Shown here piece by piece: positions 1-64,000 of a stretch of 64,000 bases of DNA; position 1 is the stretch's first letter, and each line of letters opens with the position of its first letter. Source of the stretch: Octopus vulgaris (taxonomy: Eukaryota); the NCBI GenBank assembly GCA_951406725.2, contig OX597814.1, positions 48,484,001-48,548,000 on the forward strand. Direction: 5' to 3'. The position numbers and the translations under genes are program-made. A model generated the notes under the pieces. It made no database searches. It worked only from the letters and a program-made list of their open reading frames with translations, and had not been told where the DNA came from.

Positions 1-89
1 TGAAGATTAATCCATTTGGATCTTTCCTGGTCATCATGTTCTTATTAAGTCTCCATTTACTACCCCCTTTTTCTTCAATACTCTTTCTT

Positions 90-504
90 TACTCTCTTTT
101 ACTCTTTTACTTGTTTCAGTCATTTGACTGCAGCCATGCTGGAACACCGCCTTTAGTCGAGCAAATCGACCCCGGGACTTATTCTTTGTAAGCCCAGTAC
201 TTATTCTATCGGTCTCTTTTGCCGAACCGCTAAGTGACGGGGACGTAAACACATCAACATCGGTTGTCAAGCAATGCTAGGGGGACAAACACAGACACAC
301 AAACACATACACACACATACATATATATATATACATATATACGACAGGCTTCTTTCAGTTTCCGTCTACCAAATCCACTCACAAGGCATTGGTCGTCCCG
401 GGGCTATAGCAGAAGACACTTGCCCAAGATGCCACGCAGTGGGACTGAACCCAGAACCATGTGGTTGGTTAGCAAGCTACTTACCACACAGCCACTCCTG
501 CACC
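90..504 (-). mobile_element. Full-length tRNA-derived CORE-like SINE (family A)
   Basis: Minus strand reads GGTGCAGGAGTGGCTGTGTGGTAAG (A box)...GGGTTCAGTCCC (B box), then a CORE-like CTTGGGCAAGTGTCTT, internal (TA)/(TG)n and a GAGTAAAA-type tail. Near-identical to copies at 14.6, 25.3 and 47.1 kb. Confidence 0.92.
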
Positions 505-3500
505 TTACTCTTCTCTTTTTCTATAAATATATTTCTTATCACCCTATTTCTCTCACCTCCTGCTGCCTTTGTACCAAAGAATGGCATTGCATTTGATTTG
601 TTTATATTTTATTCCTCTTTACAATCACTCTTTCTTATTAGACATCACTCTCTCTCTCTCCTATTGCTTACTCTCTTAACATTCATTGTTGATACCTATC
701 ATTCCCACTCTTTTACAAGCACCCTCTTCATCATTCTCTCATATTACTCCCTGTTATTCATTGTTGACCACCACTCTCACTTTCTCATCCCACTCTCCCC
801 ATTACACTTTCACTTTTAGTACTCCTTCTTTCCTTCTTTCTCCCTGTCAATCTCTTTTCCTTCATCATTTTGTTCATGCTATTTCTATCCAATCTCCTTA
901 TCAACAGTCTTTGGGCAGCCAGCCATCAGTCATTCTTTTTGTTTTCCTTTACCCTCTCCTCTTTTACCCTCATGATATTATCACTCTTATCTTCTATTTC
1001 TCTCTCTCTCTCTCTCTCTCACTTGCCCTCTTCTATCATTTCCCCATCTATCTGTAAGGAATGAGACAATCCTCTGGTGTTGGTGATTGAACAAAGGAAG
1101 AAAATATTGAGTAGAGAGAAGGATTTAGTCACGCTGATGAAACAACTTCTCTACTGATAGTGACTCAATAAAGTACACCCAATGCATACTGTAAAGTGGG
1201 TGATTGTAGAGCATTTAGCTAAGAAACACGCCAAAAATGGATCCCCCAATCTAAGAGGGAATTAGTTTGAATAAAAACTGTCTTAGTCCATTTCAACCAT
1301 CCACTCCATACCAGTATAAAAAAAGTAAACATGAATTAATGAAAAAACTGAGAATTTTTTTGCTGATTATAAATATCATAATCAAAGCATTACTAAGACA
1401 AATGGATTTATTATCTTCATTCTGTATGAGAACTCTGTCTAATGTCTAACGTTTTCTGCTTTTGTATAGTTCTTTCTTTATTTTTTAGTAGACTATACTG
1501 ATCACTATTTTTTGACATTCCAATGAAACTACCCTTATAATCAGCTGTGAAAAGTATATGGATCTGTTGCTCTGAAAATGCATAAGTAAAATGACCATTT
1601 TTAATTTGAACACTGACAAAACCAAGATAATCATTGTTGGTTTTGGTGAGCATCCAGTGATTCAAATTGATGAATAGAGGATCAAATGCCCTCCTGTTGA
1701 CAGTTGCAGTGATTAACAACAAGGATTATCTGCTAGTTGAGTTTGGGCTGCTCAATGATGTGCGACCTACCTAAGATCACAATGTATCCTGCAATACAAA
1801 GGTGTTGATCTTGAGCTCATTGGTCATCTCAGTTGATTTGTGCAAAGTGAAAGCTTTAAGTTGTGGAGTTGGCTTGTTAAACACTATATGTAAGTGGATA
1901 CTAATGTACTTTGGCCACATTTGTTGCTAGCCATTTGAGTGTGTTGAGTGAACTGCCATGCTTGGTACTATACCAGGCAAGCATTTGCACTGGGCTGATG
2001 ATGTAAAACAGGAGCCTAGGCAACCATCCTTAGCACATCTACTGAGAATGGCTAACTAATCACAATGGTGAGTGCTTGTTGATGGAATTCACCAAGGTTT
2101 CTTAATTAACCTGATAATGCTATAACAAACAATGATTCATCTGATTTCATCATAGTGTGTAGTTAAAAAGTTTATTTGATCATACTAGGTCTGATTCCAA
2201 TCTTTGGTACCTTAGGTAAGGGTAAGCATCTTCTGTCATTGCTTCAGGTCTATAAAAGCCTTGTGAGTGATATTTTGAAAACAAAAACCTTGTGGAAGCC
2301 TGTTGGAGGGTTAATTTTGTTCCTAGGTTGTAGATTTAATCTGCTGTCTTATTTAATACCACCATTTGTCTTTTAGGCATCTTTAACAAAGTCAACATTT
2401 GAGCCAGATCTCTAGTCTGAGGATAACTTCCTTTTTTCTTCCTCATTTGGGATGCTCTGAAAAAGTCATGGGTATAGCTCTCCTTCTTCTGATTTAATCC
2501 TTAAAAGGAATAATCTGTTTTGAAACTGTGTTAGCTTTCTATCTTAGTTATGAATTCTATTTGCTTTTTCTTTTCATTCTTGAGATACTTTTTCTTTTCA
2601 TTTCAGTTGTAAAGATTTATTTATGTAACTGAAAAACTTTCAGCTATTGATTTTGAGAAAACTCTTTACATTTCTTGCTGTATTGAGATGAAAAATAACT
2701 GAACTATTATTTTGTTCATCATTGTATTTTGCTAGATTATCGTAGCTTTTTCACTGTGTAATGACAAACTAAATCTAAATCTGATTCAAGAGGTAGAGAT
2801 ATTTTATTCTGTTTCTAGACTCATCTGCAATATATCTTGAAGTTCATTGTCTGAGTTTCAACTCTGACCCTCGAGACAATTTCAGAACACACTATTAAAT
2901 CACTGCTAGTAATGAATGTTAGATTACTTCACTGTGGCAAGGCTAAAAAATTTAATGATTAGCCATGTGCATGTGCTCTAGAGTATTTCCACATACCATT
3001 AGAAGTTGCCTAAAAATATTCCACAAAAAGACTAACATTAAAAAAAAAAGCCTAAGAAACATCTGAAAAGCTTAACAAAACATATTGCTGAGAATAGGCT
3101 CAGAATGAATCCAAAGGAACAGTTTACAGCAATGTAAATTATTAATTGTAGAAACCAGTTAATGTTAATGTTAGAAATCACTTTAGGTCTTGTTAAAAAT
3201 CAATATTATTAAGCCATTTGAATGGAAGTTTTGATCTAGGCACCTTCAAGTTTCTTTTGGTTCTCATTACTAAATCTGTATGAGATTGCTAGGAGTTTGA
3301 CAAGAAAATTTAATGGTGAACATGGCTGATATTAATATAATTCATAATAAGGATCCACTCAGCTCATAGTAACAAAGTAATGATCATGGTTAGTAAATTG
3401 TGAGGAAACTGGTTAGATCACAATTTTATGTTTAGTATTAATCAATGAAAGCTTGATTAGTAACATGTTGGCATAGTTACTCTTTTACTTTCTCTCTCTC

Positions 3501-4269
3501 TTTTTCTCTGATCCCTGTTCCTTCTATTTCTCTCTTTATGTCTATCTCTTTTTAAAAATATTTCTTATTACCCTCTAGTAAATTTTTTGGTTAATTTGGT
3601 TAATTATTCTGATTGCATTACTTATTTCAGTCTGAGACATATTTTATTGATCTATACTTATTGAAGTGCTAAGTTACGTTTTTAACATAAAGGGATGTAA
3701 CTTGACCTACCAGACATTATATGTAAAAACATATAATGTCTGTTTTCCATGCTAGTATTGTTTATACACTTTGACAGAATCTTATGAGATGCATCAGACA
3801 TATGTATATATATGGTGGAAGTCAACTTGTGTCCAAATGCAACCAGTTCTTGGAAAGTTCTTGGAAATTTCTCATATATTACCATGGATTACAAAAAAGA
3901 GCGCAACTGCCAGCCATATGTTGCTGACCAGTATCAAAAAGACATTATGCAAGCTTTGTATAGACCACTATTTCTAGGTTCTTCCTGATGAACAGGTGAG
4001 CAGTGCTATCTCTGAAAAAGGCTTCTCAGTCACTTGAGATACTGTTGGATTTCACCTTTGCCATTGTTTGGAAAAGAAGTGAGCAGTAATCCAAGCCATC
4101 TACATGCAAGTACTTCCAGGAATCAAACTTGTGTGTTCAACTACCCCTCATTGCTGCAAGACTGAGAGATCCATAGTATTTTTTAAGAAGTTCCTGCATG
4201 TGAAATTAATTATAGTGAGTGAAGTATGACCAGAACTGCACACACTTTTCAGGTAGAACATTTTTCTTT

Positions 4270-4572
4270 TCTGTGGCTCAGAAATTGAATGATCCTAGCT
4301 TTTACATCAGAGTATCGTTCTTCTAGAGATATGTTCTGACAAGAACTAGGGATTCATCATTTTGAAGTGGTGTTACAGTGTACTTGCTCACCATCAAAAA
4401 TTACTTTGTCTTAATGCATCACATTATTGGATGGCCATTGACTCCTTTGAATTTCTCTACTCTTTGACAAGTCTTGCTTTTCATCCTGCAGGATGTCCAA
4501 AATCATGCATTTCACCAAGCTTCCTTGGTAAGGTTGTCAGTTTAGTTGCTGATAACCCAAACATACAACACA
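4270..4572 (-). mobile_element. Old copy of the RTE-5'UTR-like non-coding element also seen at 50335-50835
   Basis: Minus strand GGGTTATCAGCAACTAAACTGACAACC...CATCCTGCAGGATGAAAAGC...GTCAATGGCCATCCAATA aligns by eye with the 50.8-50.6 kb copy. It may extend further left. Confidence 0.65.
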
Positions 4573-4638
4573 TGGTACTGTGGTAACTAACTTGTAACCA
4601 GTATCACTCTCAAGTGATCTTGCTCTCTCATGCATGTG

Positions 4639-4639
<1 letters not shown>

Positions 4640-4676
<37 letters not shown>

Positions 4677-4832
4677 GAGTTTCTGCATAGATTCTGTCTA
4701 TCAAATTCCATTCATAAGACATTGGTCAACTTGAGGCTAGAGTAAAAGATACTTACTCAAGGTGCCACTCAGTGCGATTGAACCTGAAACTACATTGTTG
4801 TGAAGTGATCTTCTTAACTACATGGCTGTTGC
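4640..4832 (-). mobile_element. Diverged SINE family A head plus (CA)n
   Basis: Degenerate A/B boxes and CORE-like segment next to a (CA)n tract. Confidence 0.75.
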
Positions 4833-5239
4833 TATTGAAATTTCCCAAACACTAAAGATTGCAGAAGCGTGCTTGCTTTTGTTTTAGTTTACATTCCAAT
4901 ATCAGGTGACTTTGATAAGATAGTAATAGCATTTTCGATGAAAATCTACTCCAGTTACAATATGGCTGGAAGCCTTACAGACAATAGAGACAGACTGTAT
5001 TGTTAGTGTAACAAGTGGGATATTGTTTTATATAAAATCTTCAGTAGGAAAAAGACTGATTGATTAGGGCTTACTTTATATACTGCATAAATCTCAAAGT
5101 CAACTTCAGCAGGATTTTTGCTCTGAACATAAAGTGATTGACTAAATAGAGAGAATCATTCTTCATTCCTCTACTAAATCCACAGCCCTTTTAATGTCAA
5201 TAATAAAGATTTCTGATGTATGCTTACAACTAAAGTTTG

Positions 5240-5640
5240 GTGGGAGGGTTCAGTGTATTCTATGTTTTGAGGGAGGGTTGAGATTATTCTGTGTTGTGCA
5301 AAGCTCTCTGTAGTGAGTGGGCTCAGCTTATTCTATGTTTTACATGAGGGCTCAGCTAATTCAGTGTTTTGTGGCAGGGGTCAAATCATTGTATGTTTTG
5401 TAGGAGGACACAGATTATTCTATGTGTTCTGGAAGGGCTCAGATTATTCTGTGTATTGTGGGAAGGCTCATGTTACTCTGTGTTGTGGGTGAGCTCAGTT
5501 TATTCTGTTTTGCATGAGGGTTCAGCTAATTCAGTGTTTTGTGGAAGGGTTTAGATTATTCTATATGTTGTGAAGAGGGCTCAGATTATTCTGGACCATG
5601 GTATGGCTCAGATGATTCATTCTTCTGTGTTGTGGGTTAA
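5240..5640. repeat. About 29-bp minisatellite inside a decayed Meta-like SINE
   Basis: About 13 units resembling GGGAGGGCTCAGATTATTCTGTGTTTTGT. The flanks match the two halves of the Meta-like SINE. Confidence 0.8.
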
Positions 5641-7368
5641 GATAATTTATTTAACCCCAATATTTGACTGACTGCTAAATGGATGAAAGTCAAAACTGAT
5701 TCAAGTAGATTAGAGCTCAGAATGTATAAGAATGTAATAAACACAGCAAAGAATTTTATCTGATTGTACTATCCACCATTCTTTTAATACCGCTATTAAA
5801 GTAACTTTAATTATTCATTATGCAACATGTAATTATTTGATAATGTTACTTAGTAATATCCATATATTACAACTATGCCCTATAATCATTCTCCTTTACT
5901 TAAATGTTATTATCATTTTACATTGTCTTGCATCTTAGTCATACATAGTGATCATTTGGTTTCCATTTTATATTGCAGTCAATAATTAGATTATATTTGT
6001 GCTTCTTTGGGGAATTAAAATTGAAAGTACACATTTTGGACTACATTACTTGGGAAAAATCAAGAGTGATTTATGTTTGTTTTAACTAAATGTTTCTTCC
6101 CTAGGTGATGAAAGTTAGGATTTATAAAGTGTGTTTAGTAATGCATGGACAATAAGGCTTGGGTTAGGACCAACAGATTGTGTTATAAAATGCATTATAC
6201 AAGAAAGAAGGGAGCAGCTGAATATAGTACAGAAAATGGATGGCAGGAGCTATATTAGGCTTGTGAGCAACTGAGAATTATTGATATAATAAAGAAAATT
6301 AATAAAACCTGATTCAGTGAAGTGATTAAGACTTACGCTATAAACAGTTGCTCATACTAATTTATTTCATTACACTTGAATAGAAATATCTAATAATACC
6401 ATTATTTCCCATGATGAAGAGGAAGAGATAATAAATAGATTTTCAGTTAACCTCATATCTAATATAACTGAATTATTTTTTACAATTACCATATTAAATA
6501 TGCTGAATCATTTATTTAAAATCCTCTTTTCCTCTCTCAGTTTGTCATTATTTAGCTATTGCTCTCTGAATGTGAATTACCTATATTATTACAATTACCA
6601 TATGTGGCGAAGTCTATGGTGAAGTTTTTGTCAGATTAAACTCATAGTGTTTCAAAAAACAAAGCTTATTAGCGATAAGAAATCATTAGTGAAATATTGT
6701 GCAGTATTAGGTATTCTATTATAATGCCAATTCTGATTAGGAAATTCAAGTTTTCTGGTTTAAATGAGGGTTAGTTGGAAAAGAGAAATTACTTAAAATA
6801 ATCAAGAGATGAATCTTAACCAACCTATTGTACCATCAATATAAAAATGAATATTGTACCATTAAATCTTTCAACCTACACTTGTTATCAGAAAAGAAAT
6901 TATAGACTTAGTCACAATTTACATAATGTGTATGTATAATTCAAAGTATGGTTGACTAAATTAATTAGCTCTCTTTTTTTTTTTTTTTTACATTATTAAC
7001 GGCAAAGGCAGTGCCTGTGATCCTTTACATATCTTCAGAGACTGGTGGAAGGGATGGAGAAAGGTTTTCTCAAATCAGAGACCTAAGCCTAACTGTTTGC
7101 AAACAACTTGAACTTATCTAAAGGCATCCAAAGTATCAGGTGGTAGTGTTAAACTAGGTGGCGAAAAATATATTCCTACAAGTAAATTCTGAAGTCCAAT
7201 AATTTAGACTTTTGGTTTCAATATTTTATATGTAGGTTGGTTGTTCCATTAAGATCAATATTAGGTGTAAAACATTATTCTAGTTGTTTGACAAGGCTTT
7301 GGTTTGCAAAAATTATACTTTATCATTTACTTGAGAACCATTTTTTAAATTCAATCTAAAATTTCAGG

Positions 7369-7406
<38 letters not shown>

Positions 7407-8009
7407 TGTTCATGATGAATCCCTAAATGGGATGAAAACGCTAAATAAATCATTTTTATCTAAATCCTGACTACCTCTTTTTTCTTTATAAATATATCTA
7501 TATCTGTCTGTCTGTCTGTCTCTCAGTCTGTCTATATATATTTCACCAAATAGTTATACTAGAAATAATAAAAAATGTAGATTGGAATAGAAATTTAAGT
7601 GAATTCCATGAACATTAAATTTGTTTATATAATGACCAGTTTTGTTATATGATGCTATATGTATGATAATGTTATTAATTCATGATAATGTTGTCATATA
7701 AGTTTATATTTCTAACATTTGTCTTCATTTTTTTTTTAAACATTTATTTTTTTTAGAATCCTTTTTTAAAATATTAATATTTGTTAAAATCAAGATTGCT
7801 GAAAAAAACTTAATGTTGTAAATTTCTTTTGCTTCTGTTTTGAATAACTACTCTTTGAATGAAAGAAAATAATATCTAAGTACCTATTACTTCCATAAAA
7901 TAATTATAATTTCTTTTTTATGAAAATAGATTGCACAAAATATTTATTTTTAGGAAGAGACATCAAATTTTCTCTGTTTAATTAAGCATGCTTTATTGGG
8001 TTTCAAAAT

Positions 8010-8180
8010 TGTTTAGCCCCTGTTCAGCCCTAAATGAGAGGACTTGAAAGCACTCTAGCTGTGACAATCTTGTCTTTTCATTTATCTGTGATTACATTGA
8101 CCAGTGGTCATTCTTTGTGACTTTGGAGAAAAATTTGGTCACCAATTCTAATAAGTTGAGTGACCATTCAGAAGTGCTTT
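8010..8180. repeat. Unclassified dispersed repeat (diverged copies also at about 15775-15955 and 24745-24945)
   Basis: The three loci share degenerate versions of ...TTCCAGCTGTGACC...GTGTGATTT...ATTTGGCTGCTATTTCTAGCAGGT... motifs. Confidence 0.6.
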
Positions 8181-8976
8181 CAATTTCAGTTATTTTTATA
8201 AAGTGCCTTTCTTTGTGTACACTTTTAGCAAATACTGCATGTATTCACTAAGGGATATATAAAAAAAAAAGGTATCTCAAAATCTCTTCCATTTTGTTTC
8301 TTACAAATTGCAAGGACCATGTAGGTGCTTTGTAATGTAGAAGTATTTTGTAGAATTGAAAGAGGAAAATTATGAATGGTCTTAAAATCGAGTCCTTTGT
8401 TAAGAGTTTACCTTCAGTAACACAGAAGCATTAATAACTTATAATAACTTATAATGTGTATATTGATTTGAAGTATGATATAATTTATTTTGTCTAAAAA
8501 TAAAACATCTTATTTTGAAATTTTATAATGAAGGCTAAAATTATATATCAAGAAATGTATTCTCTAAAATTAATTTTATTATGTGATTAACTCAAATATT
8601 GTTAAGAAGGAGGATTCATATCTAAATTTTGATCACAGCATTCATTAATTTTCTAAAATACTTCATAGATAAAATATAAATATAATTTTCTTCTTTTAAA
8701 TATTCATTTACAGGGCATTGCTACCTTTTAAGTAACATTCTACTTGACATCGAAAAGGATTTTTTTTAATTAAAAGAACTCTAAATATTACATGTTGCAG
8801 AAAATAAAGAATAAATTCACTGTTTGTATTTTTAAATCAAATATTTTTTATTTCAGAATGTCAGTATGTTATGCCTTAAAAATTTCCTACGCTAACTATT
8901 AGATATACGATATAGCTGTTTAATTATTTGAATAAACCAACCATATGATAGGTGAAAAGTATTTAGTCATTATTAA

Positions 8977-9226
8977 CCCTTTTAAATTACACTTTAACAA
9001 TTTTGTGATCTTATCTTTAATTAAATACTCTATCAATGTGTTTTAATTAATATTTTAAAATAACATCTAGAATTTGGAGTGATTTTATAAACTAACTAAA
9101 TGCTTAGAACATAACTTAAAAGTTCTTACCTAAAATTAAGTCAAAGATTTATTTTCAGTATGTTTTTTAACATGATTTTGTTTCATAAAACTGTGAATTA
9201 TTTCATGTGTGTTAGTATCAAAAGGG
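8977..9226. mobile_element. piggyBac-like TTAA MITE (old)
   Basis: TTAA|CCCTTTT ... AAAAGGG|TTAA termini; interior resembles the 59709 MITE. Confidence 0.7.
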
Positions 9227-10230
9227 TTAACGGTTTATCATTCATAAATACATTCAATGCTTATTTTACTTTCTATTTCTCTTTAAACATTATTTGATTG
9301 GGCTACTACAAATTTAGTATGGCATTTAAAATACTGCTTGTTGGTTAAACTCTACTCAAGAGGTTTTGTGTCATGTGTGAGACCATGTGTCTATACTGGA
9401 AAGTCTTACTTTATTCTGTATTGGTAGAACAGCATCAGTTGTGGCTGTGGAGGGTCACATCGAAGCAACAATCACAGTGGACTGCTACTTTCCATGTTTT
9501 GACATTACAATGGAACAATACAGAAACTTCCTGTCCAGGATGCAGATCTTAACAAATTTGTATGAAAGACCAGCATTTTTCCATGCTGCAAGACTTACCA
9601 CTTCATGCTATTGATGTTGCCTAAGGCTGATACAGGTTAGCATCAGTGTTGTCACAAGTTGTTGCCAGAATGAAGTTTGACAACAGGCCACCTTAGTATC
9701 TCCAGTTCCAGTTTTGTCTTCAGGTTTTACTCTTAAAGCCTTTTCTTGAACAAATATGACTGCAAGGCAGAGGAGACTTAAAATTCAGAGTTTTGCATCT
9801 TTTAACTGATCTGTTTTCTCAGGATGCAAGTTATCTCCACCCAAAGCCCTAGCTTCACAGTACCAGGATCTGCCTTTAACCTTTTTCCAGTTAGTAAAAA
9901 CAGTTTCACTGGATTAGGCTTAAGCCACATGAGAAAGCTAAGAATTGGGCTTGTTTCAGATGCTTGCCATGAGTAGTAGTTTTTACATAGTGAGAGCTTG
10001 TCCCCAACAACACAACTTGCTTTGAGAATTTGCATCACAGAAGTAGCAGATCAAAGTTTTTGCTATTTATTTATTGCATTCATCTTATGCAGGTTACTGA
10101 TGCCATAGAAATAAATAACTAAGTTTTCACAGCATTACATCAAAGATAGATCAGTTCTGAAATCAATTTCTACTTCACCCATTTTAAAGGTCTACCCTAC
10201 CATTTTATACTACTTACTTTTTTTGATATG

Positions 10231-10431
10231 TACTAAAATTCTAGTCATCATCATCATCATTATTTTAATGTCTACTTTTCCATGCTTGCATAGGTCAGAG
10301 GTTATTGAGGCAGATTTTCTATAGCTGGATGTTCTTCCATGGAAAATCGTCCTCAATAAACCCTTTCTAGTGCATGCAAGAAAGGAAAAGTGATTGTTAA
10401 AATGATGATGATGATGATTAAAATTTTAGTA
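10231..10431. repeat. Imperfect palindrome made of two inverted RTE-type 3' tails
   Basis: TACTAAAATT...(CAT)n...TTATTGAGG arm is the reverse complement of the CCTCAATAA...(GAT)n...AATTTTAGTA arm. Confidence 0.85.
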
Positions 10432-12142
10432 GTGTTTATAATTTTCATCAATCCCTTGTTTTTGTTATTAAAACTGCGAAAGAAAGGTTGCTTTTCTGTA
10501 ACATCTCTACAGATTCAAAAGGTAAATACTTACATTAACTGCTAAAGCTGTATGGCATTTATTTCAAGAAACATCTTGAAGATCAATATATTTTACTGTA
10601 ATTTTGATTGATGAAATTATGAGAATTTTGTATGGAGATTTTATTTATGTTATAACTTTGATATCATAGCAAAGCTACATTATTTCATCATCACTATTGT
10701 TTTGATATGCTAGCTCAGCTTGGTTAGTCTAACCACCATCATGTTGCCACTTGCTCATATATTATATCATCGCTTCTGAATCCCAGCATTCTAAAATCCC
10801 ATTTCACTTTCTCACCTCTTTTTCTACACATTTTTCTCTTGGCAAAGGATGGGTTGGATTGGGTTGAATAATAACAGTTAAACAGACAATGCATGAAATG
10901 TATTAAAAACATTTCTTTGAAAACAATTATTTTTTTTAATATATCAAAATGCTTTATTTAAAAATATATTTTTTTTGTATTTAATGAAACATAAATCCAA
11001 TTTATTTTGCTATTTGTTTTTTCTCTTTGTAATTTTGTTTCAGCAATGACTTAAATTTATTTTCATATATGTGTGTGTGTGTTTTGAAAATAAAGAATTT
11101 AACACTTAGCCAAGTAAGATAGTCAACTTGAGTATTAAACATTTCATAAAATTAAAAGTGAGTTAGTTGGCTATCAAAAATTTTGAGCAACATAACCAAG
11201 ACAGTTCTGAATGAGTTAAAAACCTAAGGAAGAAAAAATAAAAAGAAAAGCAACAACAACAAAGGAAAGAAAGTTATCAGGCAGAATATGCTTAAATAAT
11301 GATGATATTGTAAAAGAGGTAGTAAAGAAAATGATAAAAGAAAATAATACTGGATGCAGATGGCAGTCATCATCATTGTCATTGTAAATGTCATCAACCT
11401 CTTGAAGTTGTACTGGCTACCCAGTGACAAATGATGAGATCTCTCCTCTCTTCACCTGACAAAAGATTCTTAGTTTATCATCATCATCATAACCATCAGT
11501 GTTTTCATATATAATATGTTATTGTTTGTGCTGAACGAGCTTTTCCTGTTGCTTTTCCTTGATTAGAGTTTATCATTATGATACTGTAACTGCTGCTTCT
11601 GTTGTCAATGATAATGATAATGATGATGATGATGGTATCTTTTTAAGTATGATTTTTTACTGTTGTTGTGTTGTTGGGTGAACTCTTCTTAGTTGTCTCT
11701 GTTTTATGTCAAGTTTATTTAAAGATGGATTTTTGTAGTAATTCTCTTTGTAAGATAATATTGTAATTACAATATAATTATTTTGAGAAGACTGCATAAT
11801 TTCCTTTACGTTATAGTCTACACTCTCGTGCAATTATATAGTTTTGTTTAATTTTTTGTGATTTGCAGCAGATTGTGAAGTAACTTGTTGCAACAGTAAT
11901 CAGACTTGGTTTGCTTGCACTTTTTGTGTTATCATTCATCTGAAGAAATAACCTATTCTGAACTTCATTTCATCTTTCTATGACCCTTTTGTGATACTTC
12001 CTCATAACATACCATTGTTTGGCTTTGGACCCAAACTAAAATTTAGGCCAAATTACTTTTTATGGCACTACTGAATCACAGTGTATTCTATTAGAATATT
12101 TTGTGAAATTTTTGTAACCATATAGAGATGTATCTTTATCTT

Positions 12143-12545
12143 GTACTTGTTTCAGTCATTGGACTGCAGCCATGCTGGGGCAGTGCTTTGAAGGGTTTTG
12201 TTGAACAAGTAGATCCTAGTACTTAATTTTAAGTCTGGTATTTATTCTATCAGTCCCTTTTACTGAATTGCTAAGCTACGGGGATGTAAAGAAACCAAAT
12301 GCCAGTTATCAAGCAGTGGTGGGATACAAATACATACCCTTCTCACGCACACACATACATTATAATACATACATATATTATAATGAGTTTCTACACAGTT
12401 TCCATCTACCAAATTCACTCACAAGACATTGGTCAAGGTGGAACTATACTAAAAGACATCTACCCAGGGTACTACAGAATGAGACTGAACCTGAAACCAG
12501 GTGGTTGTAAAGTGAACTTCTTAATCACACAACCATGCCTGTATA
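12143..12545 (-). mobile_element. Older SINE family A copy
   Basis: ACTTGTTTCAGTCATTGGACTGCAGCCATGCTGG tail through to a degenerate tRNA-like head. Confidence 0.85.
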
Positions 12546-13447
12546 TGGAAGTTGGAATTTTCTTTCATTTCAGAATATTTTCTGATAGAGTAATTAATAT
12601 TGACCTCTGAATACCAATGAAAATATATTTGTTCCCTTCACCATCCATTGTTTCATCTGAATTATTCTTGAAACACTTTATCTGTTGTGGTTCATAAAAA
12701 TGAAACCCATTGAATTTACTATATCACTAAAATGGGGTTTTCCCTTCAAAAGAAAAACCTTCTCAGTTAAGAAGTTTACATGTCTTTAGTTGTTTTATTT
12801 TTTTTTTCAGACAAATTTGGTTATTTTATCATTTAATATATACTGCTTCATTGGAATATGCAGTTTTTTCAATTTAGAATTGGGTAAACATAGTCAAATG
12901 GAGTATTCTTATGCTTTGTCTTGTCAGTAAGAAACTGTTTCACAAAGTTTCCTGTGAAAGTTAAAAATTATATTTGATTTTGTTTCTCCAAAGTTCTTTA
13001 CACTGAAACTAATTTATCAACAGCAGTCAAATCTCTCCTCTTCAATATATTTATGTATTTCAGGAAATGTATGTAAGCAATATCTGAAGTTAATTTGTTT
13101 AGTTTCAATTTCCCTTTCTCATGTGGATTAGATGACCCTAATTATTTGATGCGAGGGATTTCAAAGCTTGATGTTGTTCCTACCACTAATCAATCAACTG
13201 TTTAGTAGGATTGGAACTAGGTCATGAAACAGGCAAAATATGGCAGAAGTTATCGAGTTTTGAACCCATGACCATGCAATCAGTAGTCTATAGAATTAAA
13301 ATTCTATAATGCCTACTGGTAGTAATTCTTAATACTTCAAGCATTACTTTCAACTAAGAAAAGAAAATGGAGAAAAAACTTTTTAGCATGGATGAGCTCT
13401 AAGGATTCTCGGCATTTGAAAAACAGTTGTAGACGTTTATATTATTA

Positions 13448-13940
13448 GACTTGTAGGGACATGGTATTTTGTTATGCAACCATAATATGCTACAAAGTAT
13501 TTTAAACGTTTTTATAAGTCAATACCATGTACTACTGTGTTAGCAGTGCACTTAAATCATGTGTTAAGGTCATCTGTACAGATTTTCTATATAAATTAAA
13601 GCCAGCATTGATTTTATTATGATGCTTTGTGTCCAAGACGTCAGATGTAAGCAAAAAAGGGGTGATGGGTGTATATGCCATATTTTGGGAGTTTTTGCTC
13701 CTTCATCAGCACCCATCCAACCCATTAATCATCCACAAACTTATTGCTTAAATAACCACTACATACTGCAGTGTACTGTGATTGGATATACTAATTTACA
13801 TACTAAACACATTCCTGGAAGCTGGTATGTAAATATCTATGACTTGTAGGCACACAGTATTTCATTATGCAACCGTAATATGCTGCAAAGTATGTTAAAC
13901 ATTTTTATAAGTCAATACCACGTACTTCTGTGTTAGCAGT
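13448..13940 (-). mobile_element. Terminally redundant 393-nt unit with hammerhead motif (retrozyme-like or Penelope pLTR-like)
   Basis: 100-bp direct repeats at 13448-13547 and 13841-13940 (89/100 identical by my count, no gaps), with a hammerhead motif between them. Confidence 0.65.
13664..13717 (-). ncRNA. Type I hammerhead ribozyme motif, probably inactivated (G12>A)
   Basis: Minus strand: GATGGGTG-CTGATGA-A-GGAG caaaaa CTCC-C-AAAA-TATG g CATA-T-A-CACCCATC. This gives an 8-bp stem I, the CUGANGA core, a 4-bp stem II, AAAA in place of GAAA, a short palindromic stem III and an AUA triplet. Confidence 0.7.
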
Positions 13941-14597
13941 ATAATAATTTGTTGTAGAATTATTGACCTTGAATTACATGTGTGTGCATATGTATGTGCA
14001 AAAATTTAATTTGTTTTATCTCAAACGTTGTCCTTTTCCTTGAATAGGCTGAGAATGATAAATAAATATGTAACAATCTCTTTATATTGATAATTTAGGT
14101 GTCATAGTTATCTTTGTGACCATTATACATAAATCCCCAGAATCAAAGTGCTATGTTATAAAAATATCTATAATTGCATTATGATTACTTTCATAAGCTC
14201 AGAATATATTATTGATGTTGGAAAAGTAGTACAATTTCTTTTCTTTTAATATCAGTTGAAATGAACTTGTTTATTTCTTCTTTTTCTTTTGTTCTACTGT
14301 TGAAAAAAAAACCCTTTATAACTTTACAATACATTTTGAAATTAGAAAACATATTATGATTTAAGAATTACCTTAATATTTACATCTTTTCTTATTTGAC
14401 TTTTGTTCTAATCTATTAAATTACTTTTCAATTCAATATCCATTTCCAAGGAAATTATTATTACCCTTCCTTTTTTTATATTTCAATTAGATTTGTTTTA
14501 CCTGACACTAAATATTAATGTATCTGGTGTTCCTGTTCTCTACAACAATCTGGTCATAACCTTTTGGCTTTATTTAATAGTGTATATATAGTGTATA

Positions 14598-14756
14598 GGC
14601 ACAGGAGTGGCTGTGTGTTAAGCAGCTTGCTTACTAACCACTGCGTGACACTTTGGGCAAGTGTCTTCTACTATAGCTCTGGGCCAACCAAAGCCTTGTG
14701 AGTGGATTCTGTAGACAGTAACTGAAAGAAGCCCATCGTATATATACATATATATA

Positions 14757-14795
<39 letters not shown>

Positions 14796-14993
14796 TTGTT
14801 CCCCCCACCATCACTTGACAACTGATGCTGGTGTGTTTACGTCCCTGTAACTTAGCAGTTCAGCAAAAGGGACTGATAGAATAAGTACTAGGCTTCCAAA
14901 GAATAAATCCTGAGGTCAATTTGTTCGACCAAAGGCATTGCTCCAGCATGGCTGCAGTCAGATGACTGAAACCAAAAAGAAAAAAATAAGAAT
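14598..14993 (+). mobile_element. SINE family A with B-box deletion
   Basis: Same family as 90-504 but lacks the ATGGTT...GTTCAGTCCCAC segment. Confidence 0.9.
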
Positions 14994-16421
14994 ATGTATA
15001 TATGTATATATATATATACTATTATAAGTACTTACAACAAAACTTTTGAATTTTTTTAGTATATTTCAAATTAGTGCACCATAGTGTTTAAATCAAGAAC
15101 AAAATCAAAACAGTTTTAATATATATTCAGTACATTACAATTTATTAAATTTCTAAAAGAAGGGTGAGATTTTCTTTAAAAAACTAATATGTAATTTTTT
15201 TTCTTAGTTTAAAATTTACATTTAATTTAGATAATATTTTCCAGAATGTTTGATCACTCTAGCGCTTAAAGGTACACAAAAATATGTACTGCTTCTCTGC
15301 AATAGTCAGTATTTGATTTTAGAATAAACAGATTGACTATAGGTAGGTAGTTGTTATTAACAAGATACTGCAGGATTTTCTGTGCACAAGTTCCAGAGTT
15401 GAACTTGATTTTGTTTCACTAAATCATCATCATTGTCTAGTAATTGATTGCATGTCAGTTTTCGTTTATAATTGCTTATGTTATTCTATTCTACTTCATT
15501 GTTAATATTTATGGTTTGCACTAATGATGACTGTGTCTTTGAGAGCTTATATTGTTTTACTGCTAGGTTAAATGTAAAATATTTGAGTCATCTGACATAA
15601 TGCCAATGTTATAGTCAAAATTGTATATCACAATTTTTCGTAATCTAGTGTTTGTATCATAACAGTAGTTGCAGAAGCAGCTTCAAATTTCAATCCATTT
15701 TGAGTTGAAGGTATTGAGGCCCACTACCACATTGTTATTTTCGTGTCCATTTTTCCATGATAGTATATTGTTGTTTAGACTCCAAATCAATTCCTCTCAA
15801 GGCGATCTATGATCAAAGTCATTCTAACCACGACCTTCCCCCATTTTTGTCAGACACTATGTATCTAGGACAACAAAATGCTATCTTTTGTAATATTTTT
15901 ATTATGGTAGAGTGTGATTTCAGAGTGCTATTTCTAGCAGGTAGATTAATTGCATAAAAAATCACGTGAAATAGGTTCTCAATATAGAATCTCACTGCCT
16001 ATACCAATTCAATGTTATTATGTCTATGAGGTTTAACTTTCTGATTTCTAATCTGAACTTTTAAGTATTCTTTGTCTTACTTCTCCATCATTAACTTTGG
16101 CTAATTTTTACCTATCATTAACTAATCATAGAAGATGATTCATATTGCGTCAAAATTTTGTTTTGTATGTATGTATATGTGTGTGTACATACATCTATGT
16201 ATGTGTGTAAGTGTGTGTGAACACGCATATAATAAATCCTTTTAGCAGTAGAACTAGAAGTAGATGAAGCTATAGATAATAGCATGTTGAATACGGGTTA
16301 AAAATAATCCTTAGCTGGAAGAAGTTAAAGCCTTCAACTTTCTTCATTCAAGGGGTTTTTTTAAACCAAATATTCTACATGCTATTATTTATATTATTTA
16401 TAGCTTTATCTACTTATGAGT

Positions 16422-17719
16422 TCATCATCATCATCATCGTTTAATGTCCGTCTTCTATGCTAGCATGGATTGAACGGTTCAACCGGGGTCTGGGAAGCCA
16501 GGAGGCTGCACCAGACTACAGTCTGATCAGGCAGTGTTTCTACAGCTGGATGCCCTTCCTAATGCCAACCACTCCGTGAGTGTAGTGGGTGCTTTTTATG
16601 TGCCAGGGGAGGCTGGCAATGGCCACGATTGGTTGGTGCTTTTTACATGCCACTGGCATGGAAGCCAGTCAAGATGGTGCTGGCATCGGTCACGTTTGGG
16701 TGGTGCTTTTTACGTGCCACCGGCACAGGTATCACAATTACAATTTCCATTTGATTTTTATTTTGATGTTGATGTACTTGACTCAATAGGTTTCCTCAAG
16801 CACGGCAGGTCGCCCTACGATCCAAGGTAAGCACAGCAGGCCATCCTGTGATCCAAGATACTTTGGGTGGACTGGGGCTGCTATGTGAAGCTGGTGCAGG
16901 AAACAGCCATGAACTCATGTTATTTGTCGGGTCTTACTTGGTCTTTCGTCATTGCCTCTGTGAGGCCCAGTGTTCGATGGTCATGCTTGACCACCTCATC
17001 CCATGTCTTCCTGGGTCTACCTCTACCTCAGATTCCTTTAACTGTTTGGGAGTGGCACGTCTTCACACATCTCTCCTCATCCATCCGTAGTACATGACCA
17101 TACCAGCGCAAACGTCTCTCTTGCATGCCACATCCGATGCTTCTTATGTCCAGCATTTCTCTCAGGGCATTTACACTCAGTTGTGTGTGCACACTGACAG
17201 TACACATCCAGCAGATCATGCTAGCTTCATTTCTTTCAAGCCTACGCATGTCCTTTGCAGTCACAGCCCATGTTTCACTGCTGTGAAGCATGGCAGTTTG
17301 CACATATGTGTCGTACAATCTACCTTTCACTCTGAGCGAAAGACACTTTGTCGCCATTAGGGGAAGAAGCTTTCTAAACTTTGCCCAGGCTATTCTTATT
17401 CTAGTGGTGACACTCCCTGAGCATCCGCCTCCACTACTAACTTGGTCACCTAGGTTGCGGAAACTATCAACTACTTCTAGTTTCTTCCCCTGGAGTGTGA
17501 TTGAATCTGTTTTATGAGTATCTGTGGTATCTATTGCCTTGTACATCTGCCACACACGAAAGCTATCTTCTCGGTTAATTTCCCTTTGATGTTGCTGCAC
17601 CTCTTATGCATTCATAGCTTACACTGAGTACATCTTATGGAGCTTCTACCTACACCTTTTCTACAGATCGAGCAGGGTCACATACCTGAGTGGGTGTGTG
17701 ATGAGTTTGCCTTCCTACT
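16422..17719 (-). mobile_element. 5'-truncated RTE-clade LINE (family RTE-A): PHD-like finger, RT C-terminus, 3'UTR, (ATG)n tail
   Basis: Translation ...FRNLGD...RIRIAWAKF...MLHSSETW...RRLRWYGHVLRM...GRPRKTW with stops and a frameshift; (CAT)n on the + strand. Confidence 0.93.
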
Positions 17720-17811
17720 TCAATTAAAAACAATTTATTTCTTATCTCTTATCAGAAATATAAAGTAAATTGCATTCAACAATGGAACTATAAATTCTCA
17801 TGACATAAACA

Positions 17812-17951
17812 GCATATATATAGATATATACATACATACATACATATATATAGATATATACATACATACATACATATATATAGATATATACATACATACA
17901 TACATACATATATATAGATATATACATACATACATACATATATATAGATAT

Positions 17952-18000
<49 letters not shown>
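17812..18000. repeat. Compound TA/TACA microsatellite with about 30-bp higher-order unit
   Basis: TATATATAGATATATACATACATACATACA-like unit about five times, then (TA)n. Confidence 0.9.
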
Positions 18001-18003
<3 letters not shown>

Positions 18004-18121
18004 ATATTATCAGCCACATATACATAACGTACATGGATCGTGCATTTGCCAGTAGGCTGCGATTTGGTGGTTGCTTTTTCAAAGTGCCAGGTGTCAAAGC
18101 ACCTGAAAGTCATGGACTGTG

Positions 18122-18155
<34 letters not shown>

Positions 18156-18161
18156 TATATA

Positions 18162-19400
18162 CAGGGGTTGGACAAAATAATGGAAACACCTTAAAATTTC
18201 AAACAAATTTATTTTGATATGGGGTAGGACTGCCTTTGGCAGTAATTACAGCTTGAATTCTATGAGGTATAGACTCATACAAAGTTTGAATTGTTTCCAA
18301 AGGAATTTTTATCCATTCTTCTGCTAAAACAGTCTCCAGTTCTTGTACTGATGATGGTAGAGGATATCGACTCCTTACTTGTTTTTCTAAAATACACCAT
18401 AAATGTTCAATAATATTATTGAGTTCTGGGGACTGTGGTGGCCAGATAAGATGTTCAACTCGACCAGAATGTCCCTCGTGTCATTCAGTTACAACTTTAG
18501 CTGTGAGAATTGGTGCATTATCATCCTGAAAGACTGTGTTTCCCTCCGCAACCATAGGATAAATTTGATCAGATAAAATGCTTAAACAGTTTTGACTATT
18601 AATTCTGCCATGATGGGAAACCATTGGACCGGCTGATTTCCAAGATGTAGTCCCCCAGATCATCACAGATCCTCCTCCATGTTTATCAACTGGAAGAAGG
18701 CAGTCTAGGTCAAATGCTTGTTTTGGCTGGTGGTTGGAAATAGGATAAAGGATGAGCTGTCTGAGAAAATATCATTCTTCCACTGCTCTAGAAACCAATT
18801 CTGTAGGTTTTTACTCTACTCTAAATGCCTTGCAATGTTTGTTTTTAAAAGTAGTGGTTTTCTGATTGCAGCCCTCCAGTGAAATCCAGTTTTGTGCAGC
18901 TCCCAGCGAGCAGTTTTTTGTGGAAACTGGGCTCACAAGGTTGTCATTAAGCTCTTCAATAATTTTGGGAGCTGTACTTTTGTGATCCTTTCTAACAATT
19001 TGTATAAGAGTCCGATAGTTCCTCCCTGAAAGTTTTGGTTTTCTTCCAGAGTTTTATTTCGATGAGGAGGTTTTTCCCTGTTTCTCAAACGCTGTCATTA
19101 CTTTCGAGTACTTCATGATTTACCAAACATTTCAGCTGTTTTCATTACCCTAGCACCTGTCATACGAGCACCAACAATTTGACCTCTTTAAAAGTCTGAT
19201 AGAGCTGTCATTTTACTGAGTTTTAATTACCTTTTTCTGATGATATCTGAAAAGAAACAGCAATTTTAGCTAAACATATTAAGCAACACTAATAATAAAT
19301 TTAAAAAAAAACATAAAGATAAACAAGCTTTTGATGGTTTTATAGATATTTCTATAATGATGATGTTATGATGCTAGGTGTTTCCATTATTTTGTCCAAC

Positions 19401-19405
<5 letters not shown>
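18162..19405 (-). mobile_element. Tc1-like DNA transposon, DD36E/Incomer-type, defective transposase
   Basis: 30-bp TIR CAGGGGTTGGACAAAATAATGGAAACACCT at both ends (terminal base changed on the right), TA flanks. ATG at 19211 gives MTALSDF*RGQIVGARM...KHGGGSVMIWG...FQDDNAP...WPPQSPELNNIIEHLW, with stops. Confidence 0.95.
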
Positions 19406-19435
<30 letters not shown>

Positions 19436-21778
19436 TAAAATATTGATGTTGGCAGAATAAACTAGATTCAGCTCAGCAGACTCTTAAGGCAGGAAGTTTA
19501 GAGTAAACCAAGCATGAAGTTTCAATTTCTCACTGAAGCCATTTCACTTCTAACAGAACCATTTACTAATTAGTTTTCAAAAATATATGAGTGTCATAAC
19601 TTGCCATTTCTTTTTCAAGCTTTGTGCTTGTGTAAGAAACCATTATAAGGCTGTAGCATTTTAAATGATATACAGTGGTTATTTTTTCTGTTTTCCCTTT
19701 CCTGCTTGTTTTAGATTTATACTTTATACTTTGGATATCCTGCATTAATGACTGTTTGAACATGGACTGTCACCTGAATTTTATAAAAATGGTTTTATGT
19801 AGCTGAATTGTTTATTACTATAGCTCGAAGTTTATTCATGACTAGCTTATTGATATTTAAGCAATCAAAACTGATTTTCTTCTCTTATTACTTATGTCTT
19901 TCAGAAATATCTTGTATACACCTGAAATCTTCCTTATAAATACCTAATACATCTAAATTATTGCAATTATAGACAATTATTTTATGGAAATATTTTATCA
20001 GTGCATTTTCTAAAATATAATTTTGAAATTGGGAAGGCTAGCATTAATTGCTTACTTCAAGAAAAGAAGACAAGACAATGTGTACGGTGTTGTAGAAAAA
20101 ACAGTTGGCTGTGATAATATTCATTACTTTGGTAAGAGCTCGTTAAAGCTGAAAAGTAAATACTCTAAACCAACATCAATTCTGACAAATGAATTCAATT
20201 AATCCAACATTAATTGATGTTTAATTCAATATCTTTCTTTGTATTACTTTGAACGCAAATGTTTTCAAAAATACAATTGGGATTATTGTATAAATAAAAA
20301 ATTTTAATTTAATTTTTCAAAAATTAGATACCTTTATTTTTGATATATTAATTAGAGTATTTTTGTTCAGTTTGAAAAGTATTGAAACAATATATAGAAT
20401 ATTCCTGATAGTGTCAAGAATATTTACTTTATTCTTAATTATTATTTCAAATTTACACACACATTCTTAATAATATTACAAAACTATATGATACCATCTA
20501 CCATTAATATTTAGAATGAAGGCTGTTTTGAGTCCGTAGAATATTTTTATATTCAATGTTTTATATTAGATAAAACATAGATATCTGAATACATGATGAC
20601 TGCCTGTCTTGCTTCTTTAGAGATTGAAACTAGGCAAAAGTCAAGCGTTTATCATATTTATATATTTTCCATTTGCCTCTTTGATCCATTGCATCACCAG
20701 CTTTTTAATCTCCCATTTAAAATTCATATATATATATATATATATTTTCTGAAGAAAATGTAAGCAGTGTTTTTTATTATTTCTCTTTTACCATTGGCTG
20801 AAGTGAATTGGATAATACAGAAATGTTCACTCCATTAAGAAAACATCACACCTTTGTTTATTCATCAAAAAGATGGCTACCTTTCTTTCAGAGCAACTTT
20901 TGAAATATGGTCTAGTTGATGAGAATGATAGGCACATCACAAGGAATTATTTTTTGACATGCAGCAAGCTTCACTTAATCACACCAAAATATTTCAAAAA
21001 GCCTTTTGGTGTCTACCTAAATCAAGCTTATTAATGGACTTTGACAATTTGAAACAAATCCTTGCGTTTTATCTTTGGTGAAATATTTAAAAACATTTTG
21101 CTTTCATAGAAATAGAGTTTAATAAAAAGAAATAGTTATTCATTACATTACCTTTGGTCATTCACCACAAATCTTTCTTGACTTTTACTAATACATATCT
21201 CTGTGGATGTTGAGTTGGTTTCCGTACAATTTTAGTATCCATAATTCAGCTTAAGTCAGGAGTCATCCTGTTTGTACTGCGTTATTTTAACTATTATTAT
21301 CTAACTTTTTCTTTGTTCATTTAGATAATTTTCTATTTATGCAATTCTGCAGCATTCTTATTTTAACACAAAAACTTCCCTGCCTGCTAAATTTTCCTTA
21401 TATATCTATATTATTCGTGGAGCTGAAAGTAAAGTTAATTTATCAAATTCTTACACCAATAAACGAAAGATGATTATCAGCAACAATTGAAAATAGTTTA
21501 TAACTGTGTGATACATCATAAATAGCAGAGAAGACATGTGTATCCTCTGAGATGACTTGATTCTACCAATGAACTTAACTATTTATTGTATTTTTCAAAA
21601 ACATACTTAGGTTTAGTCCTATATACTTTTCCCTTTCTACAGTTCCCTACCTCAACCAATATTCATACAATGTGTAGCTAACAGAAGATTTCTTGTTCTT
21701 CCATTTTTAGTCCCCGAATTAATCTCCCCCTTTTTCAGCTCCAATTAATTATTAACATACCTATTTACAATTGGTTAG

Positions 21779-21892
21779 GTCCAAGTATCACCAGTTCACC
21801 CAGTGTCTACTCCAGTTCCACCACTGATGGGGCACCCTATAATTGCTACAAAATTGATTCCCAGAGTCTAAAAAGTGCGTCCCACCCCAAAG
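21779..21892 (+). CDS. Candidate cassette exon of host gene (114 nt, phase 1-1): xPSITSSPSVYSSSTTDGAPYNCYKIDSQSLKSASHPK
   Basis: TTAG| acceptor, AAG|GTAAAA donor, open frame, locally raised GC, end phase fits the next exon. The acceptor is uncertain (alternatives at 21739 and 21711). Confidence 0.5.
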
Positions 21893-23373
21893 GTAAAATT
21901 TTTTTCCAATTTCCATTGCTAAATGCATCTACTTACTGCTGATTACTTTGAAACATTAGTTATTAATATGTTTGAAAAAGGTGGAGAGAGTGAGGATAAA
22001 AGCATGTGGTATGATGTCTCTTGTCTTCACTCCTTTAGCCCAGACTCCCACCCCACCTTGTGTCTATCTATTGAAAGAAAAATAACATTAATTGATTGCT
22101 ACAGCTTTTTGACTTTGTGTCATTTATTTCCCTTTGTTCATTCTTTTCTTAATCTAGTATCACTATTAATTTGGCTTCATTAATCTGCCTTAAATTATTC
22201 AAGTAATGCATTAGATACATTAAGCTTTGAAGTATGGTGATTCTTTATATATCACTAAAAAACTAATTTGCTTTTATTCTGCTTCCCTCTGTGAGCTAAT
22301 TCTTTTAATTTTGCTTTTGAAACATATTTTTAATCAGGTGTAAAAAAAAACAAAACCCAAATTTAGATTTGTGTGACTTTAAAATACACAGCAGTGTCAG
22401 AAATACTTTCAGAATTATTTTGGTTAAAATAAGACAAAATACTTATATCTATGCAAGCATAATTTATTTATTAATAGATTTATCACTGAATAACTTTATT
22501 TTACTTTTAGTTAATGTGTATTTATGAGTGTGTTTGTGAGAGAGAAAGAGAAGGAGATAGTCAAAGAGAGAAAGAAAACTAGTGTGTGTAAATATGAAGT
22601 AATTGCATATATGCTGTATGTGTATACATGAATATACTCTATTCGCCCTACACATCTATACATCATTTTTTTTTTCTGTACTCTTTCTTCAGTTGTACCT
22701 TTGGAAAGTTGGATTTCATTAAGAATTGTTGAAAATAGTTTTGATGTTTGAGTAAAATCAATTTAAGATTATACTTCAGTTCTTGTAAGAGTCTTTATAG
22801 AAACCCCATAATTACCAAAAAGTAGTGTCCTGACATATTTCTTGTTTAGGAATGGTCTCAGTTTGGAATGGATTGTTTATTTAACTATTTTTTGTGACTG
22901 TTTTAAGAAAGGAAATTCTAAAGATTCTAATGAACTTATATTGGTATAAAATACAACAGCATCAGCCTATACGCATAATTAGCTCAACTACATTTGTACA
23001 CTTACAGATCTTCAAACAAGTACATCAATATTACCTTATATTCTCTTTAGAAATCAAGTTAAGCCAAAATTGCTTGCAACCTTATCATTTTACTTTTTAA
23101 TTACTCTATTTTTTCCTTTCTATTTTCTTTTCTTTTCTTATTTTTTCTGTTATATTCATTTGCTATAAACTATTATTTTTACTTAGGTTTCTGTAAAAAT
23201 TCTCACTATATCACTTTTTCTTTTATATTTTATTTTCTGTTATTTAATCTGTTTTATTATTTTTTATCCCCCCACCACCGCTTCTTTTGTTTTGTTAATT
23301 CTTCTCTTTCTAATTTAACATTTTTATTCATTTGTTTTTATATTCTACTGATAAATAAATATATTTCTTGTAG

Positions 23374-23400
23374 ACGCTTGGTCCCAATTTCAAATTCCAG
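23374..23400 (+). CDS. 27-nt microexon of host gene (phase 1-1): (D)AWSQFQIP
   Basis: About 270-nt T-rich tract, TTTCTTGTAG| acceptor, consensus CAG|GTAAGT donor, length divisible by 3; the final G completes GCT with the 41867 exon. Confidence 0.75.
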
Positions 23401-25292
23401 GTAAGTTGATGTTTCGCAATTTTCCCAGTTAGGATTTATCTTTGGAAATGTGAAGCTGTCCAGTAGCACCGACATTAATAGTATTTTTAATAAAATAGCT
23501 CAAGATTATTCAACATTTGAAAATATTTGCATAATAATAATAAACCTTGCTCAACAAGGCTGTTGATTATTTTTACATTCAAACTGATTCTTTTACTAAA
23601 AATGTGATGTAATTAACACATGATCCACTACACTTCCTAAAGACTAATTGTTCTTCATAATTATTCCAGTTCTTCCTCTCTGCATCTTATAAGTGTAATG
23701 TTAAGAAATAAGATTTTCTTACTTCTCTTGCTATTTTCTGCTGCAGTTTGGCAAGATTTCTTATCATAGTTGATTGCTTGGATATATTTTACACTTCTTA
23801 TTCTTAATATATTATAAAGGAGATTTTATATTTTCCTGTGTTTAACTATATCGAATAGATTTGTGGTTGGTCTCCTCTAAACACACACACACATGCACAC
23901 TCATACACACACTTTCTTTCTCCATATATGTGTGTGTGTATTCTTATTTCCTTGTGTATTTATTCTTGCATGCATATTAGATTACGTTATTTGAGAGTCT
24001 TAAGGACTCTATCTTTTACATAGTGACACATTGAAAGTTGTATTGGAAAATGTGTGTGTTTGCGTATGTATATATGTATGTGTATTTGTGTGTATTTACA
24101 TGCACATACACATGTGCACACAAATTCACCCATACACACACATGCACATGCATGTGCACACAAACCATTTGTGCTTTGCTGAACCAAATGCTGGTGTGGT
24201 CATCTGGGTTATCCAAATAGACTTCCTTTAACACAATTTGTTATCATTAGGTTTTGAGTTATAATTAAAAGTTGCTGCGTGGAATAATTTTAACTAAACC
24301 TTAACTTTGTTGGTTTTCTTAAAGAACTGCTCTGTATTTTTGCATGCTGAACAATTTCTAAATATCTCTATTAGCGGAAGTGAAATCTAAAGAGATGTTG
24401 TCTTTGTTTTATCATGAATGTGACATGTCTGTGAATTAAAGATGTGAAAACTTCTCAAGAAATATCAGTTATAATCATGTAACAAAAATACAGCTGTGAT
24501 TAAGAGATAGTGCTTTTAGTAGTTCCTAAATCCAGACAGTGTAAGTTCAGGTTTTAGGATTATCTTTTGCTCAAAATAACTGAGAAAAGAACAGTTATCT
24601 GATATTGAATGTGTCAGTGGAGTAGAATTTTTGAAGATTATACTAATGATAGGCTCTTGAATAAGAAAGCTTTTGGAAATTTCCTAGTTGTGAAAATAGT
24701 CTATTAATACTTGAGAATATAATGTCTCATGTTTCAAGTTATTTAGCATCAACCCTGCTCTGATTGAACTGTCTTGTGATCAAAGAGGTTCCAGCTGTGG
24801 CCAAGCTGTCTTGCGATAAAGCATATCCAGTTCTGTTGTTATATATTGAGTTCTATTTTTTTTAAAGATGCTTGGATGTGATTTTGAGGGAAATTTGACT
24901 GCTATTTCTTGTGAGTTCAGTAACCATACAGAAGCCATATCATTGACTTGTGTGATTGAAGGTTGTTAATCAAAGAAAGTCTACATGAGTGGCACAGAAT
25001 AAGTTACAACTGATAGCTAAGTTTTTTTTCATTTTGAAAATCTTGCAAACAGCTTTACATTTAATGGACTTACTGTGATCAAAACAGCTTTACATTTGCA
25101 AGTCTTGCAGTGATCAAAACAGCCTGCCATTTGCTGCAGATATCTGAAGTTGCATAACTTATCGAATATATACTTTATGTAAAATGATATTAAATACAGT
25201 ATACAGTTTTGAAGCTGTGTGTGTGTGTGTTTTGTGAAGTAAACAGAAAAATAGATCTCAAAAGATGAGTATATACATACATATTACATATA

Positions 25293-25385
25293 TGGGCAAG
25301 TGTCTTCTACTATAGCCTCGGGCCGAACAAAGCCTTCTGAGTGGATTTGGTAGACGGAAACTGAAAGAAGCCCATCATATATATG

Positions 25386-25466
<81 letters not shown>

Positions 25467-25680
25467 ATATGTTTGTGTGTCTGTGTTTGTCTTCCCAACA
25501 TCACTTGACAACCGATGCTGGTGTGTTTACGTCCCCGTAACTTAGCAGTTTGGCAAAAGAGACCGATAGTATAAGTACTAGGCTTACAAATAATAAGTCC
25601 TGGGGTCGATTTGGTCGACTAAAGGTGGTGCTCCAGCATGGATGCAGTCAAATGACTGAAACAAGTAAAAGCGTAAAGAG
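25293..25680 (+). mobile_element. 5'-truncated SINE family A
   Basis: Starts at GGGCAAGTGTCTTC; long internal (TA)n; intact 3' tail. Confidence 0.92.
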
Positions 25681-25811
25681 TGTGTATGTATATATATATA
25701 TATATATGTATATATTGTTATTAACTGGCAAAAGTTACAGAATAATTCAAGTTTGGTTCATTCCATTGCATGAAACTCTCAGCCATTGAGTCATTCTGTA
25801 ACTTCTGCTGA

Positions 25812-25851
<40 letters not shown>

Positions 25852-26704
25852 AAATAGAATAAAGTGATCAGTCAACATGTGAAATCACACTGGATCATAC
25901 CTACAAAAAAAAATTATAGAAGTTTATATAAATATTACATTTTTTTGATAGTCATGATGAGGTGACTGGTGGTGGTAATTTTATTCAATGTTGCATGGAC
26001 TTTACACAGCTTCTCTAATTTTTGTATGTATGATCCAACATATTGATTAACACAGCACTTCTACTCATTATGGAAACAATCGTAACTGATGAATAAAGAT
26101 GATACTGTCACCTTTATTCCTTTGATTAGTATATCATATTTTCTGTGATGGATGCACTACTTCAATAAATTGGAACTTTTCCTGGATTTTCACACAAACA
26201 CGCACACACTCTCTTGAAATACAAACAAAGTTTAGCAGCAAGAAAAGCATCTGATTGTAAAACAATGCCTCAGTAATATGTATTCTTCCAACCCGACTGA
26301 ATATACATGCATAATACATAAATGTGTGTGTGTTCACATATATAAGATTAATAAGGGTATATTAAAAACCATACAAGATAAAGTCTTGATTTTTAAAATT
26401 TATCTTGTATATATTTCTTCTTCATATTTGTTGTACTTGCCAATGGCCACGCTTAGTTTTTTTCTCTGAGCACTTTTTTGTTTCATTTAAGCAAATACCC
26501 AGGTCATAATTGTGTTCTGTCTGCTAGAATTAAGGTAGAGTAACAGCTGTGCTGCTGATGCCTACTGAGGCAGAAACATATGCCCACACGTTTCTTTTGT
26601 CTTCAGACAATTGAACTGTATTAGTGGTATGTCAGTTTATGAGAATTTTTGATTCATTAGGTGATGCTCCCTTCTAAATTTGAGTTAGTTCCAATTGGCA
26701 TCAA

Positions 26705-27620
26705 GCAAAGAAAGGTTGACTGGGAAAATAGTTTTTGGGTGTGGCAGATGCACATGGGCAATAAACACTGAAGATGTACAGAAAACAGATTCTATTACAT
26801 CGTAAAAAAGCTTTTGCTACCTAGGCAACCAAGTCTGTAGTGGGAGTGGTTGCTCTGAGAGTGTAGTGGCTAGAATAAAAATATCCTGGGCAATGTTCAA
26901 GGAGCTCCTACCTATGCTGGCAACTAAGGGCCTCTTACTCAGGATGAAAGGTAGACTGTATGATGCATGTGTATGAACTGCCATGCTCCATGGCAGTGAA
27001 ACATGGGCCATGACTGCTGAGGACATGTGTCGGCTTGAAAGAAATGAAGCTAGTATGATCCACTGGATGTATAATGTCAGTTTGAATATAAGACAGAGTG
27101 TAAGCACCCTGAGAGAAAAGTTGGGCATATAAAGAATCAAATGTGGTGTGCAAGAGAGACGACTGTGCTGTTGTGGTCATGTGTTACGTATGGATGAGGA
27201 CAGCTGTGTGAGGAAATGCCACTCCCTAACTGTGGAAGAGGTAGACCCAGGAAGACATGGGATGAGGTAGTGAAGCATGACCTTTGAACATTGGGCCTTA
27301 CAAAGGCAATGACAGGAGAACAAGACCTTTGATGATATGCTGTGGTTGAGAAGACCTGGCAACTAAAGAGAGATCACAGCCATGCATGTCCGGCCCAGTA
27401 AATAGTACCCCTGATACGTCGGGTGATATGATATGCTTGAGAAAACCTGTTGAGTCAAGTAAAACCAATATTGTAGTATTGGGGAAACATTACCTTGCTT
27501 GGAAAAGGTAAGACTTGGCAACAGGAAGGGCATCTGGACATAGAGAATCTGCCTCAATAATTTCCATCCAACCCATGCAAGCATGGAAAAGTGAATGTTA
27601 AAAATGATGATGATAATGAT
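26705..27620 (+). mobile_element. 5'-truncated RTE-A LINE fragment
   Basis: FCYLGNQV...MLHGSETW...GHVLRMD...RPRKTW homology to the 16.4-17.7 kb copy; (ATG)n tail. Confidence 0.92.
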
Positions 27621-28649
27621 ATATAATGTATATTTCTACCATTTCCTTCTCTCTTCAACCTTTGATGGTATCAATAGAGCATTTACATTTTCAACAAGGC
27701 TTTTATAGTTGGGATAGAGTTAAAGTGTAGGAAATTTATATTTAAAGCAATGGTGTGTTTAATGATGATGATGATGTTTTCAGTTATAAATACACGGTAG
27801 AAGGTAAATTAATACAGACGTTAATTAGATACACTGAGATGTATCTATCAAGTATATCTAACTTCAATATTTAGATAACCATGGCTATATGTCCTCTCCA
27901 ATCTAATCTAGGCTCATAAACATATATCCATGTCTGTATCAGATATCTAATCCCTCTCCTGCTGAAAAAAAGAACATAAAAACCTAACTATATCTGAGAT
28001 CTTTTGGATCTAAATTACTCAATAGATATATAATGTTAAATCTTAACATTTATATATCCTTTAAAAATTAATCAATTTTCTGTAAATTATGCCTATCTCT
28101 TGAAATTCTTTAAGTGCTGATCCCAAGATACCTTGCGAAAAATAAACACTAGTTTTAGAGCTTAAAGCTTTAAACTTTCCACATTTACAGCAACCACATA
28201 TAACACTTCTACAACCACTTTCTGCCACCTGTCTCTCCAGTTGCACACTTTTTTATGGATATATTCTAGTTTAAAAAGCAATGATAATAATAATGGGACT
28301 GGGATATCTGATGAAATTTGCTCTGTTTATAAAATCAATCTGTTTTTGGATCTGTTGTCAAATATCAATTCTTTAGCATATTAAAAAATTTTTTTTTGCT
28401 ATTCTTTCAGTAGGCCAAGTTATAAACCTACTTTTTGAAACCTATTTTTGATTTTTGATTGAAGCAATTTCCCATTGCTTCCCATTTGTTTTTGTGTAAA
28501 CATTTAAGGTTTTGTAGTTATTTTACTTCTGAATTAAACTTTCTCTCGGTCAAATTGAACCAAATCAGTTTGCCTGCAAACTGCTGCCACTGTAGACACC
28601 CAAAGACACCTAAATTTATATCTAAGTAATAGATAAATTTCATTTTAAG

Positions 28650-29250
28650 CATGATAATAATAAAAATAATAGTTTCTTACATAGAAACAAAGTCAGAAAG
28701 ATGAAAGTCAAAGTTGACTTTAGTGGAATTTGAACTTGGACTGTAAAGAGCCAGAACTAATGCTGCAAGGCATTTTGTCTGATGCTCTAATACTTCTGCC
28801 GACCCACTGTTCTGAAAATGACAATTTCTCAGAGAGACACAGTGCTATAAATTTGAGGATGAGGAGGAGGTTAGTCAGTTAAATTAACCACAGTACATGT
28901 CTGGTACTTTATTTTATTGGTAGGATTTTGAATTCAGATTGTAAAGAACCAGAACAAATGCCACAAAGCATTTTGCCTGACACTCAAATGATACTGTTAA
29001 CTCACCACTTTTAGTAATCATAATAATAATAATCCTTTCTAGTATTAGGCACAATTTTTGGGGAGGGGACTAGTTGATTACATCAACCCAGTGTTTCTCT
29101 GGTATTTAATTTATCAATCCTGAAAGCATGAAAGGCAAAGTTGACTGTGACAGAATATGAACTCAGAAGATAAAGATTGATGAAATGCTGCTAACCATTT
29201 TACCTGGTGTGCCAACGGTTCTGCCAGCTCACCACCTTAATACTAATAAT
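28650..29250 (-). mobile_element. Cluster of about three decayed Meta/MESC-like SINEs separated by (TAA)n-like runs
   Basis: Repeated ATGAAAGGCAAAGTTGAC...TGAACTCAGA...CTGCCAGCTCACCACCTTAATA-like motifs. Confidence 0.8.
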
Positions 29251-29274
29251 ACATACATATATATACATACACAT

Positions 29275-29640
29275 GCAATCTACTGCAATTTATCATCAAA
29301 TGAAAGGATGAGCCTATATGAACAGAAGGCTATGCATGGATATGTTATTAGAAAGCTCTGTGATGATAGTAACATCGATCATCAAAGTAGTTTATCATGG
29401 ACAAATAGCCAGAATACTACCTCCCACTTAGAAGGGTATGCATTTGCAATCCAGGTGCAGGAAATATCAACCAAGTACCTGATGCACAAAAGGGATAGAG
29501 ATGCAAGAAAAGCAGAAAAATGTGACAACCGATGCAGACTGTGGAGTTCACACTGGAGATATCACTCACATCATAAGCAGTTGTCCGAAAATGTCATCAT
29601 GGTATTATCTACTGATGAGACATGACGTAGCTAGGACACT
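29275..29640 (+). mobile_element. R4/Dong-clade (restriction-like endonuclease) LINE fragment
   Basis: KAMHG...ID...SLSW...EGYAFAIQVQEISTKY...CDNRCRL, then after a frameshift DITHIISSCPK...YY..MRHD (CCHC knuckle plus RHD). Confidence 0.8.
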
Positions 29641-30944
29641 CTTGTGACAAGAAGGACATCCAGTTGTAAAGTAATGGACTCAGTAATAAAATTGTTTAAT
29701 TCTTACTAACATGGTAAAATGAACATAAAAATGAATGAGCAAAAAGAATGAAGAAATGCATACATATTATGGAGGTAGGGTAAAATCCAAGCTGTGCTCT
29801 CTTGAAGAACATCTGCTTATTCCAATATTACAACCTATGTATGTAGATGCATTGATGCAAGGTACAGATTAAAGTTGAATATTCTGGAAATTTTATTTGT
29901 TTCTCTGTCTGAAGAATTTCAAATAGGAAATTTCTTCCATGTTTATGTAACATACTAAACATTGTAATTCCTGTTAGCAAATGAAATATGCGTAATGGTA
30001 AATAAAAAATACCAAGTCAATTTTCCTACAGCTGAGGATAAGCATTATCTTATGCTTTGAAACTTTAAGTACCATGGAATTTGAATCAAACTGTTTTGAT
30101 CTATACATGTAACTCCTAATAAATGTGTTGAGTGCCCTTCTTTCATTTGCCCATTCACTCATGTATATTTATATGTGTGTGTGTGTTTGTATTATGTGCA
30201 TATGTACACATTTGACAGCATGACAGAGACAAAACAAATATAAGCGAGAGAAAGAGTAACTGACATGCAGGGGATCTAGGACTTCTTGTATTCCTTGTAA
30301 GTGCTGTGTTGTCTGTATATATGTTGATTTTTGTTTAATCTGTATGTGTGTGTGTGTGTGTATGTGTGAAAGGATGCAGTGAAAGCAGACATGTGAAATA
30401 GAGCTTGAAGACAGCTGGATGCATTTAGAGATTTGGCTCCTATTTTTAGCATGTTGAGTGTATGTGTGTGTTTTTCTTATGTATTGTTCTTGTTGTTTAG
30501 CTCCAGTCAACCATAATGTCTTGTGCAGATATTATGATGATATTTACTTTACTTGTAACCATCTCATGGTTTCCTATTTGCAAGAGACCTAGGGTCATAT
30601 ATGTGGTTGTTGTGTTGCATTATCTGTTAGTGTCAATTTACCAAGGAAATACATAAAAGCAAGTTTGTATGGATATACTATCTTGAAGACTGTAGACACG
30701 AATATGTGGTGCATGCAAACATGCATGTGGGCGCATGCATGCATACACACAGATATTCATATGACAAACTTTCTATAGTTACTAGCAGCCAATTCACTCA
30801 CAAGACATTAGTTAGCCCAGGGTATAGAAGATATTTGCCCAGGGTACCATGCTGTGGGACTGATCCCAAAACCATGCGGTTGTGAAGCAGACTTGTGAGC
30901 TATATATCCATGTCTGCATTTAGCCATGCCTTAGTCTTATATAT

Positions 30945-31255
30945 GTGGAGGCGCAATGGCCCAGTGGTTAGGGCAGCGGACTCACAGTTGGAGGATCGCG
31001 GTTTCGATTCCCAGACCGGGCATTGTATGTGTTTATTGAGCGAAAACACCTAAAAGCTCCACGAGGCTCCAGCAGGGGGTCATGGGGACCCCTGTTGTAC
31101 TCTTTCGCCCCAACTTTCTCTCACTCTTTCTTCCTGTTTCTTGAGTAACGTTGCAATGGACTGGCATCCCGTCCAGCTGGGGGGAACACATACGCCCCAG
31201 AAACCGGGACCATGAACCTGGCTAGGCTTGAAAAGGGCTCATAAATTAAAAAAAA
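30945..31255 (+). mobile_element. Young tRNA-derived SINE with V-domain-like segment and A-rich tail
   Basis: A box TGGCCCAGTGG, B box GTTTCGATTCC, GCAATGGACTGGCATCCCGTCCAG segment; exact 13-bp TSD TAGTCTTATATAT (30932-30944 and 31256-31268). Confidence 0.9.
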
Positions 31256-31342
31256 TAGTCTTATATATAGATATATCTACCATTTACAAAGCTCTCAGTT
31301 CTTGAGTCATTTTTATTAACTTATATAAGTATATGTGTGTAT

Positions 31343-31753
31343 AGGTGCAGATGTGGTTATGTGGTTGAGAAGTTTGCTTCTCAACCATATAGTCTTGAGT
31401 TCAGTCCTACTTAATGGTACCTTGGGCAATGTCTTTGGTTGCCTAGGGCCAAGTCCTTGAAAAAGCATTTTGTACATGGAAACTAAAAGAAGCCTGTCAT
31501 GTATGTGTGTGTGTATGAATTTATGTGTACTCTTTCTTGACATGGTTATGGACAAGCATAACTGTTATACAAGTGATGTTGTTCACTTCCAGTCTTCTGT
31601 GAAAAACATGTCTCGCCATTAGGAAATATTACCTTGCTTGGAAACAGGTAAGGATTGATGACAGGAAGTGCAACAGGTCATAGAAAATCTGCGTCAACAA
31701 ATCCCTCCTGATCCATGCAATCATGGAAAATTGAACACCAAATGATGATGATG
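31343..31753 (+). mobile_element. Older SINE: family-A-like head with RTE-type 3' tail
   Basis: tRNA/CORE-like head, then ACCTTGCTTGGAAACAGG...CATGGAAAA...(ATG)n, as in the 27.5 kb LINE tail. Confidence 0.8.
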
Positions 31754-31766
31754 ATATATATGTATG

Positions 31767-31804
<38 letters not shown>

Positions 31805-31808
<4 letters not shown>

Positions 31809-32365
31809 GGGGAAGTCAAAAATTATCTGCACTTTCGCCATAACATATCTCTATTATTGACACATGTGTGCTTATAGTTGGTACTATTGTGGTTATGTGA
31901 CCAAAGTTTGAACCTGATCACAGCATTTTTCTTTCTAGTTTTACAGTGTAAGCATGGCTGCTCCACTAGCAATGTGCACCAAAGAAGAACATCTCTCAAG
32001 TTTGTTCAATCTTCTTGTCAGTGATGGAGGTTGACGGGCATCCTGTTCCCTCTTTGTGCATCATGCTTGTCTAGCTGCTTTTAAACTTCTTGATCCGCTC
32101 ATACATGGTACTTTTACGCAGTAGTGCACTGTCCCCATAATGTGCTAAAAGCCTCCGATGTATTTCAGCACCTGACACATCTTTTGACCAGAGAAATCGG
32201 ATCACTGCTCTTTGTTAAAGCCAGAAAGAGAAAGGGTGCAATAAGGCTCAAACTTTGATCATGCAACCACAATAATACCAACTATAAGCTTGCATGCACA
32301 GATGGCAGTGTGACAATAATAGATATGTTATGGTGAAAATGTGGATAATTTTTGACTTACCCTTG
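31805..32365 (+). mobile_element. Non-autonomous mariner derivative with long TIRs and an internal inversion
   Basis: About 110-bp imperfect TIRs (GAGGGG.AAGTCAAAAATTATC / GATAATTTTTGACTTACCCTTG) set in (TA)n; transposase N-terminal HTH remnant. Confidence 0.88.
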
Positions 32366-32400
32366 TGTATATATATATATATATATATATATAGCCACAC

Positions 32401-32434
<34 letters not shown>

Positions 32435-32440
32435 CCACAC

Positions 32441-32490
<50 letters not shown>

Positions 32491-32855
32491 GTATATAACC
32501 AATATTTCATGCACAGACAGAGATTAGAAAATCTAAGATAAATTTAGTGTAGTTATCCCACAGTTTATACAACCTTTGATGTAGAAAGGAAATAAATGTA
32601 AGTACAGCTTGTTATTCCCTTTGCATTCAGAAAGGCACTATAAGATGTATTTACATCTCTTTATTTTCCGCAATGTGCTATAAACTTGAGACTAACTGTA
32701 TTAAATTTATCTTGTGTGTTTGTGTGTTACTGATAGTATGATTCTATACTGAAAACAGAGTTTCCTTCCATCAATCAATCAATCACTCAATCATTGCTTT
32801 ACCATCCATTTTTCCATGCTTACATGTGTTGGACATAGTTCGTCAAGGAACAATT

Positions 32856-32895
<40 letters not shown>

Positions 32896-35302
32896 CACAC
32901 ACTCTTTGTGGTAATGGTGATTTGATGTCTATGTTTAGCATATTAGGTGTCCACTTTAGTGGTCATTCCTCTTAATTTTGTAGATAGATAGATAGATAGA
33001 GAGAGAGAGATAGAGAGAGGGAATAAATTGGAATGAGTCAGGACAGAAGTTAAAGAAATTTATGATTGTTTGTTTTAGTTTATTTAAAGAATTAGATAAG
33101 CTAGCTTCATGGTGAACTAACCAGATAACAGTTAATTTAAAGTATACAGATGTTTTGGTGAGAAAATGTTTTTGTTTGGGGGAAATCATTTGCAAAGGAA
33201 GTAATATTAAATGTGGGTAACATGTTTTTAAAATATACAGCTTGTTCAACAACATTGAGTTGTGTGGAGTTCCATCAAATGATGGTGGAGTGTGAACAAA
33301 GGCAGATAATTGCAGAATATAAGTTTGGTAGAATAATTCATTTATTCAAATTAGAAAACTGTTGAACAATTAATCATCTTTCAAGTTTTGAATTTCACAA
33401 TGATCTATTTCAGTGACAGCTGTCTAGTATATGGATCTATTAGTAAATGGATATATAGTCTAGTATATGAATCTATTAGTAAAAGTTCTGCCTAAGCAAC
33501 TCCAGAAAAAAATTGAATATCTTTGTATTTTTGATATTTCAACTGCTTCTATATACATCACCAGTTTAGGAACCATCAGTTTTGCATCTACTATTACACC
33601 ACAGTGTATATAAACCCTAAACTTCTCATACAACTCTCCTTTCAGTTTCACTGATGAAGGCATCATGTGTCCATATATTTTTATGATGTTTGTTAGGAAA
33701 CACAATAGTGCCTGGGAATAATATAGAATATATTATAATTTCTATAGAATATCTGTAGAGATACCTTTAACAAGTAATATATTATGCATTTATTCTATTA
33801 TGTAGCATGATAATATTTCAAGTGTCTCTTTATTTTAGCTATTCTTATACTATTGTTCTGTACCTGACTTTTTCCACTTTTATTGAGTACTCTGCTAATC
33901 ACTTTGAGCAAAAAAAAAAATATATATTTTCATTATAAATGCAGTATATTTATACCTATAATCTCTAGGTATAAATATATATTGCAGCTTATTTAAGGTT
34001 AATTTCAGTGAATTAAGCATTGTTATAAAGTGTGTTACAAAGCAAATCAAGTGTTTTTGTGATTCATATCTTGCTGTTTCCATATATTATCATATATTAT
34101 CAATTCTGCTTAATGGTGTATGTAAACAAGTCCTCATACTATTATCTTCGCAGTTCTGTTGATGATAGCATCACGTCTCTGTGGATTTCTTTGAATGTCT
34201 GACTGCTAGAAACATAGTTGTGTCCACTGGAGATATAGAATATATGTATTTATTTCTTGTAATTCCATTATGTTTGCAAGTGTTTATATATACTACTGCT
34301 CTAAACCTCATTTTTTTGTACCCCCCTTTTCACTTTAGTTGAGTATTCTATTCATCACTTTGTATAAAAAATATTTTCATTAAAATTGCAAAAGTTCTTG
34401 TGTTTATAATTACTTTATATTTTTATGAGTGTGTGTTTGTCATTGTATCGGTTAACTATATAAGTTAGTATTTATATCTGCATGTGTGTGCATGTGTGTG
34501 AATGCCTATATTATTGCATTTATATCTAGGTGTTTGTGTATGTGTTTATCATATAGAAATATGAAGGAGAGAGTAAAAGGAAGTGAATATAAATATAATT
34601 GAAGTATAAACTTGAGAAAGAGAGAAACAGAACTGTTGAGTTATTTGGTAATATGTTATTCCTGTTTCTTGTCCTACAGTAGAACCTATTTATATTTTTA
34701 GATACTGCCAAAGTTGTGTGAGTTGAAATATTGAAACAATTCTTTAAGCTTCCAAATCACTGTCGTTAATCCTCAGATTAAACTTAAAGGGCAACCTTTC
34801 ATTTTCATTAAAGTTTATTTCTTCCTTTTGCTCTGTTGCTTCTTGCGCAAGATCACCTAAAAGGAACTTCATAAATTCAAGGGAAACCCTTTGCTGTTTC
34901 TCATTTCTTTTTATGTTACATCACAAAGTAAGGGATTGAACCTTGTAGAGAAGGATTTAAAGACTGTTTATTTTAAAGGTCATGGGATTAGCTAAAGGCA
35001 GTGCAGAGAGAATAAGTATTTCTCATGTTAGCATGAAGCATTGAGTTTTGAAAAGCAACATTGGAAATTATTAGGTATGTTCTTTTCTCAAGGGCATCAA
35101 GAACTTAAGGAACTGGAAGGAAAAAAAACATCATTGGAAATTCTGTTCCTTGAGAGCTTTGATCTTTCAACAGAAAGTGTGTGTGTGTGTTTAATTTTTT
35201 TTCTAGATATTTTTCTGAAGATTGGCTTTTAAGAATTACTAAAACATAAACTTTTTTCTGTCTGCCTCTTTCTTTGTGTGTGTGTGTATGCGCAAATGTG
35301 TG

Positions 35303-35333
<31 letters not shown>

Positions 35334-35990
35334 GTATTTATGTTTGTCATACATCACACACGCATATGCATGCATCTTTGTACTAGATTTCGTAATAGAA
35401 ATGCCTAAAATAATTGTGAAACTTTGATAAAAACCTCCATAAAGTTAGCTAAGTTGAGTAATTCTAATGAACCAATGCCTTGACTTTATATAATTCAGGT
35501 GGGAAGTGATGTACTAGATGACATATACAAAATTTCTAAAAGGATTAAAATTTGTCTCTTAGAGAGAGAAAACAGTAACCTAACAGCAAATGTTAGAAAT
35601 TCCTAAAGAAAAGAGGAAATGATTTTAAGAAATTAAGAATTAATTTCTTAGAGAGTTGAATTTTCATGCTTATAGTAGAAAAATCAGTTTTCCACTAGCT
35701 TTTGTTTTCTATCTCCCACTCTGGAGGTAACTTTCATCCTCTACTTGAATGTGAGAAAATCTTGATTAGTTTTAAAATGCTTCGAAATAACTCCAGGCAA
35801 AATTGCTATGAATGAATCTAGTTTTTCTTATTATCATTTCATACTACCTAGGTCTGGCTTTGGGTGAAGAGTATAGTCTGCAAAATAATAAGGGAGGATT
35901 ATAACTGATTGAATTAATTAGCTTCAGTTCATTATTGATACTTGTCCCTTAATAAAATGTGAATCAATCCAGCATGATGATAATAATGAT

Positions 35991-37364
35991 AATCGTTTCT
36001 ACTATAGGCACAAGGCCTGAAATTAGGGGAAGGGATAAGTCGATGACATCAACCCCAGTACTCAACTGGTACTTATTTTATTGACCCTGAAAGGAGGAAA
36101 GGTGAAGTCAACCTTGGTGAAATTTGAACTGAGAACATGCAGATGGACAAAATGCCACTCAGCATTTTGCCCAGCGTGCTAATGGTTCTGCCAGCTTGCC
36201 ACTTTAATAATAATAATAATAATAATAATAATAGTAATTATAATAATGGTTTCAAATTTTGGTTCAAGGCCCGCAAGTTCAGGAGAGGGATTAAGTCAAT
36301 TACATTGACGCCAGTGTTCAATTGGTCTTAATTTTATCAATCCCAAAAGGCATAGTTGACCTCTGTGAAATTTGAACTTAGAACGTAAAGGTAACTGAAA
36401 TGCCACTAAGCACTTTGCCCAGCATTCTAATGATTCTGCCAGCTCACTGCCTTAACAATAATAATCCTTTCTAGTGGAAGCACAAGGCCTCAAATTTTTG
36501 GGAAAGGATTAAGTCAATTACATCGACCCCAGTGTGTAACTGGTACTAATTTTATCGACCCTGAAAGAATGAAAGGCAAAGTTGACCGTGGCAGAATTTG
36601 AACTCAGAACATAGCGACAGACAAAATACCCCTAAGCATTTTGCCTAGCATGCTAACAGTTCTGCCAGCTCGCCACCTTAAATGATAATAATAATAGTTT
36701 CAAATTTTTGCCACAAGGGTGGCTTGGGGAAATGGGGATGAGACGATTACATTGACCCCAGTGTTCGGATGATACTTATTTTATCGACCCCCAAAAGGAT
36801 GAAAGGCAAAGTTGATCTCAGTGGAATTTGAACTCTGAACATAGTGGCAGACGAAATACTGCTAAGCATTTTGCCCGGTGTGCTAACGATTCTGCCAGCT
36901 CACCACTTAATAATAATAATAATAATAATAATAATCGTTTCTGTTTTAGGCACAAGGCCTGAAATTTGTGGGAGGGGGATAGTCGATTTTATTGACCCCA
37001 GTACTTAACTGGTACTTAGTTTATTGACCCCGAAAGGATGACAGGCAAAGTTGACCTTGGTGGAATTTGAACTCAGAACATAGCGGCAGACGAACTATCA
37101 CTAAGCATTTTGCCTGGCATGCTAACGATTCTGCCAGCTCACCGCCTTAATAATGATAATCCTTTCTACTGGTCTTAAATTTTGGGGAAGGGATTAAGTC
37201 GATTACATTGACCCCAATGCATAACTGGTACTTATTTAATGAACCTTGAAAGGATGAAAGGCAAAGTCGACCTCGGCAGAATTTGAACTCAGAATGTAGT
37301 GACAAGCGAACTACCACTAAGCATTCCATCCAACATACTAACGACTTTGCCTGCACACCGCCTT
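35991..37364 (-). mobile_element. Head-to-tail array of six Meta/MESC-like tRNA SINEs
   Basis: Six units of about 210 bp (starts near 35991, 36248, 36463, 36697, 36933, 37158). Each has an AAGGCGG.GAGCTGGCAGAA-like head, a GAGTTCAAATTC-like B box and a GCCTTTCATCCTTTCGGGGTC.ATAAA..AGTACCAG-like Meta domain; units are separated by (TAA)n. Confidence 0.92.
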
Positions 37365-37388
37365 GATAATAATAATAATAATAATAAT

Positions 37389-37580
37389 GGTGCTGATTCT
37401 GCCTGCCACTGTTGTGGTACAACCAGAGAAACAATTGACCTCATCATCTTTGGATGTTCTACGTTAGCCTCAAATGAATATATTACTCACCATTATAGAT
37501 TTGGTCAGCATTTGCACTGGATCATAAACCATAAGTCTGGACTCCCATATGAAGAAGAAATGGTGGGGACATAAACCTGC
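37389..37580 (+). mobile_element. R4/Dong-clade LINE fragment
   Basis: DSACHCCGTTRETIDLIIFGCSTLASNEYITHH...GQHLHW, starting directly after (AAT)n. Confidence 0.8.
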
Positions 37581-38415
37581 TAAATTAGTTGAAAATTACA
37601 ATTCTTTGGGACATATGTATCCAAGCTGGTCATGCTATACAAGCCAATAGATAAGATTTGTGGTAAAAAATTACATTGACAAAAGATGTCTGTGCATAGA
37701 TTGCTTAAATCTGGAAAACAATATATTGTACTGGAAAACAATATATTGTTTCCAATGTGTACTGATGTGTTTTCATGAGGTCTTTTTTTTTTCAAGCAAC
37801 ATACAATGTCTGTATTTCATGAGGATATAAATGAATGATGTATGTATGTAGAATATCAGAAACAAGTTCAGATTGGAACCATTAGAGCAGCAGTGTCTAT
37901 AAGTAGATGTTACAAGGAGTATGTGGTGATATATACAACACAAAAGTATTAAAACATCGAATTGCAACACGTCAACTATAATAATTCATAGGCATAGAAA
38001 GTCTAGCTCAAACTATGACAGAACAAACACGAGAAAATTATGATTATTTATGACTTGTTGTGAGGCACACGTAATATCATGCTTATATAATATCTAAAAA
38101 TAAACATACCAAACTTTTACTACAATTTTGTAACCATGATGACCCTACTCTGTCAATTCGAACAGAAATTTCATTTCTTTCCTTTCCATCCACTTATGTT
38201 TTCTCTTGATCATCGTTTTTTACTTTCATGATTTACTTGATATGATATATAGTATACTCTGTATTATGTATTATGTTTGTTAAATGATTGTTTTAGTGTT
38301 GTGGTATGATTTATAATTAGTAAATTCTCATGAGGCCTGCTGCAAGAAAAAAGGTTACTCATCTCCGACTTAGAAAATACAAAGTATTGTATCTATTATG
38401 GTTATCTATCTGCAG

Positions 38416-38729
38416 CAGAGGTTCTCAAACTTTTTGGGCCACTGCCCCTTTCATGACCACATAATACCCTCAGCACCCCCACACCTATTTTTATAAATAA
38501 ATATTTTATATTTTAGTAATTTATATATACTATGAATCATTTGATATTCAATATAATATTATATAATTTGTGTACAATACTATAATAATATCATAATAAA
38601 TTCATAGCGTCCCCCAATTCACTGCCTTCCTCTCAATGCCTCCTTTTTCTCTACCGCCCCCTCAGGCACCAGCACCTACCTGGACCGTCTCAATGGTGGG
38701 GGTGGTACTGCTCACACTGTGAAGCTATG
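38416..38729. mobile_element. hAT-type MITE
   Basis: CAGAGGTTCTCAAACT left terminus, decayed right terminus, exact 8-bp TSD ATCTGCAG. Confidence 0.8.
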
Positions 38730-38994
38730 ATCTGCAGTATCATTAAAATGATAGTGAAGTAGTTTAATACTATTTTTATATGTTTAAGATTGTCCTTTTG
38801 TTTTGTCTCAGTATTGACTTGTACTGTCGTGCGCTAATAGTAATTTAGTTTTGTAATACTACTATGACACACTCTGCTACAATGATAAACATATATTATT
38901 ACACTTCTATTTGTTATACTGCTACCACTATTTGCTGTTGCTAAGTGGCTATATCTTATGTTTTAACTAGTGTATTTTATTGTGGCTATATATA

Positions 38995-39430
38995 CAGATG
39001 TAGTGGTGTAGTTAAGAAGTTCACTTCTCAACTATGTGGCTTTGGGTTCAATCCCACTGCATAGTACCTTGGGCAAGTCTTCTGCTACAGCTCCAGACCA
39101 AATCAATGCCTTGTGAGGGAATTTAGTAGATGGAGCCTGAAAGAAACACATTGTCTGTGTGTGTGTGTGAATGTTTACAATCTGTACTGGGCTATTTTTA
39201 CAAAATTTGATATCACAATTCATAGCTGGGGTGCAACCAGTGATGTTTGTTAATTTTTTATATCAATAAATTATCTGCTGTCTGTGCTTTTGAATTCTTC
39301 TGGATACAAAAACCACTTGCTTGAAAAACAAGTAAAGGTTGGTGACAGGAACAACATTCAGCTGTAAAAATTCTGCTTCAAATCTCCCCCCCCCCATTTA
39401 AGCCATGTTCATATGGAATAACAGACATTG
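38995..39430 (+). mobile_element. Decayed SINE with RTE-type tail
   Basis: GGGTTCAATCCCACTG...CCTTGGGCAAGTC head and CTTGAAAAACAAGT...ATGGAATA tail. Confidence 0.75.
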
Positions 39431-40789
39431 AATTACTAATAGGCTGATTGCACTCAGAGGATTGTAAAAATACATTTCTGTCCTTATTCATTTTCAGTCT
39501 CCATCTTAAGATTGTTTATGAATTCTATATGGCAGGAAATTATGTGCCCTTAAAATGTCATCTTTTACTTATACTGTCTCACAAAACATATAAAGGTAGA
39601 TACCCCTTTTAATGCCACTGTTCTGTTTCTTGTCCGTATTAGTGCACTAGGAGTCTGATAACTTCCATTTGTTTGCTTGAAATCTTCTAATTTAATTTTT
39701 CTTTGTTGATATAGGTTAGATTCTTCTAGAAATTTGGTTTGCATGAATTATTAGGTCATATATTGCCTATTCCAATGTTAACTATATATCTGTAAGGAAA
39801 GATGTGGTATCTGTTTTCAACCAGGTAGAATGCCTGCATCCCATGACTATGTCCATAAATCAACTAAATTAATTGACATATATAAATCTATTACTCAGCA
39901 ATGTTTGCCTCTGAAGAAACAACAAAAAGAAAGCAAATTCTATAAACGAAGCACATAGTTGAGAGCAGGAATTGATTTTTAGCCAGAGTTTGTTTTTTAA
40001 AATGTTTTATTTACTGTCATACAAGTGTCCATTTTTCACCAAGTGATACATAATGTTGAAGTATTTCACTTGATTATGTTTAAACATTGGAAATAGTTTT
40101 TCATTCAAACATTTCAGGATATCCAAACTGTCTTGTTATGGATTTTCATTTTTTTTTTTTTTAATAAGAAACAAAGATGAACGACATGATTGTTTCGTCA
40201 TCATTTTATATTATTAGAGATTAAGAAATTTCCATATACTTCTGCAATATTCTGTCTTTATTATGGCTGTGTTTATATAAAACGATGGTGATGTTACACT
40301 AGTTACAAAGTATTATTTCCATGACAATTTTAATTTGGTTCTTATCACAATGTAGTCAGAGTTTGTAGTGGATTATCCAATGGACTACCAGCTCCATGTG
40401 TTTCAGTTCAAGTGCACTACAAGTGTTTTGTTGTCTCTCTCTGGGCTGGGAACTCAGTTCTATATAACTCATTAATAATCTTGTTGCGGAGAATATGTTC
40501 CAGAATCTTTGTAAAAATTTTCTAGGGTATATTCTGTTGGAGGATATCTATTTCAGGTTGAAATTAAAAATGGAAAATACAAGGCTTTATGGCTGCTTGC
40601 ACTTTTTTTAATGCATTTTTATATTATTATCTATTGTTGCTTTCTGCTGAAATATAAATATGCCAGATGCTATAATCTTTTATTATTGGTCATCTAATAC
40701 CTTATCCTTCAAGACATCAAAACTTCCAAGCTAAGTTGACTGCTTATAGTGTACATCCTTTTCTCATTTCTGGATATGATAATTCATGT

Positions 40790-41470
40790 CAAACTGAATC
40801 ATTGTACTCTAAGGTTTACTACCCCCTACTTTTTCTGTTGCACATTAAAGACCTACCTAAAAAAAAACTTTTGCATTCTCTCCTATGAAGATGACATTAA
40901 CCTTCGTTCCTCTTTAACCTTTGTGAACGCCAGCAACATTCATACACAACCTAAACTCCTCACACTTGACAGATATTGAACTTATGAGCATAGACCTTGA
41001 GAACAGCCTTCAATGAGGATGACTTAAATCCTTTTCAATCGAACAAATATACAATGACTATGCTTTATCAAGGAAACAGTATTGTACCTCATCCTTTCTG
41101 GTAATGAACAATACACAACTATTACTTGCAAAGTCATGTCAAATGCTAGGATTCATATTCTTTGATGATCTTTCAGAGCAATTCCCACATATATATCATT
41201 GCCAAAACTGCATTACAGGGACTTGGGTTTCTCTTTTCGGCCAATAAATACTTTGGCTTCAATCAGATGCTAATATTTCATAAAGTTTAAGAGCCATACA
41301 GAAGTATTGCTTACATATAGAGAAGAGTGATGCCCTAGGACAAATACAAAAGGCTGTCAGATTGATTGCCAAAGACTAAGCCATTAATGTACTTCATTAG
41401 CTCACAGATGCTTTCAACTCCTTGTATTGGTAATAAAATGGTCTATACTCCTCTGAATTAGCCAACTGCA
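40790..41470 (+). mobile_element. Highly decayed CR1/Jockey-group LINE RT fragment
   Basis: SYEDDINL (YADD-like), later IAKTA..GLGFLF.ANKYF, with many stops. Confidence 0.6.
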
Positions 41471-41866
41471 TATCTTTTCACTTGTCTTTCTTCTTCCTAT
41501 CACTGTTACTGTGTTTCACTTACAAGATTTTACAATCAATACTTCACCCAAACTTTTCTTCCTAGAATTGTCTCACTCTCTGAAATTTTTTTCCTCATTT
41601 ACATTCCCCCCTGCTTTAATATAAAGTGCAATATATATTCAAATAATGGATTATTTTGAAATACTATTACTTAAGTACACCCAAAATAATCTTCTCCATA
41701 CACATTTCAAAGTACATAGCAGCTCATAGAAATAGTTTTTCAATGAAAACCAGAAGGAAAAAAAGGGTGGTTTTTTATGGTCTACAAAGTTTCATCATCA
41801 TCATCGTCATCATCATCATTATTATTATCAAATATTTTAAAAATTATTTCATTTTTCTACTTTCAG

Positions 41867-42015
41867 CTGTTCAGCAAGAAAGAAAGCCACCTGATTCTGA
41901 GAAGAAAGCTCCTACAGCTATGGCTACTTCAACTCAGAGAATCTATATTCGCAAAGATCTAAACAGTCCAGCTGCTGCAATTCCCAATTTTTCCAATCGT
42001 GTATCTGAAATAGAG
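41867..42015 (+). CDS. Host gene exon (149 nt, phase 1-0): AVQQERKPPDSEKKAPTAMATSTQRIYIRKDLNSPAAAIPNFSNRVSEIE
   Basis: TTTTTCTACTTTCAG| acceptor, GAG|GTAGGG donor, open frame with protein-like composition, phase fits the 51562 exon. Confidence 0.88.
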
Positions 42016-42164
42016 GTAGGGCCATTCTGCCATATTTCTTATTTTCTTAAATGTTTTTCTCTTTATACATTAAAACTTATATTTTATGGCAAATGATGAT
42101 AGATTATGGGCATTGATTTATTGCTTCCCTCTCTCTCTTTCGGAGAAGCACTGAGCAGCTATAC

Positions 42165-42330
42165 GCACACATACACACACGGCAGTAACTCCCGCCTACT
42201 GAATTCAATCACAAAGCTTCGGTTGGCTTGGGGCTATAGTGGAAGACACCTACCCAAAGTGCCACGCAGTGGGACTGAATCCGAAACCATGTAGCTAGGA
42301 AGCAAGCTCCCTAACCACACAGCCATGCCT
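42165..42330 (-). mobile_element. SINE family A head fragment
   Basis: GTGCCACGCAGTGGGACTGAA...CCACACAGCCATGCC. Confidence 0.85.
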
Positions 42331-42589
42331 GTCGTAAACATTTTGACACTAATATTTTTAGGAAAGTCTTATAGGTGAAACCCTGTCAGTGTCATGCTTA
42401 TATTCCAAATGTGACAGTGCATTTATGGTAAACACTTGTGTACTGATGGTGTTGCTGTACTCCATCTCTAAATGCAGGAGTTGATTTCTCATCAGGTGGT
42501 GAAACAGCTTTGTAGGGCCCTTCACTATCACCTCCAGTGTGACACCAGAGCTGCCTGCTGACATAGGTCACAAATCTCCCACACAATTT

Positions 42590-42892
42590 GCACGTGAAAA
42601 AAAATTCAAGCGAGGTCGTTGCCAGTGCCGCTGTACTGGCTCCTGTGCAGGTGGCACATGAAAAACACCATTTGAGCATGGCTGTTGCCAGTCCCGCTTT
42701 CCGGCCCTCGTGCTGGTGGCACATAAAAGCACCCACTACACTCTCGGAGTGGTTGGCATTAGGAAGAGCATCTAGCTGTAGAAACTCTGCCAGATCAGAT
42801 TGGAGCCTGGTGCAGCCATCTGGTTTGCTAGTCCTCAGTCAAATCATCCAACCCATGCTAGCATGGAAAGCGGACGTTAAATGATGATGATG
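42590..42892 (+). mobile_element. RTE-A 3'UTR fragment with (ATG)n tail
   Basis: GTGGCACA..AAAAGCACC-like repeats, then CCAACCCATGCTAGCATGGAAAGCGGACGTTAAATGATGATG. Confidence 0.9.
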
Positions 42893-44329
42893 AGGCTGAT
42901 GATGTTACAACTCTGGACCAAGTGTTTCTATCATACTCAATGTTTGATCTTGCTGCACCACTCTTCCTCCCTCGTATGCCACATGTAATGGCTTGCTTTC
43001 TTGACAGTTTCTGATAATTTTCTGGCAACATTTTTTCTCTCCTTTGCTGCTAGTCCAAGGCCTCTGATACCATCAAATCCTCCAATAAGAAGGGATATTA
43101 CCTTCTAACCATTGTTTTTACAATGTTCAGCCAACTCACTGTATTTTCTGTCTTGCATTAGGAAATTGCTTTTGATGTTCACTAAACCAATAAGCCTGCA
43201 TTGTTATTTAAAGGATAAACAGATGTCTTTCCCAAGTGAGGGATATCTGCCTCATGATGTAGAAGTTGAAGATAATCTCTCACTCTGTGAGGCAAGAGGC
43301 AAATGTGTTTGAGAAGAGTTTAATTTAAATGGGAAAAAGCTTCAGGTTTATTAAGTTGATAGCTGAGATGCTGAAAATGTCAGATTAGGATTCACAACAT
43401 CATGTCATGTACACAGCTCACATTTCTATTTACTTTCAAACCCTTGGATGTCATGTATCTTTTTATCTGAAATTTTTGATGACAACAATTTAGTATTCTA
43501 TTTGATCCCCACCTCCCACACCTCACTGTTGTATCATTTATCTGTAGTTTCACTGAATTACTTTTGGTGTCAAAAGTTTTCTTCATATAATTTAGAAAAG
43601 TTTTTTCTAAGGTTTTTGCTAAGGTTTTAGAAATTAGAATGTAGATGATTGAAAAGCGTGCAAGCACACATGCACATACACACACACACACACACACACT
43701 TTGTTCATATCAAAGAAGTTAAAGGGTGATCTATCTCAAAACAATCATATTTATAAAAAAGTCAGTTACTCTGATTGTTTTAACATAATACACAATGAAA
43801 GATGTAACGATGTTCCCAAGCAACTTTAAAAGTTCTAATTGCTGAGAATTGTGTCTTGGAGCATAGTACAATTTCTACTCTTAATTCCAAATTATGCATT
43901 TAGCTGTAAAAAGAGAATTCAATTATAACATCAGAAATATAAAAAGCAAACTTTTTTCCAGCATGCAAATATCTAAATTTTCAAAACTTGTGATACCTGT
44001 AACATTGGGAATTGACTGTAAAACACATTTTACTATCACTTTCCAGTACCATTCTTTCCTACAGTATTCTATATCTTTTCTCTACTACTCTTTCAAAGAT
44101 TGATTTATTAGTCTCAGATTATTTTTTAGAGCCTTCAAGCTATCCTGTTTAAGGTTTTCTCTTGATTGACACCAAACTTTGACACAGATTAACCTAGTTT
44201 TCTTTGGTATTTATTTTCATCCTATATTTGTATATTGCTAGGCTATCAATCATCTTCCCTTCTTGGTTGGTGTTTTTTTACTCATTTCAAATAGATGAAT
44301 AATGTTTAGTTTTCAGAATGTGATAATTA

Positions 44330-44550
44330 CAAGCAACATAATAACAACATTTGTCTTGGCATATGCCCCATAGGTAGAACTCTCAGAAGAACAAAAGGAT
44401 CATTTCTATGAGATGCTTTTGTAGACTACCTCAGCAATGAGTGACATCAACCTCATTATCGTAGCTGGTGACTTCAGCAAATGTGTTGGGTGACACATTA
44501 ATGCTTCTGTGGTTTACTTGGAAGCTATGGTTATGATTCCAGAAATGCTT
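44330..44550 (+). mobile_element. RTE AP-endonuclease fragment
   Basis: AYAP*VELSEEQKDHFYE...IIVAGDFSKCVG. Confidence 0.8.
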
Positions 44551-45949
44551 TTTCTAATACTGATTATCTAACATCTTAATAAAATTTACTAAAATCCAAT
44601 TATTCTAATATATCATCATCATCATCATTTAATATCCGTTGTCCAGGTTTGCCCTGAAGGTTGTAGGCTTAGTAGTCTAGCATTTTTTTAGCCAGAGGAT
44701 TTTCAATTTTTCAGAGTATAAAAAATTCCATTACTTAATATTTATATTGAATTCTTTCCTGTTCAGTTATAAGTTAGCTTTGATTTCTCACTTTAGAGAG
44801 ACAAAAAACTCAGTATATGAAGTAGAGTTCTATTTATTCATTGCTTGACACTAAAGGTTTATTTCACGAAGAATATTTGGGTAACTGAGAACAGAGATGC
44901 AAAAGAATTTAAGTGCATGTGTGCTTGTGTGTGTAGGTAGGTGTCTGTCTGCCTGCCTGCCCAATAATATATAAACTATATATATATATTAATTGTAAAT
45001 CATTTACGTGATATGTTGTCAAAGGATGGATCTTGAGCTTACAGTGGATCATCAAATATGTGCTGGAGTATACTCCTGTGTGACTTTATGTATACATTGT
45101 ATATTTGGTCAATACTTGTGAATGTATGCATAACTGGAAGGACAAATCCGTATTTTCTGCAGTAAAGTATGTAGTGTTCATACTCACTGTTAGTGCACAG
45201 GCGCACTATCCCCAACTCTACCTTGGTGCCTTTGTTATTTAAATATCTTGATTCCATCAGTCCTGAAAATTTTATATATGTATAAATATTGGTTAGAATT
45301 CCTAACTCTTACTAAGGTGGCACAGATTTGAATTCATTATGTGAGCAGAACTTAGGTGCAAAAGGCATGGCTGTTGTGCTTAAGAAGTTTGCCTTGAGCT
45401 AACAGTTAATTGGTTAAAAAGGTTAACTAACTGACTAATAAAGATAAAAGATGTTAAATGGAACCAGTGCCTGTGTTTATTATTGACCTAATCACCCTCC
45501 TGAGATATCAACAAAATACACACACATATATATGTATTAATAAATTGCAATGCTTTGATGCCTCCCTTATGTCATATGTTATCAAAGAATTGATATGTTG
45601 TGTGTGTACAAGAATCTCCCATATTATAGGAGGAGTAATGTGTTCTTGAGAAACTTGTAACCTGAAATTCTCCTATTGACTTTTCTATTATAAAGTGATA
45701 AATTTTTTCTGATGGATATTTTCAGTACCAAAAAGAAAAAGAAAAAAAAAAAAAAAAGCAACTAAAGTTACACACAGTTCAATTTGTGTACATAAAAGCA
45801 TATGAAGAAAAATACATTAGGGAATAAATAAGAATCATAATACTGTAATAGGATATTTTCTTACTACAGAAGATGTTGACTTCTGTGTGAAAGATAGTGG
45901 TGGAATGAGAGCAATTGGGAGGGTAAGAAATATGATCTTTTAACTTATA

Positions 45950-45980
<31 letters not shown>

Positions 45981-46019
45981 GTTTGCTTGAGCAGTGAAGA
46001 ACTTATCCAAAGTTGTTTG

Positions 46020-47680
46020 GTGCTAATGGCATATCATCTCTTTCTACAGCTCAGTGTAGGAATGAAGTGCTTTGTAAATTCTTCATGTAATTTTTATGTT
46101 ACATTCATGATTAGGATTGTTATCAGCAAAAGCTTGCAGACCATCCTCTACAAGTGCCAACCTTTTAACAACATTCTTTGCTGTCAGTTTAAGCAGAGTT
46201 GATGGAATTTCTGTATTCTCGTCTTGCTCGTGTTCTAACAGCATCAGCTCCTTGTTAGATAAACTTCCTCTATTGGATACTAGCATCTCAGCTACTTCAT
46301 CCTCTATGATTTCTTTAAGACCTTACATCATTTGCAAGTCTCGCAATATCTATTTGCTTGTAGAAAGCTTTTTAAAGTCATGGATACATTCTGGCCATGT
46401 ATTTTTCCAAGCGTCTTTCAAAAGTTGAGGTGTTTCACTTCATCACACGACTCAACTATGTTTATCCACAGTATTCATTATGTTGAACTTCTTCCAGAAG
46501 TGTCTTACTGTAGGTTCATCTTTCTTATCAATTGCTTTCATAAATTATTTGAATGTTCTCAGATCATATGCCTTGCACTTAACTAGAACACCTTGATCAA
46601 TTGGCTGAACCAAGGAATTTATATTCTTCAGGATATATTCTTCTCTCACATTATCAAAAAACCTCATTTAAGTGCATGGGGTGGCTTGATGCATTTTCTA
46701 AAAGAAGCAATATTTTGTTGGAAATATGTTTGACATTGTACCTTTCTACAACATGATGAAAAAATATTAGTCTTTGAAAAAATTCTTAATCATCTATACC
46801 TTCTTATATGAATGCCAAATCAGAGGCAAATTGAACTTTGGGTAACCTTTGAAAGATTTTAGATTTTCAGCGTGATATTAGCAAAGTCTCTAATTTTATA
46901 TCACCATCTGCATTTCCTCCCAAAAGAAGTGTCAGACAATTTTTGGAGACTTTATATGTTGGTGTTCATATTTCTTCCTGAGAAATAAAAGTTCTTGCTG
47001 GTATGCACTTCTAAAAAAATGCTGTTTCACCAACATTGACCACTTGCTCTGATATGTTGATTTTCCTCAGCTCTTCAGGATAATACCTTCTCTATCAGTA
47101 CTGGTAGCTTCACCAGTTTATTCTATCTCTTTTTACTTGTTTCAGTCATTTTGACTGTGGCCATGCTGGTGCACTGCCTTTAATCGAGCAACTCGACCCC
47201 AGGACTTATTCTTTGTAAGCCCAGTACTTATTCTATCGGTCTCTTTTGCCGAACCACTAAGTGACGGGGACATAAACACACCAGCATCAGTTGTCAAGCA
47301 ATGCTAGGGGGACAAACACAGACACACAAACATACACGCACATACATATATACGACGGGCTTCTTTCAGTTTCCGTCCACCAAATCCACTCACAAGGCTT
47401 TGGTCGGCCCGATGCTATAGTAGAAGACACTTGCCCAAGGTGCCACGCAGTGGGACTGAACCTAGAACCATGTGGTTGATAAACAAGCTACTTACCACAC
47501 AGCCACTCATGCGCCTATGTTGTGTAGATTTAAGTGCTTCATAACCCTTTTCAAACTAACCTTTACCAGTAAGAAAAGATTTTTCATTTGAAGTTTCACC
47601 TTTTTTTGCAAATTGTCATACAACCTTTAGGCTTTTTTTTATTATCAGTGTTAGTACATTGTGTTTAGTCTAGCTTGGTA
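46020..47680 (-). mobile_element. Tigger/pogo-type transposase relic interrupted by a SINE
   Basis: YPEELRKI...EQVVNVGETAFF...RTFISQEE; LLLENASSHP; SLVQPIDQGV...KAY; FWKKFNI; WPECIHDF. Many stops; TIRs not found. Confidence 0.85.
47127..47517 (-). mobile_element. Young full-length SINE family A inserted in the Tigger relic
   Basis: Near-identical to 90-504; splits the LHNI/TGEA region of the transposase. Confidence 0.93.
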
Positions 47681-47834
47681 GGGAGGGTGGTTTAGTCACT
47701 GCTAACCCAACAATGTGACAGATTGTACTAGGTTGCATGTTATCAGCAGCACTAAGAGTGACCCAACATACACATATGCATACATGCACAGAAATAAAAG
47801 TATACGATTTTTAGTAAAAATATGAGAAATGAAC

Positions 47835-48625
47835 ATACCGTTTACCATTATCTTTTATTTTTTCAGTCTTTGTACTGTGACCATGCTGAGGCACCACCTT
47901 TGAAAGGTTTAGTTGAACAAATTGACCCTAGTACTTGTTTTTTTTTTTTTAAGTCTGGTTCTTATTCTATTGGTTTCTTTTGCCAGTCTGCTAGGTTACA
48001 GGGACATAAACAAAACCAACAACAGTTAAGTGCAGGTCACACACACACACACACACAACTGGCTTCTATTAGTTTTCATCTACCAAATGCACACACAATC
48101 ATCATCATCATTGTTCGACCGTGGTCGAGACAATGGAATTTACCATGCTGTGCCAGACTTCACGGTCCATCATAGCATTACGGAGGTCCTGTTGCTGAAT
48201 GCCTGTATCCCTGGAGATTACATCAGGGTAGGAGAATGTGTGCCCTCTGATATTGCGAGTAGATGGCTTCCAGAGGAGAAGAGTAGAAATTGCCTCGTTT
48301 TCAGCTCTACAACAATGTCCAGCAAACTGGACTCTCCTACCTTTCACAAGAGATGACACAGGTGGTAGTTTCCCATATATTTGCATCTTGGTTGGATGAC
48401 GCTTCCACAAGAGATTTTGAGCTCTCATAAGGAGGCGAGTGTAGGTTCCATTCAACCACCTCTCAAGCTTCTTTGATAACGTCCAGGTTTCTGAGCCATA
48501 TAGTAGAATTGGTTTTGTTCAGCTCGAGGTTATAGTAGAAAATATTTGCCTCAGATGCTCCTCAGTGGGACTGAACCTAGTACCATGTGGTTGGGAAGCA
48601 AACTTCTTACCACAGAGCCTTGCCT
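47835..48625 (-). mobile_element. Older SINE family A split by an RTE-B insertion
   Basis: Tail at 47835-48098 and head at 48511-48625 rejoin across the LINE. Confidence 0.8.
48099..48510 (-). mobile_element. 5'-truncated RTE-like LINE (family RTE-B)
   Basis: ILLYGSETWTL...RRVQFAGHC...LLLWKP...AMMDREVW...EQ*; the stop codon is the first unit of the (TGA)n tail. Confidence 0.92.
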
Positions 48626-49639
48626 ACTGAAATCAAAGTCTATAGATCTGAAAAAAAAAAAAACATGATTATATATGGTGAGAATCAAAACATTCATTTG
48701 CTAATGGGGCTTAATTAAACTTTTACCAATTTTGTTGGATATTTTCCATTCAGTTTCAATGTTTTTGTAGAGTAATTTGAAAAGAACTCCAGAATATATC
48801 AATTTATTAAATTCTATTATGTTAGATGATGAAACACCCAGCTTACAGAACAGTGATGCACTCCTGAAAAATATTTTGATGGAAACTTTGTCTGGAGAAT
48901 AGTTCCCTATGAAAATTTTTCATTGCTTCTATTTAGCTCATTTTATGCATATTTAAGAAGTTTTTGAAATTTCTCTTGCTATTTCCTTAACATTGTTGTT
49001 TATTTTAGTAAAGTCAATACATAAAAGACTGGCAACATAAGTTCAAAATCACTAGTGCTGGCAATATTTCCACTTATTAAAGAATATAAATGACTATTGA
49101 ATTGTCGCTTTATTTCACTTGCTAATTGAGAGAAATTGAACAAAGTGTTCTACCTACTCCTAGGTATACTTTATAGTCCTTGTTTATACAGGGCTTGCCC
49201 CTAATATCCACATTCTCTTCCTGTTGACAAAATTTTTTTTTGTTCTTTGTCTTTGAAAATGGTGATCAGCATTTTTTAAATTGAATAATTTATGCAACAT
49301 CACTTTAGTGTGGTATCTCTAATTTCTTTTGCCAATCTGCTAAACTATAGGGACATAAACAAACCAACACCAGTTGTTAAGTGCAGATGACACACACAAC
49401 ACACACACAATTGGCTTCTTTTAGTTTCCATGTACCAAGTTTACACACAAGGCTTTGTTCAGCCCAGGGTTATAGTAGAAAATATTTGCCTAAGATGCCA
49501 CTGAGTGGGACTGAACCTGGAACCATGTGGTTGGGAAGCAAACTTCTTATCACACAATTATGCTGAAAATCATAAGCAAACTTCTTAGCTTATAATTATG
49601 CTGAAAATCATAAGTGTTGATGACTTCATGTTTTCAAGC

Positions 49640-49895
49640 AGCATAACAAAGGTAGAAGATTCATCCAAAGTAGAGAAATTTCTTTTGAAAAGAAATTCCA
49701 AAATACATCATAACTCAGTTCATATGTTTCAACAATTACTTTGCTTTTTCTGGTATAAACATGAAGGCCATGACAATATCCAGAGTCTGCATTGCAAATA
49801 TACCAATCGTTTTTTATTTTGCTCCATGCACTTAACTTTGTGGACACATATTGGTGGAATTTTAGCCCAAATACTTGTTTTCTTCAAGTACCTGT
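49640..49895 (-). mobile_element. piggyBac transposase relic
   Basis: KFHQYVSTK...WYICNADSGYCHGLHVYTRK...LSYDV resembles the piggyBac F.QY.P.K...W..CD...GY....VY.GK region. Confidence 0.6.
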
Positions 49896-50334
49896 GTCAT
49901 TCGATTTTAGTGTACCTCAGATGAAAATAATGCTTTAGGGATATACAATGATATCACCTCATCAGTAATATAAATATTGTTGTTATTTTTATCTGTACTC
50001 CTCTGAGCCAGGTAATATTTTCCCATAGCCTGATAAGTTTTCACAGAATATTGGAAATAAATGATACTTTTTATATGACAGTGACAAACATTTTACAATT
50101 ATTATGAAATGTCAAGACAAGGAGATAAACATACTCAGACACTCATACATTCTTTTAGGTACCATCTACTAAATCCACTCACAAGGCTTTGGTCAGGCTG
50201 GGGCTGTGGTAGATGACACTTGCCCTTGGTGTCTGACAGTTTGACTGAACCCGGTATCATGTAGTTGGGAAACAAACTTCTTACTACACAGCCACACCTG
50301 TGCCTTTGCAGTTATATATATACATACATACATA

Positions 50335-50835
50335 TGGTGGCTGCCCCCTTGTTATCGAGTACGGCCATTGCATGAAGCTTAATCAATGTTGTTGCAATGC
50401 TTGTGCAAGAAGATTTTTTTAAGGTGAGGAAAGGCTGTGCACTGAGTCAATCTCACTCACTAAGCAACAACAGCCAAAATCCGAAAAGAAGAACAAGTCA
50501 ACATCATCGGTAACCACTGAGCTGCAATTTTATTTCGGAGTTATCCCAGTTACCTGAGTTACCTTCTCCTAGGAGGATGCCCTAACAAAGGCTAGGAGTC
50601 CTTCACTCCCAATGGTTTAACTGCACGATCGGGTATTCAGTTCGATTATTTCTATGTCCCCGCGCATGATACAGCCTTAAGACATTTATTGGATGGCCGT
50701 TGACTCTCAAGAGTTCCTCCACCCTTTGACGGGTTTTGTTTTTCATCCCGCAGGATGACCAATAAACACCCTCCTCACCAAGCAAGTTTGGTAGGGTTGC
50801 CGGTTTAGTCGCCGACAACCCGACCATGCAACAGG
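50335..50835 (-). mobile_element. CpG-retaining non-coding element resembling an RTE 5'UTR-derived non-autonomous retroposon
   Basis: Flanked by (TACA)n; contains CTCCTAG...CTAGGAGAAGGTAACTC, resembling RTE 5'UTR motifs; second diverged copy at 4.3-4.6 kb. Confidence 0.65.
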
Positions 50836-51561
50836 CTGTACATACATATACATACATACATACATATATCATATTATATTTTGTGAAATTTGATTTAGTA
50901 TTTCTAAATTGAATTTTTCCCTGTAAGTTAGGAATAATATTCCCTCAAATAATAATAATAATTATTATATATATATATAAAACACAGACATGGCTGTGTG
51001 TTTAAGAAGTTCACTTTGCAACCAGGTTGTTTTGGGTTCAGTCTCACTGTGTGACACTGCAGGCAAGTGTTTACTACAGCCCTGGGTTGACCTATACCTT
51101 GTGATTGAATTTGATAGATGAAAACTGTACAGAAGCCTGTTGTGTGTGTCTATACATGTTTGTGTGTTTTCCTTGTGAATATTTACATTTTGCACTTCAC
51201 ATGAAACAAGCACTGAGCTACAAATGGGGTTGCCTGTCAATTCCTTAACAAATCTTTTCCTAGCTCTCTGCTTTTGAATAGTTGAATGAAAAATTCTGTA
51301 TTTGAAAAACAAATTAAAGTTAATAAGAAAGGCATTCAACTCTATAACCATGCCTCTATAATATATATTTATTCAACCAGTACTACCATAGAAAAACATG
51401 TGTAAAATAAATGACTGTGTGTATGTTATATTTTTGTCTATATATTAATGTATATGTAATACGTAGTAACTGATAATTGTTTAAAACTCTAGAATAAGTC
51501 TCATTATGAAAAATATGCAATGATGTACTATGTTATTATCTAGGATTTTATTATTTTTCAG

Positions 51562-51688
51562 GATGAAGAAAGTAAATCAAATGAGAATTTACTTGCTAAT
51601 CTCCAGGAGAGGTTAATCCATACTGATCACGGTACTATGGTTTTAAGTTCGGCTCTTACTCAAAATTCTCAAAAATCTAACAATACAG
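51562..51688 (+). CDS. Host gene exon (127 nt, phase 0-1): DEESKSNENLLANLQERLIHTDHGTMVLSSALTQNSQKSNNT
   Basis: TTATTTTTCAG| acceptor, CAG|GTGAGA donor, open frame, phases fit both neighbours. It is absent from the ORF track. Confidence 0.88.
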
Positions 51689-51773
51689 GTGAGATTTCAT
51701 TAGGGTTTCATAATTCATTTGTTTTTGTGTCTTACACTTGTTCCATGAATTTGTGTAATGTGTAGCCTATATA

Positions 51774-52081
51774 TCATCATCATCATCATCGTTTAACGTC
51801 CGTTTTCCGCGCTAGCACGGGTTGGACGGTTCGACCGGGGTCTGGGGAGCCAGGGGCTGCCCCAGGCTCCAGTCTGGTCTGGCAGTGTTTCTACAGCTGG
51901 ATGCCCTTCCTAACGCCAACCACTCCGCGAGTGTAGTGAGTGCTTTTTACGTGCCACCTGCACAGGTGCCAGAGGGGTCTGGCATCGCCCACGGTCGGTT
52001 GGTGCTTTTTATGTGCCACCTGCACAGAAGCCAGTCGGGGCGGTGCTGGCATCGGCCACGTTCGGATGGTGCTTTTTATGT
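51774..52081 (-). mobile_element. Young RTE-A 3'UTR fragment
   Basis: (CAT)n CGTTTAACGTCCG...; CpGs retained; GTGCTTTTTA.GTG three times. Confidence 0.9.
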
Positions 52082-53058
52082 GGGGGGGGGGTGCAGGAAT
52101 ATAGAGGAGCACCAGTGGGGAGGGGTGTTCGGAGAAACGATGACAGGTTCTAGACAAGTAGAACGTAGGATATCACGAGAGGGGTAATGCATGGTGAAAT
52201 AGTGTATTGAAGAGCGGGGTTCGAAGAGTAGACACCTATAATGGTGGTGGGAGAAGCGACATCCGGTATAGATGGAGCAAAAATATAGAGATATCCGGTA
52301 TTGGTGGTGGGGGTGGGCAAGGGCGGGCGCACCGCTAATACACGAAGGTTGATAGAGGAGAGAGCGAGGACTTGGACGGGCAAAATTATCATAGTAACAT
52401 GGAGAAATTATCAGCACATAATAATAAAGGGATATTTAGGGGGGACGGTGGAGAAATGGAGAAATTATCGGCACATAATGATGAGAGGAATTCGAGATGA
52501 GAGGCTTAATCGATATACAACGATAACTAATGAATTATACAGAATATGCAATACGAGGCGAGGCTGAAATAATAAACAGAGTGACGACTAGGGATCAGAA
52601 TAATAATAATAATAATAATAAACAGATTAACAACTAGAAGAGATCAGACAATTTTGCATGAAAATATTACTGGTAAAGATACGGGATGAATTAAGTTCAA
52701 AGATTTCTTATCTTGGGATCATTTCGAATCTTAATTTGATGGTCCATATAACATTGGTACAATGGAACTGTCTTGGGGAAAATACTCAGGATGGGCTACT
52801 GCATGAAATATAAATAGTAAACTGGATTTTTATACTTAATGTAGTAACCCAATAAATTCTAATTACTATTGCACATATGGGGAGGGCAAAAGTTATTATC
52901 TTGATTAATTAATCTTATCTTAATGGTTAATAAAAAATGGTAGGACAAGCAATCAAGAAGTTTAAATCAGTTAAAAATGAATTAATAATAAAATGCAGAA
53001 GGAATGGGTCTGATCTTTGGTAGTATGGTGACAATTATGAGTATCTTTTGGTCTAAGA

Positions 53059-53419
53059 AAGTGGTTCTCAACCAGGATTCATATGACCCCTAGGGTCAAT
53101 GCAAGTATAGAATTGGAGATTCACAATAGTATTTAAAGAGTGCACAAAAAAGTTTTGCTTTAGATATATTTATTACAAGAAACAGCTAGGTTTCTTTCTC
53201 TAATGTTTTACATAGTTTAACATCTTTCTGTTCACTAAAATATGTTCTCTCAGAGAGTGCGTTTGCGAACCTACACAAGTGAATGAGTGAAAAACAAAAT
53301 AGGAATTTTGAAAGAACTACCTATAAAACTAGTTTTTAAACACCAAATGACTTGGAGGTCCACTAGAATAAAATACTACTTGAAGGGGTCCATAGATGAA
53401 AAATGGTTCAGAATCACTG
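53059..53419. mobile_element. hAT-type MITE
   Basis: AGTGGTTCTCAACC / GGTTCAGAATCACTG termini; 8-bp TSD GTCTAAGA/GTTTAAGA. Confidence 0.82.
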
Positions 53420-55589
53420 GTTTAAGACTTCAACAGTTAGTCTATGCTTTGTTGATGAGATCTAATAAGAATGAAACATACTGTCACTCACTACTGCATT
53501 CTGTATTTAATTATGTCTTTGTATTTATATATACCTTTCTTGAGTAGAGTCAGCTATGTATATGATGTTTTTTATCATTACTGTAAGTGTAATTTTAATT
53601 AGTCAAATTTTCTTAACTCACTACATTAAATATGCTAGTGTCCACTTTACTAATGATTTGTGCTTATTTGATCATTTGTCAAAAAGATACTCCAGACCAT
53701 CTACCAATTACTAAGTGTTATAGGTAATTATAGATAATAAGGTATGAAACTTATAATTTTATATTTGGATAACACATGATGAAATAACATTGGTATAATA
53801 AAGCAAGAAAGAAATCAGAAACAATGCTATTAATAAAATAGTTTTTTTTTTTGTTTTTAGTTAGCATTCCTTTTTTTTTTTTTAAGAGAATATGTTGGGG
53901 TTGTTTTTTGATGTCTTCTCTAAGTAAGCAGGAAGGTTAACAATGTTCCAAAAAGTCATAATGTATGTTCTTTGCAGCTAAATGATTGGGAACATATATA
54001 GCTCATATCATAATGGAACATTCACTGTAGATTTGATTGGAAGACATTTGTACTGGTAGTTCAGGTCATTTTAACACACTCATTGATAAAAAGAAGAAAA
54101 TTAATTCCTTTGAAGTAGCTGCTGGTGTAGATCTAATTGGCTATTCTATTCTCAAATGCACTGCCTTCTATATGACAAACCAATGAGTTTATTGTTATAA
54201 AATTTAACCCAAAGTTGTACCTTCTGCTTGTTGTAGATTCTTAAAACATCTGCATTACTAAATAATTACTTTCAAAATACACTGCTTTGCTTCAATTAAT
54301 TTTGAAATTAATAAAGAATTACATAAAATAACTTTATCATTATTAGGCTGGTGTTTGAAACAGAGTAAAATTTTGAAGGAAAGTTTCAACTTGGATCACT
54401 TTAAAAGGGGATGTTTGAACCATGGGAGGTCTTAAGCAGATTGATATCAATACGATTAATGGCACAGCCATATTGTATTGCATATTTTATTTGATTAAGA
54501 AAGGCGTATATTAAACTGAAGTAACTCCAGTGAAATATTTGTTCTTATTTTATTGATGTATTGGAATGAAAAGCAATAGAATTTGAATTTTTGGCTAAAA
54601 AAGTAGAAATGTAACACGGAAATATTTAATTAGCTACTCTGATTTGTTGCTCTCTCTATTTTACTGCCTACTGCTATAATGTTTCTTTAATATCCAAATG
54701 ACTTCTCTATGGCTGAGATCATGAATCCTTCTAGAGTAAAATACCAAAATAACAATTTCTTAATTTAGCTGGTGAGATGTTTATTAGACTTTTAATGGTT
54801 GTGGGATGCATTAAATATGAGCAAGTTTTCAGATATGAACAGCTGTTTTCCATTTGGAGTTATGCTGGTTTACTAAAGAAATTAAACACACATAATTTAT
54901 ATTTTTTTAGATTTTCAAATTCCCAAAAGTACATCTCTTTAGCTAGAGTACAAGTAATCTGAATTTAAATTGTTTTCAAACAAGTTTCAGCTTAAACTTT
55001 AAAGAAATCTGATGTAAATATATTAATCTATTGCATGACATTTGTAATAAAAGAATTTGTCTGATAGTTCCTTTATAGAAAATATGTTATGTTCTTAAGA
55101 AAGGAATTTAATTGACAGAATAATATTTCAGTTGATAAAAAAGCTCTCATGTTATGGTATGGATTGAATCATTACAATACCACTTAATGGTAATACCATA
55201 TTTACTCCTGTATCAATGTCAAGAATGGGATGTGGTTAGCATTATATTTGAAGGTAAAAAAAATAGGATAACAATATGATAAAATCAATTACTGATTTTT
55301 TAGTTCAAAAAATGATGTTGCATTATATTTGAAATACATTGTACTTGAGTAAATATGTTATTCTATGTAAATATCATTAAATAGGTATTTCATATATTAT
55401 GATACTTAAAACAGACATGTTTCTTATAGCATATCCATTTTCAGTATAGTGGTTGTGTATTTGTGTTGTAGGAGACTATGTTGTGTTTTCTTTACATAAT
55501 ATTTCCATGGTGTGTGTTCATGGAGGGCAATGGATTTCTGGCATAAGATGTCTAGGTTGTGTGGAATGATGTCTCTGCGTGGGAAATTA

Positions 55590-56250
55590 GGAAAAAGTAA
55601 GTGATGGTAGCATCATCTGCAAAAGATTGTGTGATTAGAAATAACAAGTTGATTATAAATGTACAGAAGAGTAGGTTGACATAACCAAACTGTAGAGTAC
55701 ACCTAAGTTGATAGGAAACCCTGTTAGTACAATCTGCAGTAGCATGGTCAGACAGGAAATTTCCAATTCAAGTGATGAAAATGTGATGGAGCTTATAGTT
55801 GGGCAACATAGGAAGTCCTCATCCCACATGCTCTTTGAAAGTTACAAGGGCAAGAGACAACTAGTTATTTCCATTAGAGCCGGCTTTATAGAAATCATGC
55901 TGGCGGTTACTAAGAAAGAAGAGAAGACAATAAGCTGGCTGACTAGCTGGTATTTTGTTTCAGTCAAAGAGATTTTTTTCCCTTCTTGGTGATAGGACAT
56001 ACCAAGTTGCCATAGTATGGAGTAGAATCCTGCAGAGGGGAATGATCAATAAGGTCGACAAGGATAGGCTAGTTCTGGGTTGCAGTGTTTAAGGGCCACT
56101 GTCAAAATTGGTTGCCTCATTGAATTGAAATGATCAGAAAAATATTCACATTCAGTAACTGTGCACAGATAGTGATAAGACTGAGTGAAGAAGGAAGGGT
56201 TGGAATGAGTTTTGTTGTTAGTGCAGGTTGAATATGTAAAGTTAATGGAA
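55590..56250 (-). mobile_element. Highly decayed CR1/Jockey-group LINE fragment
   Basis: FADDATI motif near 55605-55625 preceded by an SPTLL-like segment; limits uncertain. Confidence 0.5.
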
Positions 56251-57367
56251 ACTCTTTTACAAGGTACCAAAAAGTATTTTTGGCTTTTCTTATACTTTTT
56301 ATCTATGTTGTGGTGGATGAACAACTTGTAGTTGATGATAATGTATGGTATCCTTCAGATGTAAGTAATATTCTTTGCCTATATCTGTTGTAATACAGCT
56401 GAAAATGAACCTCCTGAAGGTTTTGGTTATAGCCATCAAGATGGATTCAGTCAGTCACTTGGTTGCTTCAGATTCAGAGTGATAAACATTTGTAATCAAA
56501 GGAAGTAGTAGTATTTTTACTAATCAGCTGTACTAGTTAATTGACTTGAAGTAGCAAGAGTTGTCATAATGAAAAAATATATAAAGCATATTGCTTTGAT
56601 TAGGCAGAAACCAGATGATCTGCTCAGTATGGATAGCTTGCAGAGTTATAGAGAAGAGACAGATTGAGTTTTATGTTCATGCAAATCCTTTTTACCTTTC
56701 TGAACTTAACTTAGCTAGCTAACATCTGCTACCGCTTTTACTTCACAGTCAGCTAGTTGCCATTACAAATTTCATCTACCTGTATATTATTCCTGTAAAT
56801 CATACAAATAACTTAATCTCAGAACTGTTCTACTTTGTTATGCATATCTTATTGAACTAATTAAAGAGTGGTTTGAATGAAGTCAGTTTAACTTGAGATG
56901 ATCAGCAATAACTTTGCCTTAAATTTTGAACAGTTCATTCTGTAAAGTGGTTGGTAAATGAGCAGAGATATCATAGGATCGAGAGGGCCTTATAGCATTG
57001 CCAAAGATGTGACAACCTTTCTAGTGTTGGTACTATGGTATATTTCACCCAGTACACTCTGTAAAGTGGTGGTTGCTGTTAGGTACAGTATACTGCTGTA
57101 GAAACCATGCCAATTTAAATGTATTATTGCGATATAGTTCTCTCAACCATCCCAGGTGTCTAGTAATTTTGAATAAGTCCTGATTCTGGTTGTGATAACA
57201 TATCTAACTCATGCTAACATGGAGAACAGATGTGAAACGTTGATGTTGATTGTAATTTCTTGTTTCTAAAATAGTAATTTTAACAGCAGTGGTGCCCCAG
57301 CATGGCTGCGGCCTTCGGGCTAAAACATTTTAAAGGATTTTAAGGATTATAATATTCTTTTAAAATG

Positions 57368-57391
57368 GGCCTTGTGCCTAGAGTAGAAAAG
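57368..57391 (+). mobile_element. 24-nt insertion of the Meta-like SINE 3' end with 17-bp TSD
   Basis: AATATTCTTTTAAAATG [GGCCTTGTGCCTAGAGTAGAAAAG] AATATTCTTTTAAAATG. Confidence 0.85.
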
Positions 57392-58461
57392 AATATTCTT
57401 TTAAAATGTAAATTAAAAATAATAATAATAAAGTAAACACTTTAGGGGGTTAATCCCATCAAAAGATAAAACCTGTCAGATCTATTTGCATCCACTTCAC
57501 TTTGGTATGGTTCTGGATTTAAAGGACTTTCAGTTATCTTTCTTTCTCTAAAATAATTCTAAGTGTCTTATCCATGAGGTTGACTAAATTGTTCTAACTA
57601 CTTAAGAAAGTTCATAAAGCTCTCCAAAGACAAATAGTTGTACTTTTCATGACATTGGCCTTTTCACTAAGTTTAACTTGATTTATTTCTTTAATGGCAT
57701 CTCTGCCTTCTAATTAATGACAATGAAAAGGTCAGCAAAGTTGATAAAAGTCAATGATCTTAGTTTTCAAAATAATTCTGTTTTAGCAAACAGCATTAGA
57801 AACCTAAAGAGTATTTAATCACATGTCATACCCATCTTGCTGGAGTCTATTACTCCAACTTCATGCTTCTAAATTAACCAAACAGTAAACATTATTTGAA
57901 AGTTGTTTGGATATAATTTATATAAAATTTTAAGGTGTGTGGTTATTCTGTCATTTAAAAATTTATTATTATAACATAGATATTAAGTGTACATAACATT
58001 TACATAGAGGCTTGAGAAATATGAAGTATAGGTCATAGATATGTGATAAATACCATATGTATTCATAAAAAAGGTGTAGTTGAAGGTAAGTTGCACCAGC
58101 CCTCCACTTTGGGCTTATAATATATTAGCTTCAGCTACTGAATCATAAATAAGGTGCATGTTGCTGTTTATGAATACTGACTGTAAATTTCCTTTCTATA
58201 TTTAAATAAATAAATAAGCAAATAAATAAATAATAATAATAATAAAACTGTTCAAGAAGGAATCCCTACCATTGCTAATACAGTCCTGTAAAGTCCCATG
58301 ACTATAGATATTTCAACCATGTTTTTCTATTATCTGTGTCTAGAACAGATTAACCAGTGTTTTTAAATAATCACACCTCGTTAGTCTAAAGTCACTAATA
58401 ACTAGTCTACGCTGGGGCAGGGGGTACATTCTTCACCAGGGAGGTCTATTGTATATATTAA

Positions 58462-58680
58462 CCCTTTTGTATTTAAACCGACCATATCCGGCCAAAATAG
58501 CTAATCTGTTTTATGTTCAAACTGGCCAGATCCAGGCTCTCACACCTACCCTACAATGTTATTCTCCATTAAGTAATTACACCATCAAGATCTTGAAGAT
58601 ATGAGATAATGCATGATTAATTCAAATCAATGGGAATCAATAAGCATTATGTTTGATAGAATAATCTGAACACTAAAGGG
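58462..58680. mobile_element. piggyBac-like TTAA MITE (second family)
   Basis: TTAA|CCCTTT...TAAAGGG|TTAA. Confidence 0.8.
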
Positions 58681-58744
58681 TTAAGTATACAAGTAAATAT
58701 TGTGTGTGTGTGTGTGTGTATACACACACACACACATATATATA

Positions 58745-60224
58745 TCAGGCTGAGTAAAAAGTAAGCAACGTTTTGAAACATGAAATTCATTGCAATATAT
58801 TCCAACAGTGCAGAAATTTTATTCATCAAAGTAAGTATTATTACAATCAAGACATTTTTGCCTATGAGTTACAAGTTTGTTTATTCTGGTAACATAAAAA
58901 ACTGGAGTTCTGGAGCTGATGAACTCTTTGAACACACTTTCAGCATTGGTTTGATTTTTGAACTCCTTCTCTCGCAGGAAACCATCAAGGTGCTCGAAAA
59001 AGTGGTAGTTAGTAGGAGAAAGATCTGTGGAATAAGTTGGGTGGGGAAGAACTTTGTAGCAGGTTCCCTCAACTTCTGGGGCATCGTTAGTGAAACATGT
59101 GGTCAAGCATTGTCATGAAGAATGATCGGCCCTCGTCTGTTGACCAGTCTGGGATGGAGGAGTAGCAGTTTTTCATTCATTTTGGCAATTTCGTGGCAGT
59201 AGGTTTCTGGATTAATAGTTTTTCCAGGTTTTAAGAAGTTATAGTGGATGAGTCCAGCAGTACACCACCAAACAATCATCATAACCTTCTTTTTGAAGAG
59301 CTAGGGTTTAGAGAAGGTTTGTGGTGCTTCATTCTGGTCCAACCACTGCGAAGAACATTTTTTATTATTGTACAGAATCCACTCTTCATCGCAAGTTACA
59401 ATATGGTTGAGAGATGGATCAGTCTGGTTACAAAGAAGAAGCAACAAGCAAATTTCATATCTGTGCATTTTCTGATTTTCATTCAAATCGTGTGGTACCC
59501 ATTTGTTGATCTTCTTTGATTTTCCGATCACGTGTAAATAGTTTCAAGCAGTTTTCTGGCTAACTTGAAGTTCTTTTGCCAGTTCTCAAGTGGTTTTATG
59601 TAGATCTTTCTCAATGACGGTCTTTAGTTGACTGATATTTGATGACAGATGGGTGTCCACTATGCTTATGATCTTCAAGGCTCGGGTCTCCACTGCAAAA
59701 TCATTTAGCCCTTTCGTTATTGTATTTATTTTAAGATGCTCTGTGTTTCTTTCAATTACTTTAAATATAACAAAGAATTTAGTAAAATAACTTAGTTATC
59801 ATTCAGCTAGTGTTAGGAACATAAATTGTGAGTAAGGTTTGGTGGAAGATTTTAATTCAAAACTTATGAAAATAAGACATTTGTACTCAGAGCCAGAGCC
59901 GAGTTCAGCCGGGTTGGTAATGAAAGGGTTAAACCATTTTCGAGCTGACCACTCACTGGTCATTTCCTCATCAAACATTTAGTTGATATTGCAAGCAGTT
60001 TCAGCTGCCAAAATTGCTCAAACATCGTGCTTTGACAGTTACATTTCAGATTATTGTCACAATGGTGACAAACTTATCATTTATTGATGCATTTGGGCAA
60101 GTCTATGTCTGTATTATCAGACAATTGCAAAAAAAAAAATGTTTAAAAAAAAATCAAAACTCTGCAAAAATCTGGTACAAATTCTTCATGGTTCAAAACG
60201 TTGCCTAATTTTTACTCAACCTGA
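58745..60224 (-). mobile_element. Mariner (DD34D-type) transposon, defective
   Basis: About 40-bp imperfect TIRs TCAGG.TGAGTAAAAA.TA.GCAACGTTTTGAA.CATGAA; WVPHDL, IVTCDEEW, LHDNA*PH, HPTYSTDLSPTNYHFF; stops and a frameshift. Confidence 0.95.
59709..59928. mobile_element. piggyBac-like TTAA MITE nested in the mariner
   Basis: TTAG|CCCTTTCGTTA ... TAATGAAAGGG|TTAA; mariner coding sequence resumes on both sides. Confidence 0.85.
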
Positions 60225-60243
60225 GATATATATATATATATAT

Positions 60244-60436
60244 GCAAAATTTAGGTTAGTTAAAATATGTTTGACATATTTCAACTGCTAAAAGGCGAAT
60301 TCTCTGCAGTTACTGTGGAGAAAATATCTCTCTTATGGTAAAAAGGTGTGATAGGTTCTCCATGGTAACTGCTGTGAATTTGCCTTTTAGCAGTTGAAAT
60401 ATGTCATAAACATATTTTAACTAACCTAAATTTTGC
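60244..60436. repeat. About 190-bp near-perfect palindrome (foldback/MITE-like)
   Basis: GCAAAATTTAGGTTAGTTAAAATATGTTT... / ...AAACATATTTTAACTAACCTAAATTTTGC; arms about 90 bp. Confidence 0.92.
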
Positions 60437-60549
60437 TTATGTCTAAACATTGCTTGGTGCTAACATTTTATTTCATATATATAAGTTTGTACAAAGTAAT
60501 GTCTGATACAGATGATTTTTTTTCTTTAAACTAAAACAATGTAAATTAT

Positions 60550-60725
60550 AGTTGATGGTTTGTACTTTTAACCTTGTATTTCAATATTTTGGGGTTAGGA
60601 CACCTTCTTCAGGAAATCTCCAGAAATATTGTATTGTGAGCTGACTCCACAACTACGATTTCCTGAAGAAGTGGTCCTAACACAGAAATACTGAAATACA
60701 AGATAAAAACTGCAAACCATCAACT
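60550..60725. repeat. Inverted repeat (69-bp arms) with decayed hammerhead-like core, Penelope pLTR-like
   Basis: Arms 60550-60618 and 60657-60725; ATTTC-CTGAAGA-AGTG gtcctaa CAC-AGAAA-TACT-GAAAT. Confidence 0.75.
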
Positions 60726-61248
60726 TGTATTATTTCTTATAACTTTCATTGTTTTGGCTTTGGAAAAAAAAATCAGTGTGTGTGTGTGTAATGCCTTGAT
60801 ATATGAGTTAATTTGTTCCTGGAGACTACTTGTAAAGCAAAAACTTCCCAAAGTACAAGTAGCAATGTTATAAATCGTCATACTAGACTCATGCACACCA
60901 TCAGTTGCAGATGTGATTGCCAATTCACAAGCATTCATAGATGCACTTGTAGGTTTCTTTTTAAAAAGCAAGTCTAGAGTTGTTTGCTTGGTAACACACA
61001 GAAGCATTTGTTATGCTAGTAGAAACTTTTACAATTCATTCAAAATTCAGATGTTGTGCTTAAAAAATTTATTATAAAATAAAACTTGTAAAGTGGGTCC
61101 TTGTAAAGTGAGGTATAACTGTATCTGTAAAAAAAATGTGTATTTCAGTATGAATGTATGCTTATTTTTTTCTTCATTTTAGCTTAATTATTTTTCTGTC
61201 CTTTTCTCTCTGGGTTTCTGATAAGTTGCTTATTTCCTCATTTCTCAG

Positions 61249-61514
61249 CTGCCAATCTTATTTCAGATCTGAGTACTCTTGCTAGTGTAGTTACCACATT
61301 GGCTGCTATGGGAAAAAATGGTGCCCAAGAATCAACAGATCCAAATAGTAGTTCTGGGACATCTACTGCTGCTAGTAGCAGCAGTAATAGTAATGGACAT
61401 GTTTCATCTCCAGGAGAAAGTGCTGATTCTGTAGTTAAAGCCTTTGACACACTTGCCCGAGCAGTGCACCATCCACAATCACAAAGCCAAGAAACTCAGA
61501 CAGGCTTGTCACAG
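61249..61514 (+). CDS. Host gene exon (266 nt, phase 1-0): AANLISDLSTLASVVTTLAAMGKNGAQESTDPNSSSG...HHPQSQSQETQTGLSQ
   Basis: TTTCCTCATTTCTCAG| acceptor, consensus CAG|GTGAGT donor, open frame, phase fits the 51688 donor. Confidence 0.9.
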
Positions 61515-61684
61515 GTGAGTGTTATCTGTTACTTGGTTATATTTTCTCTGCAATAAATGTATAAATGCTATGAACACTGCCAATATTTAGAAAGCATCTT
61601 GTAACTCCTTGTTCATTCTTCACAAGACTCAATGACCAATCTCATTCTGTTGCCCCCCTTTTAATTTTGGAAACTTCATAGGTT

Positions 61685-61819
61685 CAGGCATGGTTGTATT
61701 GTTTTGTAGCTTGTTTCCCAACCATGTGGTTTTGTGTTCAATCTTCTTGCCCCAGGCCAAACCAAAGCCTTACGAGTGGAATAGGTAGATAGAAACTGAA
61801 AGAAGCCTGTTGTGTATGA

Positions 61820-61874
<55 letters not shown>

Positions 61875-62315
61875 CGCTGAAAAGTTTCTGGCTTTCGGTA
61901 AAAGAAAATACAGGAGGATCAGTAAATTATGATTTTATTTAACATATTCCCCTCTCAGATTCACACACTTATTGCAGCGTTCCTTCAATTTTTCTAAGCC
62001 TTGTAAAAGAACTCATAAGGATGTGCTTCCACAACCAGGCTTTTCACGATACTCTTAAAGCCATGAATTTTTCATCATCTCCTTGTGTGTATGTGTGTCT
62101 GTGTGTGTGTTTGTTTATCACTGTCTTATAAATGAACATTATTGCCATACAAGTAATGTTGTTCATTTCCTGTCTTCCCTGAAAAACATATCTGATCACA
62201 GTAGAATAATAATTTGCTTGGAAACAGGAAGTGCATCCAGTTATAGAAAATCTGCCTCACTGAATTCTGCCTGATCCATACAAATCTGAGAAAGTAGACA
62301 TAAAATGATGATAAT
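61685..62315 (+). mobile_element. SINE with RTE-type tail; a mariner-like MITE (about 61872-62085) sits in its (TG)n
   Basis: SINE head, (TG)n, GCTGAAAAGTTTCTGGCTTT / AAAGCCATGAATTTTTCATC inverted termini, then SINE tail with (ATG)n. Confidence 0.75.
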
Positions 62316-62422
62316 GATCTGGTATATATATATATATATATATATATTGCCGTGTAGATACAGAGTTTGCTTTGTTATGTTGTTGAGTTCCCACTGTACA
62401 ACCCCTTGGGTAAGTGTCCTTT

Positions 62423-62834
62423 CATCATCATTCATCATTGTTCGACTGTGGTCGAGACAATGGAATTTACCATGCTACGCCAGACTTCACGGTCCATCAT
62501 AGCATTACGGAGGTCCTGTTGCTGGATGCCTGTATCTCTGGAGATTACATCAGGGTAGGAGAGTGTGCGCCCTCTGGTATTGTGAGTAGATGGCTTCCAG
62601 AGGAGAAGAGTAGAAATTGCCTCGTTTTCAGCTCTACAACAATGTCCAGCAAACTGGACTCTCCTACCTTTCACAAGAGATGACACAGGTGGTAGTTTCC
62701 CATATATTTGCATTTTGGTTGGATGACACTTCCACAAGAGATTTTGAGCTCTCATAAGGAGGCGAATGTAGGTTCCATCCAACCGCCTCTCAAGCTTCTT
62801 TGATAATGGCTCAGAAACCTGGACCTTATCAAAG
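62423..62834 (-). mobile_element. RTE-B fragment with 5' inversion and 11-bp TSD, inserted in a SINE head
   Basis: TSD AAGTGTCCTTT at 62412-62422 and 62835-62845; highly similar to 48099-48510. Confidence 0.92.
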
Positions 62835-63124
62835 AAGTGTCCTTTACTGTCGTTTTGGTTCAACCAATGCCTTGTGACTGGCATTTGTAGAAAGAAACAA
62901 AGCAATGAGCTAAAAATAAAAACAAAATTGGTCAGGTTTACTGATATTCCTTGATATCAAATCATCCCGTATCACTGCACTTTCAAAGGTGAGTGGAATA
63001 AAAAATCCAGAAGAGTTAGCAACAGAAAGAACATCTGGGTTTATAAAACAATACCTCAATAACTATTTATTCAACCCATGCTAGCATATAAAATTGATGT
63101 AAAATGAACAAACAGCATCTTGAT

Positions 63125-63525
63125 GTTATTTTCATGGTTGTTTTAATGTCCACTTTTCTATGCTTACATGGGTTAGATGGAGTTAATTGAGAATGTCCTT
63201 TCTTATCATCAACCTTCATCTGTTTTCAAGCAAGGTAAATATTTCCTAATAGCCAGACATATTTTCATGGGAGATTGGAAACAGGGGTCACTGATTAGAG
63301 TTATCATGCAATGTCAAGGCAAAGAGAAAATAACACATGCACACACACAAAAAGCATATTTATGTATGTATGTATATAAATATATAGCTAGATTCTTTCA
63401 GTTTCCATCTATAGTATGTACTATCAAAAATGTAGTGACACTTACCCAAAGTGTTACACAATGGGACTGAACCTGAAACCATGTGGTTATGATGCAAACT
63501 TCTAATCCATACAACCATGCCTGGG
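63125..63525 (-). mobile_element. Decayed SINE with RTE-type tail
   Basis: TTTAATGTCCACTTTTCTATGCTT tail through to GGGACTGAACCTGAAACCATGTGG head. Confidence 0.75.
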
Positions 63526-63609
63526 TCTTTAAAATAACTTTAATTTTGCCTAAACTGAGAAATTGGGAAATTTTGTGTGTTTCTTTTTTTTTTTTTTGAT
63601 ACATTTGTC

Positions 63610-64000
63610 ATCCTCATTCATCTGTTTTCCATTCTGGCATGGGTTGGACAGTTCAACAGGAGCTGGTAAGCTGGAGAACTACACCAGACTCCAGTTGTCT
63701 GTTTTGGCATAGTTTCTATAGCTGGACACACTTCCTAATGCCAACCACTTTACAGAGTGTACTGGGTGCTTTTTTACGTGGCACCAACATAGGTGCTTTT
63801 TACGTGGCACCAGCATGGTTGCCAAGTGGCTTGCAAGACTAAGAACTCTCCACTGAGAGAGGGAAATGAAGGAAGTGACTGTGAGCCCAGTAAGAGGTTA
63901 GAGGGACAGAGATAGTTGCCTTACTATGGAGGGGATACTTGGCTACCCCAGAAAAGAAAGAGATTTGGAGAAGGATAGAAACAATCAGAGTGAGAGACAG
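63610..64000 (-). mobile_element. Older RTE-A 3'UTR fragment running off the window
   Basis: CCTAATGCCAACCACTTTACAGAGTG...GGTGCTTTTTACGTGGCACC-like motif twice. Confidence 0.75.

What the first reader, a model, noticed from the sequence alone, without database searches (positions are those of the whole stretch)
13448..13940. Candidate cephalopod retrozyme: 1.25 copies of a 393-nt unit carrying a type I hammerhead ribozyme
Seen: 100-bp ungapped direct repeats 393 nt apart (11 mismatches, several CpG-type) and no credible protein-coding ORF. Between them on the minus strand (13717-13664) lies a hammerhead fold: perfect 8-bp stem I (GATGGGTG/CACCCATC), CUGAUGA, GGAG/CUCC stem II, AAAA where GAAA is expected (a plausible CpG decay) and a palindromic ATATG-g-CATAT stem III. 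Established: metazoan non-LTR retrozymes are short tandem units of a few hundred nt with minimal type I hammerheads that work as dimers and yield circRNAs, and Penelope-like element pLTRs carry the same motif. Inference: partial terminal redundancy is what reverse transcription around a circular RNA would leave, so this may be a decayed copy of a possibly undescribed octopus retrozyme family.
Basis: partly seen in the sequence, partly recalled or inferred. Interest (0 to 1): 0.8.

Follow-up and report, generated by a model that had tools for sequence, protein, structure and literature searches.

The report
Dead hammerhead mini-retroelement in octopus intron
This is a decayed copy of a very abundant, gene-less octopus repeat that carries a hammerhead ribozyme motif and was likely spread by Penelope-type jumping-gene enzymes; it is an octopus example of a kind already known from mussels and frogs, and this copy's ribozyme is predicted to be dead.

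Summary
Two 100-bp repeats lie 393 nt apart (89% alike). Between them is a type I hammerhead fold that none of 200 shuffled windows matches.

Contigs from three octopus organisms show an abundant family: 1,923-3,502 contigs lie on it, and summed depth at the hammerhead is about 700 times the flank. Subsets of other copies carry the catalytic G12 that this copy lacks. Eleven displayed paralogous pieces run from the hammerhead toward the upstream repeat with no ORF.

The ends look Penelope-like, not like a randomly permuted circle: a fixed 3' end, a ~14-nt tail and a candidate 8-bp target-site duplication. The copy lies antisense in an intron of an NR2C-type receptor gene and is shared by two octopus organisms.

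Best reading: an ORF-less, hammerhead-bearing Penelope derivative that works like a non-LTR retrozyme. Tandems with two hammerheads, self-cleavage and circular RNA were not shown, so retrozyme membership is open. Our literature searches found no octopus report, but the kind is known. This scan noted similar Penelope mini-elements in other genomes, though not this family.

The parts
13426..13433 (.). Candidate target-site duplication, left copy (8 bp)
   Evidence: Longest common word of the two flanks. An 8-mer or longer match occurs in 1.2-1.7% of 4000 random flank pairs. No empty site was seen.
13434..13447 (-). Likely 3' 'tail': about 14 nt that repeat the unit-internal sequence following the upstream repeat
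   Evidence: Loose ends before 13448 share a 10-nt ending equal to the family's majority letters at 13831-13840 (tables 3 and 7). Against the window's own internal copy the match is weak (7.7% of random 15-mers score as well). Against family letters it is 10 of 14 by hand.
13448..13547 (-). 3' terminal repeat (pLTR end); fixed end of the family
   Evidence: Depth jumps from about 17 to 16,000-25,600 in X1. 153, 101 and 150 contigs have loose ends before 13448 in X1, X11 and X15.
13548..13663 (-). Spacer 3' of the hammerhead; this copy lacks about 14-18 nt near 13650-13653 that other copies have
   Evidence: tables 4, 5c and 7.
13664..13717 (-). Type I hammerhead. Stem I 13717-13710 with 13671-13664; CUGAUGA 13709-13703; extra A 13702; stem II 13701-13698 with 13691-13688; core with G12 read as A at 13686; palindromic helix III 13683-13673; cleavage would follow 13672
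   Evidence: Loose-end consensus of 41, 23 and 44 contigs shows G12 in other copies (table 7).
13718..13826 (-). Spacer 5' of the hammerhead, where an autonomous Penelope-like element would carry its ORF; none is present
   Evidence: frames. Eleven displayed paralogous pieces, 13-19% different, cross it collinearly (table 8).
13827..13840 (-). Unit-internal counterpart of the tail
   Evidence: table 3 (majority letters at 13837 and 13838).
13841..13940 (-). Upstream repeat, likely a 5'-truncated second unit (partial tandem)
   Evidence: No large pile-up of loose ends at 13940 among the rows shown; 9 contigs in X11 run on with unit-like letters.
13941..13950 (.). 10-nt AT-rich junction filler of unclear origin
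   Evidence: Sequence. It lies between the repeat end and the candidate duplication.
13951..13958 (.). Candidate target-site duplication, right copy
   Evidence: Its first base differs in organism E (table 3, place 13951).

Best explanation
This is one decayed copy of an abundant, ORF-less octopus repeat of about 400 nt with a type I hammerhead motif, likely inserted by the reverse transcriptase and endonuclease of a Penelope-like element acting in trans, so the family would work like a non-LTR retrozyme.

Proposed cycle, all steps inferred: (1) a source locus with at least two hammerheads is transcribed on the hammerhead strand. (2) The two palindromic helices III pair, the dimer cleaves after AUA and releases a unit-length RNA, which probably circularises. 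(3) A Penelope GIY-YIG endonuclease nicks AT-rich DNA. (4) Reverse transcription starts at a fixed point about 240 nt downstream of the cleavage site, runs through the cleavage junction and a little more than once round the unit, and stops at a variable point. This leaves repeat-body-repeat-tail between short target-site duplications.

This copy is predicted to be dead. It has one hammerhead, its general-base G12 reads A, and it lies antisense in an intron, so the host pre-mRNA carries only its reverse complement.
For: Shown here: (a) a hammerhead fold beyond chance. (b) The predicted lowest-energy fold of two copies together is exactly the dimeric active form, -41.4 kcal/mol, while helix III has pairing probability 0.01 in a monomer. 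(c) A high-copy family in organisms A, D and E; summed depth over flank is about 1,500-1,700 at the 3' repeat, 660-740 at the hammerhead and 330-350 in the upstream spacer (a rough figure, not a copy number). (d) Other copies carry G12. In the 30-letter loose-end consensus of 41 (X1) and 44 (X15) contigs, the four substitutions against this copy fall at G12, position 11.1 (giving a fifth A-U pair), loop 2 and N7. The majority change at 13664 keeps a G-U pair. (e) 11 of 30 records shown cross from the hammerhead to 13836-13940 without an ORF; 4 of them have 31 or more letters on both sides of the spacer (table 8). (f) A fixed end downstream of the hammerhead, a tail and a candidate 8-bp duplication. 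(g) No drop in depth across the cleavage site: 10,200 at 13557-13593 against 10,400-12,500 at 13668-13741 in X1, so templates did not end there. (h) An older related head-to-tail dimer with two hammerhead-like boxes lies at 33.4-34.4 kb.

From papers: pLTR, tail and 8-10-bp duplications in Penelope insertions, and mobilisation in trans by pLTRs alone (PMC3846280). Extra nucleotide before stem II and palindromic helix III in Penelope hammerheads (PMC4209133). Retrozymes as Penelope derivatives (10.64898/2026.07.22.740005). 172 Penelope families in O. vulgaris (PMC13282606 supplement). G12 as general base (PMC6155905).
Against: No locus of this family with two hammerheads was seen. No partner Penelope-like element was identified. 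The majority letter at 13686 over all laid contigs was not displayed (40 of 168 rows shown), so G12 rests on a subset whose alignment broke at 13714. Covariation could not be counted. Depth at the hammerhead is about twice that in the upstream spacer, which leaves room for copies that continue into an ORF. The whole unit folds no better than shuffles (z = -0.01), unlike the self-paired circles described. The tail is about 14 nt, not the 30-40 nt described. The duplication has a 1-2% chance probability, is separated from the repeat by 10 unexplained nt, and differs by one base in organism E. Rfam hammerhead models do not score the motif.
Confidence: 0.65

Rival explanations
1. The unit is not an independent family. 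It is the tandemly repeated pLTR region, or a gutted by-product, of an autonomous Penelope-like element, and ORF-less copies are 5'-truncated or internally deleted offspring that never propagated on their own.
For: The ends have Penelope anatomy. Depth falls from the 3' repeat (25,600) to the hammerhead (12,500) to the upstream spacer (3,600-5,800) in X1, as 5' truncation gives. Most Penelope hammerheads occur as single motifs in truncated copies (PMC4209133). Penelope covers 6.8% of O. vulgaris.
Against: The ORF-less junction is not rare. Eleven displayed pieces from four runs cross it, each 13-19% different from this copy, and spacer depth is still about 340 times the flank. No pile-up of loose ends upstream of the hammerhead is among the rows shown (24 of 1,518). 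Helices I and II (8 and 4-5 bp) are closer to canonical retrozyme-type hammerheads than to Penelope minimal ones (4-5 and 7-8 bp).
Confidence: 0.2
2. The family is ORF-less and Penelope-mobilised but moves through a linear, uncleaved RNA with terminal redundancy (template jump between the repeats). The hammerhead is an inherited passenger and no circle is involved.
For: This copy has its only hammerhead between the repeats, where cleavage would destroy a linear template. Helix III is unstable in a monomer. Depth over the repeat is 2-3 times that over the middle, as expected if most full copies are 1.25-mers. Naiad elements proliferate without hammerheads (10.1101/2021.04.23.441226).
Against: Differences in the displayed consensus avoid or restore core and stem positions, which suggests the motif was under selection in source copies. 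A related older element is a full dimer.
Confidence: 0.08
3. It is a TRIM-like non-autonomous LTR element: 100-bp terminal direct repeats around a short internal domain that happens to hold a hammerhead.
For: Repeat length is in the TRIM range of 100-250 bp, and bivalve TRIMs lack a canonical PBS (PMC6934838). The repeat can be read as starting TG and ending CA on the plus strand (13840-13938).
Against: No polypurine tract precedes either repeat on either strand, and no PBS follows. Identity runs on past the CA. The fixed end has a tail beyond the repeat. No short duplication abuts the repeats.
Confidence: 0.04
4. The hammerhead is a chance fold inside a local duplication or inside an unrelated repeat.
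For: No Rfam match, a core mismatch, and whole-unit fold at shuffle level.
Against: 0 of 200 shuffled windows give such a motif. The motif region is among the deepest-covered parts of a high-copy family, and other copies show the intact core.
Confidence: 0.03

Closest known systems
Metazoan non-LTR retrozymes (Cervera and de la Pena 2020, PMC7229834), closest the Mytilus galloprovincialis 350-390-bp family
   Same: Unit of about 400 nt, GC 34%, type I hammerhead, no ORF, many dispersed copies, mollusc host.
   Different: This locus has one hammerhead in 1.25 units, not a dimer or multimer. Helix III is predicted to need a dimer, whereas the cloned mussel monomer cleaved. The unit is not strongly self-paired. 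Circular RNA was not shown.
Retrozymes as non-autonomous Penelope derivatives, including 'solo' monomers (Li, Clavereau and Pollet 2026 preprint, 10.64898/2026.07.22.740005)
   Same: ORF-less hammerhead unit with Penelope features. This copy fits their monomer class, offspring that cannot transpose.
   Different: Their sample was 31 vertebrates, 3 insects and 1 anthozoan, with no mollusc. Their link rests on pLTR homology, while the link here rests on insertion-end anatomy; no parent element was identified.
Endonuclease-bearing Penelope-like element insertions (pLTR, tail, target-site duplication; PMC3846280) and their pLTR hammerheads (PMC4209133)
   Same: Partial tandem with a fixed 3' end, a tail, a candidate 8-bp duplication, an extra nucleotide before stem II and a small palindromic helix III.
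   Different: No RT/GIY-YIG ORF between the repeats, a shorter tail, longer helix I and shorter helix II than minimal hammerheads, and no inverted pLTR.
Bivalve TRIMs (PMC6934838)
   Same: Short terminal direct repeats around a non-coding internal domain in a mollusc.
   Different: No polypurine tract, a tail beyond one repeat, and a hammerhead in the internal part (the word 'ribozyme' does not occur in that paper's main text).

Membership tests
Non-LTR retrozyme | Type I hammerhead in the unit | tested here: met
   Descriptor hit beyond chance. G12 is lost in this copy and present in the loose-end consensus of other copies.
Non-LTR retrozyme | Short unit (about 170-400 nt) with GC below 45% | tested here: met
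   393 nt here, about 405-411 in other copies; GC 34%.
Non-LTR retrozyme | No ORF, PBS or PPT | tested here: met
   Longest frame 84 aa, no Pfam match; PBS and PPT absent by inspection.
Non-LTR retrozyme | Many genomic copies | tested here: met
   3,260, 1,923 and 3,502 contigs laid in X1, X11 and X15.
Non-LTR retrozyme | Tandem units with at least two hammerheads | tested here: inconclusive
   Not met at this locus (one hammerhead). For the family, contigs did not settle it (tables 5 and 7). An older relative at 33.4-34.4 kb is a dimer with decayed boxes.
Non-LTR retrozyme | Highly self-paired unit RNA | tested here: not met
   z = -0.01 for this decayed copy; 43 of 100 shuffles fold as well. 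Intact copies were not available.
Non-LTR retrozyme | Self-cleavage | not testable with these tools
   Needs in vitro transcription of natural copies.
Non-LTR retrozyme | Accumulation as unit-length circular RNA | not testable with these tools
   Only contigs were available and no run was on record as RNA.
Autonomous Penelope-like element | RT plus GIY-YIG ORF between pLTRs | tested here: not met
   Only 293 nt lie between the repeats. Eleven displayed paralogous pieces cross without an ORF. No Penelope domain among 51 window ORFs scanned (51 of the 81 ORFs of 80 aa or more).
Penelope-type insertion | Partial tandem with a fixed 3' end | tested here: met
   Pile-up of loose ends before 13448 in three runs.
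Penelope-type insertion | Variable 5' truncation | tested here: inconclusive
   No pile-up at 13940 among the rows shown, but loose ends at 13549-13553 (the equivalent place in the other repeat) mix true ends with diverged continuation.
Penelope-type insertion | 3' tail and target-site duplication of about 8-10 bp | tested here: inconclusive
   Tail about 14 nt with a modest match; 8-bp duplication with 1-2% chance probability; no empty site.
Penelope pLTR hammerhead | [quoted passage not shown] | tested here: met
   Extra A at 13702 and palindrome 13683-13673; features from PMC4209133. The conserved G10.1-C11.1 pair is ambiguous here.
TRIM | Polypurine tract before the 3' repeat and PBS after the 5' repeat | tested here: not met
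   Inspection of both strands; definition from PMC6934838.
Rfam hammerhead clan CL00010 | Score at or above the gathering threshold | tested here: not met

The most novel reading that the evidence does not exclude
Octopuses carry an undescribed retrozyme family, hundreds to thousands of copies strong, whose intact tandems are still expressed as circles of about 410 nt. Its insertions keep Penelope footprints (fixed priming site, tail, target-site duplication) while reading straight through the ribozyme junction. That would give direct genomic evidence that a Penelope reverse transcriptase copies circular RNA more than once round, a step so far only proposed.
Probability: 0.25. Interest if true: 0.6.

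Novelty: new member of a known kind. Interest (0 to 1): 0.35.

Why it matters
The copy itself is an inert relic. The family is of moderate use. How animal retrozymes are mobilised is still inferred: the 2020 paper names Penelope elements as candidates, and the 2026 preprint says it did not examine invertebrates and has limited evidence on the life cycle. A high-copy octopus family with a fixed priming end and mappable junctions would let someone count 5' ends against the cleavage site, and so test the circular-template model from genome sequence alone. It would also add cephalopods to the hosts, and flag a ribozyme family that Rfam misses in a genome where 15% is annotated as unknown repeat.

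Tried and rejected
- No RNA holder listed. Run X9 is only guessed to be RNA and also covers both flanks at depth about 6, so its higher-depth family contigs (67 and 135) say nothing firm about expression.
- Pattern scans found nothing in metagenome contigs or prokaryote genomes. Two viral-contig matches lack helices I and III on reading and look like chance hits.
- Rfam gave no hammerhead match.
- nhmmer with the single unit found no second copy in the window. A lax local alignment to 33.3-34.2 kb was not significant; a stricter one and a motif search were.
- A long hairpin in the terminal repeat looked like a recognition signal but is not beyond shuffles (z = -1.12 and +1.01); dropped.
- The bacterial promoter scan is not applicable to this host.
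- The joints that go back from the second repeat to the first (13881 to 13494 in X9; 13874 to 13530 in X1 and X15) were considered as proof of multimers and rejected. Their short sides (56 and 43-44 letters) fit ordinary element ends as well.
- A clock date from the 11% repeat divergence was not used, because 7 of 11 changes are at CpG sites.
- No earlier finding matched by sequence or in this genome.

Full report
Observation. The two repeats are at 13448-13547 and 13841-13940, 100 nt, 89% identical, 393 nt apart. Seven of the 11 mismatches sit at five CpG sites. The minus strand from 13717 to 13664 reads stem I (8 bp), CUGAUGA, one extra A, GGAG-loop-CUCC, one extra C, AAAA, the palindrome AUAUG-G-CAUAU, A, and the second arm of stem I. 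A type I descriptor that allows one core mismatch finds only this site in the window. It finds none in 200 dinucleotide shuffles at the observed stem lengths, and hits in 1 and 12 of 200 shuffles at looser settings. Helices I and II are predicted with probabilities of 0.86-1.0 and helix III with 0.01 in a monomer. For two copies folded together, the lowest-energy structure is the dimeric active form at -41.4 kcal/mol. Rfam does not score the motif. The whole unit folds no better than shuffles. The longest stop-free frame is 84 aa, with no Pfam match.

Host and context. An exon at 61248-61514 is 100% identical to an Octopus vulgaris orphan steroid hormone receptor 2 and 99% to the O. bimaculoides protein; I read this as an NR2C-type receptor from recall. 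Further exons map on the plus strand at 21781 onward, 41866-42015 and 51556-51690. The DNA-binding part (before residue 280) has no match in the window. The element therefore most likely lies in an intron, with its hammerhead antisense to the gene. Octopus methylates gene bodies and not transposons as such (PMC9476566, abstract), which fits the heavy CpG decay of an intronic copy (inference).

Family. No genome was held. Of 24 runs listed, 20 hold the stretch or part of it, from five organism codes and 11 studies; none is on record as RNA. I laid 4 of them on 13150-14250 at 80% likeness. Contigs laid: 3,260 (X1, organism A), 58 (X9, organism A, kind guessed as RNA), 1,923 (X11, organism D) and 3,502 (X15, organism E). 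Summed depth in X1 is 16.9 in the left flank, 16,000-25,600 over the first repeat, 10,200 at 13557-13593, 10,400-12,500 over the hammerhead, 3,600-5,800 over the upstream spacer and 2,600-3,500 over the second repeat. Ratios to the flank are about 1,500-1,700, 600-780, 660-740 and 330-350 in X1 and X15. The tool warns that this is no copy number; I read it only as hundreds to thousands of copies. Most laid contigs are under 95% alike. The output was cut: 40 of 168 difference rows, 15 of 258 joints, 24 of 1,518 loose ends and 32 of 9,215 pieces were shown.

Hammerhead in other copies. Place 13686 is not among the 40 difference rows shown, so the overall majority at G12 was not seen. Loose ends before 13714 (41 contigs in X1, 23 in X11, 44 in X15; agreement 0.75-0.79) give a 30-letter consensus, the same in X1 and X15 and one letter different in X11. 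After a one-letter insertion in stem I it aligns to 13685-13713 with four substitutions. They give G at position 12, U at 11.1 (a fifth, A-U pair in stem II), a change in loop 2 and a change at N7. This copy also lacks about 14-18 nt near 13650-13653, so the usual unit is nearer 405-411 nt. G12 is the general base (PMC6155905, passage), so this copy is predicted not to cleave.

No ORF in the unit. Among 30 records shown, 11 run in one piece from inside the hammerhead (start at or below 13715) to 13836-13940, each 13-19% different from this copy. They are X1 records 5-7, X11 records 11-15, X15 records 20-21 and X9 record 28. Four have 31 or more letters on both sides of the spacer (records 5, 13, 14, 20). 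The ORF-less arrangement is thus a family trait, not a one-off deletion. This does not exclude an autonomous relative with the same 3' part, since hammerhead depth is about twice the spacer depth.

Ends. Loose ends pile up before 13448 (153, 101 and 150 contigs; another 39, 25 and 38 before 13451). Their consensus is featureless AT-rich sequence except for the last 10 letters, which equal the family's majority letters at 13831-13840. So the end downstream of the hammerhead is fixed and carries a short tail that repeats what follows the upstream repeat. In this copy 13433-13447 matches the family form at 10 of 14 positions by hand; against the window's own internal copy the match is weak (7.7% by chance). 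Directly outside the tail is an 8-mer (13426-13433) that recurs at 13951-13958; such a match arises in 1.2-1.7% of random flank pairs. One base of the right copy differs in organism E, and 10 nt between the repeat and the 8-mer are unexplained. At the other end no pile-up at 13940 is among the rows shown. Nine X11 contigs run on with unit-like letters, but these could come from the downstream repeat. Loose ends at 13549-13553 mix diverged continuation with possible true ends, so 5' variability is likely, not shown. Organism E has contigs across both junctions (records 16 and 22, about 5% different), so the insertion predates the split of A and E.

Mechanism. pLTR, body, pLTR, tail and an 8-10-bp duplication is the described anatomy of endonuclease-bearing Penelope-like insertions, and pLTRs alone can mobilise sequence in trans (PMC3846280, passages and Discussion). 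Hammerheads in pLTRs have an extra nucleotide before stem II and palindromic helix III, and circular templates were proposed to explain the tandems (PMC4209133, parts 1-2 of 4). Non-LTR retrozymes are short tandem units with type I hammerheads expressed as circles, 350-390 bp in mussel, with Penelope elements the candidate drivers (PMC7229834, passages and sections 14 and 17). A 2026 preprint argues that they derive from pLTRs and defines 'solo' monomers (10.64898/2026.07.22.740005, parts 1-3 of 5). O. vulgaris has 172 Penelope families, 30 recently active (PMC13282606, passages and whole supplement). I therefore take this as an ORF-less Penelope derivative inserted by target-primed reverse transcription from a fixed 3' site. 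Depth does not fall across the cleavage site, so templates did not stop there: they were circles, uncleaved multimers, or were rejoined by template jumps. A 1.25-unit copy with one hammerhead cannot itself release a unit-length RNA, so source loci would need two hammerheads; none of this family was seen. An older relative in the window is a head-to-tail dimer (33423-34408; score 183 against a null maximum of 85.5 in 295 segments). It has a decayed CUGAUGA-like box in each unit and shares 46 nt with this element (score 52 against a null maximum of 41 in 379 segments). That is weak support for tandem organisation.

Membership and novelty. It works like a non-LTR retrozyme by size, composition, ribozyme type, lack of ORF and copy number. 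Membership is open because two-hammerhead tandems, cleavage and circles were not shown, and self-pairing was not met in this decayed copy. It is not an autonomous Penelope element and not a TRIM (PMC6934838, passages).

Literature coverage. Searches for hammerhead ribozyme with octopus (4 of 5 listed), hammerhead, ribozyme and cephalopod (4 of 7 listed), retrozyme with octopus (2 of 3 listed) and non-autonomous Penelope with hammerhead (none) showed no description of such a family in octopus. The giant squid genome paper reports 235 Rfam hammerhead 1 matches (PMC6962438, passage). The words ribozyme and retrozyme are absent from the O. vulgaris repeat paper, and ribozyme and hammerhead from PMC8967140 (passages). 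Also seen as passages: 10.1101/2021.04.23.441226, PMC7761336, PMC10886601. The supplement of PMC7229834 could not be read and the preprint's supplements are closed; either may list cephalopod elements. Repbase and Dfam could not be searched, so the family may already be catalogued under a Penelope or unknown label. Earlier notes of this scan describe similar gutted or truncated Penelope elements with hammerheads in other genomes; none matched this sequence.

Verdict. A real, old, dead copy of an abundant hammerhead-bearing non-autonomous element: a new octopus member of a known kind. Interest is moderate (0.35), higher if intact tandems prove to be expressed as circles.

Noticed in passing
window 33423-34408 (+): Old head-to-tail dimer with a period of about 450-530 nt. 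Each unit has a decayed CUGAUGA-like box (33651 and about 34161), and unit 1 shares 37-46 nt with the element at the same side of the box. Probably an older relative.
   Followed up: partly
window 60513-60775: Palindromic insertion (arms 60550-60618 and 60657-60725, 86%) with a minimal-hammerhead-like motif on the minus strand at 60612, also reading AAAA for GAAA. It resembles an inverted Penelope end; the fold is not stable (z = +1.12).
   Followed up: partly
window 60230-60450: A second long inverted repeat next to the palindrome (arms 84-88% complementary), with an end match at 58736-58768; possibly a MITE.
   Followed up: no
window 21781-61514 (+): Exons of an orphan steroid hormone receptor 2 gene with introns of 10-20 kb. 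The stretch at 21781 and a short one at 23373 match the O. bimaculoides isoform only, suggesting alternative exons.
   Followed up: partly
window 35974-37388: Degenerate tandem array, period 216-239 nt, also matching 28917-29251; no hammerhead by the descriptor.
   Followed up: no
window 48098-48479 and 62424-62806: Two 383-nt copies, 96% identical, whose minus-strand frames read like the end of a LINE protein (recalled resemblance to RTE); a similar fragment lies at 17028-17603.
   Followed up: no
run X9, record 25 and loose ends behind 13607 and 13609: A 1,387-nt contig at depth 135 carries only 13464-13609 of the element. Loose letters there contain GAAA-bearing words on the opposite strand, which may belong to inverted hammerhead ends of another family.
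   Followed up: no
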